The translations under genes were made by a program, and so were the position numbers. From positions 10,788-74,787 of the forward strand of contig JAMDDD010000024.1 in the NCBI GenBank assembly GCA_023489275.1: a DNA stretch of 64,000 bases. The letters are read 5' to 3'. Below the pieces are notes generated by a model, which saw only the letters and a list, made by a program, of their open reading frames with translations, did no database searches and was not told the origin of the DNA. Source of the DNA: Actinomycetota bacterium. Lineage in GTDB: Bacteria > Actinomycetota > Thermoleophilia > BMS3ABIN01. Numbering within the stretch: the first letter of the stretch is position 1; every line of letters starts with the position of its first letter. Positions 1 to 64,000 of this stretch are shown here, piece by piece.

Positions 1-347
1 CGGCGCAGGTAAGCCGGGCGGTTGAGGAAAGCGATGTCAGCTCCGGTGTCTGCGTTGTCTATGTGCCGCACACCACCGCGGCGGTCACTATCAACGAAGG
101 GGCGGATCCCGCCGTCAGGCAGGACATCGTCAATGAACTGGACAAGGTGATCCCGCAGAGCGATGGTTATCAGCACCGGGAAGGGAACGCCGCCGCCCAT
201 ATTAAAGCGGCCCTGACCGGCTCATCCGTGACCATCCCGGTAGAAGGCGGCCGGTTGACGCTCGGCACCTGGCAGACTGTATACTTCTGTGAATACGATG
301 GTCCCCGCAGCCGGAGATTCACCGTCAGAGTCATCGCGGCGCGCTGA
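1..347 (+). CDS. YjbQ/UPF0047 family protein; 5' end is outside the window
   Basis: The ORF frame is open from position 1. The C-terminal sequence (VTINEGADPAVRQDI...HREGNAAAHIKAALTGSSVTIPV) is typical of the YjbQ family. Confidence 0.55.
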   Translation, partial: AQVSRAVEESDVSSGVCVVYVPHTTAAVTINEGADPAVRQDIVNELDKVIPQSDGYQHREGNAAAHIKAALTGSSVTIPVEGGRLTLGTWQTVYFCEYDGPRSRRFTVRVIAAR

Positions 348-437
348 TGGGCAGAACCTGAGCAGAGTCACCTCGCATCTGACCACCGGCGGACCGCCAG
401 GACTCCCGCCATCCCGACAATCATGGATATCCGGCAA

Positions 438-1073
438 TTAGTACCCGGAACCGTAACCCCCGGAAGTGCTGGTGCCGGTAGTGGTTGTATTTGTGCCGGC
501 GGCGCCCGTCGGCGTCGTTAACACCCAGGCGAAGATCGCGCCTGTCAGCGGGTGGTCCAGCTCTCCCGCTTTTGCCTTCAGACCCAATGTATTGGCCGTG
601 ACGGCCCCGTTAGGGCTGATGTTGTAATACATGCTTTGGGCGGTCAACGCCGGATCCCTGGCTATCATCATGATTTTATTGTCAAAGGTTCCGATCAGCT
701 GGCCGGTGTTCCGGTTAGTCACCTTTAAGGCAAATGTTAGCACCGGCTTCATGCCGCCCGGCACCTTGCCGCTCCAACTGGCGGGGGTCTGGCTGAGGAC
801 CTCAAATTTGACCGGGACGGTGAAAGCTCCCACCGGCACCTGAAACGTGTAGGGGCCGGCCGTGACCGTGCTTGCCTGGCCCGGAGTTAAATCCATGCTG
901 GCCACGACTATGGAAAAACCTTTCGTTGACCAGTCGGGAGTTGTTACCGCGGTGGTAGACATGGTCGCCGTTTTTGGCGGCGTCCTGGTTGTGGTTGTAC
1001 CGCCACAGGCAGAAATCAGCACACCCGCAAGGGCAAAGAACAAGATCAAGGTCAAGCTACGGAAGTTTCGCAT
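438..1073 (-). CDS. Thr-rich secreted lipoprotein, hypothetical
   Basis: N-terminal signal peptide with a lipobox (LISACGG), followed by a Thr/Pro-rich linker. Confidence 0.5.
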   Translation of the reverse strand: MRNFRSLTLILFFALAGVLISACGGTTTTRTPPKTATMSTTAVTTPDWSTKGFSIVVASMDLTPGQASTVTAGPYTFQVPVGAFTVPVKFEVLSQTPASWSGKVPGGMKPVLTFALKVTNRNTGQLIGTFDNKIMMIARDPALTAQSMYYNISPNGAVTANTLGLKAKAGELDHPLTGAIFAWVLTTPTGAAGTNTTTTGTSTSGGYGSGY

Positions 1074-1269
1074 CGCTCCTCCTCAATGGGCCGGATTCGC
1101 ATTTTTCTACTTCTACCTCCGGGCTGATTTTGTAAACCAGGGTTTGCCGGCCGGTATAGAACTAATCCGGCGGGTGATTCGTGGCGAGGCCTGGCGGAAA
1201 AAGCCATCCAGCCGCCTCCCTTGACTTTCCGGCGCGGCGGGAATAACTTAAGCAAAGCATAGCCAATCC

Positions 1270-1490
1270 TCGTTAGGTGAGGCTCCAGCGCAGATACAGG
1301 CCGTTGCCCGGAAAGGTCCAAAGACCCCAACGGGTAGAACAGGCATTACCGGAATAAGGTTCTGCCCGAGACGGCTGAGAGAGATCTCTACGGTGCGCTG
1401 TGCCAAAGCTTTGACGAGCTGGGGAAGGTTATGAGCGGTTTGCTGCCGATATTTTTCCGGCCACAGCCGTTTGCGGTTGTCGGTTGATTT
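1270..1490 (+). promoter_or_regulatory. M-box (ykoK leader) Mg2+-sensing riboswitch with a terminator-like expression platform
   Basis: GTTAGGTGAGGCTCC...GCCCGGAAAGGTCCAAAGACCCCAACGGGTAGAACAGG...ATAAGGT...GGCTGAGAG...GCCAAAGCT matches the conserved M-box core blocks. A hairpin and T-tract at ~1450–1490 precede the operon start at 1563. Confidence 0.7.
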
Positions 1491-1562
1491 TTAGCCGATG
1501 TTTGCTAATGAACCTTCCCATGTGGAAGGTTCTTTTGTTTGGCGAGGAGGGTAGAAAGAATC

Positions 1563-2804
1563 ATGTTTTTTTTAAGCAAACTTTTAGGTCAACAGGTGAA
1601 GGATTCCCGTTCGCAGTCAGTAGGCACTCTGGACGACATCGTCGTCTCGCTCAAGCGGAAATATCCTTCGGCAACAAAGCTGGTGGTCAAGAGCGGCCGC
1701 CGGAAGATGCTGCTGCCCTGGGAGCTGGTGCGGAGCTTTGAGGAGTCCACGACGCTGCTAAGGCTGCCGGCCGCCGAGTTGAAAGAGACGGAGCCCGCGG
1801 AAAACGAGATCTTCCTCGCCGGCGATATCATGGACAAACAAATAGTCGATACGGAAGGCCACAAGCTGATCCGTGTCAACGACCTGCAGCTGACCCGCGC
1901 CAACGGCAGCCTGCGGGTAGTGGGCGTGGATATCGGCAGCGGCGCCATCATGCGGAGGCTCGGGCTGGGGCGGATCGCCGACAGGCTTTCGCGGCGGGTA
2001 CAGCCAACTCTGCTTGACTGGAAGACGGTAGAGCCGGTAAGCGGCGAAGCCTCCGGGATGAAGCTCCAGGTAACGCACGACAAGCTGGCGCTGCTCCATC
2101 CGGCCGACATCGCCGACATCGCCAACGAGCTTTCACCGGAAGAGCGGGTGGCGGTGCTGGAATCGCTTGAAGATGAGGTGGCCGCCGACACGGTGGAAGA
2201 AATGCACCCTCACTTTCAGGCGGCTCTGCTTAACGATATGAACGAGCGCAAGGCCGCCATCATCCTCTCCAACATGGACCCTGACGACGCCGCCGACCTG
2301 CTGGCCGATCTGCCGGAGGAGAAAGCCGCCTCCCTGCTGTCGAGCATGCGCCGCAAGGAGGCCCGCGACGTGCAGCAACTGCTGAGCTACGAGGAGGATA
2401 CCGCCGGTGGCATCATGACAACCGAATACGTGTCGCTGCCACCCGGCCTGACCGCCGGCGACGTCATCGACCGGCTGCGGGAGCTGGAGCCAGGCGCCGA
2501 GACAATCAACTACATGTATGTCGTGGACAGGGACGGCCACCTCGCCGGCGTTTTCTCCCTCCGGGACCTGATCCTGGCGACACGGAACCAAAAAGTGGAG
2601 GGCTTCATGGAGCGGAACCTGATCAGCGTCCACACCGACGCCTCCCAGGATGAGGTCGCCCAGGTAGTGGCCAAATACAATCTGCTGGCCGTGCCCGTCA
2701 TCGACGAAGAGAACAAACTGCGCGGTATCATTACCGTAGATGACGCCATCGATATCATCCTGCCGCTCAAGTGGAAGAAACGGCTGCCGAAAATCTTCGG
2801 CTAG
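1563..2804 (+). CDS. Soluble MgtE-type cytosolic sensor protein (N-terminal ~80-aa extension, MgtE_N, tandem CBS); no transmembrane pore domain
   Basis: ATG at 1563 follows GGAGG. The ELSPEE...DPDDAADLL acidic helical region resembles MgtE_N. The GIMTTEYVSLPPGLTAGDVIDRL and LLAVPVIDEENKLRGIITVDDAIDII segments form a CBS pair. The ORF ends without any TM segment. Confidence 0.7.
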   Translation: MFFLSKLLGQQVKDSRSQSVGTLDDIVVSLKRKYPSATKLVVKSGRRKMLLPWELVRSFEESTTLLRLPAAELKETEPAENEIFLAGDIMDKQIVDTEGHKLIRVNDLQLTRANGSLRVVGVDIGSGAIMRRLGLGRIADRLSRRVQPTLLDWKTVEPVSGEASGMKLQVTHDKLALLHPADIADIANELSPEERVAVLESLEDEVAADTVEEMHPHFQAALLNDMNERKAAIILSNMDPDDAADLLADLPEEKAASLLSSMRRKEARDVQQLLSYEEDTAGGIMTTEYVSLPPGLTAGDVIDRLRELEPGAETINYMYVVDRDGHLAGVFSLRDLILATRNQKVEGFMERNLISVHTDASQDEVAQVVAKYNLLAVPVIDEENKLRGIITVDDAIDIILPLKWKKRLPKIFG

Positions 2805-2814
2805 GAGCTTCCTA

Positions 2815-4065
2815 ATGAAACGCCCGAAGGTAATCCCCCGCATCGGCAAGACACGCCTGCTCCTGTTTCTGGCAATAGTCGGGCCGGGAATCATTTCCGG
2901 CAGCGCTGATAACGACGCACCCGGGATATCAACCTATTCAGCGGCCGGCGGCCGATTCGGCTACAGCATGCTGTGGATGTTGCTGATTGTTACCTTCAGC
3001 CTGGCGATCACACAGGAGATGGGAGCCCGAATGGGAATCGTCACCGGCCAGCCGCTGGCCGCCCTGATACGGGAACGTTTCTCAATCCGGATAACTTTCT
3101 TCGCCGTGGCCGTGATGCTAATCGCGGACCTCGGCACAACCATTGGCGAGTTCTCCGGTTCGGCAGATGGCTTTGAGCTGTTTGGGCTTTCCAAGTATTA
3201 CATGGTTCCCCTTGTCGCCCTTCTTGTCTGGCTGCTTGTCGTGCGCGGCTCTTACAGATTTGCCGAAAAAGCATTTCTGGTGCTCTCGGCCTTCTATGTA
3301 ACGTATGTTGTTTCCGCGCTTCTAGCCCATCCTAGCTGGAGCCACGCCTTGCGGAGCACCGTGGTCCCCTCGTTTCAGCTAAATTCAAACTATATTCTCC
3401 TGTTTATCGCCGTTATCGGCACCACAATTACTCCCTGGGGGCAATCTTTCATCCAGTCGTACGTTGTTGATAAAGGCATCTCTGTGAAGCATTTGCGCTA
3501 CAGCCGCATCGACATTATTACCGGGGCGATTCTGACCGACATTATCGCCGCCTTCATCGTCATTGCCTGCGCCGCGACGATCTACGCTTCCGGCGGCCAG
3601 ATTAACACGGCGGCTGAGGCCGCCTCGGGACTGGCGCCGCTGGCGGGCAAGTTTGCCTCCGATCTGTTCGCTTTTGGCCTGCTCAATGCCTCTATCCTGG
3701 CGGCCGCGGTTTTGCCTTTGGCAACCTCCTATGCCATCTGTGGCGCCCTCGGTTTTGAGTCGGGCATCAGCCGTTCTTTTAAGGAAGCGCCGGCGTTTCA
3801 CGGCATCTATACCTTCTTGATTGCAATCGCGGCCATCATTGCCCTGATCCCCGGGCTGCCGCTGTTCAGGATCATGCTTCTCTCGCAGGATCTGAACGGC
3901 ATTCTGCTGCCGATCATTTTGATCTTTGTCATGCTTCTCATCAACGACAGCCGGGTGATGGGAAAATACGTAAACGGCCGCATTTTCAATATTGTCTCCT
4001 GGCTGACCATCGGCTCAATTCTTTTTCTCAGCCTGCTGCTGGTGGCGACCAGCTTCTTCTCGTAG
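2815..4065 (+). CDS. NRAMP-family divalent-cation transporter, NRMT-like (probable Mg2+ transporter)
   Basis: GPGIISGSADNDAPGISTYSAAGGRFGYSMLWMLL is the NRAMP TM1 signature, with the canonical DPGN changed to DAPG. The protein is polytopic (about 11 TM). It lies 11 bp after the MgtE_N/CBS gene, under the M-box leader. Confidence 0.75.
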   Translation: MKRPKVIPRIGKTRLLLFLAIVGPGIISGSADNDAPGISTYSAAGGRFGYSMLWMLLIVTFSLAITQEMGARMGIVTGQPLAALIRERFSIRITFFAVAVMLIADLGTTIGEFSGSADGFELFGLSKYYMVPLVALLVWLLVVRGSYRFAEKAFLVLSAFYVTYVVSALLAHPSWSHALRSTVVPSFQLNSNYILLFIAVIGTTITPWGQSFIQSYVVDKGISVKHLRYSRIDIITGAILTDIIAAFIVIACAATIYASGGQINTAAEAASGLAPLAGKFASDLFAFGLLNASILAAAVLPLATSYAICGALGFESGISRSFKEAPAFHGIYTFLIAIAAIIALIPGLPLFRIMLLSQDLNGILLPIILIFVMLLINDSRVMGKYVNGRIFNIVSWLTIGSILFLSLLLVATSFFS

Positions 4066-4161
4066 CCGGCGACAGATGCGACCCGCTTGCATCCTTTTGA
4101 GAGAATCTGCATCTATATTGTCATCCCGGAAAAAAAGCGGAAAGACGTGGAGGGAGACGCA

Positions 4162-4326
4162 ATGAATGCTGATGAAATCACGCGGCGTATCGAAGAGTTA
4201 AAACTGGAACTAAGCGAGCTGAGGAAAGTCCGCTCGAACCATGGCGCCCACACTATCGACTTTAAAATGCTGGAAATCGAGGATGAGATCGCCGAGCTGA
4301 AAAACGCTCAATCCGCATCGGCCTGA
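4162..4326 (+). CDS. Small coiled-coil protein, hypothetical
   Basis: ATG at 4162 is preceded by GGAGGGAG. The product is 54 aa with a heptad-like ELKLELSELRK pattern. Confidence 0.35.
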   Translation: MNADEITRRIEELKLELSELRKVRSNHGAHTIDFKMLEIEDEIAELKNAQSASA

Positions 4327-4353
4327 AAAAATTTGCAAGAGTTTTTTCCATCA

Positions 4354-4376
4354 GAGGGGCGCTTCTGGCGCCCCTC
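4354..4376. terminator. Intrinsic-terminator-like hairpin between convergent genes
   Basis: Perfect 9-bp stem GAGGGGCGC/GCGCCCCTC with a 5-nt loop, preceded by a T-run. Confidence 0.45.
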
Positions 4377-4404
4377 GCCCCATTTCATCCCTTGCTTTCG
4401 CCTG

Positions 4405-4626
4405 TTATTGACCGCTTTGGGGCGAGACGTTATCGGTGTTGCCTAGCTCTTTTTGTTCCTGACTGGTTACCTGGCCGGCAGCTGCGCGAGCCCGGTCGAT
4501 CGGCTGTGTAATCGCTCGCCCCGGATCAGGCGCATCTCCGGAAGATCCCGCGCCGCAGCCGGAAAGCGGCAGCGCCATCGTCACCATCAGCAATACAAGC
4601 ATCAGCATTTGCAGAAACCGTCCCAT
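4405..4626 (-). CDS. Small lipoprotein, hypothetical
   Basis: Signal peptide with lipobox (LPLSGCGAG). Confidence 0.4.
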   Translation of the reverse strand: MGRFLQMLMLVLLMVTMALPLSGCGAGSSGDAPDPGRAITQPIDRARAAAGQVTSQEQKELGNTDNVSPQSGQ

Positions 4627-4720
4627 ACGCGTTTTAACGGCGCCGGCCGGAAAAATATTAGCGTGGCGTGGATAAATCCGGAATAAGTTGCGGATGCTTC
4701 AGCCGGCTTTTAGCTGACCG

Positions 4721-5482
4721 TCAGGCCTGCCGGCTAAAGGCGGTAACCGAGGCGGTGATCATCGCCGCGCTAAGCAAACTTACCACAAGAATGTCCATTC
4801 CCAAAGGAAAGCGGCTCTGGAAATGCGGCAGCATGATAGTTCGCATGGCGTCCACGCCGTAAGTGAGCGGATCAATGTGCGAGAGCGAGTCAAGCCACGC
4901 AGGCGCGTTCTTGAGCGGAAACATCGCTCCCGAGATAAAAAACATCGGCATCATGAAAAAGTTCATCACCATCTGGAAGCCCTGCATGGTCTTGAGCCGC
5001 GTCGCCAGCAGCACCCCCATGCCGGTCATGGAGAAAGCGACCAGAAACATCATTGGCAGCAGCTCGGCGATCAGTATCGGCGAGATGTGCACACCGGCAA
5101 ACGGCGCCAGCAGCAGCATCAGAACGCCCTGAAAAGCGGCGATGGTAGCGCCGCTGATCACCTTTCCCAAGGCAATCGTCCAGGTTGGCACGGGCGCCAC
5201 CAGCATCTCCTTGAGGAAGCCGAACTCCCGGTCCCAGACGATCGACACCGAGGCAAATATGCCTGCGAACAGCACCGTCATTCCCAGGATGCCCGGGAAC
5301 ATGAACTGCTTGTAGTCGAAACCACCCAGGCCTCCCAGCGCAAATGACGATCCCAGCCCCTGGCCGAGAATGAAGATGAAGATGATGGGGCTGCCCAGCG
5401 AGCCGAAGATGCGCGCCTTGTCACGGAAGTGGCGCTTGAGGTCGCGCAGCCAGATGATGTAAATGGCGCGAAATCTTCTCAC
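4721..5482 (-). CDS. ABC-2 type transporter permease
   Basis: 253-aa protein with six predicted TM helices; its start overlaps the stop of the upstream ATPase gene by 4 bp. Confidence 0.8.
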   Translation of the reverse strand: MRRFRAIYIIWLRDLKRHFRDKARIFGSLGSPIIFIFILGQGLGSSFALGGLGGFDYKQFMFPGILGMTVLFAGIFASVSIVWDREFGFLKEMLVAPVPTWTIALGKVISGATIAAFQGVLMLLLAPFAGVHISPILIAELLPMMFLVAFSMTGMGVLLATRLKTMQGFQMVMNFFMMPMFFISGAMFPLKNAPAWLDSLSHIDPLTYGVDAMRTIMLPHFQSRFPLGMDILVVSLLSAAMITASVTAFSRQA

Positions 5483-6570
5483 CGGCGCATCCCCCGGGCG
5501 CGCATGCGTCGCCGCATCACGTCCTTCATCTTGTCGGCGGACTCCTCACGAATCTGGCGACCAGTCAAACTGAGAAAAACGTCGTCAAGGGTAGGCTCCC
5601 TGACCGAGACCGATATGATCTCCGTCGAAAGCTGCCGCACCAGCTGCGGCAGCACCGTCCGCCCGCTGGGCACCTCCAGGCGGATGCTTTTCTCTGCAGG
5701 CGCATTGGCTTCGCCAGCCCCTTCGATGACACTGGCATCGAAGCCAAAAATCTCCTTGATCTCATCCCGGGCCGCCACGGCGTCGACCGCATGCAGCGTG
5801 ATGATGTCGCCACCGATGCTGTGTTTGAGATTCCCGGGAGTGTCCAGCGCCACGATCTTGCCGTGATCGATGATAGCGATCCGGTCGCAGTTTTCGGCTT
5901 CATCCATGTAATGCGTTGTCAAAAAAACCGTGATGTCATACTGCTGCTTCAGTTCGTGCACAATCTCCCAGATCGAGCTGCGCGTCTGGGGATCAAGGCC
6001 GATGGTGGGCTCGTCCAGGAAGAGTACATGCGGATAGTGCATCAGCCCCCGGGCGATCTCCAGCCGCCGCTTCATGCCGCCGGAGAAGGTCTCCACCTTG
6101 TCACGGCCACGCTCGCTGAGACCGACCATTTCCAGCACGCGGCTCGCACGCTCGTCCCGTTCGTTGCGGGGGACGTTGTAAAGCATGGCGTGAAACTCGA
6201 GATTCTCGCGGGCGGTTAACTGGTCGTCGAGCGTCGGATCCTGAAAAACAATGCCAATCGACTGGCGCACCGCGTCCTGCTGGGTGATGATATCGTAGCC
6301 GTTGAGCACCCCGCGCCCGGCAGTGGGCTTCAGCAGCGTGCAGAGCATGCTGATGGTGGTGGTTTTGCCGGCGCCGTTGGGTCCCAGGAAGCCAAAGATC
6401 TCCTTGCGTCCAACCGTAAAGCTGACTTCGTCTACAGCCCGGAGGCCGTTAAAATCGCGCGTCAGCCGTTCGACCTCGATGATGGCCCCGGCTCCGGCCG
6501 GCGCGGCCTTGCCGGGCTGGCCAAAAAGATTTTCCGCCGTGACATCATCTTCCATGTTAGTGGCGCTCAC
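5479..6570 (-). CDS. ABC transporter ATP-binding protein (DrrA/CcmA-like)
   Basis: Walker A (GPNGAGKTT), ABC signature (LSGGMKRRL) and Walker B (LFLDEPT). Confidence 0.85.
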   Translation of the reverse strand: MSATNMEDDVTAENLFGQPGKAAPAGAGAIIEVERLTRDFNGLRAVDEVSFTVGRKEIFGFLGPNGAGKTTTISMLCTLLKPTAGRGVLNGYDIITQQDAVRQSIGIVFQDPTLDDQLTARENLEFHAMLYNVPRNERDERASRVLEMVGLSERGRDKVETFSGGMKRRLEIARGLMHYPHVLFLDEPTIGLDPQTRSSIWEIVHELKQQYDITVFLTTHYMDEAENCDRIAIIDHGKIVALDTPGNLKHSIGGDIITLHAVDAVAARDEIKEIFGFDASVIEGAGEANAPAEKSIRLEVPSGRTVLPQLVRQLSTEIISVSVREPTLDDVFLSLTGRQIREESADKMKDVMRRRMRARGMRR

Positions 6571-6872
6571 TTCTTTTCTCCCCGGGCAATCTCCTCCAGC
6601 TTGCTGAGCCTGGCGATGGCCCCCGAAACAAATTCCGTCACTCGCTCGGCTTTCATCACGACCATGGAGTGTCCGTCCCGGTGACTGGAAAAAATCAGCA
6701 GCTTGTCACCGGCACTGATATTAAGCTTCTGCCGGGCTTCAGCCGGTATCACGATCTGCCCCCGCTCCCCGACCGTCGCCGAGCCAAAAAAAGACGGCTC
6801 GCTGGAATGTGAATCCTTTTGTTTTGGCAATGCTGAATTACTCTCGCATGAATGAATAATATGATTAATCAT
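6567..6872 (-). CDS. AbrB/MazE/SpoVT-type DNA-binding domain protein
   Basis: The GQIVIPAEARQKLNISAGDKLLI swapped-hairpin motif is present. The gene overlaps the ABC ATPase start by 4 bp and so probably acts as the operon's regulator. Confidence 0.55.
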   Translation of the reverse strand: MINHIIHSCESNSALPKQKDSHSSEPSFFGSATVGERGQIVIPAEARQKLNISAGDKLLIFSSHRDGHSMVVMKAERVTEFVSGAIARLSKLEEIARGEKK

Positions 6873-7022
6873 ATTAATAAGCTATTCCATGTGCAATCGC
6901 AAATCCGCTTTGCAGATTCTTTTTTACTCTAGTTTAATTCAGCGGCAATCGGAAAATAATTATAGTGTCAGAAAAAAGAACGCTCCGTGCGAGCCGTGGT
7001 TATACGGGAGGAGGTGAAAAAA

Positions 7023-7496
7023 ATGCCGCTGGTAAGATGGACACCATTTAGAGAAATGCTGGATATGCCCCGCGAGATGCGGCGCGCATTCGGCAGGCCG
7101 TTTTTCTCCTTGATGGAGCCGGGCGTCGAGGCTCTGCCGCCAATGGACGTGTATACCAAAGGCAGCGACATGATGATCAGGATGGAGCTTCCCGGGATCG
7201 ATATCGAAGACCTGGATATCTCGCTCACTGAGCACACACTGCGGATTTCCGGCGAGAGCCGCAGCGACAAGGAGATTAAGGAAGATGATTATTATCGCCG
7301 GGAGCGCTCCTACGGACGCTTTGAGCGCTCGCTGCCGGTGCCGGAAAAAGTCACCGAGAAGGACATCGACGCTTCCTACACTGATGGCATTCTGGAAGTA
7401 AAAGTCAAGGGAGCCGTTGAAGAGGTGCCGACCAAGAAGATCGAGGTGAAAGCAGGCAAGGAAGGCGCGCGCCGGATCCGTGCCAAGAAGGGCTAA
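7023..7496 (+). CDS. Hsp20/alpha-crystallin small heat-shock protein
   Basis: ATG at 7023 follows GGAGGAGG. The alpha-crystallin domain (PPMDVYTKGSDMMIRMELPGI...SYTDGILEVKV) is present. Confidence 0.85.
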   Translation: MPLVRWTPFREMLDMPREMRRAFGRPFFSLMEPGVEALPPMDVYTKGSDMMIRMELPGIDIEDLDISLTEHTLRISGESRSDKEIKEDDYYRRERSYGRFERSLPVPEKVTEKDIDASYTDGILEVKVKGAVEEVPTKKIEVKAGKEGARRIRAKKG

Positions 7497-7547
7497 AGTA
7501 CCGTTCGATCCGCAATAGCCGGACTGCTAAAAAGACTGCTAAAAAAT

Positions 7548-7606
7548 CCGGTATAGGGCGGGGTGTTTTTGCGAAGAACGCTCCGAAAAAACACCCCGTC
7601 CGCCCT
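7548..7606. terminator. Bidirectional terminator-like long hairpin
   Basis: GGGCGGGGTGTTTTT...AAAAAACACCCCGTCCGCCC inverted repeat between convergent hsp20 and the M50 protease gene. Confidence 0.45.
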
Positions 7607-7723
7607 ACCTGCCCTACCTTTAAGGAAGGCGGAGCGAGTCCGCTCAACGCCCTGGCGTTGCCCTCGGAGCCGGTTGCAGATGCCGCTTTCTACTGGTGGT
7701 CGCTTTCTACTGGTGCGCCAGGA

Positions 7724-8857
7724 TCATTGGTGCGCCAGGATCTGGTCCAATGGCTTGTCGGTCGCAGTCAGCAGCATAAAGACGTCGCTTAAGTGCTCCA
7801 GGGTCACCATCCCCAGCAGGTGGCCGTCTTCCAGCACCGGCACCGCTTTCGTGCGCGATTCGTTCATCCGCTCATAAACTTCTGAAAAGGGAGCGCCGGC
7901 GGAAACCACCGGATAATCTTTCAGCATGATCTCGGATACCACTCCATCCGGGCCCAGCGAGTGGAGCCCTCTGATCAGATTGTTGCGCGTGAGCATACCA
8001 ACCAGCTGGCCGCCGGAAACTACCGGGAAGTCTTCCTGGTTGTGATGCAGCACCAATCCTACCACGCTGCCCAGCCTGTCTTCCGGTGAGATCGTCTGGG
8101 TGTCGCCGGTGACCGCCTGTCCCACGTTCAGGCGCGAGAGAATACTCTTCATCTCGGTGCCTGACCCTTCCTGCTCGGCGCCCATGTAGATGAAGATCGC
8201 GATCAGGATCCACAGCCATTGCCCGATCAGCAATCCGCCAATGCCCAGCACGAAGGCAAATGTCTGGCCTACGCGCACGGCAATCCTGGTGGCGCGCGTG
8301 TACGACATGTGCCCAGCGAGGAAGCTCCTGAGAACCCGGCCGCCGTCCAGAGGAAATGCCGGGATCAGGTTAAACAGCGCCAGCAGGATGTTGATAAAAG
8401 CCATGTAGAGAACAAACCCCTGCACACTGATGCCGGTGAGAACGTTGACAAATGCCTGGCTGGTGGTGGTTGGCGCTTTCCCGGGAAGGAACGCATAGAG
8501 GATCACAAACAGAATGCCGATGACGACATTGCTAAGAGGCCCGACCAGTGATACCAGCAGCTCCTGGGACGGCTCTTCCGGCATTTTTTTAAGCAGGGAA
8601 ACGCCCCCGATAGGAAGCAGCGTAATGCTCGCCACCTCGGCGCCGTAATGCTGTGCCAGCCGCGAATGACTCAGCTCGTGGACAACGACAAACACAAACA
8701 GAACCGAGATTACCAGGACGCCATAAAACGCTCCCGGAACTCCCTCGTGGTAGCCCACGCCCCATATATAGGCAGCGAACAGAAGGATGAGAAAAAACGT
8801 TACATGAATGCGGAGCTCAATCCCAAAGACTCTGCCGACTTTGAAAGACCATCTCAT
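7724..8857 (-). CDS. Site-2 protease family (M50) zinc metalloprotease with C-terminal CBS pair
   Basis: HExxH motif (VVHELSHS) within TM helices, followed by two CBS-like segments. Confidence 0.8.
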   Translation of the reverse strand: MRWSFKVGRVFGIELRIHVTFFLILLFAAYIWGVGYHEGVPGAFYGVLVISVLFVFVVVHELSHSRLAQHYGAEVASITLLPIGGVSLLKKMPEEPSQELLVSLVGPLSNVVIGILFVILYAFLPGKAPTTTSQAFVNVLTGISVQGFVLYMAFINILLALFNLIPAFPLDGGRVLRSFLAGHMSYTRATRIAVRVGQTFAFVLGIGGLLIGQWLWILIAIFIYMGAEQEGSGTEMKSILSRLNVGQAVTGDTQTISPEDRLGSVVGLVLHHNQEDFPVVSGGQLVGMLTRNNLIRGLHSLGPDGVVSEIMLKDYPVVSAGAPFSEVYERMNESRTKAVPVLEDGHLLGMVTLEHLSDVFMLLTATDKPLDQILAHQ

Positions 8858-9097
8858 GCAACATGAATACCCGTTTTTAATAATACTTCAAACCAGTAAA
8901 ACGGATACTGGACACTTGATTCTGGACGCTGGATTAATAATCTGTATTGATTATCTGAACTGTGACAGGAATAGTCACTGAGAAAAAACAAGCGATTGGC
9001 CGGTCCGGGCGCCTCCAAAACTGCTTCCGATCTTAAACTTTTTGGGCCGCACACTGCGGCCGCCCTCAAAAAGTCCGATCCCCTTGGAAAGCCCTGT

Positions 9098-9715
9098 CTA
9101 GGAGCTTTTGCCTCCACGAAGCTGTTCAAGCAGGCCGAAGGACGCCCGGGCACGGTGACTGATGCGATTTTTTTCATCGGCAGAAAGCTCGGAAACAGTT
9201 AACTCATAACCCTCAGGGATAAAAATCGGGTCGTAGCCAAATCCAAATTCTCCATGGGGCTCGCGGGCGATCCGTCCCTCGAGAATTCCGGTGGAGCGCA
9301 GTTCCTCTCCTCCCGGAGAGACCGCGACTATCTCACAAACAAAGCGCGCCTGGCGATTTGTGTCTTCACCCAGCTCGGCCAAGAGCTTATTGACATTATC
9401 CACATCAGTGGCGTTTTCCCCCGCGTACCGCGCTGAAAATATTCCCGGCGCGCCCGCCAGCGCCGCCACTTCAATGCCGGAGTCGTCCGCCATGACCCAG
9501 GGAATGTGACCATCAAGCACGCTGGCGTGGCTGATGTACTGGTTCCTGACCGCCAGCGCCTTCAGGCGCGCATTTTCATAAAAGCTGCTGCCAGTCTCTT
9601 CGGGCAGGTTAAAGCTCTCCGGCATCGGCTCCACGCGAATACCGGCGAGGAGTGACCCGAACTCGCGGGCTTTATTGGCATTGGCGGAGGCAAGTGTGAT
9701 GAATTTCGGAATCAT
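9098..9715 (-). CDS. rdgB: RdgB/HAM1 non-canonical purine NTP pyrophosphatase
   Basis: ITLASANANKAREF N-terminus and a FGYDPIF motif; lies directly downstream of rph, the classic pairing. Confidence 0.85.
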   Translation of the reverse strand: MIPKFITLASANANKAREFGSLLAGIRVEPMPESFNLPEETGSSFYENARLKALAVRNQYISHASVLDGHIPWVMADDSGIEVAALAGAPGIFSARYAGENATDVDNVNKLLAELGEDTNRQARFVCEIVAVSPGGEELRSTGILEGRIAREPHGEFGFGYDPIFIPEGYELTVSELSADEKNRISHRARASFGLLEQLRGGKSS

Positions 9716-9799
9716 CGATAAAAAAGTTTCAGATTTTCTGGTTTCTGGTTCTTATAATTGGTTTTTAACTCGAAATCAGAAACTCAAAACCAGAAACGT
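9716..9799. repeat. AT-rich imperfect inverted repeat in the rph–rdgB intergenic region
   Basis: TTTCTGGTTTCTGGTT ... AAACTCAAAACCAGAAA arms. Confidence 0.35.
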
Positions 9800-10528
9800 T
9801 CATCTTGAGGCGGTGACTTTGAGTTGCGCGGCCGCTATCTGCTCGATGCCGGCTTGAGCCAGATCGATCAGCCGGTCGAGAGTCTCGCGGGAAAAGGGAA
9901 CCCGCTCCGCGGTCGCCTGCAGCTCTACCAGCTCTCCGGAGCCGGTCATAATGACATTCATGTCAACATCGGCGTTACAGTCCTCGACGTAGCTTAAATC
10001 AAGCATTGGCTCTCCGCCGACAATGCCGACACTGACCGCCGCGACAGAGTCGCGAAGCGGTATCTCCTTGATATAGTCCTGGTCGACCAACCGGGCGAGA
10101 GCCAAATATAAGGCAACATAAGCACCCGATACGGAAGCGCACCGGGTGCCGCCGTCGGCTTGGATGACGTCGCAATCAATCCAGACGGTGCGGTCGCCCA
10201 GAGCTTTCGTGTCGACGATACTTCGCAGGCTGCGGCCGACAAGCCGCTGGATTTCAACCGTGCGGCCTTCCTGCTTGCCGCGGACCGCTTCCCGGACCTT
10301 CCGGTCGTGAGTGGCTGCGGGGAGCATACTGTATTCAGCCGTCACCCAGCCGCCGCGCCCCTGTCCCCGCAGCCATTTGGGCACGCTGTCCTGAACGGTG
10401 GCGTTGACGATCACTTTTGTCTTGCCGGCCTCTATCAGAACGGAGCCGTCGGCCCATTCGATGAAGCCGGGCGTGAATTTTAGCGGCCTGATTTCATCCA
10501 CCGGCCGCTTGTCTATACGTTCCGCCAT
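9800..10528 (-). CDS. rph: Ribonuclease PH
   Basis: The RPLKFTPGFIEWADGSVLIEAGKTKV...GGTRCASVSGAYVAL pattern is typical of RNase PH. Confidence 0.9.
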   Translation of the reverse strand: MAERIDKRPVDEIRPLKFTPGFIEWADGSVLIEAGKTKVIVNATVQDSVPKWLRGQGRGGWVTAEYSMLPAATHDRKVREAVRGKQEGRTVEIQRLVGRSLRSIVDTKALGDRTVWIDCDVIQADGGTRCASVSGAYVALYLALARLVDQDYIKEIPLRDSVAAVSVGIVGGEPMLDLSYVEDCNADVDMNVIMTGSGELVELQATAERVPFSRETLDRLIDLAQAGIEQIAAAQLKVTASR

Positions 10529-10553
10529 CAGCTGGTCCCCCGGGAGACGCTTT

Positions 10554-11357
10554 TCATGCCACTGTCATCCTTTCCAGCTCGGGAATTTCAATCCCCCGGA
10601 CATCATCGAACGGCATTTGCAAAAACCTGGCGCCCACATCGACAAAGGCCTCCACGTTCCCGGTACACAAGAAGGAATAAGCACCCTCACGCCCGGCGGC
10701 GTTGCGGGCGCCCTTGCGTTCAAGCGTCTGCCCTGCCTGACGGGCAATCTCGCGGGCCGGATTTATCAGGGTCACATCCCTGCCAAAAACCCGCTGCAGC
10801 ATCGGTGTTACCAGCGGATAATGGGTGCATCCGAGGATGACGGTGTCGACCTCCGCCTCCTTAAGCGGATTGGCGTATCCTTTTACCGCCGCCACCATCT
10901 CCGGCGAGGAGACATCGCCCGCCTGAATCATGGAAGCCAGCTCGGGACAAGACTGAGCCACAACCTGGAGGCCCGCGTCGAGCTCGAGCAGGGCGCGCTG
11001 GTAGCTGCGGCTCGCGATTGTCGCCTCGGTGGCAAGCACGCCAATTTTTCGGTTTTGCGTCGTCTGCACGGCTGCTTCTGATTCCGGATGAACAGCGCCG
11101 ATAATCGACGCGTCCAGCCGCTCCTGCAGCCATGGCAACGCCGCCGCCGTAGCCGAGTTACAGGCCACGACCAGCAGCTTCACGTCCAGGGAAAGCAAAT
11201 GGCTGGCTATCTGGCCGGCAAAGGCCCTGATGTCGCCGATTGGCCTCGGTCCGTAAGGAAAGCGGCCGGTGTCTCCCAGATAGATGAAATCCTCCTCCGG
11301 CAGCGCCACCAGGCACTCATGAAGAACGGTCAGGCCGCCGACGCCCGAATCGAACAT
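10554..11357 (-). CDS. murI: Glutamate racemase
   Basis: FDSGVGGLTVL N-terminus and a VLGCTHYP motif. Confidence 0.9.
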   Translation of the reverse strand: MFDSGVGGLTVLHECLVALPEEDFIYLGDTGRFPYGPRPIGDIRAFAGQIASHLLSLDVKLLVVACNSATAAALPWLQERLDASIIGAVHPESEAAVQTTQNRKIGVLATEATIASRSYQRALLELDAGLQVVAQSCPELASMIQAGDVSSPEMVAAVKGYANPLKEAEVDTVILGCTHYPLVTPMLQRVFGRDVTLINPAREIARQAGQTLERKGARNAAGREGAYSFLCTGNVEAFVDVGARFLQMPFDDVRGIEIPELERMTVA

Positions 11358-11380
11358 CCCGATTGGCCGCGGGTCCAGGG

Positions 11381-12286
11381 CTACCGCCTCCTCCGGCGCC
11401 GCCGGCGCTTCGCTGGGCTCTTTTCCGCAGCTTCCTGCTCTTTTTCCGGCTGCTCCAAAGCGCGCCGCTCCTCGCGGCGGGCGGCGGTGACGAGAGCTTC
11501 AAGTTCTTCGACGGAAGCCTCGATTTGCTTGCCCTCGCCAATGTCGATCACGAGTTTTTCCCGGGGTACGCAATAATCTACGACCCTTCCCTCACCATGG
11601 ACGGTTTTGACAGCGGTCCCTTTTCGCGGCGCTTTGTCCTTGAACTCCTTGTAGCAGTCATACTCATATTTAAGACAGCACATCAACCTTCCGCAAATAC
11701 CGGAAATCTTCATCGGGTTCAGGGGAAGATTCTGCTCCTTGGCCATCTTGATCGAGACGGGCTGCTGGTCGCCGGCAAACATGGTGCAGCACATCTTCCG
11801 GCCGCAGGGGCCATACCCGCCGATCAGGCGCGCCTCGTCCCTCACCCCTACCTGGCGAAACTCTATCCGGGTGCGAAATTTCTTTGCCAGATCTTCGACC
11901 AGTTTGCGAAAATCGACCCTGTCTTCAGAAAAGAAGGAGAGAATGATCTTGCTCCCATCAAAGACGACCTCAGTATTAATCAGCCTCATGCCGAGGCCGT
12001 ACTCCTTGATCTTCTCTTCGCAAACCTGAGCCGCCCTGGCAGCCAGCTTTTCATTCTTCTCCGCCGTGGACTGATCGGCGGCGCTGGCCACGCGCACGAC
12101 TTTTTCCAGCGGCGTGATCACCTCGGGCTCCGGGACCTCATGGTTGGCAATAACCACTTTGCCCAATTCCATTCCCCGGCTCGTACGCACAATTACTTGA
12201 TCCCCGAGGTCGAGTTTAAGCCCGGCGGGATCGAAAGAATAAACCTTGCCGCCGCTCCGGAACACGATTTCAACCAGCTCCGGCAT
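11381..12286 (-). CDS. ricT: PSP1 domain protein (YaaT/RicT-like)
   Basis: PSP1 C-terminal Cys-rich region (GPCGRKMCCTMFAGDQQPV...CGRLMCCLKYE); sits in the conserved tmk–holB–yaaT order; ends in an unusual poly-Arg tail. Confidence 0.8.
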   Translation of the reverse strand: MPELVEIVFRSGGKVYSFDPAGLKLDLGDQVIVRTSRGMELGKVVIANHEVPEPEVITPLEKVVRVASAADQSTAEKNEKLAARAAQVCEEKIKEYGLGMRLINTEVVFDGSKIILSFFSEDRVDFRKLVEDLAKKFRTRIEFRQVGVRDEARLIGGYGPCGRKMCCTMFAGDQQPVSIKMAKEQNLPLNPMKISGICGRLMCCLKYEYDCYKEFKDKAPRKGTAVKTVHGEGRVVDYCVPREKLVIDIGEGKQIEASVEELEALVTAARREERRALEQPEKEQEAAEKSPAKRRRRRRRR

Positions 12287-13411
12287 TTACAAAACCTCCA
12301 TCAGTTCATAAAACATGGCCTGCAGGGCCAGGCCCAGACCGATATTATAGCCTAGTTTATCCCGGGTCTTTTCGATGACCTCAAGAGCCTGCAGGTAGTT
12401 TTGCAGCCTCGAGGGAAGCGCCTGATCTTCCAGTTCCAGCTCATAATCCTTGTTTAGGATGGCATCCCCGGCCCCGGCAGCGACCGCCATCATATCTCGG
12501 AACCACGACTCCATAAATCCCAGCGCCAGCGCCAGCTCCTGTTTCCGGGCCGCTCCGGCGCGGCGATGAGCATCCTGCTTCAGATGGTTCCGGGCCGCAG
12601 CCGTAAACCCATCCGGTACGGCCGCTGCCTCTGCGCCACTTAAAGCCGCTCCGGCGGTTTCGCCTACCTGAACTGATGCCGACTCGACCTCAGCCGCGAG
12701 CTCCCCGGCGGCGCCCTCCCAGCCGCCCCGCCCCAGCCGGGCGGCGATGGCAAGATATCGCTGGCGGCGGCCGGCCAGGTCCGCGTCGGTACATAAAGAT
12801 TCCGCCAAAGAGAGGTTCCCGCTGCTGATGCGCGCGAAGGTCTCCGCCATGGTGACTGAGAGGCCGTGCCTCCGGATAAGCAAGGAAGTAATGACATCTT
12901 CAGGAACAGGCCCAAAGCGCACCATCTGGCAGCGGGAAACAATCGTGGGCAGGACTCTGCCCAAATGCTCCGCCAGCAGCAGGAAGACAACAAAACCGGG
13001 CGGCTCTTCCAGCGATTTCAGGAAAGCATTGGCGCTCTCGGCGCCGAGAGCTTCGGCGCTGCTGATAATAATTACCCGCGCTGGCGATTCACCCGGCAGC
13101 AGGCGGAGCGTGCGGTTTACCTCCCGCACCTGCTCGATTTTGATCGTGGAGCCGGCCGGCTCCACGATGGTGACATCGGGATGGCTCCCCTTCAGCGCTT
13201 TTTTACAGCTGGGGCAACTGCCGCAGCCGCCATGCTGGCAGCAAAGAGCAGCGGCAAACTCGAGCGAAGCCTGCCGCTTTCCGGTGCCGGCGGGCCCGGC
13301 GAACAGGTAGCTGTGGCTGGAAGATCCCGAACGGAGCGCCGCGCTCAGCAGGCGCGAGGCGTGCGGCTGTCCGGCAATGTCGATTTGATATTTTTCTTTG
13401 ATATTTGTCAA
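12287..13411 (-). CDS. holB: DNA polymerase III delta-prime subunit
   Basis: AAA+ Walker A (GPAGTGKRQ) and a zinc module (CCQHGGCGSCPSC). Confidence 0.8.
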   Translation of the reverse strand: MTNIKEKYQIDIAGQPHASRLLSAALRSGSSSHSYLFAGPAGTGKRQASLEFAAALCCQHGGCGSCPSCKKALKGSHPDVTIVEPAGSTIKIEQVREVNRTLRLLPGESPARVIIISSAEALGAESANAFLKSLEEPPGFVVFLLLAEHLGRVLPTIVSRCQMVRFGPVPEDVITSLLIRRHGLSVTMAETFARISSGNLSLAESLCTDADLAGRRQRYLAIAARLGRGGWEGAAGELAAEVESASVQVGETAGAALSGAEAAAVPDGFTAAARNHLKQDAHRRAGAARKQELALALGFMESWFRDMMAVAAGAGDAILNKDYELELEDQALPSRLQNYLQALEVIEKTRDKLGYNIGLGLALQAMFYELMEVL

Positions 13412-13594
13412 TTTTATGACAATAATTTTCCCGGATCATGGAGAAGTTTTTTCAGATAACCCTGGAGAGATCCCATGCTAGGCATCGGAAAAAAGAACTG
13501 CCAATTACAGGATACCACTGCTGCCTGCGGCTGTGGCGAAAAGAAGTTGGCAAGCACAGCCCGATGGAAAGGAGATGCCGGAATGAAACGGGTG

Positions 13595-14221
13595 TTACAG
13601 CTCGATCCCCAACCGCTCGCGGCACTGGCTGACGACTTCGGCGTGGACCTCCTCGACCGTCTGCGCCGCATTGATTCCGGCAATCCGGGCCGGATACATT
13701 TCTTCCAGGCGGTGGTAGCCTTCCTCAACCATCCGGTGAAATTCGATCGGCTCGCTCTCAATGCGGTCCTGGCCGGTTTCCCTGCCTTCCAGCCGCGCGC
13801 GGGAAGCTTCGGCACCGAGATGAAAAACAAGCGTCAGGTCCGGCATCAGCCCGCCGGTGGCGCCCATATTCAGTTCCATAATCCTTTCAATTCCCAGACC
13901 GCGCGCGATGCCCTGGTAGACGAGCGAGGAGTCGATGAACCGGTCTGAGAGCACGATCTTGCCTGACATCAGCGCCGGTTTAATCACATCCTTGACCAGC
14001 TGCGCCCGCGCGGCCGCATAAAGCAAAGCCTCTGCCCAGGGATCCATCACCTGATGCTCAGGTCCAAGCAGCAGCCCGCGGATGGCTTCGCCCAAGGGGG
14101 TGCCCCCCGGCTCACGGACGCTTAAGACGGAAAGGCCGGCGGCCTCCATGCCGGCTGCAAGCAGCTCAAGTTGCGTCGATTTCCCGCTTTGATCTATGCC
14201 CTCAAAAGTGATAAAGAACAT
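13595..14221 (-). CDS. tmk: Thymidylate kinase
   Basis: FITFEGIDQSGKSTQ P-loop and an LSDRFIDSSLVYQG motif. Confidence 0.9.
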   Translation of the reverse strand: MFFITFEGIDQSGKSTQLELLAAGMEAAGLSVLSVREPGGTPLGEAIRGLLLGPEHQVMDPWAEALLYAAARAQLVKDVIKPALMSGKIVLSDRFIDSSLVYQGIARGLGIERIMELNMGATGGLMPDLTLVFHLGAEASRARLEGRETGQDRIESEPIEFHRMVEEGYHRLEEMYPARIAGINAAQTVEEVHAEVVSQCRERLGIEL

Positions 14222-14236
14222 CTGCTTGGAAGGTGG

Positions 14237-16300
14237 CTATGAAGCCTGTCTCTTTTTTGCCAGCCGCGCCTTGTATTCTTCCTTGGTCGGGCAATCCGGA
14301 TCAACGCATAGCTCCCACGGCCGGCGGCCGCGCGTGAGGATCTTTATTTTTGGAGAGCCGCATTCAGGGCAGGTTTTAAACGTCGGCATAATGTTTCCTC
14401 GCTGCGGCAGTGGATATGTTGTTGAGCATTCCGGGTATCCCTCGCAGCCAACAAACCGTTTCTTGGTTTTCTTGGAGCGGATCACCCGCAGCTGCTTGCC
14501 GCAGTTGGGACACTCGCCAATCAGCTTGTCTTCCTGGATTCCCTTGACAATTTCACCGGCCAGAGCTTCCTTGTTTTTCTCCATCATCTCGTATGCCTGA
14601 TGCAGCAGCGAGCGAGACCGGTTCACTACATCGTTCTTGCTGACCTTCTCGTCGGCGATATCACTCATTTCTTTCTCAAGCTCTGCGGTCATTTCGGGCC
14701 TGGTAATCAAGTTCGCGTACGTGTCCAGGGCTTTCACCATCGAGATGCCGGTTTCCGTCGGCTCGGCCGGCGTGTTGCGAATGTAGCCCCGGTCGTAAAG
14801 GGTCTGCAGGATGCTGTGGCGGGTAGCCTTCGTTCCCAAACCATTTTGCTCCATCAGCTCGATCAGCCGGCCCTGGCCGTAACGACCCGGAGGCTGCGTC
14901 TCCTTTTCTTCCTGAAAAATTCTGACAACATCGACTTGTTGACCTTCATCCAGTTTTGGTATCTCATCATCCTTGCTGCGCGAATAAGGATAATACGCCA
15001 GCCAGCCCTCCTCCACTATGCGCGAGCCGGATAGCATGAATGGCTCTTCGCCGATGGACAGGTCAATCCGGTTGCTTTCCGACACCGCCTCGTTGCCAAG
15101 GGTGGCCAGAAACCGCCTGGCCACCAGCATCCAGATTTTCCACTGAGCGTCGTCGATGTCCCCCGCCCGGGGCACGCCCACAGGGTAGATTGGCGGATGA
15201 TCGGTAGTTTCTTTCTTGCCCCGCGTCGGCTTCAGTTCCGGCTGCGCCAGCAGGGCCGCGGCGTGCCCTTTCAGCTCTTTGCTGCCGGTCAGAGCACTCA
15301 AGATCTCCTTGAGATCGAGCGATTTGGGATAAACCGTGTTGTCGGTGCGGGGGTAACTGATGAACCCGCCCAGATAAAGATCCTCGGCCAGCCGGATGGC
15401 ACGGGCGGCGGAAAAGCCCAGCGCCGTGGCGGCCTTTGTATAAGCGGTCGTGTTAAACGGCGCCGGGGCCGGCAGTTTTTTCCGGGTCGTCCTGACGCCG
15501 GTGACCGAGCCCGAACCGGCGGCGCTTGCCCGCTCGTACGCCGCTGCCGCTGCCTCTTTTTCCTTAAACCGCTCTGTCTTGTGCCTGGCGGTAAATGGTC
15601 CTGCGGCCGAATTAAGATCGGCAAAGATCTGCCAGTACATCTCCGGAACAAAGGCGCGCCGCTCCAGCTCGCGCTCGACGATCAGCTTCAGCGTCGGGCT
15701 CTGCACCCGTCCCACTGACAGGAACTGGTTTCCCAGCCTTGACGTCGCCAGAGAGATATAGCGGGTTAAGGTGGCGCCCCAGATCAGATCAATATCCTGG
15801 CGCGCTTCGCCCGCCTTTGCCAGCGGTACCGAAAGGTCCACCATATTGCCAAACGCGTCCCGGATTTCCTCTGCCGTCAGCGCCGAATAGCGCGCCCGGC
15901 GGACATCTGATTCCAGACCGGGATTGGCCTCCAGCGCCTGGCCGAGAGCTTCCAGGCCAATCAACTCCCCCTCGCGGTCATAGTCGGTGGCGATTATGAT
16001 CCGATCCGCCTGTTTCGCCATCTTCTTCAGCGCATTGACAACGGATTTCGCTGACGGGGTCTTGATCAGGTCGGCGTCGATCAGCTCCCTGGGCTCGACC
16101 TTGCGCCAGTCGGAATACTCCGGCGGATATTCCAGCTGGAGAATGTGCCCCTTAAGGCCGATGCAGGCAAACTCCCCCCCGTCGCTGGCAAACATGTAAA
16201 CTGGAATCCGGTAGTAGGACTCCGCCTTTACCTTGCCGGACCCCAGGATGTCGGCAATCTTCTTGGCCGCGGTATTCTTCTCTGTCACTATCAGCTTCAT
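14237..16300 (-). CDS. Type IA DNA topoisomerase (topo I/III-like) with C-terminal zinc ribbons
   Basis: Toprim N-terminus (LIVTEKNTAAKKIADIL...DYDREGE), topoisomerase IA core, and C-terminal CPNCG...CEGYPEC and CPECG...CVDPDCP zinc fingers. Confidence 0.75.
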   Translation of the reverse strand: MKLIVTEKNTAAKKIADILGSGKVKAESYYRIPVYMFASDGGEFACIGLKGHILQLEYPPEYSDWRKVEPRELIDADLIKTPSAKSVVNALKKMAKQADRIIIATDYDREGELIGLEALGQALEANPGLESDVRRARYSALTAEEIRDAFGNMVDLSVPLAKAGEARQDIDLIWGATLTRYISLATSRLGNQFLSVGRVQSPTLKLIVERELERRAFVPEMYWQIFADLNSAAGPFTARHKTERFKEKEAAAAAYERASAAGSGSVTGVRTTRKKLPAPAPFNTTAYTKAATALGFSAARAIRLAEDLYLGGFISYPRTDNTVYPKSLDLKEILSALTGSKELKGHAAALLAQPELKPTRGKKETTDHPPIYPVGVPRAGDIDDAQWKIWMLVARRFLATLGNEAVSESNRIDLSIGEEPFMLSGSRIVEEGWLAYYPYSRSKDDEIPKLDEGQQVDVVRIFQEEKETQPPGRYGQGRLIELMEQNGLGTKATRHSILQTLYDRGYIRNTPAEPTETGISMVKALDTYANLITRPEMTAELEKEMSDIADEKVSKNDVVNRSRSLLHQAYEMMEKNKEALAGEIVKGIQEDKLIGECPNCGKQLRVIRSKKTKKRFVGCEGYPECSTTYPLPQRGNIMPTFKTCPECGSPKIKILTRGRRPWELCVDPDCPTKEEYKARLAKKRQAS

Positions 16301-16606
16301 TTACTGCGCTCGTTATAAAAGGGCTCTTCTTTCTTGGACTTGCTTTAACCAGAGGCGAATTCTTCTTCATTAGCCGCATTTGCCATGTTTTTAAACATGG
16401 ATTCTTTCGTCATTAATCCCAAAAGCTTGATAGCTGCTTGAGTTCTTCCGGTTATTGCGCCCTTAAGCTCAAATACAAGTAAGCTTTATAGCATAAAAAC
16501 CGGTAGTAAGAAATGCGGGGGTTTTCAGGACCGGTGTTAAGGGCGCCAAATCCTGAATTCCGGGGCGAGACAATCGGGAGCGTGGCCCGCCCCTGAAAGA
16601 AATCCG

Positions 16607-17248
16607 TTAATGACCGGTCGTCGGCGTTGCCGCTGGAACAGTAGTTGACGGTGCGGTCGCCGGATGGGACAGCGTATCAATCTCCGCTTTGATATCGGAT
16701 GCGTAGGGGCTGTTCGGTGTCAGCTGCAGATATCTGTTCCAGGCGTTGATGGCAACCTGGTTCTGCTGCCCCTTGGCAACATCCCCCAGCTCGAGAAAAG
16801 CCTGGGCATCGGTGGGATCCACGGTAGTTGCCTCGGTGTCGATCTTGATCGCTGAGGCGGTGTCGTTCATTTTTACATAAGTCTGGCCCATATCCAGCCT
16901 GACCTCGATGCTTTGCGGGCTTTTGGGATCGATGGCGAGATATTTTTGGTACCAGGTGATCGCGTCTTTGTACCGCTTCACATTATCACCGGCGTAAAGA
17001 CTTGCCAGTTGCAACATCGAATCCGTGTCGTTCGGATTTTTCTTGATCTGTCCCTTGAGGTAGCTCTCCCGATCCGCAAATGAGCTGTTGGCGCTCAACC
17101 CGGACGAGGAACTCTGGGCGCAGCCGGCAAAAACGTTTCCCGTTTTCGATCCCACACCGAGTACGACGCCGCTAAGGGCAAAGATGGCCGCGAGAACGAT
17201 CGCGAACCATTTGGCGATGCGATTTATTTTTTTACGAGCAAGAAGCAT
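16607..17248 (-). CDS. Membrane-anchored TPR-repeat protein
   Basis: N-terminal TM helix followed by TPR-like repeats (AITWYQKYLAIDPKSPQ...). Confidence 0.55.
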   Translation of the reverse strand: MLLARKKINRIAKWFAIVLAAIFALSGVVLGVGSKTGNVFAGCAQSSSSGLSANSSFADRESYLKGQIKKNPNDTDSMLQLASLYAGDNVKRYKDAITWYQKYLAIDPKSPQSIEVRLDMGQTYVKMNDTASAIKIDTEATTVDPTDAQAFLELGDVAKGQQNQVAINAWNRYLQLTPNSPYASDIKAEIDTLSHPATAPSTTVPAATPTTGH

Positions 17249-17385
17249 TAAAACAAGGCAAATAGATCAAGAAATCAATCCTCTGTCATTATAACCGAAT
17301 CAGGGGCCGGTTGCCGATCGCGAAAGTTTTCCTCCGGCGAAAAGCAGGCAATTTTTCTTCGCGCGCCGGGGCCGGATCTGAAGCG

Positions 17386-18765
17386 TCATAAATGAGCCGG
17401 GATGAGCTTTTGCCTCGCTGCTTTTGCCGCTGCCGATGTCTTTTCTTCGTCGACTGTGAGCAGCACCTTTTTGTCATAAATAGTCCGGCCGGCAACCATG
17501 ACAAAAAAAACATCTTCCCGGCTGCCGCCCAAAACCAGCGCCGAATACGGATCTTCAATCGGCATGAAATGATTGTGCTCCATATCAACCGCGATCATGT
17601 CCGCCTGCTTCCCCGGCTCCAGCGAGCCGGTGCGTCCATCCAGGCCCAAAACCCGGGCCCCGCCGAGAGTCGCCATCCTGACGCAGTCAGATGCATCCAG
17701 AGCCTCCGCGTCTCTTCGGACTCCGCGGTGCAGGAAGACAGCGGTTCTCATTTCACTAAACATATCCATCATGTTGCTGCTTGCCGGGCTGTCAGTGCCG
17801 AAGCCAACCCTGATTCCCGCAGCCAGGAAAGAAGGCAGCGGGGCGATGCCGCAGCCCAGCTTGGCGTTGCTCTTCGGGCAATGGGCAATGGCGACGCCGC
17901 TCCCGGCCAGGATCGCCACGTCCTGATCGGTAACGTTCACGCAGTGAACGGCGATGAAGTCAGGACCGTAGACATCCCATTGTTGCAGGTACTTTACCGG
18001 GGTGACTCCAAACGCTTCCCGCGTCATTTTTTCCCAACCAACCTTTTCCCTGAGATCAAGCGCAAGCACGCCGGAGCCGGACCGGATGTATGCCGATTCC
18101 TCACTACTTTCAGCAAGGTGAGTGGCAAATCTTTTCCCTCTTTCCCGTGCCAGCCGTGCGACCGCGCGGTACATGGCGGCGCTGACCGTATATGTCGCAT
18201 GGGGGAAAAGGCCAATCTCGACCAGGTCGTTCTGGCTCTCTTCCAGCTCATCCAGCCGGGCGGAAAGCCCGGCCATCGTGGCGGCGAGTTTGCCGTCATC
18301 GATGCCGAACGCCTCCTGAAAAACAATTGCCCTGAGACCGGCAGCGTTGACCGCGTCCAGGCTGGCGCCCGCGTACATGGAGTCGGCGACGGTCGTAAAC
18401 CCCGACGAGACGCACTCGGCGGCGCCCAGACGGGCGCTGGCCAGATAATCTTCTTGTGACAAAATCGAGCGAATATCAAGAAAATTCAACAGCCAGTCGC
18501 CGAAATTCATATTATCCAGCAGGCCGCGAAAAACTGAATATTCAAGATGGCTGTGGCAATTGACAAAACCAGGCAGAAGAATTGCGTGATGCAGGTTGAC
18601 GACTTTCGATCCGGGATTTGCTTCCATAATCACCGCGGCCGGCCCCACATCAATGATAGACGACCCCTTGACAGCGACAGCGCCTTCGTAAACAGGATCT
18701 GCCGATACGGGCAGAACCCATTTTGCCCGGAATATACTGATCGACTCATCGCTTCTATTTTGCAT
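17386..18765 (-). CDS. Amidohydrolase, MTA/SAH deaminase family (MtaD/TRZ-ATZ-like)
   Basis: Metal-binding motifs HxH (VNCHSHLEYS), HCV and GTDSPASSN are present. Confidence 0.8.
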   Translation of the reverse strand: MQNRSDESISIFRAKWVLPVSADPVYEGAVAVKGSSIIDVGPAAVIMEANPGSKVVNLHHAILLPGFVNCHSHLEYSVFRGLLDNMNFGDWLLNFLDIRSILSQEDYLASARLGAAECVSSGFTTVADSMYAGASLDAVNAAGLRAIVFQEAFGIDDGKLAATMAGLSARLDELEESQNDLVEIGLFPHATYTVSAAMYRAVARLARERGKRFATHLAESSEESAYIRSGSGVLALDLREKVGWEKMTREAFGVTPVKYLQQWDVYGPDFIAVHCVNVTDQDVAILAGSGVAIAHCPKSNAKLGCGIAPLPSFLAAGIRVGFGTDSPASSNMMDMFSEMRTAVFLHRGVRRDAEALDASDCVRMATLGGARVLGLDGRTGSLEPGKQADMIAVDMEHNHFMPIEDPYSALVLGGSREDVFFVMVAGRTIYDKKVLLTVDEEKTSAAAKAARQKLIPAHL

Positions 18766-19057
18766 CAGGCGCGCCTTTTAAAAAGCCAGCTCTCCGATCC
18801 CTGACGGAGACAGCCGGGTGTTGACCTCTGCCCGGCCGGGTAAATATATGTGCCGGCCCCGGCAGTCAGCTTCGCTCTTCGGACAGGAAGGAAAGATTTC
18901 TTGAGCATTATTTCCTCTTTCTATAGGATATGGCGGAAAATATTTCCTTCCCGCATTTCCGGTTTTGGCTTGTGTCCGCGATCGGCCCCGGCCTGCAGAT
19001 TATCTTCCAGTACTGGCAGGACCGGGAACGGCAGAGCTGCCTGTAGAAACCTCTTTA

Positions 19058-20806
19058 ATGAATCGCTTAAGAAAAGAATGGAATAGTCTTAAAGACGCGT
19101 GGGACGCCAGCCGCTGGGCTGGCAATCATGGCAATCCTTCGAGATTCATTATTATCGCCGGCACATTCTGCCTCTTCGCTTACATTTTATTCGCCATCCT
19201 GCCACTTTTCATTCCCGGAGCAGATTTTAGCCATTTCCCTCCCTATCTGGCGCTGCCGGATGGAGGTTTTAACCTGTCAAATTACTATTTTCTATATTTT
19301 CTGATCAGCTTCAACGCGCTCATGCTCTTTGGACTTTATTTTATTTCGCTAAAAAGCATCTCTGGCTACCGGGCGGATCCGGCTGATCTGGCACCGCCGC
19401 GGCGCTTCCGGCCCTGGAGGCGCAACCGGGAAACGAATTATGTTTTCAGCTTTGCCGCCCTGTTTCATTTGGTGATGCTGCTTACGCCATTTCTTCTGTC
19501 TACTGACCTTTTCGACTATATCCGGCATGGCCGCATCTTCGCCATCTACGGCGAGAACCCTCTAGTGGTGCCGGCCACTTATTTCCCTCACGACCCCTTC
19601 TTCAACCTGGGAGGCTGGCTCAGCACGGGCGCTGTTTACGGCCCCCTTCACGTTTACGCGACCGGCCTGCTGGCCTGGCTGGCCGGCAACGGCATCGGCG
19701 CCAACTTTCTGGTCTTCAAGGCTTTTTTCCTTGGCCTTAACTTGTTGAACGTCGTCCTGATTGGCTCCATCACCGCGCGCCTGCATCCTGGCCTCGAGAA
19801 AAAAGCCATGCTTTTCTATGGCTGGAATCCCTTTATCCTGGCGCTGGTGGTGGCCAACGCGCACAACGACATCCTGATGCTGACATTTGTTTTGCTTGGC
19901 ATAGCGTGTTTTTTAAAAAGGCGGTTCGTTGCCGGAGCGCTTCTGATTACTCTCGCCACGCTCGTTAAATTCATGGCGCTCCCGATACTCCTGGTTTACT
20001 TTGCGCTGGCGCTTCGCAAGCTAAAATCCTTTAGAGCCCGGCTGCTTTCCGGGGCCGGCATGCTGGCCGTGTCCGTGGGCGCGGTGGTGATTTCCTACTG
20101 GCGGTTATGGGAAGGCATGGATACCTTTAGATATCTGACCGACGTGGGGCAGAAGACCAATTTCACCATTCCGGGGCTCATGCGGGACATCGCCGCTGGG
20201 CACCTGCAGCTCTCGCTCTCGAATACGGTGGTGCAATTGACGGTGGCCATCCTTTTGCTCGGATACATTTTGTGGCATACTTTCGGCGTCAAGAATACGG
20301 CTTCGTTCCTGTCGGCCGCCGCCGGCATCGCCTTCCTGACGCCGCTCGCCCTTTTCTGGTTCCAGCCGTGGTACTTGACGATGGCAATGGGCCTGATCGC
20401 GCTCAGGCCTTGGCGGCTGATTTACAAAGTGTCGCTGGTTTTCTCATTCACAGTGATGTTTTTCGACAGTTTCTGGTGGCACACTCCCATGTCGATGGAT
20501 GTAGAGAAAAGCCTGCGGGTGCTCGTGGTTTTCGGACCGCCAATCGCTCTGCTTCTCTGGGCGAAAGGCCGGGAAGTTCTGCCGGCGGCCTGGCAGCGGA
20601 TCTGGTCCTGGTCGCTTGAGGGCAGCGCCAGGAGAGACGGGACTCTGGCTGCCACGGACCCCGCTCTGGTGAAAATCGTGGCGCAGGTCGCCGGCCTGTT
20701 TGCCGCCGCGCTGGTGCCGATGGCCTTAATTGTTTCGGTCTCTCCTCATCTCAGAGAGCTGACCAATCTGGTGTTCATGAAGTTTCAACTGCTTACCCAT
20801 CTGTAG
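19058..20806 (+). CDS. Polytopic integral membrane protein, putative GT-C-type glycosyltransferase
   Basis: About 580 aa with more than 12 TM helices. The stop overlaps the start of the next gene, so it heads a three-gene envelope operon. The assignment rests on topology only. Confidence 0.4.
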   Translation: MNRLRKEWNSLKDAWDASRWAGNHGNPSRFIIIAGTFCLFAYILFAILPLFIPGADFSHFPPYLALPDGGFNLSNYYFLYFLISFNALMLFGLYFISLKSISGYRADPADLAPPRRFRPWRRNRETNYVFSFAALFHLVMLLTPFLLSTDLFDYIRHGRIFAIYGENPLVVPATYFPHDPFFNLGGWLSTGAVYGPLHVYATGLLAWLAGNGIGANFLVFKAFFLGLNLLNVVLIGSITARLHPGLEKKAMLFYGWNPFILALVVANAHNDILMLTFVLLGIACFLKRRFVAGALLITLATLVKFMALPILLVYFALALRKLKSFRARLLSGAGMLAVSVGAVVISYWRLWEGMDTFRYLTDVGQKTNFTIPGLMRDIAAGHLQLSLSNTVVQLTVAILLLGYILWHTFGVKNTASFLSAAAGIAFLTPLALFWFQPWYLTMAMGLIALRPWRLIYKVSLVFSFTVMFFDSFWWHTPMSMDVEKSLRVLVVFGPPIALLLWAKGREVLPAAWQRIWSWSLEGSARRDGTLAATDPALVKIVAQVAGLFAAALVPMALIVSVSPHLRELTNLVFMKFQLLTHL

Positions 20807-21697
20807 ATGATCACCTGGCGTTATCACATTTTGACGATCGCCGCAATTTTCCTGGCGCTTTCCCTGGGAGTGCTTATCGGCATTGCCCTCACCGACAGCG
20901 GCAGAGTCAACAGCAGCCAGCAGGATCTAGTGAGCGGCATTCAACAGGATTTAACCAGCCTGCGAGACCAGGTCGATTCACTCGGCCGGGATAATTCGAT
21001 CAACCTCCGATTCCAGCAGGATGCATTTCCCTTTATCGTCGGAGGTCAGCTGCAGGGAAGAAAAATTGCCGTCATTGCGGCTGATGCCGCCGGCAGCGAT
21101 ATCCAGCGCAGGCTCGAATCAGCGATACACGGTGCCGGTGGACAGGTAATTTCCACCACGGTGTTAAATTCGAGATTCGATCAGAAGGCCATGAACGACA
21201 AGGTCAGAAATGATTGGAAAGACGACCCCTCGTATGCGGGGGCCGATGATGGAACCTTGATCAACTTAATCGCCCGCCAGCTCGACCGTGAGATCGTGAA
21301 GGCGGGAGGGGACAGGATGCTTTCAACCCTCCAGGGGACCCTGGTAGATTCGACCAGCGGCCGATACGATATCCCGGCTGACGGGGTCGTCATCATCTCC
21401 CGGTCCGATGACAAACAGACGTCTGCCTATTCCGAGGTGGAAAAACAGATGGCCATCGGACTGAACGAGCTGAGCGTAATTGCCGTCGGCTGCGAGACGA
21501 GCGACGCTCCCAGCTCTGAAATCCCCATTTACCTGAGCGCCGATATTTCTTCGGTGGACAACCTGGACAGCCCCATCGGTCAAGTTTCCGTTGTCTACGC
21601 GCTTGCCGGGGAAAAGGGAAATTATGGAATCAAAACAACGTCAAACATGCTGATTCCGATTCTGAGAAGTCCAAAATCGCAAACGGTCGCGCATTAA
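20807..21697 (+). CDS. MctB-like (DUF3186) envelope protein
   Basis: N-terminus ITWRYHILTIAAIFLALSLGVLIG and the AIHGAGGQVISTTVL block resemble mycobacterial MctB; single N-terminal TM. Confidence 0.55.
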   Translation: MITWRYHILTIAAIFLALSLGVLIGIALTDSGRVNSSQQDLVSGIQQDLTSLRDQVDSLGRDNSINLRFQQDAFPFIVGGQLQGRKIAVIAADAAGSDIQRRLESAIHGAGGQVISTTVLNSRFDQKAMNDKVRNDWKDDPSYAGADDGTLINLIARQLDREIVKAGGDRMLSTLQGTLVDSTSGRYDIPADGVVIISRSDDKQTSAYSEVEKQMAIGLNELSVIAVGCETSDAPSSEIPIYLSADISSVDNLDSPIGQVSVVYALAGEKGNYGIKTTSNMLIPILRSPKSQTVAH

Positions 21698-22600
21698 ATG
21701 AAATGCCGGCGCAATCCTGGGAAAACGGCCGCGGCTGCAATTCTTTTTCTCATGATTTTTTTGGCGGGGCCCGGCTGCTCGGGCAATAATCTCTCCTCAA
21801 CCAGAACGCCGGCCATATTAAAAACACAAACCGGGGCTACCGGCACCGTGATGACCGCGACCACGCCCGCCGGAGCTTTCCGGTTCCAACCGCTGGCGTT
21901 CCCGGCATCTATGCCAAGCCCCGCCCGCATTGTCAAGGTTCCCATCCTCATGTATCATCACATCGGCAGCCTCCCGCCTCGCGCAGACCTGATCCGCCGG
22001 GGACTAACGGTTTCTGCCGCCAACTTTAGCCGGCAGATGAGCTACCTGAAAGAGAGCGGATTTCATCCGGTTTCCCAAGCGGCGTTATTCGAGGCTCTGT
22101 TCGAGAACGAGCCGCTGCCGGACAAGCCTGTGGTGATCTCATTTGATGATGGCTACCGGGACAATTTCACGCAGGCTCTGCCGATCCTGGAAAGCTGCAA
22201 TTTTACGGCAACCTTCAACATCATCACGGCAAAGGTTGGCATCAAAGGTTTTATGAGCTGGAACCAGATTCTGGAGCTGCAATTCACCGGTATGGACATC
22301 GGCTCTCACACGGTTGACCATCAGGATCTGTCCATTCTCAGCGGCCCCGGCGTCAGGCATGAGCTGATTGATTCGGAGCAGACACTTGCATCCCACCTGG
22401 GCCATCCCGTCTACTGGCTTTGTTATCCGTCCGGCGCTTACAATGCCCGGGTTATCGCGGTGGCCCGGGAGGCCGGCTACCTGCTGGCGACAACAACGCA
22501 TCCGGGCGCGTACCAGAGCAGCGCCAAGCCGTTTGAACTAAACCGGCTCCGGGTGCGCAACGACACGACCCTGACGGAATTCGAGCAACTGCTCCGGTAG
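21698..22600 (+). CDS. Polysaccharide deacetylase (NodB homology domain), secreted
   Basis: Signal peptide followed by FDDGYRDNF and HTVDHQDL motifs. Confidence 0.8.
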   Translation: MKCRRNPGKTAAAAILFLMIFLAGPGCSGNNLSSTRTPAILKTQTGATGTVMTATTPAGAFRFQPLAFPASMPSPARIVKVPILMYHHIGSLPPRADLIRRGLTVSAANFSRQMSYLKESGFHPVSQAALFEALFENEPLPDKPVVISFDDGYRDNFTQALPILESCNFTATFNIITAKVGIKGFMSWNQILELQFTGMDIGSHTVDHQDLSILSGPGVRHELIDSEQTLASHLGHPVYWLCYPSGAYNARVIAVAREAGYLLATTTHPGAYQSSAKPFELNRLRVRNDTTLTEFEQLLR

Positions 22601-22616
22601 ACGCAGCCGTTTCATC

Positions 22617-23456
22617 CTAAGCCGTTTCTCCCTTGGCGTTTCCCTCCACAACCTCGGCGTCTGGCTGGCGCTTTTTTTGAACCAGCCGGCTCAAGTGAAT
22701 GCTGATCTCATACAAGAAAATAAACGGAACCGCCATCGCCAGCATCGACACAGCATCTTGCGAGGGCGTTAGGGCGGCGCTGATAACTGCGGCGGCGAGA
22801 ATGGCATAACGCCGGTTTTTCGCCAACTGTTTGGAGTTGACCAATCCGACGCGGGCCAAGGTCAAAAGCAGGGCGGGCAGCTCGAATATAATCCCAAACC
22901 CCAGCAGAAACAGGGTAATAAAAGAAAAATACTTGGACGCCTGCACCTGCGGGTGAAAGTAATCACTCTGGTAATTGAGCAGAAAAGGCAGCGCCCTTGG
23001 CACCACAAACCACCAACAGAAAGCAACGCCCCCGAGGAAAAGCAGTGACGAAAAAAAGGCCGCCATGATCGTCACCCGCTTTTCTTTGGTTTTCAGACCG
23101 GGGGCCACGAACGCCCAGATCTCGTAGATGATGACGGGAGAAGCCAGCAGAAATCCGGCATACAGGGAAACCTTAAAAGCAGTCATGAACGATTCCGTGG
23201 GCGCCAGGGTTATCAGCTGTTTTCCGTGAAGCGGCGCGACGAGGAACTCAAGCAAATACCCCTTGAAAATAAAACAAAGAGTGGCGCTGGCGCCCAGCGC
23301 CACGATCGAAATCACTATTCTTTTGCGGAGTTCCTCCAGATGCTCCACCAGGGGCATCCGAAAGTTGCGATAGTCTGCCAATGCCTGAGCCAGTTGAGTC
23401 GCGGGCGGCGATGATGTTTCCTGTCGCGGCCTGAAATACTTCTGCTTGCCGCTCAT
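22617..23456 (-). CDS. tatC: Twin-arginine translocase subunit TatC
   Basis: MPLVEHLEELRKRI start motif (alternative start at 23357) and six TM helices. Confidence 0.85.
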   Translation of the reverse strand: MSGKQKYFRPRQETSSPPATQLAQALADYRNFRMPLVEHLEELRKRIVISIVALGASATLCFIFKGYLLEFLVAPLHGKQLITLAPTESFMTAFKVSLYAGFLLASPVIIYEIWAFVAPGLKTKEKRVTIMAAFFSSLLFLGGVAFCWWFVVPRALPFLLNYQSDYFHPQVQASKYFSFITLFLLGFGIIFELPALLLTLARVGLVNSKQLAKNRRYAILAAAVISAALTPSQDAVSMLAMAVPFIFLYEISIHLSRLVQKKRQPDAEVVEGNAKGETA

Positions 23457-23560
23457 GAGCCAGCGCTTTATTGTTTCTTCCCAAAACGAAGCGAAAGCGA
23501 ACGCTACCTAAACGATGCGGCCATAAATGATTCTAGGTCAGAAGAAGCAGCCAAGTCAAT

Positions 23561-25012
23561 TTGACCGTTGAACGGGGTAGCGAGCTTTTGCCTGCAAATA
23601 TTGCTAAATTATATTTCATGACAAGACCGGACAGACCCTCGGTAGCGCAGCAAATTGAACTTGAGATAGAAAGCCTCGCTTTCGGCGGCCGGGGCTTAGC
23701 CCGCTTAAACGGATTTGTCATCTTTGTAGAGGGTGCATTACCGGGCGACCGGGTCCTTGCGGAGATCATCAGATCTACGCGTTCGTTTGCTGAGGCCAGA
23801 ACCGTCGCTGTGATCAGCCCTTCACAGGCGCGGATTGAGCCAGAGTGCCGGCATTTTGGCGTTTGCGGCGGGTGCTCCTGGCAAACGCTCGAATATCAGA
23901 CACAGCTAAAGTTCAAGCAGCGGCAGGTTGACGACTGCCTGTCACGCATCGGGGGCGTCGATGAATACGAAATCGACACGCCCTTGGGGGCGAGCCAAAT
24001 CTGGCGTTACCGCAACAAGGTCGAGTATTCTTTCACCGGCGATGAAGGCGGACTAAAACTTGGCTTTCACTTGCCGGGTGACTGGAGGCGGGTGATGGAC
24101 GTCGAAGACTGCCTGCTTCACTCCGAAACGACCAACCGGATGCGCGATTTTATTCGTGAGTTTGCGAGCCAGAGCGGGGCCGGTGCTTACGATCAGCGCT
24201 CGGGCAAGGGCTTCTGGCGCCATCTGGTGCTGCGCGAAGCCTTTCGCACCGGCGAATTCATGGTTAACATCGTGACAGCGCCTGGCGAATTTCCGGCCGC
24301 TCGCCGGTTTGTGAACGAAATTACCTCCACTTTCCCCGGGATCGCATCGCTCCTCTGGAGCGTTAATGGGGGTCGCTCGTCTGTGGCCGCCGGTTTTCCC
24401 TATCACGTTCTCGCCGGCCGTGACCATATTTTCGAAGAGATCGGCGGACTGAAGCTCGAGGTCTCACCCTCATCCTTTATGCAGACAAACACCGGCATGG
24501 CCGAGCGCCTTTACGGGAAGTCGCTTGAATATGGCGCTCCCGGAGCTGGTGATCTCGTCTTCGACCTCTATTCCGGGATCGGATCAATCGCCCTGTCGTT
24601 CGCGCGGCACTGCCGGGAGGTGGTTGGAATCGAGATTGTCGAGGAAGCGGTCCGCGCGGCGGCAGCGAATGCGCGACTAAACAATATTGAAAATGCTTCC
24701 TTCCGGTACGGAAAGGTGAGAAGCGTACTGAAGGAGATTCTTGCGGCAGGACGCGTCAGACAGGAATATGGCAGCGGCCCGGTAGAGCTGGTTATTCTCG
24801 ACCCGCCCCGGGCAGGCGCGAGCAAGAAGGAGATTCAGCGGATCCTGGAGCTCGATCCGGACCGGATTGTTTATGTTTCCTGCAATGCCGCGACGATGGC
24901 GGCTAATGCCTCCCGGTTGAAGGAAGGTGGGTACCGGCTGGTCAAGGCGGGCTCAGTTGACATGTTTCCCCACACTCCCCACATTGAAGTCGTCGCCAGT
25001 TTTAAAAAATGA
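23561..25012 (+). CDS. rlmD: 23S rRNA (uracil-5-)-methyltransferase RlmD/RumA family (TRAM plus SAM methyltransferase)
   Basis: TRAM domain, a four-Cys cluster (C..CGGC) and a C-terminal methyltransferase fold. The track start is TTG at 23561; an alternative ATG start is at 23618. Confidence 0.85.
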   Translation: MTVERGSELLPANIAKLYFMTRPDRPSVAQQIELEIESLAFGGRGLARLNGFVIFVEGALPGDRVLAEIIRSTRSFAEARTVAVISPSQARIEPECRHFGVCGGCSWQTLEYQTQLKFKQRQVDDCLSRIGGVDEYEIDTPLGASQIWRYRNKVEYSFTGDEGGLKLGFHLPGDWRRVMDVEDCLLHSETTNRMRDFIREFASQSGAGAYDQRSGKGFWRHLVLREAFRTGEFMVNIVTAPGEFPAARRFVNEITSTFPGIASLLWSVNGGRSSVAAGFPYHVLAGRDHIFEEIGGLKLEVSPSSFMQTNTGMAERLYGKSLEYGAPGAGDLVFDLYSGIGSIALSFARHCREVVGIEIVEEAVRAAAANARLNNIENASFRYGKVRSVLKEILAAGRVRQEYGSGPVELVILDPPRAGASKKEIQRILELDPDRIVYVSCNAATMAANASRLKEGGYRLVKAGSVDMFPHTPHIEVVASFKK

Positions 25013-25200
25013 CAGACGCGCCGGACCGCCCCGGTCTTAAAGGAATCAATGCGGAAATGACAAATAACTAAGGGCCGCTTGAGGCACCCTCTCACTGTTC
25101 AGCTTCAGCCTGTCATTTACTGAAAACGTCTCAGGCGCCGCTGGCGGCGAAGGCTGCCTGGTTTACGATTAATCGGGTGATTGTGATTTACGAGGTTTAA

Positions 25201-25806
25201 ATGTCCGGCCCCGAAGAAAATCTATATGACAAATATCTGACCCGGGCAATTTCTGAGATCAATGAGTTATGCCGGGAGCTAACCCATTGTGAAAAGTGCG
25301 CCCACGGTCCCGCGGTCCCGGTGATTGGATCAGGACACCCGCTGGCGGACATTTTCCTGGTCAAATACAGAACGCTTCCCAGCGAATCTTCCGAAGGGGT
25401 GGCGTTTTACGGCCCTTCTGGCGAAGCAGTGATGAAGAGTTGCCAGAAATTGGGGATCGACTCCCTTATACTTTACGGCACTGATATCATTAAGTGTGCC
25501 AACGTTTCCGAGGAAGAGGCTTTGGAGCACTGTTCGGCATTCCTCACCCGGGAGCTGATGATCGTACAGCCGAAACTTCTGGTTATCATGGGGGAGAAGG
25601 CCCTCGAGGCCGTTAACAGGCTGGAGTTCCCGCTTTCCCGGCGGCTGGAGTTCAAAGCAGGTGAAATCCAGCAATTTACTCCCACGGCGGAAGCGCTTGT
25701 GACTCCGGAAATCGACACCTCTCTAAATGACCAAAAAAGAAAAACAAGCTTCTGGAAATCATTCAGAATCCTTGGCGAATGGTACGAATCGCTTCCGCCC
25801 TACTAA
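25201..25806 (+). CDS. Uracil-DNA glycosylase, family 4
   Basis: CEKCAHGPAVPVIGSGHPLADIFLV...GPSG and HPS-like motifs are present. Confidence 0.8.
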   Translation: MSGPEENLYDKYLTRAISEINELCRELTHCEKCAHGPAVPVIGSGHPLADIFLVKYRTLPSESSEGVAFYGPSGEAVMKSCQKLGIDSLILYGTDIIKCANVSEEEALEHCSAFLTRELMIVQPKLLVIMGEKALEAVNRLEFPLSRRLEFKAGEIQQFTPTAEALVTPEIDTSLNDQKRKTSFWKSFRILGEWYESLPPY

Positions 25807-26632
25807 GCCGGAAGAAAGGCGTGTAGCACGCCTACAACGTAATGCCAACCAGAATGGAAGCTTCATCCGGAAGCCATTTCTCGCTTTCAAGCGGGAAATT
25901 TATTCGTTGCTCGTCTTTACCGGCATTTTCGGGTGCGCGGCGCTGCTTTTTTTCATGCTGACCCGGTCAGGTTTGGTTTCCCGCAACTCCGATTCAGGGT
26001 TGATGTTGGCGTTCATGCTTGGTCTCATCCTGGCCGGGGGGATTTCCTCCACGCTGGCTTTTCTATCCCGCCTTGGCCACCGGCTGCTCCTGGTTGCTCT
26101 CGGCTCCGCACTTGCCGCAGCGGCCGGAATCGCCACCGGCCTGGCGCCGCTGGAGCTTGCCGCAAAACTCTTGTTTGCCACCAGCGCCGGGCTCTGGGTC
26201 GGCATGATGCTTACATCTATCGGCCAGATCATTATCATCAGTGGCCTAATCATCCTGGTCGATTTTTACAGTGTCTTTCTTGGACCGACAAAAAAACTGC
26301 TTGAAAGCGGAGGCAAGGCGATCGATTACTTTACGATCAACCTGCCCGTCTTCGGCGCTCCAGCGGTTTCGAAAATTGGCGTCAGCGATCTGCTTTTCTA
26401 TGCGGTATTTCTCGGTTGCACACTTACATACAGGCTGAGGCGAATTACAACCGCCGTGGCAATGACGGCCTCGTTTGTCGGCACGATGATTATCGGCCTG
26501 ACGCTTAAAAGGGGCGTCCCCGCGCTGCCGCTGCTTTCCGTTTCTTTTCTGCTTTCCAACGCCGATCTGCTTTACCGGCGGTTTCTGGAAGAGCCTGATG
26601 AACAAAGAAAAAGGGGGGAAGAAAGGAATTAG
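25727..26632 (+). CDS. Presenilin/SPP-like (A22 family) intramembrane aspartyl-protease homolog; start uncertain
   Basis: Polytopic protein with LVDFYSVF (YD-like), KIGVSDLLFYAVFLG (GxGD-like) and GVPALPLL (PAL) motifs in the presenilin order. Its last 344 bp fall inside the tandem-duplication unit. Confidence 0.45.
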   Translation: MTKKEKQASGNHSESLANGTNRFRPTKPEERRVARLQRNANQNGSFIRKPFLAFKREIYSLLVFTGIFGCAALLFFMLTRSGLVSRNSDSGLMLAFMLGLILAGGISSTLAFLSRLGHRLLLVALGSALAAAAGIATGLAPLELAAKLLFATSAGLWVGMMLTSIGQIIIISGLIILVDFYSVFLGPTKKLLESGGKAIDYFTINLPVFGAPAVSKIGVSDLLFYAVFLGCTLTYRLRRITTAVAMTASFVGTMIIGLTLKRGVPALPLLSVSFLLSNADLLYRRFLEEPDEQRKRGEERN

Positions 26633-26659
26633 GGCCGGCCGCGCCAGGCCCAGTCAGCA

Positions 26660-27094
26660 ATGCGAATTTTTTTGTTGATTTATACGCTGTTCATGGTCGC
26701 CGGCAGCTTGTTTATGCTGGGCTTGGTGCCGCGTGCGCTTAAAGACCTGGGCCAGGAGCGCCAGCGCCTAAAACAGCAGGCCCCTCAGGCCGATTTCCAA
26801 TCAATGGTTGAAGCCGGCTACCGCGTCAACGTGACGCTGCTTTTGATCGAGATTCTTTATTATTATCTATTGCTTGGCTTCGGCGGTCCGGGATGGCAGT
26901 TTTTTTATGGCGGGTTTTCCTTCGGCTTGCTCCATATCGGCTATCTGATCACCGGCCGTCTGGAAAAACGAAGGCTGTCGCGGGGGTCAGCCAGGACGGC
27001 GTGGCCGCGTTTCTTGCTTTGGTTGACAGCAATTTTGACAGGTGTTGAAATAGTTTTTCTGGTGTATATCGCCTATCTCTTGCTGCAATCATAA
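26660..27094 (+). CDS. Small membrane protein with four predicted TM helices, hypothetical (copy 1)
   Basis: 144-aa ORF with hydrophobic segments; its own upstream spacer is duplicated with it. Confidence 0.5.
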   Translation: MRIFLLIYTLFMVAGSLFMLGLVPRALKDLGQERQRLKQQAPQADFQSMVEAGYRVNVTLLLIEILYYYLLLGFGGPGWQFFYGGFSFGLLHIGYLITGRLEKRRLSRGSARTAWPRFLLWLTAILTGVEIVFLVYIAYLLLQS

Positions 27095-27470
27095 GCGGAC
27101 AACAGACTCTGGGTGCTGGACTTTGAGTTACCCGGTTCTTGCTTTTCTCCAAAATCTGGTATTCAAAACTGAAAAAATGGACCGCCCTCACTACGATGGC
27201 ATCTATGTGCCAAAGTGGTAAATTCTTACCACTTAATCACGAAGAGAAAAGAGTCCGGGCGCAGATTACAACAGCAGCCCTTGACTTGGCAAAGAACGTT
27301 TTTCACTTTCACGCTGTTAATGGGAAAGGAAGAACCGTCTTAAAGAAACAGCTGGCCAGGAAGGCGTCCTACCGTTCTTTGCCAATCAAGCGCCCCGCCT
27401 GATTGGATTAGAAGCGCAAGGTGCAAGCACCTACCGGGCCAGAGAGCTGGGAAAGCTCGGTCACGAGGTG
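27095..27470 (+). mobile_element. IS110-family element remnant, copy 1: low-GC non-coding left end plus the transposase N-terminal fragment, cut by the duplication junction
   Basis: GC drops to ~45%. A perfect hairpin AAGTGGTAA-ATTC-TTACCACTT lies at 27214–27235. The translation LDLAKNVFHFHAVNGKGRTVLKKQLARK matches the IS110 transposase N-terminus. Confidence 0.6.
27250..27470 (+). pseudogene. IS110-family (DEDD) transposase N-terminal fragment, frameshifted and lacking a start codon (copy 1)
   Basis: AQITTAALDLAKNVFHFHAVNGKGRTVLKKQLARK is followed, in the +1 frame, by FFANQAPRLIGLEAQGASTYRARELGKLGHEV. Confidence 0.6.
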
Positions 27471-27841
27471 CAAAAAAACTGCTTGAAAGCGGAGGCAAGG
27501 CGATCGATTACTTTACGATCAACCTGCCCGTCTTCGGCGCTCCAGCGGTTTCGAAAATTGGCGTCAGCGATCTGCTTTTCTATGCGGTATTTCTCGGTTG
27601 CACACTTACATACAGGCTGAGGCGAATTACAACCGCCGTGGCAATGACGGCCTCGTTTGTCGGCACGATGATTATCGGCCTGACGCTTAAAAGGGGCGTC
27701 CCCGCGCTGCCGCTGCTTTCCGTTTCTTTTCTGCTTTCCAACGCCGATCTGCTTTACCGGCGGTTTCTGGAAGAGCCTGATGAACAAAGAAAAAGGGGGG
27801 AAGAAAGGAATTAGGGCCGGCCGCGCCAGGCCCAGTCAGCA

Positions 27842-28276
27842 ATGCGAATTTTTTTGTTGATTTATACGCTGTTCATGGTCGCCGGCAGCTTGTTTATGCT
27901 GGGCTTGGTGCCGCGTGCGCTTAAAGACCTGGGCCAGGAGCGCCAGCGCCTAAAACAGCAGGCCCCTCAGGCCGATTTCCAATCAATGGTTGAAGCCGGC
28001 TACCGCGTCAACGTGACGCTGCTTTTGATCGAGATTCTTTATTATTATCTATTGCTTGGCTTCGGCGGTCCGGGATGGCAGTTTTTTTATGGCGGGTTTT
28101 CCTTCGGCTTGCTCCATATCGGCTATCTGATCACCGGCCGTCTGGAAAAACGAAGGCTGTCGCGGGGGTCAGCCAGGACGGCGTGGCCGCGTTTCTTGCT
28201 TTGGTTGACAGCAATTTTGACAGGTGTTGAAATAGTTTTTCTGGTGTATATCGCCTATCTCTTGCTGCAATCATAA
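27842..28276 (+). CDS. Small membrane protein with four predicted TM helices, hypothetical (copy 2, identical)
   Basis: 100% identical duplicate of 26660–27094. Confidence 0.5.
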   Translation: MRIFLLIYTLFMVAGSLFMLGLVPRALKDLGQERQRLKQQAPQADFQSMVEAGYRVNVTLLLIEILYYYLLLGFGGPGWQFFYGGFSFGLLHIGYLITGRLEKRRLSRGSARTAWPRFLLWLTAILTGVEIVFLVYIAYLLLQS

Positions 28277-28764
28277 GCGGACAACAGACTCTGGGTGCTG
28301 GACTTTGAGTTACCCGGTTCTTGCTTTTCTCCAAAATCTGGTATTCAAAACTGAAAAAATGGACCGCCCTCACTACGATGGCATCTATGTGCCAAAGTGG
28401 TAAATTCTTACCACTTAATCACGAAGAGAAAAGAGTCCGGGCGCAGATTACAACAGCAGCCCTTGACTTGGCAAAGAACGTTTTTCACTTTCACGCTGTT
28501 AATGGGAAAGGAAGAACCGTCTTAAAGAAACAGCTGGCCAGGAAGGCGTCCTACCGTTCTTTGCCAATCAAGCGCCCCGCCTGATTGGATTAGAAGCGCA
28601 AGGTGCAAGCACCTACCGGGCCAGAGAGCTGGGAAAGCTCGGTCACGAGGTGCGGCTCATGAGCCCACAGTTTGTAAAACCGTTCATAAAGAGTTCGAAA
28701 AACAACCAAAACGACGCCGAGGCGATAGGAATCAAATTGGCAGGCAGGGAGAAGACCTGGTTCG
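28277..28764 (+). mobile_element. IS110-family element remnant, copy 2 (left end plus ~110 codons of transposase, 3' truncated against the GGDEF gene)
   Basis: Same as copy 1, then continues ...GHEVRLMSPQFVKPFIKSSKNNQNDAEAI, which matches IS110 transposases. The catalytic DEDD core and C-terminal domain are absent. Confidence 0.6.
28432..28764 (+). pseudogene. IS110-family transposase N-terminal fragment (copy 2), frameshifted and truncated
   Basis: Translated homology as above; no start codon; one frameshift near 28540. Confidence 0.6.
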
Positions 28765-29856
28765 TCAGGAGACAGCCAGCCGCTGTTTCCGGTGGGCCAC
28801 GCTGACACGGTTGCGGCCGCTTTTTTTAGCAACATATAGCAGCTGGTCAACCTTATCCAATAGTTCTTCACGAGACGAAGCCCCCAAGGGATAGCTGGCG
28901 ACGCCGGCGCTAACAGTGATGGCTGTGCTGGCGCCACCCACCGGCACCCGGGCCTGGGAGATAGCCCGCCTCAAACGGCCGGCCGTTTCGATGCCGGCTG
29001 ATTCGTCCCCAGGAATCAGGAGCACGAACTCCTCGCCACCAAAACGGGCGGCAATATCGGATTCGCGCTTTTCCCGCCTCAATGTAACCGCGACGGTTTT
29101 AAGCGCCTCGTTCCCCGCCCGGTGTCCAAACCGGTCGTTAAATTGCTTGAAATGATCGACATCGAACATAACCAGCGTGACTGAGCCGCCGTAGCGCTCT
29201 GCCCGGTGCATTTCGCGATCGAGGCAATCCATGAAAAAACCGTAATTGTAGAGGCCGGTAAGTGAATCGGTGATGGAGGACCGGAGCGTGTGCCGGTGCG
29301 CCAGTTTCTGCCGGCGTTGACCCCAGCCGAGCCCCAGGGCAATGGATGCAAACGTGACCAGGGCAATTATTATCGCCGGGCTCTTTTCGAAAGGAGTCTG
29401 AACCAGAAGCAAGCCGGTAAGCAGCAACGACAGCAGCGCGCCAGCCTCATAAAAATACCATGCCGAGAGGAGAATCGGCGCCGCCAGCAGCGGCCAGAAA
29501 TTATCTTGCCCCATAGCTTTAAGCGCCACCCACAGGAAAAAGAAGGCGCCACCGATAACGAGAACAATTTTCAGCCTGCGGTTTACCGCATCACTGCCGT
29601 GAAGAAAAGGAACTTTTACCGAAGGTTTTGGGGACTCCCGCCTGGGCCGGGCGGTGGCGGCCGGCCGGGCGCGTCTGCCAGACTGGCGGTGGCGACGCTG
29701 CCCGCGCCCTGCGCTCGCGGCTCTTTGTTGGGAAACTGAACCGACCCGGCTTCCCCCAAAAGCGCCAGCTTCGAAGAGTTCCTTATGGTCTGCTGCCGAA
29801 TGCCCGGGTTGACTGCCTTTCGAGCCGCCCGAGCCTGACATTCGCTCAATTTTCAT
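28765..29856 (-). CDS. Membrane-anchored GGDEF-domain diguanylate cyclase
   Basis: RFGGEEFVLL active-site motif. N-terminal TM helices are preceded by an Arg-rich low-complexity segment. Confidence 0.85.
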   Translation of the reverse strand: MKIERMSGSGGSKGSQPGHSAADHKELFEAGAFGGSRVGSVSQQRAASAGRGQRRHRQSGRRARPAATARPRRESPKPSVKVPFLHGSDAVNRRLKIVLVIGGAFFFLWVALKAMGQDNFWPLLAAPILLSAWYFYEAGALLSLLLTGLLLVQTPFEKSPAIIIALVTFASIALGLGWGQRRQKLAHRHTLRSSITDSLTGLYNYGFFMDCLDREMHRAERYGGSVTLVMFDVDHFKQFNDRFGHRAGNEALKTVAVTLRREKRESDIAARFGGEEFVLLIPGDESAGIETAGRLRRAISQARVPVGGASTAITVSAGVASYPLGASSREELLDKVDQLLYVAKKSGRNRVSVAHRKQRLAVS

Positions 29857-30079
29857 GCCTTGCCCCAGGTTTTGGCAAACAATTAATCCTTAATAAATAC
29901 ATTTACTCGCTGCTTGCCCTTCTTCCTTCGATGGGCGCTGCCGCCGGCTACAGAGATCGCGGGCGGCGCCCCCGGGAACAAAAAGTGCTTGACCTGCCTG
30001 CGCTAAGGACTTGCCCCTGCGTCCTTGACCATGGTTTTTTTGCTCAGCCTCGCATACGTATGCCATTTGAGACAGGTTC

Positions 30080-32392
30080 TCAACCACACCGTGAGAAGCC
30101 GCATGACCGGCAGAAGACGCATCCCTCACCAAATTCCAGGCTGGTGCTGCCACATTCGGGGCATTCAGGGCAATGAGCCAGCTCCGCCGACGGCCGCAGT
30201 TCCATCGATTCAATATTTCCGGCCAGTTTTGGCATTTTTTCCAGATGAACCAGTAGCGCCTGGGCGATCGCATCCGGACAGGAATTTACCTTAACACCGT
30301 CCGAGTAGCCCGGCGTGGGGCAACGGATGCCCTTCACTGACTTTACGACGGCATCTACCGCCACTCCGGATCTCAGCGCCAGCGAGATTAACCGCGCAAT
30401 GGCTTCAGATTGGGCGCCCTTGCAACCTCCCGCAAGTCCCATCGATGAGAAAACCTCGAAAAGTCCATGTTCGTCCTGGTTGATTGTGACGTAAATGTTG
30501 CCGCAGCCAGACGTCAGCTTGTGCGTCCCTCCTGTAATAAAACCTGGCCTCGGCCGCGGCTTGACCTGACCGGGAATAAATCCGTTTTTCGCCTGCTTGT
30601 TTCCGGCAATATTTAATACCTGGATCTCACGACTGCCGTCCCGGTAGATTGTGACGCCCTTGCACCCGGTGCGGTAAGCGAGCATGTAAGCCCGCTTTAC
30701 GTCGTCCGTCAAGGCGTCATGGGGAAAGTTGACGGTCTTGGAGACAGCGTTATCAGTAAACTTCTGAAAAGCAGCCTGCATGCGGATATGCCATTCGGGG
30801 CTGACATCGTGCGCGGTAACGAACAGGGATTTCATTTCATCCGGGATCTCCGGCAGATCCTTGAGGCTTCCCTTCTTGGCGATCTCTTTCATCAGCTCCT
30901 CACTGTAGTATCCGCCATCCCTGGCCATTCTCTCGAAGGAGCGATGAACTTCAACCATTTCCGTGTTATCAAGCACGTTCCTGACGTAAGAAACTGCGAA
31001 CAGGGGCTCGATACCGCTGGAACACCCGGCAATTATGCTCAGGGTGCCGGTGGGAGCAATTGTGGTGGTGGTGGCGTTGCGAACCTTCAACCCTGGCGCA
31101 GTATCATAAATGCTGCCCTCAAAATTTGGAAACGCACCCCGTTCCTCCGCCAGCTGTGCGGACTTTTTCCCGGCTCGGTCCCGGATAAACTCCATGATTT
31201 CCGCGGCGACGGTTACTGCTTCCTCCGAATTGTACGGGATACCCAGTTCTATGAGGAGGTCAGCGAATCCCATCACTCCCAGGCCAATCTTGCGATTGGC
31301 CTTGGTCTTCTGTTCAATCTCCGGCAGCGGGTAATTGTTAACATCGATGACATTGTCAAGAAAATGAACCGCTCCGTCGACGACATGGCCCAGATGCTCA
31401 TAATCGAGCTCGCCGGCAGATCCGATCATTCGGGATAGATTGATCGAGCCGAGATTACAGGATTCGAAAGGAAGGAGGGGCTGCTCGCCGCAGGGGTTGG
31501 TGCTCTCGATCTCACCAATATGAGGCGTCGGATTATCACGGTTAATCCGGTCGATGAAAATGATCCCCGGGTCTCCGTTCTTCCACGCGAGATTGACAAT
31601 CATCTCAAACACCCGCCTCGCTTCCAGGCTTTTTGATACCTTGCCCGTGCGGGGATTAACCAGATCATATTCTTCATCCCGGTCAACAGCTTCCATGAAC
31701 TCTTCCGTCAAGGCAACGGAGATGTTGAAGTTATTCAGCCTGTCGTTGCTTTGCTTGGCGGTAATAAAATCAAGGATATCGGGGTGGTCCACGCGCAGAA
31801 TCCCCATGTTGGCGCCCCGCCGCGTCCCGCCCTGTTTAATCGTTTCGGTAGCCGCATCAAACACGGTCATGAACGAGATGGGTCCGCTGGAGACTCCCTT
31901 GGTTGACAGCACCACATCATTGCTGGGGCGGATGCGGGAAAAAGAGAAACCGGTTCCCCCACCGCTCTTGTGGATCAGGGCGGTGTTCTTGATAGCGTCA
32001 AAAATACTCTCCATTGAATCGCCAATCGGGAGCACGAAACAGGCCGACAGCTGCCCCAGTTCTCTGCCGGCGTTCATCAACGTAGGCGAGTTCGGTAAAA
32101 ACTCAAGCCTGGCCATCATCCGGTAGAATTCTTCTTCCACAGCCTCAATATCAGCCTCGCGGTCATGGATCAGATCAGCCTGAGCAATGGTTGACGCCAC
32201 CCGCCGGAACATCTCGGCCGGCGTCTCGACTGGATTCCCATCTTCATCTTTTTTAAGATACCTCTTCTCCAGCACTTTCATCGCATTGGGCGATAGCTGC
32301 GGCTTTAACGGCAAAGACGATATCCGGGAGCCTTTACTGGAAGCCTGCTGGTGTTGATTGACTAACATGGAGTGTTTCCCCTTTCCAGGCAA
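30080..32392 (-). CDS. nrdJ: Adenosylcobalamin-dependent ribonucleotide reductase (class II, NrdJ) with C-terminal zinc ribbon
   Basis: 770-aa protein with the class II RNR N-terminus ([30 protein letters not shown]) and a C-terminal CPECPECG...CVFCRSCG module. Confidence 0.9.
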
Positions 32393-32491
32393 TCGGCCAA
32401 TGAAAGATTGTAGACTGCCAGCCGGACGGACCTTTCTCCAGCGCCGCAGGCTACCTGTTGATGGGTCCCCCGACCGTATGAATTTGAGTTT

Positions 32492-32938
32492 CTATGATAA
32501 TTTTGACAATTCACGCTGAAACTCTTCAACATCCTCAAAATGTCTGTAAACAGAGGCGAAGCGGACATAGGCGACCTTGTCCAGACTCTTTAGCTGGCTT
32601 AAAACCCGATCGCCAATCTCCGCCGACGGCACTTCCGTTTTAAATTCATTTCGTAACGCCGCCTCGACGGAATCAACAAATTTTTCCAGAGCCCCGGCAT
32701 CAACAGGACGTTTTTCACAGGCCCGCACCAGCCCCTCGAGCAGTTTGGACCGGGAAAAGACCTCCCGCTCGCCCCTTCTTTTAACCACGACCAGCGGCGC
32801 TTCTTCCACTCGTTCGTAGGTGGTAAAACGACGCTGGCAACTCAGACATTCGCGCCGGCGCCGGATCGCATCCCCGGAGTCAGTATCACGGGAATCAACC
32901 ACTTTCATCTGCATCGATTCACAAAAAGGACATTTCAC
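32492..32938 (-). CDS. nrdR: Transcriptional repressor NrdR
   Basis: Zinc ribbon (MKCPFCES...CLSCQRRFTTYERVE) plus an ATP-cone. Confidence 0.9.
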   Translation of the reverse strand: MKCPFCESMQMKVVDSRDTDSGDAIRRRRECLSCQRRFTTYERVEEAPLVVVKRRGEREVFSRSKLLEGLVRACEKRPVDAGALEKFVDSVEAALRNEFKTEVPSAEIGDRVLSQLKSLDKVAYVRFASVYRHFEDVEEFQRELSKLS

Positions 32939-32981
32939 CGTTATCGACTACATATTGGTGATTGTACATCGCTGACATACA
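32938..32981. promoter_or_regulatory. Candidate tandem NrdR boxes upstream of nrdR–nrdJ
   Basis: CACCAATATGTA (reverse complement) and ACATACAATATTTCGTG share the ACAnnATAT half-site; their centres are ~32 bp apart. Confidence 0.3.
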
Positions 32982-33259
32982 ATATTTCGTGGTAAGAAGG
33001 TCATATCCTGCATGTATCTGAAATGTTAAACCGTTGTTAACACCGGGTAAAGGCCTTGCGGAAAAAGTTTATCTCGCAAATTGCAACATTCAGGATGATA
33101 AGGCTCAAGTTGAACTTTATAGTTGATTAAGATGACCGGTTTAACATAATTGCTTCGGTTGATAAAAAGTTGACTTATAACCAGTCTGGATTTAAAACCT
33201 CACCGGGAAGTAATTTGTACCAGGACCGGGGAAAAGAACTTGAGCCGCTTTTGTCGGCT

Positions 33260-35068
33260 CTATTGATTACGCTGCTCGCGGCGCCCTTTTTCCAGCCGTT
33301 TGGTTAGCTCCGCCGGATCCATGGCCGCCGGCTGGCAAGTTGACCCAATACATATAAATGCCATCGGCCTGTCCCGGTAGCCATAACCGGTAACTTCAAG
33401 CTCCTCGCCATGAATGTCCGGGTCCAGAATCTCCACCGAGCGAAACGGGAGGCGCGCCCGGTGTGCGGCTTTGATCATCTCCAGCGTGGGATTCGCGGCA
33501 GGAGGCCCGATGATTGTTACCCGCACCGGGGGCTCCAGCATCCGCTGTACGGCGCAGGCATAGTCAGCGGCGAAGATGCCTTTCTCTTTGTATGAGTCGC
33601 TATAGCAGGAAAGCGCCCCCCGGGCACTGTCCCCGAAACGTGGCTGGCCCGTTGTCTGGGCCAGCCTCACCAGCGCCGAAGCCGCCAGGCTATTTTCCAC
33701 GATCGGCTTTTCCCGCTTGGCAAAAAAGCCGCTCGGTCCCAGGGGCAGATTGGTGTCAAAAAAACCGCCCCTCTCTTTGTCCTCAAGGTTTGCCAGCACC
33801 CAGGATGCTGTCGAAACCGCACGGTCCAGCCACACCTCCCCGGCTCCGCTTTCAAAAGCGTCAATGCAAGCGGGAACCAGCCTGGCCGCGTCAACGAGCA
33901 AACCTGGCGCGAAAGCGTTTCCATTGAAGTAGTGGCTCGGTCCCCCCGGCTGCGTCCACATCCGGTTAAATATGAATTCAAGCGCCCCCAGCGCCAGGTC
34001 GCGGAATTCAGGATCGCCAAACACCTGAAAGGCTCTCAGGAGCGCCGAAGCTGCGACCGCGTTTGCGGAAAAATACACCGTAAAGTCAACTCGCGGCGCG
34101 GTGGTCCGGGCCCGCCCGCCGGCATCCAGCAAGTAATAATGCTCATCGGCTTCCTGACTGCCGCCAAACGCCCCGGTCTCCCGGTCCAGCAGCACCGAAT
34201 CAAGATAGCGGTAAATGTCGCGGGCGACAGATTCGTACCCCGGTTCTTCCGTCAGCAGAAAAGCATCAGCGTAAACCGCGAGCAGGGCAGCATTGTCTTC
34301 CAGGAGTTTCTCGTAATGAGGGGTGCTCCAGTCTCTTGCGGTTGAGTAGCGGAAAAAGCCGCCCTCGACCCGGTCATAGAGTCCGCCTGCGGCCATCGCG
34401 TCGAGGCTGGCCGTGAGCAGATTCGCAACTGCTTCGATATAGCCATCGGCGAGAGTCATCAAGAGGAAATTAAGCGCTGAGGGATAGGGAAATTTGGGTT
34501 CGATCCCGAAGCCGCCGCTTTCCTCGTCATAACTGTAAGCTATCATCCGGAGGACATTAGCGGCCACGGATTCATCCGGCTCGCTTCCGGAAGCGGCGAC
34601 CTCCAAATCCAGCTCCTGCCGGATCTGCCGCACCGCCTCGACCACCTTCTCCCGGTTATTGACATACAGATCGGAAAAATCAGCCAGCAAGCAGCTTAAT
34701 TGATCAGGAGACAAGTAGGTGGTGCCACCGACCGATTCGCCATCGGGAGTGAGAAAAGCAACCGTCGGCAGGCCTCCCTGGTTATACCGGCTGTTAATCT
34801 CAGGCCGCCGGTCGCTGTCTACGCGCACCGGTATAAAGTTCTCATTGATCAGGCTGATGACGCTTTCATCGGAATAGCAGGTCTCGTCCATCACGTGGCA
34901 CCAATGACACCAGGAGGCTGAAATCGCCAGCAGCACAGGCTTCCCCTGGTATTCGGATTGCTTAAACGCGTCCTCGCTCCACTCCCGCCAGTTTATCTCC
35001 CGCGCGCGGTTCGGCCGCGGGGAAAAGCGGAAAACTTGATCGCTGTCTTTTTTCTGTTTATCTTCCAC
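33260..35068 (-). CDS. Thioredoxin-domain (DUF255/YyaL-like) protein with six-hairpin glycosidase-like domain
   Basis: AISASWCHWCHVMDETCYSDESV thioredoxin-like N-terminus followed by a long alpha/alpha-toroid-like region. Confidence 0.8.
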   Translation of the reverse strand: MEDKQKKDSDQVFRFSPRPNRAREINWREWSEDAFKQSEYQGKPVLLAISASWCHWCHVMDETCYSDESVISLINENFIPVRVDSDRRPEINSRYNQGGLPTVAFLTPDGESVGGTTYLSPDQLSCLLADFSDLYVNNREKVVEAVRQIRQELDLEVAASGSEPDESVAANVLRMIAYSYDEESGGFGIEPKFPYPSALNFLLMTLADGYIEAVANLLTASLDAMAAGGLYDRVEGGFFRYSTARDWSTPHYEKLLEDNAALLAVYADAFLLTEEPGYESVARDIYRYLDSVLLDRETGAFGGSQEADEHYYLLDAGGRARTTAPRVDFTVYFSANAVAASALLRAFQVFGDPEFRDLALGALEFIFNRMWTQPGGPSHYFNGNAFAPGLLVDAARLVPACIDAFESGAGEVWLDRAVSTASWVLANLEDKERGGFFDTNLPLGPSGFFAKREKPIVENSLAASALVRLAQTTGQPRFGDSARGALSCYSDSYKEKGIFAADYACAVQRMLEPPVRVTIIGPPAANPTLEMIKAAHRARLPFRSVEILDPDIHGEELEVTGYGYRDRPMAFICIGSTCQPAAMDPAELTKRLEKGRREQRNQ

Positions 35069-35159
35069 CAGATATCAAATAAGTTTCGCATAGATAGTTA
35101 TTCAAATAAAAGCTAAAGAAGCAATCAACGGCAACTTCGATTGCTTATATAATGTCTTT

Positions 35160-36536
35160 ATGGAGTCTTCGCCGACAGTTGCCGCGATTTCCACGCCGCT
35201 GGGAGCGGGCGCCATCGGGATCGTGCGCATGACCGGATCTGAGGCGATCGACATCTGCGACCGCATATTTACCGGTCGACGGCCGCTCGCCGAAGCTGCC
35301 TCGCATACGCTGAATTACGGCGTCATTCTTGATCCAAAAACTAAAGAGGCAGTCGACGAAGTGCTTGTCGGCGTCATGCGGTCGCCGGCCAGTTACACGC
35401 GCGAAGATATTGTTGAAGTCAACTGCCATGGCGGTCCCGTCGTTCTGCAAAAAATACTCTCGTTTTTCCTGGATGGCGGCGCGCGGCTGGCCGGCCCCGG
35501 AGAATTTACCAGGCGCGCTTTTTTAAACGGCAGGCTGGATCTGGCGCAGGCAGAGAGCGTCGCGCAGATTATTGCCGCCAAGACCGGCGCTGGTTTGCGT
35601 GTGGCAATGTCACAGCTTGGCGGGGGGCTTTCGGAGACAATCAAGTCTCTGCGCTGGTCGATCCTGAACGTCCTGGCGGCGGTAGAGGCGGGAATCGACT
35701 TCTCGGACGAAGACATTGAGGAGCTGGACAAAAGCGAGGCGGAAGCAAGGCTGGAGCAGATCAATCAGCAGATCGGGGAACTCGTTAATACGGCATTTGC
35801 GGGCCGCGTTCTAAATCAGGGCGTCCGGACCGCGATTGTCGGTCAGCCCAATGTCGGCAAGTCCAGCCTGCTAAACGCGATGCTGATGCGAGAGAGAGCC
35901 ATAGTCACCGAGATCCCGGGCACAACCCGGGACACAATCGAAGAGGTGATAAACGTAAAAGGCATCCCGCTGCTTTTAATCGATACCGCGGGGTTACGGC
36001 CGCACGCGGACACCGTCGAGAAGATTGGCGTCGAGCGCAGCCTGAGGGCGATGAAAGAAGCGGATCTCATCCTTTGCCTTTTTGACGGCAGCCAGCAGGA
36101 GAACGATCATGACCGGGCGCTGCTGACATCTGTACCGGCGGAAAAAACCGTTTACGTAATTAATAAGTGTGACAAATTTCGTGGACGTCAACCCGTGTTT
36201 AATCTGGGCCTGCTGCCATCGCAGCCGGTAATAATCTCCGCGCTGACCCGCCAGGGTATGCGGGATTTGACGGAAAAAATCGCCGCAGCTGTCCTGGGCG
36301 GGTCTATTCCGCCTCTGGAAAACCCGATCGTGACTCAGGAGCGCCACCTCCGGCTCCTGACAGAAGCATCTTCTTTTCTGAACAGAGCAGCTCAAGGCCT
36401 GCGGGTTGGGCTTGGGGAGGAGCTGATCGCCGAGGAGCTGCGTTCGGCCCTGTCAGCCCTGGATGAAATCACCGGGGAGGAGTTCATCGACGATCTCCTC
36501 GATACTATCTTTCACGAATTCTGCATCGGCAAGTAA
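35160..36536 (+). CDS. mnmE: tRNA modification GTPase MnmE
   Basis: G-domain motifs (GQPNVGKSS, DTAG, NKCD) and the C-terminal CIGK. Confidence 0.9.
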   Translation: MESSPTVAAISTPLGAGAIGIVRMTGSEAIDICDRIFTGRRPLAEAASHTLNYGVILDPKTKEAVDEVLVGVMRSPASYTREDIVEVNCHGGPVVLQKILSFFLDGGARLAGPGEFTRRAFLNGRLDLAQAESVAQIIAAKTGAGLRVAMSQLGGGLSETIKSLRWSILNVLAAVEAGIDFSDEDIEELDKSEAEARLEQINQQIGELVNTAFAGRVLNQGVRTAIVGQPNVGKSSLLNAMLMRERAIVTEIPGTTRDTIEEVINVKGIPLLLIDTAGLRPHADTVEKIGVERSLRAMKEADLILCLFDGSQQENDHDRALLTSVPAEKTVYVINKCDKFRGRQPVFNLGLLPSQPVIISALTRQGMRDLTEKIAAAVLGGSIPPLENPIVTQERHLRLLTEASSFLNRAAQGLRVGLGEELIAEELRSALSALDEITGEEFIDDLLDTIFHEFCIGK

Positions 36537-36557
36537 ATACCGGGAGCGGCTCGTATC

Positions 36558-37616
36558 TTGCATGTAAATTCCTGTAATTCCCTCGATTTCCATGACGTTG
36601 CCGTCGTTGGCGCCGGACCGGCCGGCTGCGAAGCATCTCTTGCTGCTGCTGCTGCCGGAGCCAGCACCATTTGCCTCACGATCAACCTCGATGCCGTTGC
36701 CTTGCATCCCGCGAACCCGGTGCTGGTTGATGGAACCGGCGATCCGAGGATGCGGCTTCTGGAAGAGCTTCACGGGGCGGGCGCCGCTCTGCCAGGGCTG
36801 TTGAAGGAGCCGGGAGCATCCATCGAAAGCGGCGCCAGGACAGTGATCGACCGGCGCGTACTCGGGCTTGCCTACAAGGAACGCCTTGAGTCTGCTAACG
36901 GGCTGTCCCCAAGGCAGTCGCTGGTGACTTCGATTTCCCCTGGCAAAGGAATCTGGAATGTCGCAACCAGCCTCGGAGAAACCTTCCGGGCTGCAGCTGT
37001 TGTTGTGGCTGCGGGAACATACCTGAATGGTGTAGTCACAGCGGGAGGGGTCAGCACGCCGGGCGGAAGGCATGGCGACATCCCGGCAAATGCGCTCGCC
37101 TGCTGCATCAAAAGCCTGGGGATAGCAATGGAGCGCACCACAGCGACCAGTTATCCCCGTCTGGACTCGCGCAGTGTCGATAACGCCGGCGACGGATTGG
37201 TGCCGCCCGACGAGGCCGTTCTGGGCGAACTTTACGGCTCGGATGTCGATGTGGATGGGAACGGGGCAGCGGCTTTAAAGCAGCTGCGGCGGAGGGGCGG
37301 CTATTCCGAAGGATGGATTACCCGGTTGGGCTATACCGTGCATCACCACATTTTAACTGCTGATCAAGTTGATCCAACCCTGCAGGCTTTGCGCCAGAGC
37401 GGCCTTTTTTTTGCCGGCAAGGCCGCGGGCAGTTGCAACTATACCGAGGCAGCCGCCCTGGGCTTTGTCGCCGGAAAAAACGCGGCTGCCCTGGCCACAG
37501 GGGAAGCTGATATAAAGTTGACTACAAATCATATATTTATTACTAAGCTTTGCCGCGCGGTCTCCCGGCAGCAGTCACGGCCGGTCACTATTCGCATTCC
37601 GCCGCCCGGTTGTTAG
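36558..37616 (+). CDS. Half-length MnmG/GidA-like FAD-binding protein (paralog lacking the catalytic Cys and the C-terminal MnmE-binding domain)
   Basis: DVAVVGAGPAGCEASLAAAAAG Rossmann motif, AAGTYLNGVVTAGG and SGLFFAGKAAGSCNYTEAAALGFVAG align to MnmG blocks. MnmG's SCNP is replaced by LHPANP. The product is 352 aa against 629 aa for the true mnmG next door. Confidence 0.55.
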   Translation: MHVNSCNSLDFHDVAVVGAGPAGCEASLAAAAAGASTICLTINLDAVALHPANPVLVDGTGDPRMRLLEELHGAGAALPGLLKEPGASIESGARTVIDRRVLGLAYKERLESANGLSPRQSLVTSISPGKGIWNVATSLGETFRAAAVVVAAGTYLNGVVTAGGVSTPGGRHGDIPANALACCIKSLGIAMERTTATSYPRLDSRSVDNAGDGLVPPDEAVLGELYGSDVDVDGNGAAALKQLRRRGGYSEGWITRLGYTVHHHILTADQVDPTLQALRQSGLFFAGKAAGSCNYTEAAALGFVAGKNAAALATGEADIKLTTNHIFITKLCRAVSRQQSRPVTIRIPPPGC

Positions 37617-37631
37617 CATATTACAGATTAA

Positions 37632-39521
37632 ATGACAAACCATTGCAGCAACTCGTCAGCTTCCTCTTTTTCCGTTTTCGATGTTGCCGTCGTCGGTGGC
37701 GGACACGCCGGATGCGAAGCAGCTCTGGCGGCTGCGCGCATGGGGTGTGACACACTCCTGCTTACTGTTAACCTGGAAAAAATCGCACTGATGCCCTGCA
37801 ATCCTGCCGTGGGCGGGGTCGGCAAGGGTCAGCTGACGAGGGAAATCGACGCCCTTGGGGGCGAACAAGGGCGTAACACAGATCGGTCATACATTCAAAT
37901 GAAAATGCTCAACACCGGCAAGGGTCCGGCGGTGAGGGCGCTGCGGGCCCAAGCAGACAAAAAGGTGTATGAAGATCAAATGAAAAAAACTTTGGCGGCC
38001 GAGCCCAGCCTGAAGATACTGGAGGCAATCGTTTCGGAAATTATTGTTTCACGTGAAACAATTTCCGGCGTTAAACTGATTGATGGCAGCGTCATACCTG
38101 CAAAAGCAGTTGTTTTAACGTGCGGGACCTTTCTCCGGGGTAATCTCGTCATTGGCGATATAAAATTTCCAGGTGGCAGAATGGGAGAACCTCCCGCCAA
38201 AGATTTGTCTTTGAGCCTGATCCATTACGGGATCGAAACCGCTCGCTTTCAATCAGCAACGCCTCCTCGAATCGACGCGCGATCAATAAATCCGAACCGA
38301 ATGAAGGTCGAGCCCGGCGACCCGAAACCGGCGATGTTCTCGCCGTTTTCGACAGCGCGTGATGAAAATCAGATTCCCTGTTATTTAACGAATACGACGT
38401 CAAAGACGCATGAAGTTGTCCGGAAATATTTGCATTTATCCCCTTTGAAAACAGGCTCCGTTAGTGGAAAAGGGCCCCGTTACTGTCCATCAATTGATCG
38501 CAAGGTGATTAATTTTCCGGATCGGGACCGCCATCCCGTTTTTGTCGAGCCCGAAGGACGGCACACTAATGAAATGTACCTGCAGGGACTCACCACGAGC
38601 ATGCCGGTTTCCATTCAAGAGTCAATTATTCGCTCAATTCCGGGTTTGGAAGGAGCATGTCTGATGCGCCCGGGATATGCAGTGGAGTACGATTATATTC
38701 CTCCAAGTCAGCTTAAGCTTTCTCTTGAAACAAAAAGAATCTCCGGACTGTTCCTGGCAGGGCAAATAAATGGTACGTCAGGATACGAAGAGGCAGCCGC
38801 GCAAGGCCTGATTGCCGGGATTAACGCTGCAAAGCATATTTCCGGTAACGAGCCGCTAATCTTAAAACGCAGCCAGGCTTACATAGGCGTTCTCATCGAT
38901 GACCTGGTTACTAAGGGAATCGATGAGCCTTATCGAATGTTCACGTCACGGGCCGAATACCGGCTGCTTCTAAGGCATGACAATGCTCACCGCCGCCTGA
39001 GCGGTATCGGCAACCATCTCGGGCTCATCTCTAATCAAAAAGCAGCGATGATTGCCGAAACAGCCGCGAAAATTAACGCGATTATTAAAAGCTATTCTAC
39101 GAGAAGAATACAGCCGAACGATTCAATCAACGATTTTCTCACCTCGCTTGGCACTTCCCCGATCCACGAACCGCAAACCATGGCCCAACTACTCAGACGT
39201 CCGGAGGTCGAGATTGCCGGCTTAATCAAAGCCGTCGGTGATTCAACTCAGCTCGATGACGCCGCCTCCGCGGCGGAAACAGAAATTAAGTACGAGGGTT
39301 ATGTTCAACGTGAGATCGAAGATATAGAAAAACGGCGCGGGCTTGAAAATTCGGCGATCCCCAATGACATTTCCTATGAAGACCTGAACAGCATTTCTAT
39401 CGAGGCGAAAGAGAAGTTGGCGAAGGTGCGACCGTCGACCTTGGGGCAGGCGTCACGGATTGCCGGCGTATCTCCAGCCGATATCGCCGTCCTGTCTCTT
39501 TATCTTAAAGCATTACAATGA
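37632..39521 (+). CDS. mnmG: tRNA uridine 5-carboxymethylaminomethyl modification enzyme MnmG (GidA)
   Basis: Full-length protein with [32 protein letters not shown] and [21 protein letters not shown] blocks. Confidence 0.9.
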
Positions 39522-40225
39522 CATTGATCGATAAAACGAGTTTGAGAAAGATTCTCCTCAGGCCGCAAATTTCCTTGCTCGCCCGCTTTCTGGATCTGCT
39601 TGCTGAAGCGAATAAAAAAATTAATTTAATCGGAGCCAGCTCTTCGGAACAGATTATTGAAACTCATTTGCTGGATAGTCTGAGCCTGCTTGATTTTGAA
39701 GAGGTTAGGGATTCCCGCCAAGCAATCGATGTTGGCAGCGGCGCCGGCTTTCCCGGCATTCCCCTTGCGATTGCGCTACCCAATCTCAATTTGACCCTTC
39801 TTGATTCAAATGCGAAAAAATGCGGTTTCCTCTCTCGAGTAACCGGCATTCTGGGCCTCTCAAATGTCGAAGTCGTTTGGGAACGGGCCGAGACTGCCGG
39901 GCGCTCCCGCTTCCGCGACAATAACGATTTAGCCCTTGCCCGGGCCCTCGGCCCTCTGCCTCTGACTCTGGAATATGTTCTTCCCTTTGTCGAACCGGGC
40001 GGCCATTGCGTCCTTCAAAGGGGGCGACGTCAGACGGGGGACACCGATGTTGCCGCCGATGTGGCCTGTCTGTTTTCGGGGGAACTTGACCGTGTCACAC
40101 TCGTTAAGCCTTACCCCTCTGCGCAAAACCTGCATGTATGGGTATTTACAAAGGTGGGAAAAACACCGGCGGCCTTTCCGCGACGGCCGGGCCAGGCAAA
40201 AAAACGGCCTCTCGCAGCCTCCTGA
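39518..40225 (+). CDS. rsmG: 16S rRNA (guanine527-N7)-methyltransferase RsmG (GidB)
   Basis: [19 protein letters not shown]-binding motif; overlaps the mnmG stop. Confidence 0.85.
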
Positions 40226-40295
40226 CGCGTCCCTTTCAATTACGCTATATGGAAGCCTTCTGGCCAGGGCCGCCTGCATCTGATAAAATTTCTTC

Positions 40296-41090
40296 GTGCG
40301 GGCGAACACTTCTATTCAGGCAAGAACCGGCTTGGGAAAAACCTATGCCATCGCCAACCAAAAGGGAGGCGTTGGCAAGACCACCACTTGCGTCAACACC
40401 GCCGTGTGTCTGGCGGAAGCAGGCGCAACCGTCCTTTTGGTTGATATCGATCCTCAATGTAATGCAACCCATGGAATCGGCATCCATGATGTTCCCGGCC
40501 CTACCATCTACGATGTTCTTGTTAACGGGGCCAGGATCGAGTCGGCCATAATTGGAACCCAAATTCCGCATCTTTTCCTGGTTCCATCTACTCCGCATCT
40601 GGCGGGCGCCGAGGTTGAGCTGCCTGAGCTCTCGGACCGCGAATTCATTCTTTCTGGCAAGCTCCGCTCCATGGCGGCCGATTTCGATTATTTGTTTATT
40701 GATTGCCCGCCCTCTCTGAGCCTGCTGACCCTAAACGGCCTCGTGGCAGCGGACAAGGTTATTATCCCGATCCAATGCGAATATTTCGCCCTTGAGGGAC
40801 TGGGCCAACTGCTATCAACGGTGGAAGCGGTACGCGGGAATCTTAATCCCAGTCTGCAGATTGCCGGTTTGCTGATGACTATGTATGACGCTCGTACCAA
40901 TCTATCAACCCAAGTGGTAGAACAGGTGCGGTCTCACTTTCCAGAGTTGACTTATAAAACCATAATACCGCGTAATGTTCGGTTGAGCGAAGCGCCGAGC
41001 CATGGCATGCCGATCTCCCGTTACGATCCTACTTGTGCCGGCTCTGACGCTTATTTTGATTTAGCATCGGAGGTTGTCGAACGTGAATGA
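40296..41090 (+). CDS. parA: Chromosome partitioning ATPase ParA/Soj
   Basis: Deviant Walker A (KGGVGKTT). GTG start at 40296, or TTG at 40332. Confidence 0.85.
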   Translation: MRANTSIQARTGLGKTYAIANQKGGVGKTTTCVNTAVCLAEAGATVLLVDIDPQCNATHGIGIHDVPGPTIYDVLVNGARIESAIIGTQIPHLFLVPSTPHLAGAEVELPELSDREFILSGKLRSMAADFDYLFIDCPPSLSLLTLNGLVAADKVIIPIQCEYFALEGLGQLLSTVEAVRGNLNPSLQIAGLLMTMYDARTNLSTQVVEQVRSHFPELTYKTIIPRNVRLSEAPSHGMPISRYDPTCAGSDAYFDLASEVVERE

Positions 41091-41967
41091 CAGCAAGGGG
41101 CTCGGGCGCGGCCTGGAGGCGCTGTTTAAGAATACAAATAATCAAGTTGGTCAATTGCCACCGGGCGATACCGGGTCGCTGGACTTATACCAAGAATTAT
41201 CCATTGATCAAATTAAGGGCAATCCAAAGCAGCCGCGTACGATCTTCGATGACGCCGCCCTCGCCGAGCTTGCTGATTCGCTGAAGGCGGTTGGCCTCGT
41301 GCAGCCCGTTGTTGTCCGCCGGCGGGGCAAAGAATTTGAAATTGTCGCTGGCGAGCGCCGTTGGCGCGCCGCTCGCCTTGCCGGGCTAAAAAAGATCCCG
41401 GCCATAATCCGTGAGGCAGGCGACGCCGAATCACTGGAGCTGGCTCTGATTGAAAACCTGAGCCGGGAAGACCTGAATCCAATCGATACGGCTCGGGCTT
41501 ATGCCAGCCTGCAAGAGGATTTTGGCATCACCCAGGAAGTGCTTGCCGGCAAGCTCGGCCGGAGCCGGTCTGCCGTCGCTAATACGATGAGGCTGCTGGA
41601 CCTTCCGGATGAAGTTCAGACATTGATCGAGAATGGCAAGCTCTCCGAAGGTCACGGGCGGGCGCTGCTGTCAATCCCCGACCGGCTGCGTCAGCGCCAG
41701 CTGGCCGCCAAGGCTGCTGCCAAGAGCATGACTGTCAGGCAACTTGAAGAGCAGGCAAAAAAAGAAAGCTCGCGGCGCCGGCGAAACGATTCGCGGCCGG
41801 CTCCCGTCAGCCAGGAACTCATGGACGAGGCCACTGATGCTTTATATTCTGCCTTCCGCCTGCCGGTAAAGGTTCGTTGGGCTAGCAAGGGAGGCCGGGC
41901 AGAGCTGGAGTTTGCCAGCTCTGCTGATCTTCGCCGGATCATCGGAGTGCTGGAGAAAGACCTCTGA
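41074..41967 (+). CDS. parB: Chromosome partitioning protein ParB/Spo0J
   Basis: GLGRGLEALF N-terminus, ParB box (VVRRRGKEFEIVAGERRWRAA) and an HTH. Confidence 0.85.
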   Translation: MSNVNDSKGLGRGLEALFKNTNNQVGQLPPGDTGSLDLYQELSIDQIKGNPKQPRTIFDDAALAELADSLKAVGLVQPVVVRRRGKEFEIVAGERRWRAARLAGLKKIPAIIREAGDAESLELALIENLSREDLNPIDTARAYASLQEDFGITQEVLAGKLGRSRSAVANTMRLLDLPDEVQTLIENGKLSEGHGRALLSIPDRLRQRQLAAKAAAKSMTVRQLEEQAKKESSRRRRNDSRPAPVSQELMDEATDALYSAFRLPVKVRWASKGGRAELEFASSADLRRIIGVLEKDL

Positions 41968-42302
41968 TGACGCTGGGGGGGAACCAGGCTTCGCTGAAGG
42001 AGATTATTTCTCCTTATCTTGAGATAGCGGGCATATTCTCGGTTGCTTTAGCAACAACCGAAGGGCTGCTGGTTTCGGTAGCCGGCGAAAATGAGGCGCG
42101 GATGGAAGCGGTTGCCGCGCTGGCCGCCGGATCTTTAACGAATATCGCTGCCCTCGCGGCGGAACTTGGCAACCACCTGCGAATCATGGGCTTTGATTTT
42201 CATCGTCAGGGCCTGATAATCGCGCCACTAACCCGGGAAGTATTTTTGATTCTGCTGGGAAGCGAAGACATCCTGGAATTAATCAAACCCTCCGGCATCT
42301 AG
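41967..42302 (+). CDS. Roadblock/LC7 (MglB-like) domain protein
   Basis: 111-aa alpha/beta pattern typical of Roadblock. Its ATG overlaps the parB TGA (TGATGA), which implies translational coupling. Confidence 0.4.
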   Translation: MTLGGNQASLKEIISPYLEIAGIFSVALATTEGLLVSVAGENEARMEAVAALAAGSLTNIAALAAELGNHLRIMGFDFHRQGLIIAPLTREVFLILLGSEDILELIKPSGI

Positions 42303-42314
42303 CCCGAATCCGCT

Positions 42315-44381
42315 TTACCCATTTACATCCGGCGTCGTTATGGAGCCGGGAGGCTCATGGCCGGTATTGCCGTAAGCATTATCACGGGCATTTGATTTAT
42401 CGCCGCCGGAAAAAAGCACGTATGTGCCTTTAAGCGGAGTGAAAACTATCTTGTCCACCGGTGGCGGGAAGTCATGCCGGGGCAAGTTGCTTTCGGCCGT
42501 GGTCATGAACCCTTTCCATATATCCACGGGAAGACCGCCTCCCCAGACGCTCGTCCCGTGAACATCCGTCATCGGTATCTGGGTGTCGGGGTATCCAATC
42601 CAGACGCTTGTGGAGTAATCGGGGGTGAAACCAACAAACCAGGCATCCTGCAGATTTTCCGTCGACCCGGTCTTGCCCGCGGCCGGATGTTGCGGGCCCA
42701 GGTTGGCCCGCGATGAAGTCCCGTCTTTGACGTCGTCCTCCATCACCTGCGTTACGGTAGAGGCGACGGCGTCGCTGACAACCTGCGTTGGCTGAGGGGT
42801 GGCCTGATAATCAATCGCGCCATCGGGCATCTCAACACGAGTGATCGCCCGCGGCTTTGCATACTTGCCGCCGTCCGCCAGGGTGGCGTAGGCAGACGCC
42901 ATCTCCATCGGCGAAACTCCGTACTCAAGGCCGCCAAGCGCGATTGAGGGATTTGCGGAAATGTCGCTGGTAATCCCGAGCTTCTTGGCTGCGTCTCTGG
43001 CCTTCTCAGGACCGATATCCATGACCAATTGCGCGAAGATAGTGTTGTCTGAATGTGCCATCGCTTGATCGAGATTTGATACTCCGTAATAATGATGATC
43101 ATATGTGGCGACGTGCCAGGTGCCGCCACCCGGCAGCGGAATCTCCATTTCCTTTGACATGTAGTAGGTTTTCATCGGGTTGACACCCTGTTCTACCGCT
43201 GCAGTTAAAACAAACGGCTTGAAACAGGACCCCGGCTGCCGCTTGGCCTGGGTTGCCAGATTAAACTGCGACTTTTGAAAGTCCTGGCTGGAAACCATCG
43301 CCTTGATATAGCCTGTATGCGGATCGATGGATACAAGCGCCGCTGCCGGATCTCCTTTTTCGTACAGCGTTTTCTTGATGGCCGCCAGACCGGCCGCCTG
43401 CAGTTTGGGCTCGATTGTCGTGTAAACCTTGAGCCCACCCTCGAATACTTTTTGCTCACCGTATTTGTCAATCAGCTCCTGTTTGACGTATTCGACGAAA
43501 TATGGATCCGGGCTGACCGTACTCCCTCCATGCACGTCAATCGGCTGGGCTTCAGCGCTGCGTGCCTGCGTTCGCGGGATATAGCCCAGATCAGCCATTT
43601 TCTCAAGCACTTCGTTCCGGCGGTCCGTCGACGCCTTGATGTCATTTTTTGGCGAAAAAGCTGAGGGCGCCTGCGGCAGGCCGGCAAGAGTGGCGCATTC
43701 GGATAGATCCAGCTGGGACACGTCTTTGCCAAAATAAGTCTGCGCGGCGGCCTCAACACCGTACGCGTCCGATCCATAATAAACGGTGTTCAGGTAACGC
43801 TCGAGAATCGTGTCTTTGGTAACGGAGTGCTCCAGCTCTATCGCCAGGATCGCCTCGACCGCTTTCCGGGTGAAGCTCCGCTCATCAGAGACATAAACCT
43901 TTTTTACCAGTTGTTGCGTTATGGTGCTGCCTCCCTCTGCCAGGCGCCCCTGGCTAATGTCGGTCAGAAAAGCCCTTCCGATTGATTGAAAATCGACGCC
44001 GCCGTGCTGGTAGAAACGCTGGTCTTCAATAGCAACGGTAGCCTGTTTCAGATAATTTGGCATGGAGGCCAGAGGAACCACGGTACGGTTCTGCGTTCCA
44101 TAGATTTCCGCCAGCAGACTTCCGTCCGCTGCGTATATCTTGGAGGTCTGACCCAGAGACTGAAGGGTTTTCGCATCCAGCTTGGGAAGATCATGGACCA
44201 GCGCGGAGACGGTCTGGATGCCTACAAGGAGGGCAACAATCAGCCCGAGGGCAACGCTTGCTCCGGCCAGCTTGAGAAAGCTTCTTTTGTTATACCTTTT
44301 GTTTCTGCGCCGACGGGCCAAAGAATAATGCCTTAGGAATGAGCAGGTTAGCCGGGGGCCGGCTGAACTTTGCCGGCACAA
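42315..44381 (-). CDS. Class A penicillin-binding protein (PBP1A; transglycosylase plus transpeptidase)
   Basis: GT51 motifs (EDQRFYQHGGVD, GGSTITQQLVK) and transpeptidase SxxK/KTG motifs; N-terminal TM. Confidence 0.85.
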   Translation of the reverse strand: MCRQSSAGPRLTCSFLRHYSLARRRRNKRYNKRSFLKLAGASVALGLIVALLVGIQTVSALVHDLPKLDAKTLQSLGQTSKIYAADGSLLAEIYGTQNRTVVPLASMPNYLKQATVAIEDQRFYQHGGVDFQSIGRAFLTDISQGRLAEGGSTITQQLVKKVYVSDERSFTRKAVEAILAIELEHSVTKDTILERYLNTVYYGSDAYGVEAAAQTYFGKDVSQLDLSECATLAGLPQAPSAFSPKNDIKASTDRRNEVLEKMADLGYIPRTQARSAEAQPIDVHGGSTVSPDPYFVEYVKQELIDKYGEQKVFEGGLKVYTTIEPKLQAAGLAAIKKTLYEKGDPAAALVSIDPHTGYIKAMVSSQDFQKSQFNLATQAKRQPGSCFKPFVLTAAVEQGVNPMKTYYMSKEMEIPLPGGGTWHVATYDHHYYGVSNLDQAMAHSDNTIFAQLVMDIGPEKARDAAKKLGITSDISANPSIALGGLEYGVSPMEMASAYATLADGGKYAKPRAITRVEMPDGAIDYQATPQPTQVVSDAVASTVTQVMEDDVKDGTSSRANLGPQHPAAGKTGSTENLQDAWFVGFTPDYSTSVWIGYPDTQIPMTDVHGTSVWGGGLPVDIWKGFMTTAESNLPRHDFPPPVDKIVFTPLKGTYVLFSGGDKSNARDNAYGNTGHEPPGSITTPDVNG

Positions 44382-44588
44382 CCTGGCAGGGACGAATCAT
44401 ATCACAAGGAGGTAAAACGTTGCAGCCCCCTGAGCATGAAACGATCCCCAGGGTCTATCCCGCCAGGTGGTTCGTGGCGACCGGGAAGCAAAGAGAAATA
44501 AAAGCAGATAATTGAATTTGGCTGCCAGATTCTTTTGCATCGGCACTATCGATTCCATCCAAAGTCAAATAACCAAAAAATCCGCTTT

Positions 44589-44879
44589 TTACTTGACGTG
44601 CTGGATATATTTCATAAAAACTTCAAAAGCTTCATCAACCGCCAGATCATCCAGGCCCAATTCTTCCGTGCTCTGACGGAGGCACTCTTTCATTCTGTTG
44701 CTGATCAGGAAGACTCCGACCCGGTCGAGGGCCGCCCGGGTGGCGACCAGTTGCGTTAGCACGTCCTCGCAGCGTTTGTCTTCGGAAATCATCCTCTGAA
44801 GGCCGCGCACCTGACCTTCAATCCGCCTCAGCCTGTTGAGCACTTTCTCTGTGTCTGTCTTTGCTTCCGCTTCGATCAC
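44589..44879 (-). CDS. CsoR/RcnR-family metal-sensing transcriptional repressor
   Basis: LNRLRRIEGQVRGLQRMI...C...H pattern of DUF156. Confidence 0.7.
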   Translation of the reverse strand: MIEAEAKTDTEKVLNRLRRIEGQVRGLQRMISEDKRCEDVLTQLVATRAALDRVGVFLISNRMKECLRQSTEELGLDDLAVDEAFEVFMKYIQHVK

Positions 44880-45158
44880 CTCATCACTAAATGTTGAACG
44901 AGCTTAAGAGTCTAGTCCGGCAGGTGCACCCTGCCGGAACAAGCCCTTCGCTTCATCGCGGGAAGTAATGCCAATCGAGCGCCGTGCAGACTGTCCCAAT
45001 TGCCTCCCTGACCCCGGTCTTACCCCTGCGGGTATTATCACACGGGGTTTCCGGAGGCGTCAAGAATGAAAACTGCGGCAATGCTACAATCAATCTGGCT
45101 TTCCCCGAAAATGACATGACCGGGTTCAAGGTTCTGGACCCCCGAAGCAACAGGAATC

Positions 45159-45995
45159 ATGCCCGATAAAAAGGTTATCAGCTGTTCACGGCGCACTGAC
45201 ATCCCCAGGTGCCATTCCGGATGGCTGGAAGAAGCTCTCCGCGACGGCAACGTCCACTTTCGTTCTCCGAGAGGAATTAAAAAGGAGGTTTCTTTAAGGG
45301 AAGAGGATGTTCATTCGATTGTCCTCTGGTCGAAAGGCTACCGGCCATTGCTTTCCCGCGCCGGGCTGGTTAGCCGGCTGCATAATCTGAATCCATTTTT
45401 TCACTTCACCATTACCGGTCTTGGCGGGACAGGTTGGGAGCCGGGGGTTCCGCCATGGACGGAGGCCATGGCGGAGATGGCTGACCTGGTTAATATCTTC
45501 GGACCGGCACGCGTGAAATGGCGCTTTGACCCGGTGATTCACTGGCGCGATGAAAACGGCGCCCTCAAATCAAATCTGCCTCTTTTCTCCGTCATCGGGG
45601 AAAGCGTCGCGGCTCTGGGCGTTTCGGAATGCACCTTCTCTTTTGTCAACTGGTACACCAAAAGCAAGCGCAGGGCTCAAAGAAGCAGACGCGATTATAT
45701 CGAACTCACGGCTGAGGCAAAGCTGGGGGCGGCCCGTGAATTTGCCCGTGACGCGGGCCTGCTTGGAATACGCTTAAGCAGCTGCTCCAACGATGACCTG
45801 CTGTCAGTGGCGGGAATCGCCAAAGCCAGCTGTGTCAACGGCCGTTTTCTCGCCGGGCTAAGAGAAGACGGGGAAGCGGTTTCCGTTGCCAGGGACCGTT
45901 CCCAGCGAGAGCAGTGCGGCTGCACCGTGAGCATCGATATCGGGAGTTATCAGCAATCCTGCGAAGCCCCCTGCGTTTACTGTTACGCCAGCTAG
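45159..45995 (+). CDS. DUF1848-like hypothetical protein
   Basis: The SCSRRTDIP N-terminal motif and Cys cluster resemble DUF1848. Confidence 0.4.
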   Translation: MPDKKVISCSRRTDIPRCHSGWLEEALRDGNVHFRSPRGIKKEVSLREEDVHSIVLWSKGYRPLLSRAGLVSRLHNLNPFFHFTITGLGGTGWEPGVPPWTEAMAEMADLVNIFGPARVKWRFDPVIHWRDENGALKSNLPLFSVIGESVAALGVSECTFSFVNWYTKSKRRAQRSRRDYIELTAEAKLGAAREFARDAGLLGIRLSSCSNDDLLSVAGIAKASCVNGRFLAGLREDGEAVSVARDRSQREQCGCTVSIDIGSYQQSCEAPCVYCYAS

Positions 45996-46016
45996 CCCGC
46001 AGGTGGCTGAGAAAAA

Positions 46017-46199
46017 CTATCTCTTCGCCGTCAGCAGGCTAAAGATGGCGATTCCGATCAGCACGGTCACAAATCCAAAGATATATAGTGCGGTCGTTTT
46101 CTGGCTGTCAGAAAGCCACCAGGCGCTCGTGAAAATAATAATGCCAAAAATTATCTGTGCTGCTGCCACAATCGTAGCGCGGTCGGTTTTCATCGCCAC
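46017..46199 (-). CDS. Small two-TM membrane protein, hypothetical
   Basis: 60-aa hydrophobic ORF; weak support. Confidence 0.25.
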   Translation of the reverse strand: MAMKTDRATIVAAAQIIFGIIIFTSAWWLSDSQKTTALYIFGFVTVLIGIAIFSLLTAKR

Positions 46200-46366
46200 C
46201 TCCGGTTGGTTTGGAAAGTAATTCTAAAAGGATGCTATTATTTCCTCTACAATCTGACAGTTCCACCGGTCTTTTAAACATGACAGCTTAAGCCTTCCCC
46301 CAACCAGAGGGCCCTCTCTGATAAGGTATGCCTCTGCTAAAGGTGATTTTTTGAGGCGTAGATTAA

Positions 46367-46921
46367 TTGGCAGAAGTTAATCATAAATATGAGCGGCTCA
46401 GGGCGCTCCTGCTGGAGAAGGCTTACCTGACAGGCGATTTTGTTCTCACCTCCGGCAAGCACAGCAGGCATTATTTCGACTGCAAGCGTGTCACGCTCGA
46501 TCCGGAAGGACTCTCCATCGCCGCGGAGCTGATCATTGAAAAAATGAAAGCGGCGGAAATTACCGCCATTGGCGGACTTGCCATCGGGGCTGATCCGATT
46601 GTGGCCGGAACCGTCGCCGCCAGCTGGCGGATGGGATATCCGATATCCGGAGTGATCGTCAGGAAAGAACCCAAATCGCACGGGACCAGCAGGTGGATCG
46701 AGGGCCCGGCGGCCCCGGGCGTTAAAGTCGCCGTCGTCGACGATGTTGTTACCAGCGGCGGCTCCATCATCAAGGCAATTGAAATCTGCCGCCGGGAAGG
46801 ACTTCTGCCCGTGGTTGCTTATTCTCTCGTCGACCGCGAGGAAGGCGGAGCGGGCGCGATCATGTCAGACGGCAAGGTTCCGTTTGATCCTTTATTTAAA
46901 TTTGGTGATCTTTTTAAGTGA
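46367..46921 (+). CDS. pyrE: Orotate phosphoribosyltransferase
   Basis: GDFVLTSGKHSRHYFDCK motif and the PRPP-binding VVDDVVTSGGS. Confidence 0.85.
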   Translation: MAEVNHKYERLRALLLEKAYLTGDFVLTSGKHSRHYFDCKRVTLDPEGLSIAAELIIEKMKAAEITAIGGLAIGADPIVAGTVAASWRMGYPISGVIVRKEPKSHGTSRWIEGPAAPGVKVAVVDDVVTSGGSIIKAIEICRREGLLPVVAYSLVDREEGGAGAIMSDGKVPFDPLFKFGDLFK

Positions 46922-46964
46922 CGTTTACGCTGCCGCCGGGGTAAAGCCCTGGTTAAAGATCCGG

Positions 46965-47525
46965 TCAAACCGGCCCCTGGAAAAGCAGCCGGCTGCAAAT
47001 AGCGCAGAACCCAGGCCCCTTGCTGTCAGTGTCTTCAATCGTGTTGGAGAAATGCATGATACATGCGGGGTCGGGGCAGTGAGCAAGCCCGAAGACATGA
47101 CCCAGTTCATGCACCACCTCCTTTTCGGTTCTTTCCTCAAACAGCTGCCTATTGGGTGGCTTTGCGTAAAACTCAGGCCGCAACCGCGCCAGCGAGACAA
47201 GGGCGCAGCCTCTCGCCTGATCGGTCTGGCCAAATACGTAATTTAGGCGGGGGACAAATATGTCCAGGTCCGTGATGCCGAGAACGGCAAACGGTCCCCC
47301 GGCTAATTCATCCGCTGCGGGCATTCGGGAAAGCAGGGAGCCTGACCGGTACTGACGCCGGCGCTTGTTGAGGGCGTCCCATGGGGGTTCCAGCTGATCG
47401 CCGGTGCGCGCAGTCAGGTTGAAAGTTGCGGCGGCGCGGCGCCCTGCCATGACGGCAAAATCCGCACCGATGCCAGAAAAAGGATATACGATCAATCCCC
47501 GGGTGTTCTTGAGAAACAATGTCAT
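46965..47525 (-). CDS. Archaemetzincin-like zinc metallopeptidase (M54)
   Basis: HELGHVFGLAHCPDPACIM motif (HExxHxxGxxH plus the Cys zinc site). Confidence 0.7.
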   Translation of the reverse strand: MTLFLKNTRGLIVYPFSGIGADFAVMAGRRAAATFNLTARTGDQLEPPWDALNKRRRQYRSGSLLSRMPAADELAGGPFAVLGITDLDIFVPRLNYVFGQTDQARGCALVSLARLRPEFYAKPPNRQLFEERTEKEVVHELGHVFGLAHCPDPACIMHFSNTIEDTDSKGPGFCAICSRLLFQGPV

Positions 47526-47705
47526 GTTAGCCTGGCTGTTTTTTCCTCTGACTCTTGTACTCTAACACGGCGGCGAAGATGCGGCTGGCGCCGGCGCCTT
47601 CCGGGAAAGGGGAGCACCTTGCTTACGGTAAATAAAAAGATCGATCATCTTGCTTTGCTAAACTGAATTCAGGCCTTTGCGTCTCAAATTCATTTACGTT
47701 TATCC

Positions 47706-48875
47706 ATGCATAATGCCGACAAACTCGATCTTTTAACTTCGGGCGCCAGCTATGACCTGGCCTGTGCCTGCAGAGGCGAGCAGCAATCGCGCATCCGCGG
47801 CTCGTGGGGCCGCTGGATTTATCCTGCCGTTCTTCCCGATGGAAGGAGGGTGCCCCTTCTTAAAATTCTGCTGTCGAATTCGTGCTCGCGAGACTGCGTC
47901 TATTGCGCGAACCGGAGGGGAAGGAGATTCACCCGGACCTCATTTCGTCCCGAAGAGATGGCGCAAATTTTTATGGAGCTCAACCATCGGGGGCGCGTCG
48001 GCGGTTTGTTTCTCAGCTCGGCGATTAACGGCAGCGTAATTAACAGCATGGAGCAGATGCTCAAAACGATCGAGCTGGTCCGGTTCTGGCACGGATACAA
48101 AGGCTGGGTGCACCTGAAGATCCTTCCCGGCGCTTCCCGCCAACAGATCGAGCGCGCCGCCAGGCTTGCCAACCGCCTTTCACTGAATCTGGAAGCTCCA
48201 AGCCCGGCACGACTGAAGGCCATCTCATCGAAAAAGCGATTCACCGAGGATATTTACCGGCGGATGGAGTGGATTCAAAATCTGGCGGGCTCTGGCGGTT
48301 ACCGTTGCCGCGGGCAGACAACCCAGTTTGTCGTCGGCGCCGGTGAGGAAACAGATCGTGAGTTTGCTTTCCTGTCCGGCAAACTTTACACCAGTCTCGG
48401 TCTGTCACGCGTCTACTACAGCGCTTTTCAACCGGTAAAGAATACGCCCCTGTGGTCAAGACCGCCGGCGGCTTTTGAACGGGAGCACCGGCTTTATCAA
48501 GCAGATTTTCTGCTGAGAAAATATGGATTTACCGCAGACGAGCTCGTTTTTGACCGAAACGGAAATCTTCCTCTGGATAAAGATCCGAAAACCTCCTGGG
48601 CGAGCATCCATCCTGAGGCATTTCCAGTGGAAGTTAACACGGCGCCGCTCCAGCAGCTTTTAAGGATTCCGGGAATTGGACCCGTCGCCGCGACCCGAAT
48701 CATCAAAAGCAGAAGGCGGGAAAAACTTTCGACCCTGGATCACCTAAAATCCACCGGCGCCCGGGCTAAATGCGCTCCTTTTATCCTGCTTGACGGCAAG
48801 CGTCCAGCGGGGATTCGCGACGCCCAGCTTAGCCTGTTTGTGCCGGCTGCGGGCTTCGGCGTGGTTTCCGGCTGA
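47706..48875 (+). CDS. Putative DNA modification/repair radical SAM protein with C-terminal helix-hairpin-helix
   Basis: CSRDCVYCANRRG radical SAM cluster motif, SGASYDLAC N-terminus, and a C-terminal LQQLLRIPGIGPVAATRI HhH. Confidence 0.75.
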   Translation: MHNADKLDLLTSGASYDLACACRGEQQSRIRGSWGRWIYPAVLPDGRRVPLLKILLSNSCSRDCVYCANRRGRRFTRTSFRPEEMAQIFMELNHRGRVGGLFLSSAINGSVINSMEQMLKTIELVRFWHGYKGWVHLKILPGASRQQIERAARLANRLSLNLEAPSPARLKAISSKKRFTEDIYRRMEWIQNLAGSGGYRCRGQTTQFVVGAGEETDREFAFLSGKLYTSLGLSRVYYSAFQPVKNTPLWSRPPAAFEREHRLYQADFLLRKYGFTADELVFDRNGNLPLDKDPKTSWASIHPEAFPVEVNTAPLQQLLRIPGIGPVAATRIIKSRRREKLSTLDHLKSTGARAKCAPFILLDGKRPAGIRDAQLSLFVPAAGFGVVSG

Positions 48876-49194
48876 GTTTAAACTGATAATATAGCTTGCC
48901 TCCCGCGTTTCTCTCCCGCAGGAAAGTTATGATATAAATTAGGCCAGGGATATCATCGGTCGTCAATCAAAGGATAACTTTATCAGCCGGCAGGACCAAC
49001 ATATTGTTGCCGTCCATTACTTCTACCTGCTAAAGCAAGATGAAGAGGACCTGCGAAAACTCTGGCGCACCTTTGGCCCTCAGGCAGGTCCTGCCGGCGG
49101 CGAGTCTGATGCCGGAGCCGCCGAACTGGTCTCGGCAGGCCGGTGTCGCCTGATTCACCGCGTTTACGGCTCCGACAGGGACTTTTGCCTGCTC

Positions 49195-50415
49195 ATGCTT
49201 GCCGATTTGGCTTTGGTGGAGGTTTTACACCGGCGCAGCTCCGCCGTGGTTTCCGACCATGAGTGGCAGCAGATTCTGAATGAGATCGAAACAGGCCGCT
49301 CGCTGGTTGAAAAAGAGAACATCACGCTTTACGGGGAAACGACCGCGCTAGCCGTGGACGCGGGCGGCGCCCAGGAAGCGCTCACGCTGGCGGCATCCAG
49401 GGAGCGAGGCGGCCGGAGCGATTTCGAGACAGGTCTGCCTCCCACGGAACCGTTGCTTGGAAGCGAGCTGAATCCGGATCTCGGCGATGGTTCCACGGTT
49501 CTGTTCAACATCCCTAAAGCCTCGCCGGCAACTCGGGATTATTATGCGGTTTCGGCCGGGAATCCTGACCGGGTGCTTACACTGGTATTGCCGGAGATCG
49601 ACGCCGCCATAAAAAACCTGCGGAATCAAGCAGTTTACTTTTCCCATCAACGGCTGACGATCGCGGATGAGCGCGCCCAGATCGATACAAAGGTGGGCGG
49701 GCTGCTTCACGAACGAGTAGTCAGAGTAATTGATGAACCTGAGGGCGCCGGTCATCTGGAAGAAATGATCGCGAGCCTTTCGCGCATGTTTGGACTGCTG
49801 GCAACTGATTCTCTGCTGGTCCGCCGCTCTGAGGACAACCTGAAAGTGAGGAAGAAGGCGCTGGAATCGGTGCTGAATCTGAACTTGAACAGGAAGAACG
49901 GCGCCAGGGACGAAATCGGAGCATATTGCCTGCAAGCAGCGGCGAGCGACCTGGAAGAGGTGCACGCAGAGGGGAAAAAACTCGAGCTCTCCAGGCAGAA
50001 CGCCGCGGCGGCCATCGAAGTTGTCAGAACTCAGGTAGAGCTGCTCCGGACCAGAGAAGAAGCCGTTATCCAGGAGCAAACGAAAGAACTGCTTTCGCGC
50101 AGCCTGCTGGTGCAGCAGGAGCGGCTTGCCCTCCAGGTCGCGGCCGGCCTGGTCGAGTTTGTCCTCATTTTTTACTACGTGCTAAAGTCTTGGGAAGGAA
50201 TCGCCGGACAGGCAGTGGTTGACCGGGCACCGGCGATGATTCGGCTGCTAGCCATTGGCGGCATGAGCGCCGGAGCAGCAATCGGCACGCACTTTCTGGC
50301 CCAGGCGCTTTATAACCGTTCCTGGAAATCTGCCGGGTTGTGGATCTCGGCAGTGGTTTTGACTGCCTCTTTTGCGGCAATGCTTGTATTGACGCTTGTG
50401 GAGCAACAGGGTTAA
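49195..50415 (+). CDS. Hypothetical protein with C-terminal double TM anchor
   Basis: 406-aa ORF with a long helical region and two C-terminal TM helices. The frame stays open for a further 85 codons upstream without a start codon. Confidence 0.45.
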   Translation: MLADLALVEVLHRRSSAVVSDHEWQQILNEIETGRSLVEKENITLYGETTALAVDAGGAQEALTLAASRERGGRSDFETGLPPTEPLLGSELNPDLGDGSTVLFNIPKASPATRDYYAVSAGNPDRVLTLVLPEIDAAIKNLRNQAVYFSHQRLTIADERAQIDTKVGGLLHERVVRVIDEPEGAGHLEEMIASLSRMFGLLATDSLLVRRSEDNLKVRKKALESVLNLNLNRKNGARDEIGAYCLQAAASDLEEVHAEGKKLELSRQNAAAAIEVVRTQVELLRTREEAVIQEQTKELLSRSLLVQQERLALQVAAGLVEFVLIFYYVLKSWEGIAGQAVVDRAPAMIRLLAIGGMSAGAAIGTHFLAQALYNRSWKSAGLWISAVVLTASFAAMLVLTLVEQQG

Positions 50416-50436
50416 ATTCTGACAGGGAGACGTTTT

Positions 50437-50634
50437 TTGGACGCAGTTGAGCTCATCGAGCAGGCAATCGAGAACGAGAGGCTGGCGGCACAGCGATACC
50501 GCGAAGGCGCCGAGTCCGCGGATGACCCTGAAACCAGATCGCTGTTTGAACAGCTGGTCAGATGGGAGCAAGATCACGAGCGTGTCTTGCGGGAACGGCT
50601 GGCAACGCTAAAGCTGATCCGCGGTCAGCGCTGA
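50437..50634 (+). CDS. Small ferritin-like/rubrerythrin-like half-domain protein
   Basis: 65-aa ORF with the E...ExxH pattern (EQDHER) of a single four-helix-bundle half. Confidence 0.3.
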   Translation: MDAVELIEQAIENERLAAQRYREGAESADDPETRSLFEQLVRWEQDHERVLRERLATLKLIRGQR

Positions 50635-50651
50635 AAGTTCAGGATTCTCGA

Positions 50652-50855
50652 TTAGCGCTGACGGCCGAAAAGAGCCAGAAAACCAACCGGTGCCAGCCAC
50701 AATAAAACCCAAAAACCGATTGTGATGGCAAGAGGGAAGATGGCGCCGCTGCCATCCGAGCCGGGACCAACCGCCTCAAACAGAAACACTCCGGCGCCCG
50801 ACAGGCAGATGACGGACCATACGATTATTAGCTGAATTCTGTTTTTTACTGACAT
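50652..50855 (-). CDS. Small two-TM membrane protein, hypothetical
   Basis: 67-aa hydrophobic ORF. Confidence 0.25.
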   Translation of the reverse strand: MSVKNRIQLIIVWSVICLSGAGVFLFEAVGPGSDGSGAIFPLAITIGFWVLLWLAPVGFLALFGRQR

Positions 50856-50937
50856 GATTTATCTGAGCCGCGTCGATCACAGCCGAAATAAAACAGCCTG
50901 ACCCATTAGCCACGGCTGTTGCGGCCATCCCGCGTTC

Positions 50938-51768
50938 TTAAAAATAGCCCAGATCGCGCAGCTGCGCCATTATCTGCTCTTTTTCCTGGGCTCTGCCTTC
51001 GCGTTCCGGTCCGTCGCCGCGCGGGCGCGAGCTCTTGACCGTGCAGGGCTGGCAGCCAAGACTGCGGTAACCCTGATCATATAGAGTGCAGTATGGAAGG
51101 TCATACTTCTTAATGTATGCCCAAATGTCAAGCTCGCTAAAATGAAGAATCGGCTGCACCCGGGTATGCTCCGTCCGGTCCGAGAAATATTCCTCATCCT
51201 CACGAGCCGGCTGCTCGTCCCAGCGAACACCCGTGATCAGCGCTTTCCATCCGTTTTTTTTCACGGCCATGTCGATTGCCTCCGCCTTAAGCACCAGGCA
51301 GCATTGCTCATGGTCTTCGGCAATCTTGATTTTTTTAAGTCCTTCATGATTCGTGGTAATAATCAGATCAAGGTTCCATTCCCGGGCGAGGCGGTCACGG
51401 AACTTGATTATCTCATTGAATTTAACAGTGGTGTCAAGATTAAGCACCGGGATGGTGACGTTGCCTGCACCGATGCGCTTTAGCATATGCAAAACGGTGA
51501 GCGAGTCTTTCCCGCCGGTGAAGGTAGTCGCTATCTTTCCCTGGAAGCGCTCCAGCGCCTGCCTGAGCACCTCGAGGCTCCGCGCTTCTTTTTCTTCCAG
51601 AGCCTGCTCCGGCTCTGGCAGGCCGTCTGCTTTGTCAGTCATTTTTCCCCTGGAGCTCTGGCCGGTCAGTCTGTGGAGTCCGGCTGCTTTAGGAATTATT
51701 GTACCGCAACCGGAACTATTAGTCTCCCTTTGTTTGAAGCCCAAGCGTTCAGAAAATTGATCACACAA
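50938..51768 (-). CDS. PAPS reductase/PP-loop ATP pyrophosphatase family protein (CysH/CysD-like)
   Basis: TFTGGKDSLTVLHML PP-loop and a C-terminal YRSLGCQPCT. Confidence 0.7.
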   Translation of the reverse strand: MCDQFSERLGFKQRETNSSGCGTIIPKAAGLHRLTGQSSRGKMTDKADGLPEPEQALEEKEARSLEVLRQALERFQGKIATTFTGGKDSLTVLHMLKRIGAGNVTIPVLNLDTTVKFNEIIKFRDRLAREWNLDLIITTNHEGLKKIKIAEDHEQCCLVLKAEAIDMAVKKNGWKALITGVRWDEQPAREDEEYFSDRTEHTRVQPILHFSELDIWAYIKKYDLPYCTLYDQGYRSLGCQPCTVKSSRPRGDGPEREGRAQEKEQIMAQLRDLGYF

Positions 51769-51854
51769 ATGGCTCAGGCAAACCTGTCATCCTTCGCTAC
51801 GCCCAGGGCAGCTCTGAGCCATTGCCGCAGGCGGGTCTGCTAAAAAAGTGCTGT

Positions 51855-53648
51855 CTACTTTACCTGCAGGCTGCGCATCCGGTTAAAGGCAGCCGCGATT
51901 TCGAAACGGCGCGGAAGCGCATAGTCTCCGGGATGCTCATCCGGGGAAGCCGCGGCCGGGGCACCGGCCTCGCCACCGGACTCGGGTCCGGGTCCGGTAA
52001 CCGCCCCGCTGGCGCCGGCGAAGGGGCTGATGATCCCCAGGCCGCCAAGCTCAACATCGGCAAGCAGCCTGTCAAGAATCTGCTTTATGTCTGTCTGACC
52101 ATCATAATAGCCGCGCCTGAGCCCGTATAGAATCAGATCGCCGATAGCGCGGGTTTGGCTGAGATCAACGAGTTGTTCCAGGCCGTCAAGGTTGACAACC
52201 TGTGCTCCGAAATGGATTGTCTTCAGATCCCGGGCTCCCACTTTTTCCCGCCGGCCGCGGCGAGGATCGATGCCATGAGCGAGCGGCACTCTGGCAGTCA
52301 GCGCTCCAAATCCTTTCAGCGCCTCAATTTTTCGTACATCTTGGCGGGAAGCAGCCACGCGGCGGGCTTCGGCGGTGATTATTTCCGGCCGGTAATTTTT
52401 CATGGCAATTACCGTATCTGCGACTTCAAAATAATCCCCCGATCCGCCCATCACCAAGACCGTAGAGACGCCATGCTCTTTCTTCAGATCACGCACCCGG
52501 TCAATGAACGGCGTAATCGGCTCTGAACTTTTGGGAATCAGCCTTTGCATAAGCTCGTCACGGATCATGAAATTGCTGGCCGACGTATCTTCATCGATCA
52601 GCAGCAGCTGCGACCCTGCTTCCAGGGCCTCGATAATGTTCGCCGCCTGGGAAGTGCTGCCGCTGGCATTTTCAGTACGGAATCCGACCGTATCAACGCC
52701 GAAAGGGAGATTGGAGATGAAAGGACTGATATTCACTCGCTCCACGCGGCGCCCGTCCTCCGCTCTTATTTTGACAGCGTCGCTGCGGGTGACGACGCCT
52801 TCCCGTCCATCCCCCGGGATATGGCAATAAACCGAGCGCTCGAGGGCATTCATCAGCGTCGATTTACCGTGGTAGCCGCCGCCTACAATTAATGTTACCC
52901 CTTCCGGAATTCCCATCCCGCAGGTCCGGCCGCCGTTGGGCAAATCAACACCGACTCGTAACTGTTCTGGGCTTTGAAAACCCACCACCGGATCAGCCGC
53001 CCGCGGCCGGTCGCTAACCCCGCTTTCGCGGGGCAGAATTGCGCCGTCCGCCACAAAAGCAACCAGTCCCAAGCCGGGCAGCTGGCGGCGCAGCCATTCC
53101 TGGTCCTCGGCGGCCTCCACGTGAGCTTTAAGACCGGCTGCGGCATGCCCATCGAAATAAAGAGATGCGTCAACCAGGAGAGGAAGCTCCCCGAAAAGAA
53201 TGGCTGCTGCGTCTTTCCCGCGGCAGCGCCGTCCTGAAGCAGGCAGCCCGACTGCGAACCGGACCTCAACGAAGGATTCATTTGCAACCGCCGCCGTGCG
53301 CTTGAGAATCTCCTGGCCGCCGCTGTCGACGGTGACCAGGCCTGACTTGCCTGTTCCCCTGTGTCCTTTGACATAACGGCTGATTGCTGAATCAAATGCC
53401 CGGGCAATGTAATCTTCCAGCGCGGTCTGGCGCACGTCGGTGCAGTAAAGCCGCGGCTCAAAACCGGCGTCAGACTGGAGGACACGAACCCGCATCCGGG
53501 AAGGAGCCGCAAACGGGTCCGACTGGACGTGATCCACAAAAAAGGTGAAACGGGGAAAAAGATAAGACCCTTTAATTTTGCGGTACGCTTTGTAGCCGCC
53601 GCCATCGAGCTGTTCTAGTTTCTGTTTAAGGCCGGCTGCATCCATCAT
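51855..53648 (-). CDS. Predicted ATPase of the ABC class (ABC_ATPase family)
   Basis: 597-aa protein with a P-loop (VGGGYHGKSTLMNAL) and a Walker B-like LLLIDEDTSASNF motif. Confidence 0.6.
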   Translation of the reverse strand: MMDAAGLKQKLEQLDGGGYKAYRKIKGSYLFPRFTFFVDHVQSDPFAAPSRMRVRVLQSDAGFEPRLYCTDVRQTALEDYIARAFDSAISRYVKGHRGTGKSGLVTVDSGGQEILKRTAAVANESFVEVRFAVGLPASGRRCRGKDAAAILFGELPLLVDASLYFDGHAAAGLKAHVEAAEDQEWLRRQLPGLGLVAFVADGAILPRESGVSDRPRAADPVVGFQSPEQLRVGVDLPNGGRTCGMGIPEGVTLIVGGGYHGKSTLMNALERSVYCHIPGDGREGVVTRSDAVKIRAEDGRRVERVNISPFISNLPFGVDTVGFRTENASGSTSQAANIIEALEAGSQLLLIDEDTSASNFMIRDELMQRLIPKSSEPITPFIDRVRDLKKEHGVSTVLVMGGSGDYFEVADTVIAMKNYRPEIITAEARRVAASRQDVRKIEALKGFGALTARVPLAHGIDPRRGRREKVGARDLKTIHFGAQVVNLDGLEQLVDLSQTRAIGDLILYGLRRGYYDGQTDIKQILDRLLADVELGGLGIISPFAGASGAVTGPGPESGGEAGAPAAASPDEHPGDYALPRRFEIAAAFNRMRSLQVK

Positions 53649-54101
53649 TTACCTTAACCTTTGGCTTCAAAAAATCCGGACGCGATTTAATATATCACCC
53701 GGTGTGGACGGACAATCTGTCTGTAGCGCAATCACCCAAGACGTTCGATTCATCAGCAATAGCGGTTTGAACCGAAGGACGAAAAGAAGCCGTCATAAAG
53801 CCAGGGCTCCTCCTTCACCCCACGGTTTGACCTGAGTCAAGCCAAGGGACGATCAGCGGCCGAGTAAAAACCACTCAGTAAGGGAGCCCTGCCTGGATCT
53901 TTACAACATAAAAAGGGTTCAGGCACAACTTTACAAGCGCCTTAGGGCCCCCTCATTTGATGATATCAGTTCGCAAGTCGCCCGTCGTCATACTTCAGTT
54001 TGATCTTTTTCCGCAAAAGGTAGTATTTTTTCCGGCGCCAGCTGAAAGCTTCCGGGCTTGCCGATCTTGTTTTTGCCTTCAGCTGGGTAGATATTATTAT
54101 T

Positions 54102-54563
54102 GTGTTTGCCCGGCTGTTGATACTCTTCATAATCATCCCTCTGCTTGAGCTGCTGGTGATCATCCAGATCGGTTCAAGGATTGGTTATTTGTATACAATT
54201 CTGCTGCTGGTGTTCGTCAGCTTTTCCGGAGCGGCGCTCGCCAAGCGCGAGGGCTACCAGGCGGTGTCCCAGATACAGTCCGAAGTCGCCGCGGGCCGCA
54301 TGCCCGCCGATTCCCTCATCGATGGCGGCCTCATCCTTACGGCGGCAGCGCTTCTGATTACCCCGGGATATCTAACCGACGCCGCCGGCTTGGCGCTCCT
54401 GACTCCTCCCTTCCGCCGGCTGGTGCGGATTTATGTTCGCCGGCGCCTGAAAAAAGCCGTTGCCGCCCGGACCGTGCATTTTTGGACAAACGGACCGCCG
54501 CCTGACGCGAGCGGAGGCGCACCCCGCGAGCCGGAGCAGTCGCGCAAAGAGATAGATCGCTAG
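54102..54563 (+). CDS. fxsA: FxsA family membrane protein
   Basis: Two N-terminal TM helices (LILFIIIPLLELLVIIQIG), with the YLTDAAGLALLTPPFRR conserved block. Confidence 0.7.
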   Translation: MFARLLILFIIIPLLELLVIIQIGSRIGYLYTILLLVFVSFSGAALAKREGYQAVSQIQSEVAAGRMPADSLIDGGLILTAAALLITPGYLTDAAGLALLTPPFRRLVRIYVRRRLKKAVAARTVHFWTNGPPPDASGGAPREPEQSRKEIDR

Positions 54564-54567
54564 GTCA

Positions 54568-56052
54568 GTGAACCGCTTCCTGCTATACGTAATAGTCTTT
54601 ACCGGCGGCATGACAACGATGGCCGTGGAGATGTCGGCGTCGCGGCTGCTTGGCCCCTACTTCGGGAATTCACTCTTTATCTGGGCGAATCTCATCGGCC
54701 TGATCCTGATTTATCTGACCGCCGGCTACTACCTGGGAGGCCGGGTCGCGGACCGGTGGCCGCAGCCGCGCCTGCTCTTTACCCTTACGCTCTTTGCTTC
54801 GGTTGCAATTGCGATCGTGCCGTTTATTGCCAAACCGATCATGAGTGTGGCCATCCGCGGCATCGATCAGGTAAACGCCGGCGCCTTTCTCGGCTCCTTT
54901 GGCGTCACGGTGCTCCTTTTTGCCGCCCCCGTCACTGTCCTGGGCATGGTGGCGCCATTCGCCATCCGGCTCAATATCACCAGCATCGAGACATCGGGAA
55001 ACGTCTCCGGCGGTCTTTACGCCCTCTCGACAGTGGGGAGTATAATCGGCACATTTTTACCCGTATTTCTGTTCATCCCCTGGATCGGCACCAGGGATAC
55101 AATGCTGCTGTTTGCGGGGGCGCTGGCTGTGATCTCGGCAGCCGGCCTCAGACGTGGTTACCATGTGGCGGCGCCGATCCTGATATTTGCCGCCTTGCTG
55201 ATACCCCCGGGGGAGATTAAACCAACGGCGGGAGCAATTTATGAGGGAGAATCGCCCTATCAATACGTTCAGGTGATCCAGAAAGACGGCACCCGCTACC
55301 TGCAGCTGAATGAAGGCTGGGCGGTTCACTCAGAGTATAACCCGAGCCAGCCGCTGACCGGAGGCTACTGGGATTATTTTCTGGTCGCGCCCTGGTTTGG
55401 ATCGAACCGGCCGCCGGGGGAAGTGTTAAATATCGGCAGCGCTGCCGGTACCATCTGCAAGGAGTTACTCGATGTATATCCCCGAGCTCATGTGGACGCT
55501 GTGGAGCTCGATCCCGACGTCGTTGCGGTGGGGCGCAAGTATTTTGACATGAACGAAAAAAACCTGACAGTTTATGTAGGCGACGGCAGGCCGTATATCA
55601 AGACCTGCCGGAAGAGTTATGACATGATTGCTATTGACGCTTTCCGCCAGCCTTACATTCCCTTTTACCTGACAACGAGAGAATTCTTCCAGGAAGTCAA
55701 AGATCATCTCAATCCTGGTGGCACAGTGATGATCAATGTGGGCACCGTTCCGGGCGATTCGAAGCTGGCCGACGCCATCGCAGCCACCATGCGTGATGTC
55801 TATCCATCTGTCTACTCATTCTCTGCCGGCGAGTTCAACCAGTTAATCGTGGCGACCAAGGACCCCTCCAGGGCCGGCGAGCTGGCCGCCAGAAAGAGCG
55901 CCATGCCGGCCCCGGTGGCCTCGCTGACGGATGCGGCGCTGGCTCATCTGTCGGCGGTGCAGCCCGGCGGCACCATTCTCACCGACGACAAGGCGCCGGT
56001 GGAGTGGCTCACGGATCAGATGATCATTCATTACGCGACAGATCAGAGGTAA
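54568..56052 (+). CDS. Fused membrane domain plus spermidine-synthase-like aminopropyltransferase
   Basis: N-terminal ~200 aa with seven TM helices, followed by a SAM-dependent spermidine synthase fold (DAVELDPDVV, GDGRPY). Confidence 0.7.
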   Translation: MNRFLLYVIVFTGGMTTMAVEMSASRLLGPYFGNSLFIWANLIGLILIYLTAGYYLGGRVADRWPQPRLLFTLTLFASVAIAIVPFIAKPIMSVAIRGIDQVNAGAFLGSFGVTVLLFAAPVTVLGMVAPFAIRLNITSIETSGNVSGGLYALSTVGSIIGTFLPVFLFIPWIGTRDTMLLFAGALAVISAAGLRRGYHVAAPILIFAALLIPPGEIKPTAGAIYEGESPYQYVQVIQKDGTRYLQLNEGWAVHSEYNPSQPLTGGYWDYFLVAPWFGSNRPPGEVLNIGSAAGTICKELLDVYPRAHVDAVELDPDVVAVGRKYFDMNEKNLTVYVGDGRPYIKTCRKSYDMIAIDAFRQPYIPFYLTTREFFQEVKDHLNPGGTVMINVGTVPGDSKLADAIAATMRDVYPSVYSFSAGEFNQLIVATKDPSRAGELAARKSAMPAPVASLTDAALAHLSAVQPGGTILTDDKAPVEWLTDQMIIHYATDQR

Positions 56053-56149
56053 GACCCGGCAATTTCCCCGCGACCAACCGTCCTGCAGCTTGCTTATTAT
56101 TTCGATAAGAAAGCCCTATTTCACTTCGGCTCAGATTTGCTATACTTGT

Positions 56150-56212
56150 CAAAATCATGGTGATGAAGCTCACCATTAACCGCGCCGCGGCGCTAATGGC
56201 TTCTGCAGAAAT
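56150..56212 (+). promoter_or_regulatory. Fluoride riboswitch (crcB motif)
   Basis: GGUGAUGAAGCUCACC...AACCGCGCC...GGCGCUAAUGGCUUCUGC matches the conserved crcB-motif blocks (GAUG, AAC[CU]GCC, CUxAUGGCxUCU). It lies ~60 nt upstream of crcB. Confidence 0.7.
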
Positions 56213-56274
56213 CTGTGGAAGTTTTTTTATGCCCATATCCAGCCTGAATAGGTAAATAAAGATAGGGAGTTAAA

Positions 56275-56649
56275 ATGGAAACCGTCTTTGTAATAGGCAC
56301 CGGAGGTTTTTTCGGAGCCATCAGCCGCTACGCCGTCGCCCTCTGGATTGGTGAGCGCTGGGGGCGCAGCTTTCCGCTGGGAACGCTGGTGATCAATGTC
56401 AGCGGCAGCTTCCTCATCGGCCTGCTGATGTATGTTCTCGGCGACAAGGTGCTGGTCAACCCGCTGTGGCGCTCCTTGCTGGTGATTGGATTCCTGGGCG
56501 CCTACACCACCTTCTCCACCTTCGAGTACGAAACAGGTAATCTGTTGACCGACGGCGAACTCCTTTACGCAATGGTAAATGTCGTGGCCAGTGTCCTGTT
56601 CGGTTTCATGGCGCTCAAGACCGGCGAGCTGATCGCGAAAACAATATAG
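56275..56649 (+). CDS. crcB: Fluoride channel CrcB/Fluc
   Basis: GTGGFFGAISRY and GFLGAYTTFSTF motifs; four TM helices. Confidence 0.85.
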   Translation: METVFVIGTGGFFGAISRYAVALWIGERWGRSFPLGTLVINVSGSFLIGLLMYVLGDKVLVNPLWRSLLVIGFLGAYTTFSTFEYETGNLLTDGELLYAMVNVVASVLFGFMALKTGELIAKTI

Positions 56650-56666
56650 GAGCAAGTAGGAGCAAG

Positions 56667-57032
56667 GTGTTCACGGGTCCCGCGAAAAAACTGACAATTT
56701 ATCTGGATGAAGGGGACAAATTTCATCATAAGCCAATCTACGAGGCTGTGGTCGATATCCTCTACCAGAACCACATCATGGGTCTGAGTGTCTTTAGAGG
56801 GATCGGCGGCTACGGTTCCAATGGAGTCCTGCACACAACCAAGATCCTCGAGTTGTCAACCGACCTGCCGGTAAAAGTGGAGGCAATTGATTCCGCGGAC
56901 AAGATCTACGAAGCGCTGCCGGAGATCGCCGCGGTCGTCGAAAAGGGTCTCATTGAAGTTTCTGACACAAAAGTGATCAAATGCTGCCGTTCGAAAAAGG
57001 ATATTGGACAGAAAAAGACGCCCGATAAATAA
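56667..57032 (+). CDS. DUF190-like (PII-like fold) protein
   Basis: 121-aa protein with LTIYLDEGDKFHHKPIY. This family is a recurrent crcB/fluoride-riboswitch neighbour. Confidence 0.6.
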   Translation: MFTGPAKKLTIYLDEGDKFHHKPIYEAVVDILYQNHIMGLSVFRGIGGYGSNGVLHTTKILELSTDLPVKVEAIDSADKIYEALPEIAAVVEKGLIEVSDTKVIKCCRSKKDIGQKKTPDK

Positions 57033-57109
57033 AATCCGCCAACCCTCGCGATTAAACTTGGTAAATCCTCTTGTAGCAATAATTGCCGCGCCCGTGTTTT
57101 AATCCATGA

Positions 57110-58357
57110 ATGGCCAAGAATAATGAAACGGGGCAGCCTGATGAGGAGGCCCTTCCCGATGCGGTATCAGCCATGGTGGGCGAGAAATCTCCCGTCCCCG
57201 GCATCAGCCGCAATGTCTTCATCCTGGGCATCACCAGCTTTTTTACCGATCTTTCGACCGAAGTTGTCTATCCACTGGTGCCACTGTTTCTGACCGCCGT
57301 TCTGGGGGCGCCTTTTTTTGTGGTCGGCCTGATCGAAGGCATCGCCGAAAGCACGGCCAGCCTGCTGAAGATCTTTTCCGGCTGGACATCTGACCGCATG
57401 CGGCGGCGGCTGCCGCTGACGGTGATCGGGTACAGCGTTTCCGGACTTGCCAAGCCGCTCCTGGCGACAGCTACCGTATGGCCGGTTGTGCTTGTGCTCC
57501 GCTTTGGCGACCGGCTGGGAAAGGGGATCCGCAACCCGCCGCGCGACGCTCTCATTGCCGATTCTTCCGAACCTTTGAGGCGCGGCCGCGTCTTCGGCTT
57601 TCACCGGGCGATGGATACCGCCGGCGCTTCTTTGGGCGCGATCGCCGCTCTGGCGGCGCTGGCGTTCCTGGGCGAACGGTATCGGCTCATCTTCCTTCTT
57701 TCCGCGGTACCGGCGGTGCTGGGTGTGGTCAGTCTCTTTTTCATCCGCGAGCGCGTCCACCCGCACCGGCGAACGCTGCCGCCCCGGCTCTCGTTATCAC
57801 AACTCGACCATCGCTTCAAAATATTCCTGCTGGCCAGCGCCATCTTTGCCCTGGGAAACTCCAGCGACGCGTTCCTGATTTTGCGAGCAAAAAACCTGGG
57901 GCTGTCGGCTCTGGGAGCGGTGATGGCCTACGTGATTTACAATCTTGTTTACGGTTCCCTGTCGATGCCGGCGGGCTCGCTTTCCGACCGGATCGGCCGC
58001 CGGCGAGTGATCGCTGGCGGATTTGTCATCTTTTCACTGGTTTACGCCGGTTTTGCCTTGGCGACCGGAGCCCTTTTTGTCTGGCCGCTGTTTGCTGTTT
58101 ACGGCATCTACATGGCAATGACTGAGGGAGTCGGCAAGGCATTTGCCGCCGACATGGCGCCGGCCGGCGCCCGCGGCACCGCTTTGGGAGCTTACCAGAC
58201 CGTAACCGGAGCCCTGACTTTTTTCTCCAGCCTGACTGCCGGGATCCTTTGGGATACGATCGGGCCGTTTGCTCCCTTCCTTTTCGGGGCCGCCGCCGCA
58301 ATCCTGGCGGCAGGCGTGCTCGTAGACGCTACACGGATGCGCCCATCAGCCTCCTGA
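57110..58357 (+). CDS. MFS transporter
   Basis: Twelve TM helices; GDRLGKGIRNPPRDALI (MFS motif A) is present. Confidence 0.8.
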   Translation: MAKNNETGQPDEEALPDAVSAMVGEKSPVPGISRNVFILGITSFFTDLSTEVVYPLVPLFLTAVLGAPFFVVGLIEGIAESTASLLKIFSGWTSDRMRRRLPLTVIGYSVSGLAKPLLATATVWPVVLVLRFGDRLGKGIRNPPRDALIADSSEPLRRGRVFGFHRAMDTAGASLGAIAALAALAFLGERYRLIFLLSAVPAVLGVVSLFFIRERVHPHRRTLPPRLSLSQLDHRFKIFLLASAIFALGNSSDAFLILRAKNLGLSALGAVMAYVIYNLVYGSLSMPAGSLSDRIGRRRVIAGGFVIFSLVYAGFALATGALFVWPLFAVYGIYMAMTEGVGKAFAADMAPAGARGTALGAYQTVTGALTFFSSLTAGILWDTIGPFAPFLFGAAAAILAAGVLVDATRMRPSAS

Positions 58358-58486
58358 GCAGTGGAACGGTCATCACGGGACGTCGCCCTTGCGCAGGGCC
58401 GGCAGTTGTTCAACGAACATCCGTGCGGGGTATATAATGTTCGCGTCAGAAATGCCGATTAGGTCTGGCAAAGATGGAGCTACCAG

Positions 58487-58816
58487 ATGGCCTTGGAGCA
58501 AAGCAAAGATGAAAATAAAACTCCGGCAGAGGCCGGCGAGGGCGGCGCGGCCGCTGGCAAGCCTGCCACCACGCCGATTAAGGTTTACAGCCATGCCGGC
58601 TATAAACGCGATGAACGGCCGCGCGCTTTCGAGCTGGAAGGCAGGCGTCTGACAGTTCTTCGGGTCAAGAAGACCTGGCAGGAAGAATCTGCCGCGAGCG
58701 GGCGCCGCAAGACCGTTTTTCGTGTGCATGCGCATGACGGCCGCAGTTACGACATCGCTCTGGACGGCGCCACCGGCCAGTGGACACTGGAGCCCTTTAA
58801 TCGCAAGCGAACCTGA
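58487..58816 (+). CDS. Hypothetical protein
   Basis: 109-aa ORF with no recognisable motif; overlaps the annotated galT start. Confidence 0.3.
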   Translation: MALEQSKDENKTPAEAGEGGAAAGKPATTPIKVYSHAGYKRDERPRAFELEGRRLTVLRVKKTWQEESAASGRRKTVFRVHAHDGRSYDIALDGATGQWTLEPFNRKRT

Positions 58817-59816
58817 GGAACAGACGCCATCACAGCCGCAGCCGGAGCTGCGGCGAGATCCGATCACCGGCGAATGGGTAATTCTCGCCGCCGGCCGGCT
58901 TAAGCGCCCCCACGCCCCGGTAAATCCCGCACCGGCTCAACCCCGCGAGGAGTGTCCATTCTGTCCCGGGCGTGAGGACTGTACGCCGCCGGAAATCTGC
59001 TCCGTGCGCGGCCACGGCCAGCGCAACGGACCGGGCTGGAGCGTCCGGACGCTACCGAACAAATTCCCGATCCTGGTGAGCGAGGCTCCCCGCGCCGGCA
59101 TGGAGCGGGCGCTTTCCCCGGACCGGCGCCCGGCGCTGGGAACCAGCGAAGTAATCGTAGATACCCCCGAGCACGATCTGGCACCGTGGGAATTGGGGCC
59201 CGGTCAGGTCAAGGAGATGCTGGCGATGTACCAGGAGCGGATACAGGCGCTGGCGAAGGAGGGGCGGACAAGTTACGTCCATCTTATCCGCAATCACGGC
59301 ACCGGCGCCGCCTCATCGCTAGAGCATCCGCATTCCCAGCTTTTCGGGCTTCCCTTCATCCCGCCGACGATCGACGCCGAACTGGACGGTTTTGTCTCCG
59401 CCCACCCCGGGGAGGCCGGCTGCGTGCTTTGTGACATTGTCCGGGATGAGGAGGAAACCGGCACGCAACTGGTGATGACTTCGGAGAACTTTGTTGTATT
59501 TTGCCCGTTTGCCTCGAGACTGCCGTATGAAACCTGGGTCGTACCTCGCCGGCACCAGTTACGGTTTGAGAAATGCCGGGAACTGGACGATCTGGCTGAA
59601 GTTTTCACGGATGTGCTCATGCGGTTCAAGGAACGGCTGAACGATCCTCCTTTCAATTACTGGGTGCACACCTATCCTGTGAGCGGCGAGTCGCGCCCGT
59701 TTCACTGGCACATCGAAATCTTGCCGCGCCTGACGGTGCCGGGCGGCCTCGAGCTTGGCGCCGGCGTCTGGGTTAATACGGTGCCGCCCGAGGAAGCAGC
59801 CGCGCTGCTCAGGTAG
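58722..59816 (+). CDS. galT: Galactose-1-phosphate uridylyltransferase (HIT family GalT)
   Basis: DPITGEWVILAAGRLKRPH, CPFCPGRE zinc motif and the HPHSQLF catalytic motif. The true start may be an internal ATG at 58728 or 58734. Confidence 0.75.
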   Translation: MCMRMTAAVTTSLWTAPPASGHWSPLIASEPEEQTPSQPQPELRRDPITGEWVILAAGRLKRPHAPVNPAPAQPREECPFCPGREDCTPPEICSVRGHGQRNGPGWSVRTLPNKFPILVSEAPRAGMERALSPDRRPALGTSEVIVDTPEHDLAPWELGPGQVKEMLAMYQERIQALAKEGRTSYVHLIRNHGTGAASSLEHPHSQLFGLPFIPPTIDAELDGFVSAHPGEAGCVLCDIVRDEEETGTQLVMTSENFVVFCPFASRLPYETWVVPRRHQLRFEKCRELDDLAEVFTDVLMRFKERLNDPPFNYWVHTYPVSGESRPFHWHIEILPRLTVPGGLELGAGVWVNTVPPEEAAALLR

Positions 59817-59835
59817 CTGGAGTTAAAGGACCGGG

Positions 59836-60444
59836 ATGACTGACAACGTCTTTGAACGTTTCCAGCAGACGGGCGAAGACCTGGCCTGGAACCGCCTGAC
59901 GACCACTCACGGCGGAAACATGAGCTTGCGTCATCAGGGCCGGATGGCGATCACTACCCACTTTTCCATGCCGGGGCGGCTGCTGCCTGGTAACGTGGTC
60001 GAGATCCCGCTCAGGGAAGAACCTGACCGCTTCGCCAGCGATGCATCGTGGGACGCGCCGCTGCATCAGCTAATCTATAAATTCACGCCGGCGGCGGCCA
60101 TAATTCACGCCCATCCAGCTTATGCTGTTGCTATTTCGATGAGATGTGACATTATTACGCCCATCGATACCGAGGGCTCGGTTCTGCTCAGGGAAGTTGC
60201 GGTCGTGGCTCCGGAGGATGCCTCCAGCCGCCTCCCCCAGGTGCTGCAAACAACAGTTGCCGCGATCGTGAGGGGGCATGGCAGCTATGCCGTCGGACGC
60301 ACCCTGAACGAGGCGCTGGCTTTCACGGCGGCGATGGAATTCTCCTGCAAAGTATTGATGCTAAGCGCACGCCATGAGGCAAAGATTGACCGGGGCCGGC
60401 CGGCAGCTGAAAACGGGTTTAAGCCTGGCGACATCAGCAGATGA
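59836..60444 (+). CDS. Class II aldolase/adducin family protein
   Basis: HGGNMS...AIIHAHPAYAVAIS metal-binding His pattern. Confidence 0.75.
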   Translation: MTDNVFERFQQTGEDLAWNRLTTTHGGNMSLRHQGRMAITTHFSMPGRLLPGNVVEIPLREEPDRFASDASWDAPLHQLIYKFTPAAAIIHAHPAYAVAISMRCDIITPIDTEGSVLLREVAVVAPEDASSRLPQVLQTTVAAIVRGHGSYAVGRTLNEALAFTAAMEFSCKVLMLSARHEAKIDRGRPAAENGFKPGDISR

Positions 60445-60535
60445 AACACGAAATGACGATATCCTCACAACTTGAGAAAACTGATCGGTTTATTGATAAG
60501 ATGGCGCGGGGTAGAGACCGAGGTGGTGATAAGTA

Positions 60536-61597
60536 GTGGCAACCGGTAAGGAGACCAGGCTTACCCGCCTGGCGCATGGCTCCGGCTGAGCCTGCAAGCT
60601 AAGTCCGTCGGACTTGGAAGTGATTTTAAAGACGCTGGCGTTGCCGGCCGATCCGCGCGTTCTCGCTGGCATTCGCTCCGGCGAGGATTGCGCCGTTTTT
60701 CAGATCTCGGAGGACACCGCGATCATCCAGACGGTCGATTACTTTACGCCGATTGTCGATGACCCCTATCAGTATGGCGCCATCGCCGTCGCCAACGCTT
60801 TAAGCGATGTCTACGCCATGGGAGCCGCGCCGCTCTTTGCCTTGAACGTGGTCGGCTTTCACACAGCGGATCTGCCTCTTGACACGCTTGCCGAAATTTT
60901 ACGAGGCGGCGCCGACAAGGCCCGGGAGGCGGGAATCGAGATCATTGGCGGCCACACCGTCGATGACAGGGAACCAAAATACGGGGTCTCCGTAACCGGC
61001 CTTAGCGATCCGGGCAAGCTGATTTACAACTCAACGGCGCAGGCCGGCGATGCGCTATTTCTGACAAAGCCACTGGGGCTCGGTGTCATCACGACCGGCA
61101 TCAAGCGCGGCACCGCCAGCGATGCCGCCATCAGCCGGGCAGTCGAAGTGATGGTGCGGCTGAACCGCGACGCCTCCGAAGCGATGGTGGATGTTGGCGT
61201 CAACGCCTGCACTGACATCACCGGTTACGGCCTGCTGGGACACATGGGCGAGATGACCCGGGCCAGCGGCGTCGGCGCCCGCGTCCACTCCCGGGCCGTG
61301 CCGGTCATTCAGGCAGCCAGGGATATGATCGAGGCAGACCTGGACGCCGTCCCGAGAGGCTCGAAAAACAACCTCGAATACGTCAAGCGCTTCGTGAACT
61401 TCGATCCGGGAATCACGCAAGCGGAGAGGCTGCTGCTGGCAGACGCCCAGACTTCTGGCGGCCTGCTGATATCGTGTCCACCGGAAAAAGCAGACCGGCT
61501 GGAAAAGGCGCTGCGGAACGCGGGCACGATCACTGCTGCCCGAATCGGCGTCATGGAAGCGGAAGACGATACCGGACGCATTGACGTGGTGCCTTAG
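60536..61597 (+). CDS. selD: Selenide, water dikinase SelD; selenoprotein with in-frame UGA (Sec) at 60587–60589
   Basis: GTG at 60536 follows GAGGTGG. The translation M-ATGKETRLTRLAHGSG-U-ACKLSPSDLEVIL aligns to the SelD [18 protein letters not shown] motif, with UGA at the catalytic Cys/Sec position. The remaining 327 aa (AIR-synthase-like fold, DPYQYGAIAVANALSDVYAMGA) are SelD. Confidence 0.8.
60602..60616 (+). promoter_or_regulatory. SECIS-like hairpin 12 nt downstream of the selD UGA
   Basis: AAGUCCGUCGGACUU palindrome (6-bp stem extendable with G-U pairs). Confidence 0.4.
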
Positions 61598-61666
61598 GGT
61601 TGCTAAAACCCCGGAGATTTGCCTTCGCCTCGGCCTTTACCACAAATCATCTGCCAAGCCAGGCTC

Positions 61667-63988
61667 TTATGACGCTTTGCGCTGCTGTCCTTTGCTGCCA
61701 AGAATCGCCTGGATATGCTTTCCCAGCTCGCTCGGGTCAAAAGGCTTTACCAGATACGGGGCCCCCAGCTTGCTGAGGTAAGTCTGGGTCTTTGGATTTA
61801 CTGAATCGCCCGATATAAAAATGAACCTGCGGGCCAGCTCCGGATTCATCTGCCGGATCGCTTCCAGCAAAGTGGGGCCATCCATCCGCGGCATGCGCAC
61901 ATCACTGACGACGCAATCATAGCGGTCCCGCTTCAGCATCTTGAGGGCGACGTTGCCATCCCTCGCGGTATCAACGCTGTGGCCCATCTTGCGCATGGCT
62001 TCGGCCAGCACCTTCCGTACCGTCGCCTCATCGTCCACCAGCAATATCTTTCCCGAAGCCAGGCCGTCCGCCGGCGCTTGAGCACCAGAAAGCTTCTGCT
62101 CACTGACCTGTACAATCGGCAGCTCCACAGCCATCTTCGCCCCCGCGCCGCTGCCCGGCTCCAGCCAGATGCGACCGTTGTGCTCCTCGATGATTCCGTA
62201 ACAGATGCTCAGGCCGAGGCCGGTTCCCTTGCCAACGTCCTTGGTGGTAAAGAAAGGGTCAAATACCCTGTCTCTTAGCTCTTCGGGGACCCCGGGACCG
62301 TTGTCGGCGAATTCAATCCGGATCGCGCCCCGGGAAATGCCGGTGGAAATCACGATTCTGCCGGAGCCCTGGTCCTCCAGCATTGCCTGCTCTGCGTTTG
62401 TGATCAGATTGAGAAACACCTGCTGCAGCTGGTGCGGATCGGCCATGGTCAGCGGGAGGTGCGCCTTCAGTCTGGTTTCGACGGTGATGTTGTTGACTTT
62501 CAAGTCGTAAGCTTTAAGCTCAATTGATTCCAGGACCAGATTGTTAATATCGACAGCTTTCTGCTCTGGAGCGTGCTTGCGCGCAAATGAAAGCAGGTGC
62601 CTGACGATCTTGGTCGCCCGCTCGGCCTCACTGTAGATCGCCTCGGCATCCTTCTTTGCCTTCTCGCCAATGTCCTGGGAAAGCAACAACTGGGAGTAAC
62701 CGATAACGCCCGTCAGCGGATTGTTGATCTCGTGGGCGACCCCTGACACCAACTGCCCCACGGCCACCATCTTCTCCGACTGGATCAACTGCTGGCGCAA
62801 CCGCTTGGATTCAGTAATATCACGGAGAAAATGGACGGCGCCAATCTTGTTTCCTTCGGCATCAAACATAGGATCAACAGTCAACTCAAGCATCCGGCCG
62901 TCAGGAGTCATCTGCTCTGCCTTTGACGGGGAATCTCCCGGCACCGCCTTGTACAGCGGACAGCTGGGCGGCTCGCAGCAGAGATTGTGAATCACCTTGT
63001 GGCACCTCTCACCGAGAAAGTCATTGATCCGCCCACCGAGCATCCGCGCCGCCGCTTCATTCATCCGTTTGATGCGGCGGTCCTGACCGATGATAACGAT
63101 TCCGTCGGTGACGCTGTCAAAGGTGGTCTCCCATTCTGTCTTGGCCCGGGAAATGTCCTCAAACAGCCGCTGGTTCGCAATCGACAGGGCCACGTGCGCC
63201 GCGATCGGGCTCAGCTCGTCCAGGTCGTCCTTGCTGAAAGCATTTCTGTCCTTGCTCGCGAGATTCAGAGTCCCGATCACTTCACCCTTGGCAAACAACG
63301 GGATGATCAACTGCGAGCAGTAGCCCGCCGCCACCAGCTGCTTTTGCCTTTTGCACACTGGGGCTCGGCTGATATCACCGGACAGGTATGGCTTGCCTGT
63401 CAGCATGACGGTTCCCGGAAGCGAATCTTTGGCGGGAAAGGTTGACTCATCTGTCCACGCCTCCGGGCTGTCGCCGCTTTGAGCAAGCAGTCTGACCATC
63501 CCTTCCTGCGCGTCGGTGGTGACGCTGATCCGGTCAAAGGCAATCAGCTTCTTTGCCTGCGTCAGAAAATCATCCCAAACGGTGCTCAAGTCGAGGCTGG
63601 ACGACAGAGCCGTGATAATGCGGTTCTTGGCCAGCGCTTTCCTGGCATGCTCGACCGACTCCAGGTACAGTATCGAGTTTTCAACCGCCACGCCGACCTG
63701 GTTTCCAATCAGTCTCAACAGGCGGCTATCCTCCTCGGAAAAGTAACCAGCGGCAGTTGATGCCAGGATCATGCTGCCAACTACTTTGTCATTTGCCACC
63801 AGCGGAACTCCCAAAACCGCCCGATTCCCGGCCCTGACAATCGCTTTAACCATATTTTTTTCATCCAGCATGTCACTGATTATCACGGCTTCACCGCTGT
63901 GATATACCCGCCAGGCAATGCCCATGCCTTTCTCCGCCGTTTCCAGCGCCATTCGTTCCTCGTCGGAGATATTTCTGCTTGCCGTCAT
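61667..63988 (-). CDS. Hybrid sensor histidine kinase/response regulator (GAF–GAF–PAS–HisKA–HATPase–REC)
   Basis: H-box (VSGVAHEINNPL), N/G boxes (NLITNAEQAM, DNGPGV, GTGLGLS) and a C-terminal receiver (ILLVDDE...SDVRMPRMDG). Confidence 0.8.
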   Translation of the reverse strand: MTASRNISDEERMALETAEKGMGIAWRVYHSGEAVIISDMLDEKNMVKAIVRAGNRAVLGVPLVANDKVVGSMILASTAAGYFSEEDSRLLRLIGNQVGVAVENSILYLESVEHARKALAKNRIITALSSSLDLSTVWDDFLTQAKKLIAFDRISVTTDAQEGMVRLLAQSGDSPEAWTDESTFPAKDSLPGTVMLTGKPYLSGDISRAPVCKRQKQLVAAGYCSQLIIPLFAKGEVIGTLNLASKDRNAFSKDDLDELSPIAAHVALSIANQRLFEDISRAKTEWETTFDSVTDGIVIIGQDRRIKRMNEAAARMLGGRINDFLGERCHKVIHNLCCEPPSCPLYKAVPGDSPSKAEQMTPDGRMLELTVDPMFDAEGNKIGAVHFLRDITESKRLRQQLIQSEKMVAVGQLVSGVAHEINNPLTGVIGYSQLLLSQDIGEKAKKDAEAIYSEAERATKIVRHLLSFARKHAPEQKAVDINNLVLESIELKAYDLKVNNITVETRLKAHLPLTMADPHQLQQVFLNLITNAEQAMLEDQGSGRIVISTGISRGAIRIEFADNGPGVPEELRDRVFDPFFTTKDVGKGTGLGLSICYGIIEEHNGRIWLEPGSGAGAKMAVELPIVQVSEQKLSGAQAPADGLASGKILLVDDEATVRKVLAEAMRKMGHSVDTARDGNVALKMLKRDRYDCVVSDVRMPRMDGPTLLEAIRQMNPELARRFIFISGDSVNPKTQTYLSKLGAPYLVKPFDPSELGKHIQAILGSKGQQRKAS

Positions 63989-64000
63989 CTCCAGCCGTCC

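What the first reader, a model, noticed from the sequence alone, without database searches (positions are those of the whole stretch)
1270..4065. M-box riboswitch controlling a split MgtE sensor module plus an NRAMP-related (NRMT-like) transporter
The leader at ~1270–1430 reproduces the conserved M-box blocks GUUAGGUGAGGCUCC, GCCC..AAAGGUCCAAAGAC.CCAA.GGGU, AUAAGGU, GGCUGAGAG and GCCAAAGCU. A hairpin and T-tract follow, ahead of the first gene.

The operon does not encode MgtE itself. It encodes only MgtE's cytosolic Mg2+-sensing part (N-domain plus tandem CBS, with an extra ~80-aa N-terminal extension that is possibly PRC-barrel-like) as a soluble protein.

Next comes an NRAMP-family permease whose TM1 metal-site motif is DAPG instead of DPGN, and whose TM6 reads TPWGQ instead of MPHN. 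NRAMP-related Mg2+ transporters under M-box control have been reported (recalled from the literature).

Pairing one with a stand-alone MgtE gating domain suggests a modular, in-trans Mg2+ sensor for a non-MgtE pore. I am not aware that this pairing has been characterised.
Basis: partly seen in the sequence, partly recalled or inferred. Interest (0 to 1): 0.6.

Follow-up and report, generated by a model that had tools for sequence, protein, structure and literature searches.

The report
Magnesium riboswitch operon: NRMT plus MgtE-like partner
This is a genuine magnesium-sensing riboswitch in front of a magnesium importer of the NRAMP-related (NRMT) type and a soluble look-alike of the MgtE channel's sensor domain, but this gene arrangement was already described in 2014, so only the partner protein's unknown role is still of interest.

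Summary
An M-box riboswitch lies at 1262-1430 (144.5 bits, gathering score 44), followed by a terminator at 1510-1532.

Gene 1 (1563-2804, 413 aa) is soluble. It has two PRC barrels, an MgtE_N domain, a CBS pair and a basic tail, and no membrane domain. Gene 2 (2815-4065, 416 aa) is an NRMT. It is 47.6% identical to EleNRMT and carries the DxxG / TxxT-P-W signature, not DPGN / MPH.

The pairing is not new. Shin et al. 2014 (PMC4072509) reported M-box, MgtE-cytoplasmic-domain-like gene and nrmT operons, and proposed the same feedback-sensor idea. Their one co-expression test showed no effect.

What I add:
- MgtE's Mg4, Mg6 and Mg7 ligands are kept. The acidic plug (Mg2, Mg3) is replaced by a conserved basic tail, WKKRLP.
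- 47 of 53 diverse soluble homologues sit directly upstream of an NRMT gene. Only about a quarter of these operons carry an M-box.
- Membrane-anchored PRC-MgtE relatives also often neighbour NRMT genes.
- Apparent fusion proteins in the database are frameshift artefacts.

Verdict: a new member of a known kind, from a Thermoleophilia metagenome-assembled genome. In-trans gating remains plausible but untested.

The parts
1262..1430 (+). M-box (Mg2+) riboswitch aptamer
   Evidence: Rfam RF00380, 144.5 bits (gathering score 44), E 1e-32, full-length match. The same element lies upstream of the orthologous operon in 10 of 10 related Thermoleophilia loci.
1421..1430 (+). 3' strand of the outer P1 helix (GGGGAAGGUU); candidate antiterminator strand
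   Evidence: 1421-1426 pairs with 1266-1271 in the covariance-model alignment. 1422-1430 is perfectly complementary to 1511-1519. The forced antiterminator fold is -109.8 kcal/mol against -113.2 for the terminator fold.
1510..1541 (+). Intrinsic terminator (9-bp stem GAACCUUCC/GGAAGGUUC, loop CAUGU, U-tract)
   Evidence: Terminator scan and MFE folds. A CCUUCC(C) or CCUCCC hairpin plus U-run is present in all 10 related leaders even though the spacers differ.
1544..1551 (+). Shine-Dalgarno-like GAGGAGGG for gene 1
   Evidence: Read from the sequence; it ends 11 nt before ATG 1563.
1563..2804 (+). Gene 1: soluble PRC-PRC-MgtE_N-CBS-CBS protein, 413 aa (MgtE cytosolic-domain-like partner)
   Evidence: Pfam and NCBIfam. 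PDB sequence match to the T. thermophilus MgtE cytosolic domain 2yvy, 148.6 bits. Foldseek top hits are MgtE 2zy9 and 2yvy. No hydrophobic segment. A database protein, P0001, is 100% identical.
1563..2072 (+). Tandem PRC-barrel module (aa 1-170: barrel 1 about 1-70, barrel 2 about 80-170 with a helical insert at 126-145)
2094..2399 (+). MgtE_N domain (aa 178-279) with D209, D241 and D245, equivalent to E59 (Mg7), D91 (Mg4) and D95 (Mg6) of T. thermophilus MgtE
   Evidence: Pfam, 104.9 bits. Alignment to 2yvy. Site definitions from PMC5882242. These residues are invariant in A1 and near-universal in 150 family representatives.
2412..2759 (+). CBS pair (aa 284-399) with D394 and D397 (equivalent to D247 of Mg4 and D250 of Mg5) and N373 in place of D226
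   Evidence: ATP-site residues Y317, R334 and D335 are kept, but F227 becomes L374 and N203 becomes E350.
2760..2801 (+). Basic C-terminal tail LPLKWKKRLPKIFG (5 basic, 0 acidic residues), replacing MgtE's acidic plug helix
   Evidence: W404, K405, K406 and R407 are invariant in 33 homologues down to 52% identity. Basic tails are general in soluble family members, whereas membrane-fused relatives keep EEATED.
2815..4065 (+). Gene 2: NRMT (NRAMP-related Mg2+ transporter), 416 aa
   Evidence: Pfam Nramp, 314 bits. The NCBIfam MntH model gives 127.7 bits against a cut-off of 430. The best PDB match is EleNRMT 7qia at 394 bits, against 92 bits or less for any MntH/DMT. It is 47.6% identical to EleNRMT over 397 aa.
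2914..2925 (+). Alpha-1 metal-site motif DAPG (the DxxG of NRMTs; canonical NRAMPs have DPGN)
   Evidence: signature definition from PMC8806188.
3421..3438 (+). Alpha-6 motif TTITPW (the TxxA/T of NRMTs, with the first alpha-6b His replaced by Trp)
   Evidence: PMC8806188.

Best explanation
This is a two-gene Mg2+-acquisition operon under an M-box OFF-switch.

Shown or strongly supported:
- The leader is a canonical M-box aptamer.
- The 3' strand of its outer P1 helix can pair either within the aptamer or with the 5' arm of a downstream intrinsic terminator.
- By the established M-box mechanism, high cytosolic Mg2+ compacts the aptamer and sequesters that strand. The terminator then forms and transcription stops before gene 1. 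At low Mg2+ the antiterminator forms and both genes are transcribed.
- Gene 2 is an NRMT-clade SLC11 transporter. By homology to EleNRMT and C. acetobutylicum NrmT it imports hydrated Mg2+ (and Mn2+) without H+ coupling, driven by the membrane potential.

Inferred:
- Gene 1 is the dedicated cytosolic partner of this transporter. It is a dimer-forming MgtE-type Mg2+ sensor that keeps the acidic ligands clamping the N domain onto the CBS domain in MgtE (Mg4, Mg6, Mg7 and half of Mg5).
- It has lost the pore and the acidic plug.
- It uses its tandem PRC barrels and/or its invariant basic tail (WKKRLP) to sit at the membrane or on the NRMT.
- It throttles the otherwise uncoupled importer once cytosolic Mg2+ is restored. 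This would be fast post-translational feedback on top of the slow riboswitch control.
For: Riboswitch:
- RF00380 scores 144.5 bits.
- The terminator is found by the scan.
- 1422-1430 and 1511-1519 are complementary over 9 nt, and the two folds differ by only 3.4 kcal/mol.
- The same aptamer-plus-terminator layout occurs in 10 of 10 related loci despite divergent spacers.
- The mechanism follows Shin 2014, Fig. 1A.

NRMT:
- EleNRMT is by far the best solved-structure match, at 394 bits against 92 or less for any other.
- DAPG / TTIT-P-W fits the published NRMT signature DxxG - TxxA/T with His replaced by Trp.
- The alpha-10 Gln and alpha-3 Glu are conserved.
- EleNRMT is an uncoupled Mg2+ transporter.

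Partner protein:
- It matches the MgtE cytosolic domain in sequence and fold.
- D209, D241, D245, D394 and D397 are invariant or nearly so. Across about 123 soluble family representatives, the Mg4 and Mg6 ligands are Asp in 114-120.
- The site roles come from PMC5882242.
- The basic tail is invariant.
- 47 of 53 diverse soluble homologues (35-55% identity) with enough downstream DNA have an NRMT-type gene -13 to +311 nt downstream on the same strand, and 11 more have a partial one at a contig end.
- None of the 55 adjacent transporters with a readable motif has DPGN or MPH.
- Membrane-anchored relatives also neighbour NRMT genes.
- Shin 2014 reached the same working hypothesis.
Against: - No experiment links the partner protein to transport.
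- NrmT genes alone complemented a Mg2+-transport-deficient B. subtilis strain. Co-expressing the A. capsulatum fragment did not change rescue (PMC4072509).
- The A. capsulatum homologue mainly transports Mn2+ although it has the same partner.
- One Mg5 ligand is Asn (N373), and the plug ligands for Mg2 and Mg3 are absent.
- Six soluble homologues have no NRMT within about 1.6-4.5 kb downstream.
- No credible natural fusion of the two proteins was found.
- I could not compute a complex model.
- Only about a quarter of such operons carry an M-box, so Mg2+ control of transcription is not a general property of the pair.
Confidence: 0.55

Rival explanations
1. Gene 1 encodes a cytosolic metal chaperone or buffer, or a Mg2+-dependent regulator of another target. 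The target might be ribosome- or division-related, reached through its PRC barrels. It would be co-induced under Mg2+ starvation but would not act on the NRMT.
Against: Adjacency to NRMT is 89% across 35-55% identity, with translationally tight spacing; many gaps are -3 to +30 nt. The same cytosolic module is the gating device of MgtE. A buffer would not need an invariant basic tail or membrane-anchored variants.
Confidence: 0.2
2. The CBS pair of gene 1 mainly senses adenine nucleotides (energy state) rather than Mg2+, as CBS modules do in many transporters, and couples uptake to ATP level.
For: T. thermophilus MgtE binds ATP in its CBS domain through Y170, R187, D188, N203, V207 and F227 (PMC5529423). 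Y317, R334 and D335 are conserved in gene 1.
Against: The adenine-stacking F227 is Leu (L374, invariant), and N203 is Glu or variable. F227A abolishes ATP binding in MgtE. The acidic Mg2+ ligands at the N-CBS interface are the most conserved feature. This rival does not exclude Mg2+ sensing.
Confidence: 0.1
3. The physiological substrate of this transporter is Mn2+ (or another transition metal), as for the A. capsulatum clade member. The pair would then be a Mn2+ system that happens to be Mg2+-regulated.
For: A. capsulatum ACP_2977 rescued a Mn2+-uptake mutant and only weakly rescued Mg2+ uptake. EleNRMT also transports Mn2+.
Against: An M-box in front of the operon ties its expression to Mg2+ scarcity. 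The riboswitch-regulated C. acetobutylicum members transport Mg2+ and not Mn2+ (abstract of PMC4072509). The window protein has Thr at the position of T224, the residue critical for Mg2+ in EleNRMT.
Confidence: 0.1
4. Gene 1 is a decaying remnant of a PRC-MgtE channel gene that lost its membrane domain, and it has no function.
For: Its closest relatives include full-length PRC-MgtE proteins with a PF01769 domain.
Against: The reading frame is intact, its length is conserved at about 413-420 aa, and dozens of residues are invariant across hundreds of metagenomic sequences and at least 120 clusters at 50% identity. A new conserved C-terminal motif has been gained.
Confidence: 0.03

Closest known systems
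M-box - MgtE-like fragment - nrmT operons of Clostridium acetobutylicum (Ca_c0685 locus) and relatives (Shin et al. 2014, PLoS Genet, PMC4072509)
   Same: Same three parts in the same order: an M-box with a terminator, a gene homologous to MgtE's N-terminal cytoplasmic domain, and an NRAMP-related Mg2+ transporter. The same feedback hypothesis has been published.
   Different: The host is an Actinomycetota (Thermoleophilia) MAG, whereas the paper reports mostly Clostridia and Deltaproteobacteria. The partner here is one 413-aa gene; it is split in two in C. acetobutylicum. The paper does not mention PRC barrels or the basic tail.
EleNRMT, Eggerthella lenta NRMT (PDB 7QIA/7QIC; Ramanadane et al. 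2022, PMC8806188)
   Same: 47.6% identity over 397 aa. It shares the DxxG and TxxA/T site, Trp in place of the first alpha-6b His, and the alpha-10 Gln and alpha-3 Glu. Uncoupled Mg2+/Mn2+ uptake is therefore expected.
   Different: DAPG and TTIT here against DAGG and TTIA in EleNRMT. No transport data exist for this protein. The EleNRMT paper does not discuss any partner gene or riboswitch.
Cytosolic domain of Thermus thermophilus MgtE (PDB 2YVY/2ZY9)
   Same: N domain plus CBS pair, 148.6 bits and about 40% identity in the structural alignment. The ligands of Mg4 (D91/D247), Mg6 (D95) and Mg7 (E59), and D250 of Mg5, are conserved.
   Different: There is no membrane domain and no acidic plug (E258, D259); a basic tail replaces it. 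D226 is Asn. There is an extra 170-aa tandem PRC-barrel module. The protein is encoded as a separate polypeptide next to an unrelated (LeuT-fold) transporter.
Bacillus subtilis mgtE (ykoK) M-box riboswitch, Rfam RF00380
   Same: Full-length match to the model and a transcription-terminator expression platform that overlaps P1.
   Different: An 80-nt spacer with two extra hairpins separates the aptamer from the terminator. The downstream genes are not mgtE, corA or mgtA.
Archaeal PRC-barrel cell-division protein CdpB (PDB 8QZO) and single PRC barrels (RimM C-terminal domain, reaction-centre H subunit)
   Different: Only 12% identity, and there is no functional link. Here the module is fused to an MgtE-type sensor.

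Membership tests
M-box riboswitch (Rfam RF00380) | Covariance-model score at or above the curated gathering score, over the whole aptamer | tested here: met
   144.5 bits against 44, model positions 1-169 of 169, E 1e-32.
M-box riboswitch (Rfam RF00380) | Expression platform in which the 3' strand of P1 competes with an intrinsic terminator | tested here: met
   Terminator at 1510-1532 plus a U-tract. 1422-1430 is complementary to 1511-1519. The terminator fold is -113.2 and the antiterminator fold -109.8 kcal/mol. The layout recurs in related leaders.
M-box riboswitch (Rfam RF00380) | Mg2+-induced compaction and Mg2+-dependent termination | not testable with these tools
   Needs analytical ultracentrifugation, in-line probing or in vitro transcription.
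NRMT clade of SLC11/NRAMP | SLC11 fold and family membership | tested here: met
   Pfam PF01566, 314 bits, positions 1-356 of 357.
NRMT clade of SLC11/NRAMP | Groups with NRMTs rather than with Mn2+/Fe2+ NRAMPs | tested here: met
   EleNRMT scores 394 bits; the best MntH/DMT scores 92 bits. The NCBIfam MntH model gives 127.7 bits against a cut-off of 430. No formal tree was built.
NRMT clade of SLC11/NRAMP | Binding-site signature DxxG (alpha-1) and TxxA/T (alpha-6) instead of DPGN and AxxM (PMC8806188) | tested here: met
   DAPG and TTIT.
NRMT clade of SLC11/NRAMP | Loss of the proton-pathway histidines on alpha-6b | tested here: met
   The first His is Trp (W208). The second aligns to Ile/Gln in TPWGQSFIQS against TAPWMMFFNQS of EleNRMT.
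NRMT clade of SLC11/NRAMP | Mg2+ transport, uncoupled from H+ | not testable with these tools
   Needs proteoliposome or complementation assays.
MgtE Mg2+ channel (TIGR00400 / PF01769) | Five-helix membrane pore domain PF01769 | tested here: not met
   No PF01769 hit. TIGR00400 covers only positions 22-251 of 450 and scores 216.8 against a cut-off of 232.75. No hydrophobic segment. Gene 1 is therefore not an MgtE channel, only MgtE-cytosolic-domain-like.
MgtE Mg2+ channel (TIGR00400 / PF01769) | N domain plus CBS pair with the acidic Mg2+ ligands of the N-CBS interface | tested here: met
   PF03448 scores 104.9 bits and PF00571 (two copies) 76.7 bits. D209, D241, D245, D394 and D397 are conserved; D226 is Asn.
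MgtE Mg2+ channel (TIGR00400 / PF01769) | Acidic plug helix ligands (E258 for Mg2, D259 for Mg3) | tested here: not met
   The sequence after the CBS pair is LPLKWKKRLPKIFG followed by the stop codon.
MgtE-like ancillary protein of nrmT operons (Shin et al. 2014) | Separate gene homologous to MgtE's cytoplasmic domain, immediately adjacent to and co-oriented with an nrmT gene | tested here: met
   The stop codon of gene 1 ends at 2804 and the start codon of gene 2 is at 2815. The same arrangement is seen in 10 of 10 near relatives and 47 of 53 distant ones.
PRC-barrel domain (PF05239) | Profile match above the curated cut-off and a PRC-barrel fold | tested here: met

The most novel reading that the evidence does not exclude
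MgtE's cytosolic Mg2+-gating module would be a portable device that serves two unrelated pores. In this reading the PRC-PRC-MgtE_N-CBS protein docks non-covalently on the LeuT-fold NRMT, through its PRC barrels and the WKKRLP tail. It closes that otherwise uncoupled uniporter when cytosolic Mg2+ is replete. The membrane-anchored relatives next to NRMT genes, whose MgtE pore domain is weak or undetectable, would be evolutionary intermediates between a self-gated MgtE channel and a detachable regulatory subunit.
Probability: 0.35. Interest if true: 0.6.

Novelty: new member of a known kind. Interest (0 to 1): 0.3.

Why it matters
NRMTs are the fourth known route of bacterial Mg2+ uptake. Unlike CorA and MgtE, they have no built-in cytosolic sensor, and EleNRMT is not proton-coupled, so how cells avoid overloading is an open question.

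The conserved partner gene is the obvious candidate and has stayed uncharacterised since 2014. This locus adds nothing new in kind. The comparative results do give concrete handles for an experiment:
- the tandem PRC barrels;
- the retained Mg4, Mg6 and Mg7 ligands;
- the invariant basic tail that replaces the plug;
- 89% adjacency to NRMT genes;
- the membrane-anchored variants.

If the partner gates NRMT in trans, it would be an example of a sensor domain being exchanged between unrelated transporter folds.

Tried and rejected
(1) Rosetta-stone test. I searched with a concatenated gene1+gene2 query. It returned six apparent PRC/MgtE_N/CBS+Nramp fusion proteins (P0271, P0272, P0277, P0279, P0282, P0297). 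I rejected them for these reasons:
- All are single ENA sequences containing long Arg/Pro/Gly/Ala-rich out-of-frame stretches.
- The contig of P0279 (L094) has a further frameshift inside gene 1.
- The true tail and stop codon are visible in another frame.
- A neighbouring dehydrogenase gene on the same contig is split.

(2) The genome-contig scan with the single protein found only 10 close Thermoleophilia relatives, so diversity had to come from the metagenome scan.

(3) An alignment of 27 divergent N-terminal modules (A2) was too diverse to make search patterns. A1 was used instead.

(5) In the first eight membrane-fused relatives there was a clean split. Those next to an NRMT lacked a PF01769 hit at the cut-off; those not next to one had it. 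Extra genomes broke this rule, because L099 and L100 have PF01769 and an adjacent NRMT. I keep it only as a trend.

(6) The sigma-70 promoter scan found nothing upstream of the M-box. The promoter is not located.

(7) A literature search for PRC-barrel plus MgtE, and for later work on the MgtE-like partner, found nothing beyond Shin 2014.


Full report
**1. Observation**

The Rfam scan of the whole window gives one M-box hit at 1262-1430 (+). It scores 144.5 bits against a gathering score of 44, with E = 1e-32, and matches the full 169-position model. A 9-bp G+C-rich hairpin at 1510-1532 followed by TTTTGTTT is picked up by the terminator scan.

The 3' strand of the outer P1 helix (GGGGAA, 1421-1426) pairs with 1266-1271 in the covariance-model alignment. 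The overlapping segment 1422-1430 (GGGAAGGUU) is perfectly complementary to the 5' arm of the terminator, 1511-1519. With ViennaRNA, the leader 1262-1545 folds to -113.2 kcal/mol with the terminator. Forcing the antiterminator gives -109.8 kcal/mol. The two states are close in energy, as expected for a switch.

All ten related loci recovered from genomes carry the M-box (130-146 bits). Each also has a CCUUCC(C) or CCUCCC hairpin with a U-run before the gene, although the spacers differ in length (90-221 nt) and in sequence. This is the standard M-box OFF-switch described for mgtE and for the nrmT leaders (PMC4072509).

**2. Gene 1**

The ORF lister starts the frame at TTG 1539 (421 aa). ATG 1563 is preceded by GAGGAGGG, and it yields the N-terminus MFFLSKLLGQ shared by all homologues. 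It also matches a 413-aa database protein that is 100% identical.

Domain content:
- Pfam finds PRC (aa 1-56, 34.6 bits), MgtE_N (178-279, 104.9 bits) and two CBS domains.
- There is no PF01769 membrane domain.
- The mgtE equivalog model aligns only over positions 22-251 of 450 and stays under its cut-off.
- There is no hydrophobic segment; the largest 19-residue hydropathy average is 0.92.

The best solved relatives are the cytosolic domain of T. thermophilus MgtE (148.6 bits) and, by fold, 2zy9 and 2yvy.

**3. Sensor residues**

I used the 2yvy alignment and the site assignments in PMC5882242: Mg2 E258, Mg3 D259, Mg4 D91/D247, Mg5 D226/D250, Mg6 D95, Mg7 E59. The mapping onto gene 1 is:

| T. 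thermophilus MgtE | Site | Gene 1 |
|---|---|---|
| E59 | Mg7 | D209 |
| D91 | Mg4 | D241 |
| D95 | Mg6 | D245 |
| D247 | Mg4 | D394 |
| D250 | Mg5 | D397 |
| D226 | Mg5 | N373 |

D209, D241, D245 and D394 are invariant, and D397 is at least 90% conserved, in 33 homologues down to 52% identity. N373 is also invariant there.

In 150 representatives of the wider family, the Mg4 and Mg6 ligands are Asp in 114-120 of about 123 soluble members and in 23 of 25 membrane-fused members.

The plug ligands have no counterpart. After the CBS pair the protein ends in LPLKWKKRLPKIFG, which has five basic and no acidic residues. W404, K405, K406 and R407 are invariant. Soluble family members in general end in basic tails, while the roughly 600-aa membrane-fused relatives keep the acidic EEATED plug.

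Of MgtE's ATP-site residues (PMC5529423), Y317, R334 and D335 are kept. The stacking Phe is Leu (L374) and N203 is Glu, so nucleotide binding is uncertain.

**4. Gene 2**

The likely start is ATG 2815, 10 nt after the stop codon of gene 1 and preceded by GGAG.

- Pfam Nramp scores 314 bits.
- The NCBIfam MntH model scores 127.7 bits against a cut-off of 430.
- Against all PDB sequences, EleNRMT (7qia) scores 394 bits and the next best, DraNramp, 92 bits.
- Identity to EleNRMT is 47.6% over 397 aa.

The published NRMT signature is DxxG - TxxA/T, with the alpha-6b histidines lost (PMC8806188). The window protein has DAPG and TTIT-P-W. The alpha-10 Gln (EleNRMT Q379) and the alpha-3 Glu (E133) are conserved. 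EleNRMT is an uncoupled Mg2+ transporter.

**5. What is already known**

Shin et al. 2014 (PMC4072509) searched for M-boxes upstream of non-canonical genes and found them before Nramp-related genes. They showed that two C. acetobutylicum examples import Mg2+. [quoted passage not shown]

They speculated that this gene gives cytoplasmic feedback regulation or acts as a chaperone. The gene was not needed for complementation, and co-expressing the A. capsulatum pair changed nothing.

The paper does not mention PRC barrels. The EleNRMT paper does not mention an operon, a riboswitch or an accessory protein. No paper in the searchable library links PRC barrels with MgtE, and none follows up the MgtE-like partner. 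The architecture is therefore known. The partner's function is still open.

**6. Survey**

The window comes from a Thermoleophilia (Actinomycetota) MAG lineage. In 10 of 10 near relatives the order M-box, gene 1, gene 2 is kept.

A metagenome scan seeded with alignment A1 returned 80 loci at 35-55% identity. ORF calling plus phmmer classified them as follows:
- 71 are soluble-type, 8 are membrane-fused and one is cut at a contig end.
- Of the 53 soluble-type loci with at least 1.2 kb of downstream DNA, 47 (89%) have an Nramp-type gene starting -13 to +311 nt after the stop codon on the same strand.
- 11 more show a partial Nramp-type gene at the contig end.
- One locus (L086) has it upstream instead.
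- Six have none: L035, L050, L082, L084, L091 and L093.

Among the 55 adjacent transporters with a readable motif, 54 have D-x-x-G, 53 have T-x-x-[T/A/S], and all have P-[W/Y]. None has DPGN or MPH.

M-boxes at the Rfam threshold precede 11 of the 44 soluble-plus-NRMT operons that have at least 400 nt of upstream DNA. Riboswitch control is therefore a subset feature, as Shin et al. noted.

The exhaustive representative search shows a large family: 1,525 representatives at E <= 1e-30. The top 150 split into 122 soluble proteins of about 400-450 aa and 25 proteins of about 600 aa. The 600-aa proteins that I checked carry PRC, MgtE_N, CBS and PF01769.

**7. Membrane-anchored relatives**

Long relatives of about 600-660 aa are also frequently followed by an NRMT gene:
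- L043, L090 and L092.
- Four Coriobacteriia/Anaerosomatales genomes, L095-L098.
- L099 and L100.

Seven others are not followed by one: L052, L056, L062, L067, L085, L101 and L102.

All seven non-adjacent proteins have PF01769 at or above the cut-off. Seven of the nine adjacent ones have no hit or a sub-threshold hit. L099 and L100 do have one. The lineages are not independent, so this is only a trend. M-boxes precede L095-L099 and L102.

**8. Fusion test**

A search with the concatenated proteins surfaced six apparent fusions. Their sequences contain long out-of-frame Arg/Pro/Gly-rich stretches. The one contig I inspected has additional frameshifts and a split neighbouring gene. These are assembly artefacts, so there is no Rosetta-stone evidence.

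**9. Conclusion**

The finding is real and correctly annotated. It is a new member, in a new phylum-level host, of an operon type published in 2014, and the mechanistic idea was published with it.

The most likely working model has three layers:
- Riboswitch-controlled transcription: well supported.
- An uncoupled NRMT Mg2+ importer: supported by homology.
- A dedicated MgtE-type Mg2+-sensing partner that feeds back on that importer: inferred. It is supported by conserved Mg2+ ligands, tight and widespread gene linkage, and a conserved membrane-proximal tail or anchor. It is untested, and the single published co-expression experiment was negative.

Noticed in passing
window 56150-57032: A fluoride riboswitch (RF01734, 47.3 bits against a gathering score of 34) lies directly upstream of a 124-aa protein that looks like CrcB/Fluc by eye (56275-56649, +) and a 121-aa ORF (56667-57032, +). 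This looks like the ordinary fluoride-resistance arrangement. The proteins were not profile-checked.
   Followed up: partly
window 4162-4326 (+): A 54-aa ORF (MNADEITRRIEELKLELSELRKV...) that reads as a likely coiled coil by eye has its own GGAGGGAG ribosome-binding site, 96 nt after the NRMT stop codon. No predicted terminator lies between them. It is conserved at 74-96% identity in the same position in seven related loci (L001-L004, L006, L007, L009), with a weak partial match in L008. It may be a third gene of the operon; there was no Pfam match above the cut-off.
   Followed up: partly
L043, L090, L092, L095-L100 versus L052, L056, L062, L067, L085, L101, L102: Membrane-anchored PRC-MgtE_N-CBS proteins (600-660 aa) are often followed directly by an NRMT gene. 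Those next to an NRMT mostly lack a detectable MgtE pore domain (PF01769); those without an NRMT all have one. The exceptions are L099 and L100. This could be an evolutionary series from a self-gated channel to a detachable subunit.
   Followed up: partly
L011 6252-8887 (also L012): A 55%-identical homologue of gene 1, with an M-box, is followed by two tandem NRMT genes (438 and 439 aa by my ORF calls). Two cation-efflux (CDF) genes follow on the opposite strand.
   Followed up: no
L035, L050, L082, L084, L091, L093: Six soluble homologues of gene 1 have no Nramp-type gene within about 1.6-4.5 kb downstream. L084, L091 and L093 share a variant tail, LPxDWKQRLPRLFR, and come from high-G+C contigs. 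They may pair with something else or act alone.
   Followed up: partly
P0271, P0272, P0277, P0279, P0282, P0297; L094: Database proteins annotated with both Nramp and MgtE_N/CBS/PRC domains are frameshift artefacts of error-prone ENA assemblies, not natural fusions.
   Followed up: yes
L099 6568-7155 and L100 6609-7199: In two operons with a membrane-anchored partner, a third gene of about 195 aa with a faint PRC-barrel hit follows the NRMT gene.
   Followed up: no
P0367: A 455-aa PRC-MgtE_N-CBS protein without PF01769 is recorded from the archaeon Methanocella arvoryzae, so the soluble form is not confined to bacteria. Its gene neighbourhood was not examined.
   Followed up: no

Follow-up and report, generated by a model that had tools for sequence, protein, structure and literature searches.

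The window, i.e. the whole stretch of 64,000 nucleotides analysed here, comes from a soil Actinomycetota of the class Thermoleophilia. It contains a presenilin/SPP-like gene at 25727..26632 (+), which encodes 301 aa from ATG 25727 and was delimited by the ORF, the starts of homologs, profile matches and the fold. The first-pass annotation described this ORF as polytopic with three presenilin-like motifs, and all three strings are found in the protein: LIILVDFYSVFLG at residues 174-186 (with D179), KIGVSDLLFYAVFLG at residues 216-230 (with D221) and GVPALPLL at residues 263-270.

An alternative start, TTG 25772, gives 286 aa and is the start called in a 98% identical homolog (P0001). Both candidate starts lie inside the 3' end of an upstream UDG-like gene with its stop at 25806. 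The first transmembrane (TM) helix begins about 55 codons after ATG 25727, and therefore no TM helix precedes this ATG, contrary to the earlier suggestion that one starts before it.

Gene neighbourhood

The upstream gene, 25201..25806 (+), encodes a 201 aa family-4-like protein of the UDG superfamily (Pfam UDG, E=1e-9; PDB 4zbx, E=7e-10). Among the 87 loci, a UDG-like gene is located directly upstream of the presenilin-like gene in 86, and in 78 of these 86 the two ORFs overlap or abut; these overlaps are an upper bound, since the most upstream start codon was used, and the very large ones are spurious, caused by the long open frames of GC-rich sequence. The UDG-like protein has an altered motif A. 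The presenilin-like gene is almost always found in putative co-transcription, with overlapping ORFs, with the gene of a UDG-fold Fe-S-type protein. This conserved neighbour had been missed in the first-pass annotation.

On the other side, 27 nt downstream of the presenilin-like gene, lies the first copy of p144, 26660..27094 (+), which encodes a four-helix membrane protein of 144 aa. It had been put forward as a possible partner or substrate, with synteny in related genomes as the check. The gene is clade-restricted, present at only 10 of the 87 loci, and its structural matches are generic four-helix bundles only. On these grounds p144 was ruled out as a γ-secretase-like partner.

Tandem duplication and IS110 remnant

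In the assembled sequence, positions 26289..27471 and 27471..28653 are two copies of a tandem duplication, 1,183 nt at 100% identity with a period of 1,182. Each copy takes in 38% of the presenilin-like gene at its 3' end, the p144 gene and the first part of an IS110 remnant. The repeat starts at codon 188, and therefore residues 188-301, with the G-x-S-D and PAL motifs, are duplicated together with the 144 aa gene, just as had been noted for the 3' third of the gene. In copy 2 the presenilin-like part is a promoterless 3' fragment, 27471-27814 (codons 188-301). The longest ORF in this fragment has 58 aa and includes neither Asp, and the fragment is followed by a second intact p144 at 27842-28276. 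The first copy of the presenilin-like gene is intact in the window, and the duplication is absent in a 97% identical relative (L001).

The remnant, 28438..28787 (+), is a frameshifted N-terminal part of an IS110-family transposase that was found by three-frame translation. The separate fragments were not recognised by Pfam; only the frameshift-spliced peptide was matched, in NCBIfam (NF033542, E=1.1e-19, profile positions 2-101 out of 343). The first part of the remnant is also present in copy 1, at 27256-27471, and the distal junction of the duplication is inside the remnant.

Homology to presenilin

When the 301 aa protein is searched alone, the match to Pfam Presenilin (PF01080) is sub-threshold, 9.6 bits and E=0.48 with a cut-off of 34.3 bits, and the NCBIfam search gave no match. 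Family profiles were therefore needed to establish the homology. Against all PDB sequences, the family profile A1 matches only presenilin-1 (PS1, E=2e-4) and presenilin-2 (PS2, E=5.8e-4) at E<=10. The broader profile A2 matches PS2 with E=5.2e-7 and PS1 with E-values from 6e-6 to 6e-5, and the next, unrelated, PDB match has E=0.36. A profile match to A22 proteases, the lack of which would have spoken against the annotation, is thus found. At the sequence level no SPP/SPPL chain in PDB was matched by the family profile, and no archaeal PSH chain by A1 or A2.

The A1 and A2 alignments place D221 on D385 of PS1 and PALP on PALP, while D179 falls on the TM6 Asp of presenilin in weak, lower-scoring stretches. 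When residues 291-376 of PS1 were removed, hhalign produced a single collinear alignment that spans the three motifs, with a probability of 82% and E=1e-5.

Among the family members searched against Pfam, Presenilin is the sole recurrent match, found for 14 out of 39 at E<=1 and for 9 out of 62 at E<=0.1, with a best E-value of 2.3e-4. One member carries a precomputed PF01080 match, and none matches PF04258 or PF06550.

Conservation of the motifs

Conservation was counted in 244 family members, with denominators that vary by position. The first motif, V178-D179-x-x-S182-V183-x-x-G186-P187-T188 at 26258..26290 (+), was defined from conservation and the alignment to PS2 and PS1. It contains the first catalytic-type Asp (D179, codon 26261-26263) and aligns to Y256-D257...G-P of PS1. 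D179 is kept in 231 out of 235 sequences. The preceding position, 178, is V in 188, A in 17, I in 15, S in 8, F in 3 and L in 1 out of 234, i.e. the Tyr of the canonical Y-D is not among the residues listed.

The second motif, I217-G218-x-S220-D221-x-x-F224-Y225 at 26375..26401 (+), is the GxGD equivalent and is aligned to L-G-L-G-D385-F-I-F-Y of PS1; the codon of D221 is 26387-26389. In the family it takes the form G-x-[S/P/T]-D-x-x-F-F. Both D221 (241/241) and G218 (243/243) are invariant, and F224 is kept in 239 of 241. At position 220 we find S in 122, P in 83, T in 27, A in 8 and V in 3 sequences, and the Gly of the canonical G-x-G-D in none out of 243. The replacement of the second Gly by Ser, noticed at first in this one protein, is therefore one instance of a family-wide trait.

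The PAL(P) motif, P265-A266-L267-P268 at 26519..26530 (+), was also defined from conservation and alignment and is located where the last TM helix begins. PS1 has the identical P433-A-L-P436, and in the family the four positions are 91-99% conserved (P265 221/231, A266 211/233, L267 217/233, P268 230/233). The near-invariance of the PAL and Asp motifs across the 244 members is more than chance would give.

Predicted fold and topology

The AlphaFold2 (AF2) model has a pLDDT of 83.8 and a pTM of 0.79. In a Foldseek search against PDB the top 19 matches are all SPPL2a, PS1 or PS2, at global TM-scores of only about 0.4. The predicted model has the three-dimensional fold of presenilin/SPP.

According to the model there are eight membrane-length helices, and not the nine expected in the first-pass annotation. 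Five N-terminal TM helices, 25886..26281 (+), were assigned from AF2 secondary structure, hydropathy and loop charge (residues 54-81, 89-116, 119-137, 140-161 and 165-185). The fifth bears D179, so there are five helices through the D179 helix compared with six in presenilin. A permissive hhalign search gave no confident pick of which N-terminal TM helix of presenilin is absent. The two Asp are inside adjacent TM helices of the model, D179 in 165-185 and D221 at the start of 219-234, as an A22-type protease would have them. Between them, in an inter-Asp loop of about 30 aa, DSSP on the model assigns a predicted β-hairpin (residues 203-207 and 214-218, 26333..26380 (+)) directly before G218.

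The family-wide net charge is positive for loop b-c (+0.77), loop f-g (+2.29) and the C-terminus (+0.92), and negative for the inter-Asp loop e-f (-1.06). These values are compatible with an SPP-like orientation, with the inter-Asp loop predicted to be exoplasmic and the C-terminus cytoplasmic; the prediction is made from the positive-inside rule alone, which loop d-e fits poorly with a net charge of -0.16 where a positive charge is expected.

Given the residue conservation and the PDB profile matches to presenilins only, the gene product is a true homolog with the presenilin/SPP fold. The core of the first-pass annotation, an A22-type homolog with non-canonical active-site motifs, is in agreement with profiles, fold and conservation alike. 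The sub-threshold single-sequence Pfam match (E=0.48) and the position of the 3' third of the gene inside an exact tandem repeat could also be explained by a chance resemblance of the motifs in an unrelated hydrophobic protein, or by an ORF artefact of a duplicated or mis-assembled region. However, this explanation is ruled out by the A2 matches in PDB, the fold, the conserved loci and the residue conservation, and we give it practically no weight.

A second alternative is a GxGD protease of the type IV prepilin/preflagellin peptidase type (A24) and not of the A22 type. The known GxGD proteases of bacteria are the A24 enzymes, in which two Asp are likewise present, but no sequence or fold similarity to PilD/FlaK was found, and we consider this assignment very improbable. 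FlaK has been described as a GxGD protease (PMC4985597).

Family size and distribution

The family comprises 1,226 clusters at 50% identity. At least 137 species genomes carry it, with the proteins annotated as "hypothetical" in public databases. In the genome scan it occurs only in Thermoleophilia/Gaiellales-type MAGs; this taxonomic range is a lower bound, since the scan with the trimmed alignment A4 recovers only members with the exact pattern PALPLLS[VL][AS]F. A homolog search with profile A2, over a capped set of candidates, brought in no distant or annotated relatives. The thresholds of Pfam and NCBIfam overlook a large, lineage-wide bacterial family. In the literature searched, no account of a presenilin clade in bacteria was found, though an earlier description is possible.

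Proposed function

We propose that the gene encodes a divergent bacterial di-aspartyl (GxGD-type) intramembrane protease of the presenilin/SPP superfamily, a prediction to which we assign a probability of roughly 70%. D179 and D221 would together make up an active site within the membrane, at which TM segments of substrate proteins are hydrolysed, and the short β-hairpin before D221 may act like the β2 strand of presenilin and pair with the substrate. With no large loop for endoproteolysis and no γ-secretase-type subunits, the enzyme would work alone, like SPP and archaeal PSH. If the eight TM helices are arranged N-in/C-in, the inter-Asp loop would face outward as in SPP, and the substrates would therefore be N-in/C-out (type II) helices, possibly leftover signal peptides, signal anchors or anti-sigma-like proteins.

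The protein could instead have kept the presenilin fold without being a protease, as a pseudo-protease, in ion or lipid handling, or as a scaffold for the co-encoded UDG-like protein. The family departs systematically from the canonical Y-D and G-x-G-D, and in PS1 most substitutions of G384 cripple activity. The model has one TM helix fewer than the canonical fold, no substrate candidate was found, and none of the A22 proteases described in the literature examined is obligately paired, as here (86/87 loci), with a soluble protein of the UDG fold. On the other hand, 98-100% of about 240 diverged sequences retain the two Asp, along with G218, F224 and PALP, as one would expect of a catalytic site. 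In most pseudo-enzymes the catalytic residues are lost, and in archaeal A24 peptidases of the GxGD clan the equivalent position can hold a residue other than Gly. We therefore regard a non-protease role as unlikely, although it is the alternative to be taken most seriously, and favour an active intramembrane protease of the di-aspartyl type as the most likely reading.

Two further ideas can be combined into a more speculative proposal, which we hold to be rather improbable as a whole. The presenilin-like protein and the overlapping Cys-rich UDG-fold protein would form an obligate two-gene module, in which the function of a di-aspartyl protease embedded in the membrane is coupled to that of a partner that senses nucleic acids or redox state; the protease might for example tether the partner, release it or be gated by it. 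Among prokaryotes, the Thermoleophilia clade would at the same time be closest in sequence to eukaryotic presenilin. In the profile search, PALP and a G-P...VE segment are common to the Thermoleophilia family and eukaryotic presenilin, and no archaeal PSH chain is reached. Such a relationship, if true, would bear on the origin of presenilin.

If the predicted protease is active, the family would provide a small, single-chain bacterial model of presenilin-type catalysis, a natural experiment on which of the "signature" residues are needed, and one more piece of evidence on how the presenilin/SPP family arose.

Comparison with known systems

Presenilin/SPP-type proteases have been described as eukaryotic and archaeal (PMC2947513, PMC4343526, PMC9263693). 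Compared with presenilin-1 and -2 (MEROPS A22A, PF01080), the catalytic subunit of γ-secretase, the bacterial proteins are shorter, about 240-300 aa against about 450-470 aa, and have eight predicted TM helices instead of nine. They have V-D and not Y-D at the first Asp, and G-x-[S/P/T]-D and not G-L-G-D at the second. The large cytosolic loop of the presenilin subfamily is lacking: the two Asp helices are joined by a loop of about 30 aa, whereas that of PS1 exceeds 100 aa and is autoproteolysed. The predicted orientation is opposite to that of presenilin, with the loop outward and the C-terminus inward. No equivalents of nicastrin, APH-1 or PEN-2 were found in the gene neighbourhoods examined.

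SPP and SPPL2a (MEROPS A22B, PF04258) also have nine TM helices against the eight predicted here, and the luminal PA domain of this class is absent from the bacterial family. The SPP motif is PALL, where the bacterial family has PALP.

The archaeal PSH/MCMJR1 (PDB 4hyc/4hyg) keeps the canonical YD and GXGD and has PPL with no obvious PAL motif (PMC2947513), and its chain has 9 TMS (PMC4343526). MCMJR1 has been purified in DDM (PMC2947513). The bacterial family is the reverse of PSH in this respect, as it keeps PALP and alters both YD and GxGD.

The gene and its motifs

The open reading frame at 25727-26632 (+) encodes 301 amino acids and contains, in this order, LIILVDFYSVFLG (D179), KIGVSDLLFYAVFLG (D221) and GVPALPLL (P265-A-L-P268), numbered from the ATG at 25727. 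The three presenilin-like motifs reported in the first-pass annotation are thus all present. A transmembrane helix was also thought to start ahead of the first ATG. This is wrong, as about 55 codons separate the ATG at 25727 from the first hydrophobic helix downstream. A TTG at 25772 is the called start in a 98%-identical homolog, and with either start the gene begins within the 3' end of its upstream neighbour (stop at 25806). In the close clade the protein has a basic, probably cytoplasmic N-terminal extension (window 25772-25885, residues 16-53, G-T-N-R-x-R...E-S-R-V-S-R-L) with a short helix predicted at residues 28-39. It is absent from distant family members and is partly encoded within the overlap with the 3' end of the UDG-like gene.

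Homology to presenilin

On its own, the 301-residue protein matches Pfam Presenilin below the threshold (E=0.48, 9.6 bits, cut-off 34.3) but in the correct region, with residues 216-269 covering profile positions 333-388 of 408. An NCBIfam search with the protein gave no match. A homolog search returned 97 proteins without a Pfam domain; all named ones are "hypothetical", and those named by NCBI are from Thermoleophilia MAGs.

The invariant columns of a 39-sequence family alignment, A1 (D179, S182, V183, G186, P187, T188, G218, D221, F224, A266, L267, P268), coincide exactly with the proposed motif residues. At E<=10 the A1 profile retrieves just presenilin-1 (2e-4) and presenilin-2 (5.8e-4) from all PDB sequences. 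Using a more diverse profile of 62 sequences, A2, we obtained the expected match to A22-family proteases, with PS2 at E=5.2e-7, PS1 at 6e-6 to 6e-5 and the best unrelated PDB match at 0.36. In the alignments from both profiles D221 corresponds to PS1 D385 and PALP to PALP, and D179 and G-P-T correspond to Y-D257...G-P-L of PS1 in a weaker collinear stretch. Comparing A2 with human PS1 (sequence confirmed against 5a63_B across residues 1-467) using hhalign gave E=6e-5; when the hydrophilic loop 291-376 was removed from PS1, a single continuous alignment (probability 82%, E=1e-5) included the three motifs. Among individual members no Pfam family other than Presenilin recurs (14/39 at E<=1 and 9/62 at E<=0.1, the best being 2.3e-4), and one member has a precomputed PF01080 match.

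Predicted structure and topology

The AlphaFold2 model, built on the A1 alignment, is confident (pLDDT 83.8, pTM 0.79). Its best fold match is SPPL2a (score 14.4; 2.8 Å / 180), followed by the archaeal PSH 4hyc (11.2; 3.6 Å / 162) and PS2 (10.4; 2.6 Å / 144), and the next unrelated structure scores 6.9. All of the top 19 Foldseek matches are SPPL2a, PS1 or PS2, with modest global TM-scores of ~0.4. The profile matches and the fold matches together establish the presenilin/SPP homology and fold of the protein. We rejected both a chance resemblance and an A24 prepilin-peptidase identity.

According to the model, four N-terminal transmembrane helices (54-81, 89-116, 119-137, 140-161) precede the helix carrying D179 (165-185). 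A β-hairpin (203-207 and 214-218) lies directly ahead of G218, D221 is at the beginning of helix 219-234, and helix 239-260 is followed by helix 266-288, with PALP at its opening. Both aspartates are therefore in predicted transmembrane helices, as the first-pass annotation expected. In place of the nine helices it also expected, the model has eight, five through the first-Asp helix versus six in presenilin.

Family-wide, the net charge is +0.77 in loop b-c, +2.29 in loop f-g (L-R-R following the D221 helix), +0.92 at the C-terminus, -1.06 in the inter-Asp loop e-f and -0.16 in loop d-e. By the positive-inside rule, these charges suggest that both termini are inside (N-in/C-in) and the inter-Asp loop is outside, an SPP-like orientation, although the d-e loop, which should then be inside, is not positive. 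The orientation of SPP is the opposite of that of presenilin.

Family signature and proposed mechanism

Among 244 fetched family members the motifs are highly conserved: D179 (231/235), S182 (234/236), V183 (232/236), G186 (236/239), P187 (234/239), T188 (230/239), G218 (243/243), D221 (241/241), F224 (239/241), P265 (221/231), A266 (211/233), L267 (217/233) and P268 (230/233). The residue preceding D179 is Val in 188 of 234, with no Tyr among the residues listed. The earlier observation of Ser for the second Gly of GxGD holds, as D221 is preceded by S (122), P (83), T (27), A (8) or V (3), never by Gly. From these counts, the non-canonical motifs are a fixed family property and no peculiarity of the window gene.

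Two conserved aspartates are found on adjacent helices together with the PALP motif, and the model has the presenilin/SPP fold, with a β-hairpin in its short inter-Asp loop. We estimate a probability of about 0.7 that the protein is an active protease. The main ground for keeping a non-proteolytic presenilin-fold protein as an unlikely alternative is that the canonical Tyr and Gly are lost. The near-perfect retention of both aspartates across the family argues for a role in catalysis. In an active protease the substrate transmembrane helix would enter laterally, and the β-strand preceding D221 would pair with it like the β2 strand in the γ-secretase hybrid sheet (PMC10290658). The Asp pair would activate water for hydrolysis of this helix. 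The enzyme would be single-chain, as PSH and SPP, and given the predicted orientation type II (N-in) substrates would be expected.

Distribution and gene neighbourhood

An exhaustive HMM search found 1,226 clusters (50% identity) at E<=1e-3, 682 of these at <=1e-10. Scanning GTDB species genomes with a sequence pattern confirmed 137 loci. Every one of the 80 retained comes from a MAG, with the label Thermoleophilia, Gaiellales, Gaiellaceae or generic Actinomycetota. One family member is on a contig labelled "Deltaproteobacteria" (L041, JBLMXT010000067.1, about 3.7-3.8 kb); its UDG-like and methyltransferase neighbours are those of the Thermoleophilia loci, so the contig is probably mis-binned rather than evidence of a second phylum.

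In 86 of 87 loci the next gene upstream, on the same strand, belongs to the UDG superfamily; the sole exception, L028, is truncated at a contig end. Four of five independent gene calls give the two reading frames an overlap of 25-35 nt. Taking the most upstream start codon, the frames overlap or abut (<30 nt) in 78/86 loci. An rRNA/tRNA U5-methyltransferase gene is nearby in 79/87 loci and switches side and strand among clades; the UDG/presenilin-like pair remains intact. In the window the neighbours are TatC (22617-23456, -), a TRAM-domain RNA U5-methyltransferase (23561-25012, +) and a membrane GGDEF diguanylate cyclase (28765-29856, -).

The UDG-like gene (25201-25806, +) is family-4-like (Pfam UDG E=1e-9, PDB 4zbx E=7e-10), and its conservation exceeds that of the presenilin-like gene (45-78% versus 32-57% identity). 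In the alignment four Cys are kept at the family-4 Fe-S positions. KYRTLP replaces the family-4 motif A GEAPG, so the protein is perhaps not a normal uracil-DNA glycosylase. The near-universal pairing is the most intriguing loose end.

Tandem duplication

An exact tandem repeat of 1,183 nt (26289-27471 = 27471-28653, 100% identity, period 1,182) begins at codon 188. G-x-S-D, PAL and the downstream gene for a 144-residue protein, p144, are therefore duplicated, in agreement with the first-pass annotation. The first presenilin-like copy is intact, whereas the second spans just codons 188-301 and is promoterless; the longest ORF in this fragment, 58 aa, lacks both aspartates. Both p144 copies are intact (26660-27094 and 27842-28276, +). 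A 97%-identical relative, L001 (GCA_021789835.1), is collinear with the window and has a single copy. An IS110-family RNA-guided transposase has left a frameshifted N-terminal remnant of ~100 aa (27256-27471 and 28438-28787, +), and the distal junction (27471) falls within it; the spliced peptide matches NF033542 at E=1.1e-19. The overlap at the junction is one base. The remnant occurs in L001 too. Either the repeat is real and very recent or it is an artefact of assembly, and the identity of the gene is unaffected in both cases.

The suggested synteny with p144 is seen in the close clade (10/87 loci) and not in the remaining loci. This clade-restricted protein is a four-helix membrane bundle without a Pfam family. 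Its A-G-Y-R-x-N stretch is invariant, as are polar or charged residues in or near the helices (R55, N57, E64, H92, E102, E130).

Comparison with known presenilins and SPPs

Within the presenilin/SPP superfamily, the family forms a bacterial clade that spans the Thermoleophilia. No annotation of it exists in the database sources examined, and it is not described in the literature searched, which covers the phylogeny literature incompletely. It is canonical in its profile similarity, its fold, its PAL motif and the placement of the Asp pair on adjacent helices, and it departs in four features, namely Y-D, G-x-G-D, the nine helices (eight predicted) and the Pfam threshold. By sequence the nearest known relatives are the presenilins, which share PALP and G-P...VE with the family, whereas archaeal PSH has no obvious PAL (PMC2947513). 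The best structural match is SPPL2a, and the closest analogue by lifestyle is PSH, prokaryotic and stand-alone.

Follow-up and report, generated by a model that had tools for sequence, protein, structure and literature searches.

An exact 1182-bp tandem duplication in a metagenome-assembled Actinomycetota genome is probably a product of assembly or a minority variant

The window analysed here, a 64-kb stretch of a contig from a metagenome-assembled genome (MAG) of an Actinomycetota bacterium, contains an 1182-bp segment twice, head-to-tail, and this duplication is probably a product of assembly or scaffolding, or a minority variant. The locus is single-copy in two independent assemblies of the same strain and in all the relatives; the repeat therefore most likely originated in assembly or as a transient variant, unconnected with the dead IS110 fragment in which one of its ends falls. 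The true predominant structure is likely to be a single-copy arrangement of a uracil-DNA glycosylase (UDG) gene, a presenilin-fold protein, a 144-aa protein, a dead IS110 remnant and, on the opposite strand, a GGDEF gene. On balance, we expect that no biology follows from the repeat: neither a dosage change fixed in the population, nor a new gene, nor any involvement of the transposase. The repeat in the MAG contig is probably spurious, and the main value of the finding concerns quality control.

The two copies were delimited by direct comparison, supplemented by self-BLAST for copy 1, and neither is assigned a strand. Copy 1 (26289-27470) and copy 2 (27471-28652) are identical at 1182 of 1182 positions, with 0 mismatches. 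Beyond the unit ends the match extends by 0 bp leftward and by 1 bp rightward, a C being present at 26289, at 27471 and at 28653, the position following copy 2; the microhomology therefore amounts to 1 bp. According to self-BLAST, this is the sole long repeat in the window; Tandem Repeats Finder did not pick it up because the longest period it allowed was 500. No Ns were found in the window, the join included. The left boundary of the unit reads CTTGGACCGACAAAAAAACTGC and the right boundary GGTCACGAGGTGCGGCTCATGAGC, and its copies meet at a single novel junction (27459-27482, + strand; GGTCACGAGGTG joined to CAAAAAAACTGC), where the interior of the IS110 pseudogene is joined to the protease-like gene at its codon 188. 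In the window the 24-mer across this junction, GGTCACGAGGTGCAAAAAAACTGC, has one occurrence, for a chance expectation of 0. A preliminary description of this DNA had reported an exact 1182-bp tandem duplication, which is confirmed by this comparison and by the same doubling in the deposited record; its account of most of the gene content also stands, but the role it gave to IS110 and the in-frame fusion it proposed do not.

To the left of the unit, and not duplicated, lies a UDG family gene (25201-25806, + strand; PF03167, E 1e-9), which overlaps the start of P301, the intact gene for the presenilin-fold membrane protein (25772-26632, + strand). The longest P301 ORF starts at 25727 and encodes 301 aa, and the likely start is at 25772 (286 aa), which is used in the Logan contigs and suggested by the N-termini of homologues. 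The left breakpoint of the unit lies within codon 188 of this 301-codon ORF; the final 114 codons of the gene are therefore contained in each unit, among them those for GVSD (D221) and PAL (265-267), as had been described. In copy 2 these codons form an orphan 3' fragment (27471-27814, + strand), which keeps GVSD and PAL and is devoid of the first Asp (D179). The P144 gene, encoding the 144-aa membrane protein, begins 27 bp downstream of P301 (copy 1, 26660-27094, + strand) and recurs identically at 27842-28276 (copy 2, + strand, from the ORF list and the comparison of copies). Its ORF is complete in both copies, as claimed previously; where four transmembrane helices had been predicted, the hydropathy scan gives three strong hydrophobic segments and one weaker segment. 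Searches of P144 against Pfam and NCBIfam gave no match, and its homologues, all at least 56% identical, were confined to close relatives of Thermoleophilia type. To the right, also outside the duplication, is a GGDEF diguanylate cyclase gene (28765-29856, - strand; PF00990, E 5.4e-40), which occupies the same syntenic position in all relatives.

The genes are likewise doubled in the GenBank record for the source MAG (MCL6106613-MCL6106617, locus tags M1309_04615 to about _04635, on a 98,224-bp contig), which lists in order a 205-aa protease-like protein, a 140-aa protein, a 58-aa orphan fragment, an identical 140-aa protein and a GGDEF protein. The 58-aa protein MCL6106615.1 corresponds exactly to 27638-27814 in the window, and MCL6106614.1 and MCL6106616.1 share a single 140-aa sequence. 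The repeat has thus already generated doubtful GenBank proteins, the 58-aa orphan and the duplicate 140-aa protein; a third doubtful entry, in which the protease-like gene is called in truncated form at 205 aa, was not caused by the repeat.

Evidence against the second copy comes from independent assemblies. The Logan contig SRR10244963_895 (L001, 14.4 kb) is 100% identical to 16660-31508 of the window but contains the unit once and passes unbranched through the locus: its positions 1-10812 correspond to 16660-27471 and its positions 9630-13667 to 27471-31508. Another Logan contig, SRR33270670_67487, matches 17845-27227 with 100% identity and is unbranched across the left boundary at 26289; since it stops at 27227, it is uninformative on the right boundary. 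With L016 and L017 added, these runs agree with the window at 0 mismatches over 28.7 kb (16660-46536, the extra copy left out), which shows that SRR10244963 and SRR33270670 sample the same clone, and in the protein-position index the exact 144-aa protein was found only in the two contigs from these runs. Logan contigs derive from a 31-mer de Bruijn graph from which only singleton k-mers are dropped and which is simplified in the manner of SPAdes (PMC12424806). We infer that a tandem present at full frequency would make such a graph branch at the two ends of the unit and so interrupt the contig at these points, with the reservation that Minia3 simplification could drop a low-coverage junction edge, so that a real minority variant in those runs would be invisible. 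Breaks do occur in the contigs of both runs elsewhere, at 31484-31508 of the window.

The relatives present the same picture. The locus is single-copy, with the same gene order, in a 96%-identical MAG (JAJYIY010000001.1) which also carries the same IS remnant, in a 93% relative (JACWAM010000002.1), and in seven further MAGs from the genome collection and one further Logan contig (SRR13170411). The comparison with related genomes proposed earlier therefore gave a single-copy state in all 10 of the 10 related assemblies examined, and the ancestral state of the locus is single-copy. The junction 24-mer was missing from the 17 loci compared, and none of three further loci had a second copy of the unit. 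In JGI metagenome contigs a junction 32-mer gave 0 matches, and the protein scan there gave just 59-60% relatives. An exact-sequence look-up in the contig index returned no contigs with the 301-aa ORF, the 58-aa orphan, a 687-aa topoisomerase or the junction-spanning minus-strand 108-aa ORF, and a literature search for run SRR10244963 returned no match. Neither the junction nor a doubled copy was thus seen in the two same-strain Logan runs, nor was the junction seen in the metagenome scan or the compared loci.

Several features of the repeat itself also point to an assembly product: the copies show zero divergence, nothing functional is made at the junction, and the arrangement is missing from the other assemblies of the same population. 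Metagenome assemblies are known to duplicate sequence at scaffold joins despite an overlap, to report a wrong number of repeats and to concatenate artificially identical blocks of hundreds of bp (PMC7111523). The present case resembles the assembly and scaffolding duplications of MAGs described there (Chen et al. 2020, Genome Res, PMC7111523) in being an identical head-to-tail block inside a contig, of the kind found by a repeat finder, which is missing from independent same-population assemblies and has a biologically meaningless junction. It differs from them in that those cases often present Ns at the join or lie in repeat-rich regions, whereas here no Ns are present and the sequence is otherwise unique. 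A false loop arising from a repeated k-mer was rejected: only a single bp is common to the two sides of the junction, so de Bruijn k-mer ambiguity cannot create it, and the junction needs either reads that contain it or a concatenation that ignored overlaps. Two routes could be envisaged. In the first, scaffolding, gap-closing or the merging of assemblies would have abutted two sequences overlapping by 1182 bp and left the overlap unmerged; in the second, the assembler would have walked a loop backed only by rare chimeric or minority-variant reads. The source reads would, we infer, be devoid of the junction or barely contain it. Against an assembly product stand the absence of Ns at the join, the chance that the MAG was built from data other than the two Logan runs, and the competing possibility of a real duplication specific to the sample in an otherwise identical clone.

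This competing possibility, a real and very recent duplication in the sampled population, is retained tentatively, as clearly the less probable reading. It would have arisen by RecA-independent illegitimate recombination at the 1-bp microhomology beside an A7 run, through replication slippage or unequal sister-chromatid exchange, doubling the 144-aa gene and leaving behind an orphan, startless 3' protease fragment. Bacterial tandem duplications mediated by microhomology are characterized by a clean novel junction with 0 to a few bp of homology; spontaneous tandem duplications are transient and usually in the minority unless selected, and Roth, Andersson and colleagues have reportedly treated them as intermediates of gene amplification. 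The clean novel junction with its 1-bp microhomology and no Ns, which a de Bruijn assembler cannot invent from shared k-mers, agrees with this origin, as do the head-to-tail copies, whose identity is consistent with a recent event, the doubling of complete genes and the broken genes at the join. Copy 2 could also be transcribed by read-through, because the terminator and promoter scan found no intrinsic terminator-like site between the P144 stop and the junction. Yet two independent read sets that sample this clone, with 100% identity to it over 28.7 kb, have the locus once, do not branch at the boundaries and are without any sign of duplication; all relatives are single-copy and the junction was found nowhere else. 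Such a structure is expected to be unstable, being lost by homologous recombination unless the extra 144-aa dosage is selected, and a consensus MAG would carry it only if it was dominant in the population. A real event would amount to a transient microhomology duplication of an ordinary kind, with little consequence. It is improbable that the duplication is both real and selected in one sub-population, where it would double the dosage of the 144-aa membrane protein, the partner conserved directly downstream of this hitherto unannotated bacterial presenilin-fold protease, and perhaps also provide a separately transcribed C-terminal ('CTF-like') half of the protease; if true, this would indicate a stoichiometry-sensitive protease-partner pair in Thermoleophilia.

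It is more improbable still that an 1182-bp extrachromosomal circle, or a chimeric library molecule such as an amplification chimera, gave junction reads that were assembled into a tandem: a circle and a tandem share one junction sequence, which would explain a low-frequency junction, but a circle has neither a fitting mechanism nor fitting element boundaries, and this scenario overlaps the assembly explanation as its sub-case built from rare reads.

The last scenario concerns the IS110-family remnant, which is present in full at 28358-28735 (+ strand; about 80 bp of left end and some 100 codons of the transposase N-terminus, cut short on the 3' side) and, in copy 1, as a part cut by the junction (27176-27470, + strand; the same sequence as 28358-28652, and matched by tblastn of the corrected peptide). 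Insertion sequences of the IS110/IS1111 family have a DEDD transposase, a circular intermediate and a bridge RNA. The transposase codons contain a frameshift due to a 1-bp deletion, and the frameshift-corrected peptide matches NF033542 ('IS110 family RNA-guided transposase') with an E of 1.3e-19 over profile positions 2-101 of 343, which identifies the N-terminal DEDD (RuvC-like) domain; Pfam PF01548 gave just an E of 0.042. Its N-terminal 100 residues show the typical motifs LDLAK, GLEA.G and QFVKP..K..KND..DAEAI. In contrast to the elements of this family, it is a single old truncated pseudogene that stops at about 28735, its boundaries being set by alignment with the relative L003, which has no remnant, and it presents no C-terminal domain, right end or detectable guide RNA: a permissive Rfam search of 28200-28900 returned no bridge-RNA-like or other credible RNA. 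Its GC content is 0.50 versus 0.563 for the window. The identification of an IS110-family left end with an N-terminal transposase fragment, and the placement of the junction inside that fragment, were therefore correct. The in-frame fusion of transposase and protease was not recovered, because the two frames differ: the open frame entering the orphan fragment reads RNSWPGRRPTVLCQSSAPPDWIRSARCKHLPGQRAGKARSRGA followed across the junction by KKLLESGG..., and the transposase frame reads ...LIGLEAQGASTYRARELGKLGHEV. The junction frame was rightly said to be without a start codon, none being present ahead of GTG 27638, and GenBank calls just the 58-aa ORF there.

The same truncated remnant, with no frameshift, is found in a 96% relative (L014) that is single-copy, and it was therefore dead long before the duplication. 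An active IS110 copy acting in trans from nearby was rejected, as no other copy exists in the 64 kb. The proposal that the tandem was seeded by an IS110-type element through a circular or recombinase-generated intermediate, which has in its favour that one breakpoint falls within the transposase fragment, is essentially refuted, since the junction does not abut left and right IS ends but joins the middle of the N-terminal transposase domain to an unrelated gene at its codon 188, a position at the duplication boundaries that fits no prediction of an IS mechanism.

Finally, one end of the duplicated segment falls within P301, which belongs to a sizeable unannotated bacterial presenilin-fold family. 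Presenilin, signal peptide peptidase and archaeal PSH constitute MEROPS A22, the GxGD intramembrane aspartyl proteases. Among 31 family members D179, D221 and G218 are invariant, giving the two-Asp pattern (YD ... GxGD), although the local motifs read VD and G-x-[SPA]-D; these align to presenilin's GLGD. A266, L267 and P268 are also invariant and P265 is conserved in at least 90% (two members have AALP), this motif aligning to presenilin's PALP. The fold, too, agrees with that of presenilin. The window protein scores 9.6 bits with PF01080 against a cut-off of 34.3, the best E among the 31 members being 2.3e-4, and its NCBIfam search gave no match. Unlike A22 members, these putative proteases are bacterial (Thermoleophilia/Actinomycetota), short (about 240-290 aa) and carry VD and GxSD. 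The family comprises 1228 cluster representatives at 50% identity and is named by no Pfam or NCBIfam model. It may matter more than the duplication: the catalytic-type Asp residues are invariant, a PAL motif is present and the linkage to a UDG-family gene is consistent, the pairing of UDG and P301 being kept even in a 28%-identical family member.

Direct comparison of the two units (26289-27470 and 27471-28652, 1182 bp each) gave 0 mismatches, so that the exact tandem duplication reported in the preliminary description stands at every position. The doubled order is also present in the proteins of the GenBank record of the MAG, where the consecutive entries MCL6106613 to MCL6106617 (98,224-bp contig, locus tags M1309_046xx) begin with a protease-like protein of 205 aa and end with a GGDEF protein; between them, two identical 140-aa proteins lie on either side of a 58-aa orphan whose sequence equals window 27638-27814. 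Identity extends 0 bp leftward of the unit and 1 bp rightward (a C at 26289, 27471 and 28653), which leaves 1 bp of microhomology at the join, itself adjoining an A7 run. This duplication is the sole long repeat within the 64-kb window, and its junction 24-mer occurs there once; Tandem Repeats Finder did not report it because of a period limit of 500.

The exact 144-aa membrane protein encoded in the unit (P144) is recorded in just two contigs, each from a Logan assembly of an SRA run. The first, SRR10244963_895, matches window 16660-31508 at 100% identity, yet has the unit only once: its bases 1-10812 correspond to 16660-27471 and its bases 9630-13667 to 27471-31508. The second, SRR33270670_67487, is 100% identical to 17845-27227 and crosses the left boundary at 26289 unbroken. 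Two further contigs of the same runs match 31484-46536 and 31484-43311 with 0 mismatches; with 0 differences over 28.7 kb besides the extra copy, both read sets contain the same clone. Logan contigs derive from a 31-mer de Bruijn graph from which singleton k-mers alone are dropped, with SPAdes-like simplification by Minia3 (PMC12424806). As de Bruijn assemblers behave, a full-frequency tandem would leave two possible continuations at each unit boundary, and the contig would end there. The unbroken single-copy path therefore suggests, from assembler behaviour rather than from counts of junction reads, that the reads of SRR10244963 and SRR33270670 contain the junction rarely or not at all. The relatives compared, namely eight species-level genome-collection MAGs, a 96% identical MAG (JAJYIY010000001.1) and a Logan contig of SRR13170411, are all single-copy, the state for which a check had been proposed, and have in common the order TrmA-like, uracil-DNA glycosylase (UDG), presenilin-like gene, P144 and, on the other strand, GGDEF and RNR. 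The junction 32-mer was not found in JGI metagenome contigs, nor the 24-mer in the 17 loci fetched.

Contig breaks of the sort expected at a branch do occur at other positions. Both runs' contigs break at 31484-31508, inside the gene for ribonucleotide reductase; neighbouring contigs overlap there by 25 bp, and the MAG contig is continuous. Strain variation or a repeated k-mer may be responsible. Contigs of SRR33270670 and SRR13170411, different runs and strains, both stop at ~27224-27227, ~50 bp into the IS-remnant region and just past a GTGGTAA-ATTC-TTACCAC hairpin. The SRR10244963 contig continues past this point, and the two ends may mark a place where the assembly graph branched, owing to strain variants or further IS110 copies in those communities.

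We consider the second copy to be probably a product of assembly, and the duplication is most likely not real as a genomic feature. Two sequences overlapping by 1182 bp could have been joined blind to their overlap, or the assembler could have followed a loop that rests on rare reads, either chimeric or from a minority variant. Documented artefacts of metagenome assembly include sequence duplicated where scaffolds are joined, incorrect repeat counts and the artificial concatenation of identical blocks (PMC7111523). A tandem duplication that is genuine and very recent, formed through microhomology in the MAG's particular sample, is possible but the less favoured explanation. In its favour, k-mer ambiguity cannot produce the junction, since its sides share only 1 bp, the join contains no Ns, and neither Logan run is proven to be the MAG's source. 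Even if real, such a duplication would be ordinary and unstable, with nothing that points to a function, and at best a known and commonplace kind of event. That the junction reads came from a circle or a library chimera appears very improbable, and an IS110-mediated origin is essentially excluded, the remnant having been dead before the duplication, the junction lying off the IS ends and the window containing no other IS110 copy.

The IS110 assignment itself was confirmed. After one frameshift correction, 28432-28735 encodes ...ITTAALDLAKNVFHFHAVNGKGRTVLKKQLARK/GVLPFFANQAPRLIGLEAQGASTYRARELGKLGHEVRLMSPQFVKPFIKSSKNNQNDAEAIG, a transposase N-terminal fragment matching NCBIfam NF033542 (IS110 family) with an E-value of 1.3e-19 over profile positions 2-101 of 343; Pfam PF01548 gave only a marginal match, and the short IS left end no RNA-family match. 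Alignment with a 93% relative lacking the element places the insert at ~28358-28735. In the 96% relative an identically truncated remnant occupies this site and stops at the same point, so the fragment was already dead in the ancestor shared by these ~4% diverged lineages; judged from the perfectly identical copies, the duplication is far younger. The window has a 1-bp deletion at 28545-28550 (= 27363-27368), where it reads GGCGT-CCTACC and the 96% relative has GGCGTCCCTACC; the deletion frameshifts the window's fragment, and that of the relative is in frame and equally truncated. The proposed tie of the rearrangement to the element did not hold, as the junction connects two internal points instead of the IS ends and no other IS110 copy exists elsewhere in the 64-kb window; the breakpoint's position inside the remnant looks coincidental. 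The claimed in-frame transposase-protease fusion was rejected, because another frame of the remnant enters the orphan protease fragment. This fragment, described as lacking a start codon, indeed has none ahead of GTG 27638, and is without the first Asp.

The left breakpoint falls in codon 188 of the presenilin-like ORF (P301, 25727-26632), leaving its last 114 codons in each unit. P301 has no above-threshold match in Pfam or NCBIfam. In an alignment of 31 homologues, D179 (VDxYSVFxGPT), G218, D221 (IGxSD) and A266-L267-P268 are invariant and P265 nearly so; the top PDB matches of its profile are only presenilin-1 and -2 (E 1.2e-4 to 1e-3), with GxGD and PAL aligned and the YD...GP region aligned less strongly. 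The top 18 Foldseek matches of the AlphaFold model (pLDDT 84.9, pTM 0.79) are all SPPL2a or presenilin-1, so that on conserved residues and predicted fold the label "presenilin-like" holds up. Start calls differ: the longest ORF gives 301 aa, Prodigal on Logan contigs 286 aa (25772) and GenBank/PGAP 205 aa. Homologue N-termini (M-x-NGTNRFR...) favour 286 aa, and the GenBank call has therefore probably lost two or three transmembrane helices.

The P301 family is a by-product worth noting alongside the duplication: clustered at 50% identity, it has 1228 representatives at E <= 1e-3 and 682 at <= 1e-10. None of the members scanned reached the Pfam Presenilin threshold, and in some a Glyoxalase or metallophosphatase domain is fused to the protein. 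The UDG gene (25201-25806) overlaps the start of P301. UDG linkage is kept in a 28%-identical member without P144 (3441-4759 of its locus), with a TrmA-like methyltransferase adjoining. P144 (26660-27094 and 27842-28276; 3-4 hydrophobic segments) matches no Pfam or NCBIfam model, has homologues only in close relatives, and as downstream partner is limited to the close Thermoleophilia-type lineage. No terminator-like site was found between P144 of copy 1 and copy 2, which makes read-through expression of copy 2 conceivable.

Elsewhere in the window, an M-box (magnesium) riboswitch (1262-1430, 144.5 bits) and a fluoride riboswitch (56150-56212, 47.3 bits) score above the Rfam gathering score. 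The region 35160-42000 holds trmE, a short GidA-family gene (36558-37616), full-length gidA/mnmG (37632-39521), gidB, parA and parB, a cluster typical of an origin-proximal region. Between the two GidA-family genes, which lie side by side, a 56-bp stretch is 82% identical.

Follow-up and report, generated by a model that had tools for sequence, protein, structure and literature searches.

A decayed left-end stump of a probable IS1111-type insertion sequence whose 9-bp hairpin matches a conserved transposase mRNA leader

The closest described systems are insertion sequences (ISs) of the IS1111 family, including ISEc11, IS4321/IS5075, ISPa11, and ISKpn4 (Partridge & Hall 2003; Siddiquee et al. 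2024, PMC11187229). A circular intermediate carrying a junction promoter is common to IS1111-type and IS110-type elements, and both choose their targets by RNA guidance. In IS110-type elements the guide is encoded upstream of tnp, the gene for the transposase (PMC11187229); IS621 and ISEc21 carry it in a 5' non-coding region (NCR) of about 150–250 nt without subterminal repeats, of which ISEc21 needs about 150–180 nt. The published position of the IS1111 guide RNA and of the long non-coding region is downstream of tnp (PMC11187229; PMC12288879), as placed by RNA-seq of ribonucleoproteins for ISEc11, ISPa11, and ISKpn4 (PMC11187229), and an ISEc11 mini-IS moves with Tnp and an 82-nt 3'-derived seekRNA given in trans. 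Rare IS1111 members such as ISMtsp17 have an upstream NCR (Siddiquee et al. 2024, PMC11187229), and therefore IS1111 membership alone is no absolute proof of guide position. Since the two types carry their guide RNA at opposite ends, truncated IS110-superfamily elements need to be typed as IS110 or IS1111 before any of them is called a bridge RNA relic. Another kind of RNA structure at IS ends is known from IS10 and IS50, in which fold-back inhibits transposase translation. For ISPpu9, a structured 5'-UTR is described by Gomez-Garcia 2021, according to the secondary account in PMC12288879.

We analysed a remnant in a 64-kb stretch of DNA (the window) from an uncultured actinobacterial MAG, a host that sets it apart from the named IS1111 members. 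Sister MAGs of this host are GCA_021789835.1 and GCA_021790075.1. The first-pass annotation had called it a decayed IS110-family element, which is right at the superfamily level. Specifically, the stitched translation matches the NCBIfam profile NF033542 (transpos_IS110) at E=1.1e-19 over profile positions 2–101 of 343, that is, in the N-terminal DEDD/RuvC-like domain, placing the remnant in the same recombinase superfamily as IS621 and ISEc21; Pfam PF01548 is not significant on the remnant alone (E=0.033), so that the NCBIfam profile is required. The remnant has 430 homologues at E<=1e-3, nearly all with PF01548. Because the best 120 homologous proteins listed are all short (<200 aa), the intact elements used below were taken from genome and metagenome scans, and not from the protein homologues. 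The window's own genome was not among the matches of the genome scan. By tblastn, the transposase is nearest to named IS1111 members, with 48% identity to ISEc11 (3e-20), 45% to IS4321/IS5075 (4e-20), and 50% to ISPko7. The best named matches ISEc11, IS4321, and IS5075, together with a left repeat behind a 7-nt extension and an 89-nt 5' NCR, identify the remnant on sequence grounds as a member of the IS110 superfamily that is of IS1111 type rather than IS110 type. The closest relatives (P0001–P0005 and L092, 65–88% identity) are every one truncated or frameshifted, and searches of the 64-kb window, by tblastn with the remnant and by blastn with the non-coding stretch, detected no further copy.

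The IS remnant is 375 bp long and consists of an 89-nt left end and 96 codons of tnp (Table 1), in place of the ~110 codons estimated in the annotation, whose two quoted peptide stretches are indeed found in frames 1 and 3 of 28441–28810. Alignment with relatives bears out the proposal that the region upstream of the reading frame is the left end of the element. In same-clade IS remnants at unrelated loci (L001 and L003), similarity to the window ends upstream of the TGA at 28352. The ~140-nt non-coding segment described earlier is low in GC as stated (44.5% vs 56.3% for the window), but only 89 nt of it come from the IS and the remainder is host intergenic DNA. Similarly, the truncation assigned to the stop of the convergent GGDEF gene is confirmed at 28726, but it falls 38 nt short of that stop codon (28765–28767). 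The intervening spacer is common to the orthologous MAG L087, and at the same position in L004 the IS reading frame goes on (AEAIC-stop-AVTRPHMLFVPLETGEQQD).

Table 1 Features of the remnant and its surroundings in window coordinates; slashes in sequences mark the duplication junction.
Feature	Position	Strand	Remarks
Perfect 1,182-bp tandem duplication	26289-27471 and 27471-28653		head-to-tail; 1,183-nt identity run at offset 1,182
Duplication junction	27471/27472		...GGTCACGAGGTGC/AAAAAAACTGC...; 1 nt microhomology; in other extents GAGGTGC/AAAAAAACTG and ...GGTCACGAGGTGC/AAAAAAACTGCTTG...
Host intergenic DNA, not IS	28277-28351 (copy 1: 27095-27169)	+	3' of 144-aa ORF
IS left end / tnp mRNA leader	28352-28440 (copy 1: 27170-27258)	+	aligned with left ends of relatives
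Terminal extension TGAAAAA, 7 nt	28352-28358	+	
Left subterminal inverted repeat ATGGACCGCCC	28359-28369	+	aligns with left repeats of relatives
Hairpin 1 GGCATCTATGTGCC	28380-28393	+	
Hairpin 2 AAGTGGTAA-ATTC-TTACCACTT	28395-28416 (copy 1: 27213-27234)	+	perfect 9-bp stem
Purine-rich ribosome-binding / anti-repeat tract GAAGAGAAAAGAGTCC	from about 28422	+	
Transposase pseudogene, codons 1-96 of about 345	28441-28726	+	cut after ...AEAI
Pseudogene copy 1	27259-27471	+	cut after codon ~71 at the duplication junction
Spacer, 38 nt	28727-28764		between deletion endpoint and GGDEF stop codon; common to L087
Convergent GGDEF diguanylate cyclase gene	28765-29856	-	Pfam PF00990, E=5e-40; context only

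The architecture of the complete element was derived from about 65 distinct full-length relatives, mostly proteobacterial and 51–62% identical over the N-terminal 96 residues. Intact copies in cultivable hosts include one in Pseudomonas sp. MPB23 (L034) and plasmid copies in Aeromonas salmonicida. Multiple copies within genomes delimit elements of ~1.4 kb with 12–15-bp subterminal repeats, which are set in from the left end by 7 nt and from the right end by 3 nt. The 5' NCR is typically 86–94 nt (range 64–112), the 3' NCR measures 256–399 nt, and the circular form carries a junction promoter (TTGGCA-17 nt-TA/TAAT). These relatives thus display the complete IS1111 feature of 11–13-bp repeats with terminal extensions of 7 nt (left) and 3 nt (right), along with the long, target-matching 3' NCR of the family. 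The window retains the left repeat behind its 7-nt extension and the short 5' NCR but has lost the right end. The relatives accordingly supplied what is said here of both repeats as a pair, of the 3-nt extension on the right, and of the 3' NCR. Unlike an intact IS1111 element, the remnant retains only the first 375 bp, without the right end, the 3' NCR with its seekRNA, and the C-terminal domain. An intact copy of the clade would be expected to carry a 3' NCR of ~270–350 nt and the right repeat GGGCGGTCCAT.

The perfect 9-bp hairpin reported in the annotation is present in both copies, in a window that holds 18 perfect hairpins of at least 9 bp against about 1.7 expected. A covariance model of the leader, built from intact proteobacterial relatives only, matches 28357–28433 and 27175–27251 (33.8 bits, E about 5e-7) and has no other match in the window. 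The window leader folds with a z-score of -3.8; for L006 and L001 the values are -4.4 and -4.1, and their minimum-free-energy folds have the three parts. In intact relatives, the modelled closing stem pairs the left subterminal repeat with the Shine-Dalgarno/AUG region and encloses two hairpins. RNAalifold on a plain MAFFT alignment recovered hairpin 1 alone, with the arms of hairpin 2 misaligned, and support for the leader was instead drawn from per-sequence folds, partner-swap controls, and a hand-specified structure. For the closing stem, the duplex energy is -18.5 kcal/mol with the own partner and -11.2 with a mismatched one (38/38); hairpin 2 gives -6.6 and -3.7 (36/38). In addition, 89% of the alignment cells are paired, vs at most 45% with partners slid, a value reached by none of 500 shuffles, and nine pairs are changed on both sides. 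Hairpin 2 covaries, while hairpin 1 is invariant in sequence within the subfamily (GGCAU...GUGCC) with a universally kept U.G pair. Comparing how often the closing stem shows G.U and how often A.C mismatches, as a measure of RNA- vs DNA-level constraint, is confounded by the purine-rich Shine-Dalgarno tract. The covariance model is weak on ISEc11 and IS4321 (E=0.36 and 0.07), so the full three-part leader is subfamily-specific; hairpin 1 also occurs in the ISEc11 left end (GGCATCATAGTGCC). These comparisons identify the 9-bp hairpin as hairpin 2 of a conserved, covarying tnp mRNA leader, which persists in the window only as a relic, since its closing stem and start codon are degraded. The predicted, covariation-supported pairing of an end-proximal repeat with the ribosome-binding and start region of tnp resembles IS10/IS50 and ISPpu9, and differs from them in the two extra hairpins, one of which is invariant both in sequence and in its U.G pair, and in the decay of the closing stem in the window. 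As a by-product, one IS1111 subfamily is documented to have a covarying leader structure, a candidate for translational control.

The left end had been proposed to hold a relic bridge-RNA-like ncRNA. Indeed, the stump contains a true left end that is structured and conserved, and guides of IS110-type elements are encoded at this side of tnp. The element, however, bears IS1111 hallmarks, and its 5' NCR of 89 nt with a subterminal repeat (64–112 nt in relatives) falls short of the about 150 nt or more of a guide-bearing 5' region and of the length needed in ISEc21. Searched against PDB sequences, the remnant matched nothing at all, IS621 included, and an intact relative matches IS621 and ISCro4 in the C-terminal part only (E=1e-8 to 5e-10). 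Target complementarity was assessed on 53 relatives, the window's own target having been lost with the right flank. The 3' NCR matches its own target on both strands in 52 of them (14.9 vs 11.4 nt, p=2.5e-10), in top-then-bottom order and with the matching segments about 105–185 nt into the 3' NCR, whereas the 5' NCRs, in which a bridge RNA would have loops complementary to target (and donor) DNA, match their own target no better than unrelated ones (9.47 vs 9.41 nt, p=0.70). This comparison also offers a simple sequence-only way to find the target-matching segments of seekRNAs. Rfam 15 yielded no relevant match on the window (E<=10), nor on 12 intact relatives (gathering threshold), and cannot decide the question because the intact relatives gave no match either. 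With the mobility of the ISEc11 mini-IS added, a surviving bridge-RNA or seekRNA gene at the left end, as in IS621 or ISEc21, appears highly improbable; the complementarity data confirm for this subfamily the published position of the guide RNA 3' of tnp, in the part deleted from the window. A hairpin encoded by the host and unconnected with the IS, for example an intrinsic terminator, would suit its intergenic position, 119 nt past the stop codon of the 144-aa ORF. No T-tract follows the stem, though, no terminator is called there, and the same hairpin position with covarying stems recurs in IS copies from unrelated loci and other phyla, which makes this explanation extremely remote.

Selection on the stump itself would offer another account, in which the left end and N-terminal fragment have been domesticated as a small protein or a regulatory RNA. 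MAGs of about 97% ANI keep the stump at the same locus, left-end plus N-terminal stumps occur at several loci (L001, L003, L004), and 118–137-aa ORFs are called in L004. Against this, the pN/pS of the remnant relative to the orthologue L087 is 0.99, compared with 0.04–0.26 in neighbouring genes; the leader of L087 folds no better than shuffled sequence (z=-0.04); and the seeming enrichment of N-terminal stumps is an effect of the N-terminal query. The window strain is moreover frameshifted by 1 nt between frames 1 and 3 (CC at 28550–28551, CCC in the orthologues L087 and L004), and the ancestral start codon is gone, with GCG where relatives show ATG. The third acidic DEDD position is N (KNNQNDAEAI, vs KNDQNDAEAI in L087 and L004); the first D survives in LDLAK and the E in LEAQG, and the C-terminal domain is absent. 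Domestication is therefore very unlikely, and the stump is, as far as its substitution pattern can tell, a neutrally drifting pseudogene. The annotation was thus correct in describing an element without a start codon, frameshifted, and dead, while the C-to-Q change that it had counted as decay is common to the nearest relatives (LEAQG, MKAQG, MEATG in P0002–P0004) and is a clade trait.

Overall, the locus is very probably the decayed left stump of an IS1111-type element whose 3' guide-RNA part has been deleted and whose hairpin belongs to the tnp mRNA leader. In an ancestor of the uncultured actinobacterial lineage represented here, an IS1111-type IS (DEDD transposase, about 1.4 kb when intact) would have inserted 3' of the 144-aa ORF. 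A later deletion would have taken everything beyond codon 96, namely the remaining tnp, the right end, and the 3' NCR with the seekRNA/bridge RNA. The stump that remained probably then lost its start codon, and this strain would have gained the frameshift and the Asp-to-Asn change at the catalytic position, leaving a presumably neutral stump unable to move or to make a guide RNA. In the intact element, tnp would be transcribed from the promoter formed at the joined ends of the circular intermediate, and the leader fold may limit tnp translation, by analogy with IS10/IS50 and ISPpu9. The junction-promoter transcript would still carry most of the left repeat, and fold-back inhibition of read-through transcripts only may thus be an incomplete account. 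A rather speculative idea, which we consider unlikely, is that the transposase recognises the leader as a second RNA module alongside the 3' seekRNA, with the window preserving its fossil; the module could serve, for instance, in autoregulation, in cis-preferential loading, or to sense the ends of the element. A split bridge with the leader as one half is rejected, as the ISEc11 mini-IS moves with Tnp and the 82-nt 3' seekRNA alone. The finding is an ordinary one, and the locus itself carries little weight as a neutral fossil of a past insertion and deletion beside a GGDEF gene.

The remnant appears twice because the assembly carries a perfect tandem duplication, and the span 27095–28764, earlier treated as one element, crosses the duplication junction and also holds duplicated host genes. 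The duplication is either polymorphic or an assembly artefact, as judged from sequence comparison. A genuine, very recent duplication in the organism would agree with the two identical ORF copies of the deposited MAG (MCL6106614.1 and MCL6106616.1) and with the habit of short-read assemblers to collapse repeats rather than create them; the deposited record, however, is probably the window itself and hence no independent evidence. An independent Logan contig (L085, SRR10244963), 100% identical over 12.8 kb (window 18660–31508), passes both breakpoints with a single copy, and related MAGs, including L087, have one copy. Zero divergence between the copies and 1 nt of microhomology are, in turn, the product expected from end-to-end joining of overlapping contigs. 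A genuine duplication is therefore a serious but somewhat less favoured possibility, and this perfect 1.18-kb repeat calls for caution. At its junction, pseudogene copy 1 runs out of frame into the 3' portion of a 301-aa membrane-protein gene.

What remains at the locus is the dead stump of an insertion sequence (IS) of the IS1111 type, and an ordinary one. Both peptide stretches quoted in the first-pass annotation, which had proposed a decayed IS110-family element, were found in the window, and the stitched 96-residue translation covers positions 2–101 of 343 of the NCBIfam profile transpos_IS110 (E=1.1e-19), confirming the superfamily; hundreds of its homologues bear PF01548. The remnant has GCG where relatives have the ATG start codon, is one C short relative to its orthologues in L087 (a MAG contig of ~97% identity) and L004 (a 1.3-kb metagenome contig), and carries KNNQNDAEAI in place of the motif KNDQNDAEAI. 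Homology to every relative ends at 28726, after ...AEAI; a further 38 nt separate this point from the convergent GGDEF gene's stop codon. Against the L087 stump, 13 non-synonymous and 4 synonymous differences give a pN/pS of 0.99, compared with 0.04–0.26 for neighbouring genes (n=5). These are signs of decay: the remnant is a pseudogene, drifting neutrally, and the first-pass observation is largely correct.

The best named match of the remnant is ISEc11 (48% identity, 3e-20), with IS4321/IS5075 (45% identity, 4e-20) and ISPko7 also among the best; IS621 in the PDB gave no detectable match. ISEc11, IS4321 and IS5075 are textbook members of the IS1111 family (PMC11187229). Full-length relatives, drawn from genomes and metagenomes, encode transposases of 340–350 aa, and multiple copies within their genomes delimit elements of ~1.4 kb. 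Their 12–15-bp subterminal inverted repeats lie 7 nt inside the left end and 3 nt inside the right end, in exact agreement with the 7-nt/3-nt offset that Siddiquee et al. give as the IS1111 signature (PMC11187229). About 65 distinct relatives of full length typically have a 5′ non-coding region (NCR) of 86–94 nt (range 64–112); their 3′ NCR measures 256–399 nt. The window keeps this layout, starting at 28352 with the 7-nt extension TGAAAAA followed by the left repeat, ATGGACCGCCC. L001 and L003, which are same-clade remnants from loci unrelated to this one, lose similarity to the window directly upstream of 28352; the 75 nt before the element therefore belong to the host, and the left end of the IS measures just 89 nt. 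Directly downstream of one intact IS1111-type relative, L013, lies a group II intron domain.

Coordinates of the remnant, its surroundings and related features
Feature	Sequence	Position (strand)	Remark
M-box (magnesium) riboswitch	window	1262–1430 (+)	Rfam RF00380, 144.5 bits
301-aa predicted membrane protein	window	25727–26632	pN/pS 0.10 vs L087, purifying selection; no Pfam or NCBIfam family
144-aa predicted membrane protein	window	26660–27094	pN/pS 0.26 vs L087, purifying selection; no Pfam or NCBIfam family
Duplication unit, copies 1 and 2	window	26289–27471, 27471–28653	1,182 bp, every base identical
Host DNA, copies 1 and 2	window	27095–27169, 28277–28351	
Leader model matches	window	27175–27251, 28357–28433	33.8 bits, E about 5e-7
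Transposase remnant, copy 1	window	27259–27471	cut by duplication junction
Transposase remnant, copy 2	window	28441–28726	whole surviving fragment
Missing C	window	28550–28551	
Left-end patch	window; L087	28352–28420; 5510–5580	~65 nt, roughly 30% diverged
Fluoride riboswitch	window	56150–56212 (+)	Rfam RF01734, 47.3 bits
Alternative locus arrangement, or chimera	L004	715–1341	
Hairpin 1	L090 (ISEc11)	1432–1445	shared with the subfamily
Group II intron domain	L013	5493–5664 (−)	RF02001

The first-pass annotation had further suggested that a bridge-RNA-like relic may survive at the left end. In IS110-type elements, the NCR and its seekRNA (bridge RNA) lie upstream of the transposase gene, whereas in IS1111-type elements they lie downstream (PMC11187229; PMC12288879), and the RNAs bound in ribonucleoproteins of ISEc11, ISPa11 and ISKpn4 map to the 3′ region (PMC11187229). 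In a set of 53 relatives whose ends are defined, we reconstructed the target from both flanks and compared the longest NCR matches to each target strand between own and unrelated targets. The 3′ NCR fits its own target better in 52 of the 53 (summed match 14.9 versus 11.4 nt, p=2.5e-10), while the 5′ NCR of the same relatives carries no own-target signal (9.47 versus 9.41 nt, p=0.70). Specifically, a typical 3′ NCR contains an 8–10-nt complement of the right flank ~105–135 nt after the stop codon and, ~25 nt beyond it, a 7–8-nt segment spanning the insertion point. The suggested relic is thus unsupported, because in this element type the guide is encoded at the opposite end; the guide-RNA gene belonged to the part deleted from the window. 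An Rfam scan, which gave no match even on intact relatives, carries no weight for or against such an RNA. Additionally, putative target-matching segments of the seekRNA can be read from the 3′ NCR sequence alone in the intact relatives (L005–L171).

The left ends of the subfamily share a three-part fold, a modest by-product of the analysis worth a note. Both copies contain the perfect 9-bp hairpin reported earlier, a kind of hairpin that is well in excess of chance expectation. A closing stem pairs the left subterminal repeat with the purine-rich ribosome-binding and start-codon region ~75 nt downstream, and encloses two hairpins. Hairpin 1 (GGCAUC...GUGCC) is nearly invariant in sequence, and all sequences examined have its U.G pair; the hairpin also occurs in ISEc11. 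Hairpin 2, to which the 9-bp hairpin of the window corresponds, differs in stem sequence between elements but keeps its pairing (AGUGG/CCACU, UAGGAU/AUCCUA, AGUUAA/UUAACU, GGGUUGC/GCAAACC). The minimum-free-energy folds of L006 (intact) and L001 adopt exactly this arrangement, with z-scores of −4.4 and −4.1. Within an element, the repeat and the ribosome-binding region form a more stable duplex than when the repeat is combined with the ribosome-binding region of an element that has a different repeat (−18.5 versus −11.2 kcal/mol; own better in 38/38), and hairpin 2 arms prefer their own partners in 36/38. In a 26-sequence alignment, 89% of cells are paired, against at most 45% with partners slid, and nine pairs are altered on both sides; none of 500 shuffles attains the observed values. 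A covariance model built from intact proteobacterial elements only matches both window leaders and nothing further within the 64 kb; L001, L003 and L092, which are better-preserved remnants, score 55–57 bits. Hairpins 1 and 2 are retained in the window, while the closing stem has decayed (−9.1 kcal/mol, where intact elements reach −15 to −29) and there is no longer a start codon.

In intact elements, the joined ends are predicted to give a near-consensus promoter, TTGGCA-17 nt-TATAAT, spanning the junction between TA and TAAT; such promoters are known for ISEc11 and other family members (PMC12288879; PMC11187229). End joining in the circular intermediate would create this promoter, its transcript would carry the leader, transposase gene and 3′ guide, and the left repeat, by pairing with the ribosome-binding site, would keep transposase translation low. 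In IS10 and IS50, pairing between repeat and ribosome-binding site likewise limits transposase translation. The subfamily leader may be analogous to these elements and to the 5′-UTR of ISPpu9 in this pairing. The same strategy is reported for the structured ISPpu9 5′-UTR (PMC12288879). A caveat to the fold-back model concerns the left repeat, most of which would still lie inside the junction-promoter transcript. Since its sequence, and not structure alone, is conserved, hairpin 1 may serve as a site of binding or processing. A mini-IS of ISEc11 whose left end is only 50 bp long moves when supplied with transposase and an 82-nt 3′ seekRNA (PMC11187229), which argues that the leader is regulatory and not part of the recombination machinery.

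The remnant occurs twice because the window contains a head-to-tail duplication, with the junction ...GAGGTGC followed by AAAAAAACTGC... and 1 nt of microhomology. Each unit contains the 3′ part of the 301-aa membrane-protein gene, the 144-aa ORF, an intergenic stretch of 75 nt, the IS left end and transposase codons 1 to ~71. The span first annotated (27095–28764) crosses the junction, since the copies meet at 27471. L085, a Logan contig (SRR10244963) identical (100%) to window 18660–31508, has a single unit and is continuous across both breakpoints; the related MAG contigs L087 and L088 (~97% identity) are also single-copy. The sole two-copy record is an NCBI 'Actinobacteria bacterium' MAG (MCL6106614.1 = MCL6106616.1, matching the window ORF from residue 5 on), which is most probably the MAG that the window itself comes from. 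A polymorphism and an end-to-end join of overlapping contigs are therefore about equally likely explanations of the duplication; 26289–28653 may thus contain an assembly artefact.

L087 has the stump too, truncated at the identical point but without the frameshift. Its left-end patch diverges from the window and is similar to the L001 and L003 left ends, which suggests, from sequence comparison, recombination or gene conversion with another IS copy. L004 has the left flank and left end of the window type, an IS frame ~20 codons longer, and an IS30-like fragment (minus strand) plus the uvrB 3′ end in place of the GGDEF gene; it represents an alternative locus arrangement or a chimeric contig. 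Its longer frame and different downstream genes suggest that the deletion at 28726 is not universal in the population.
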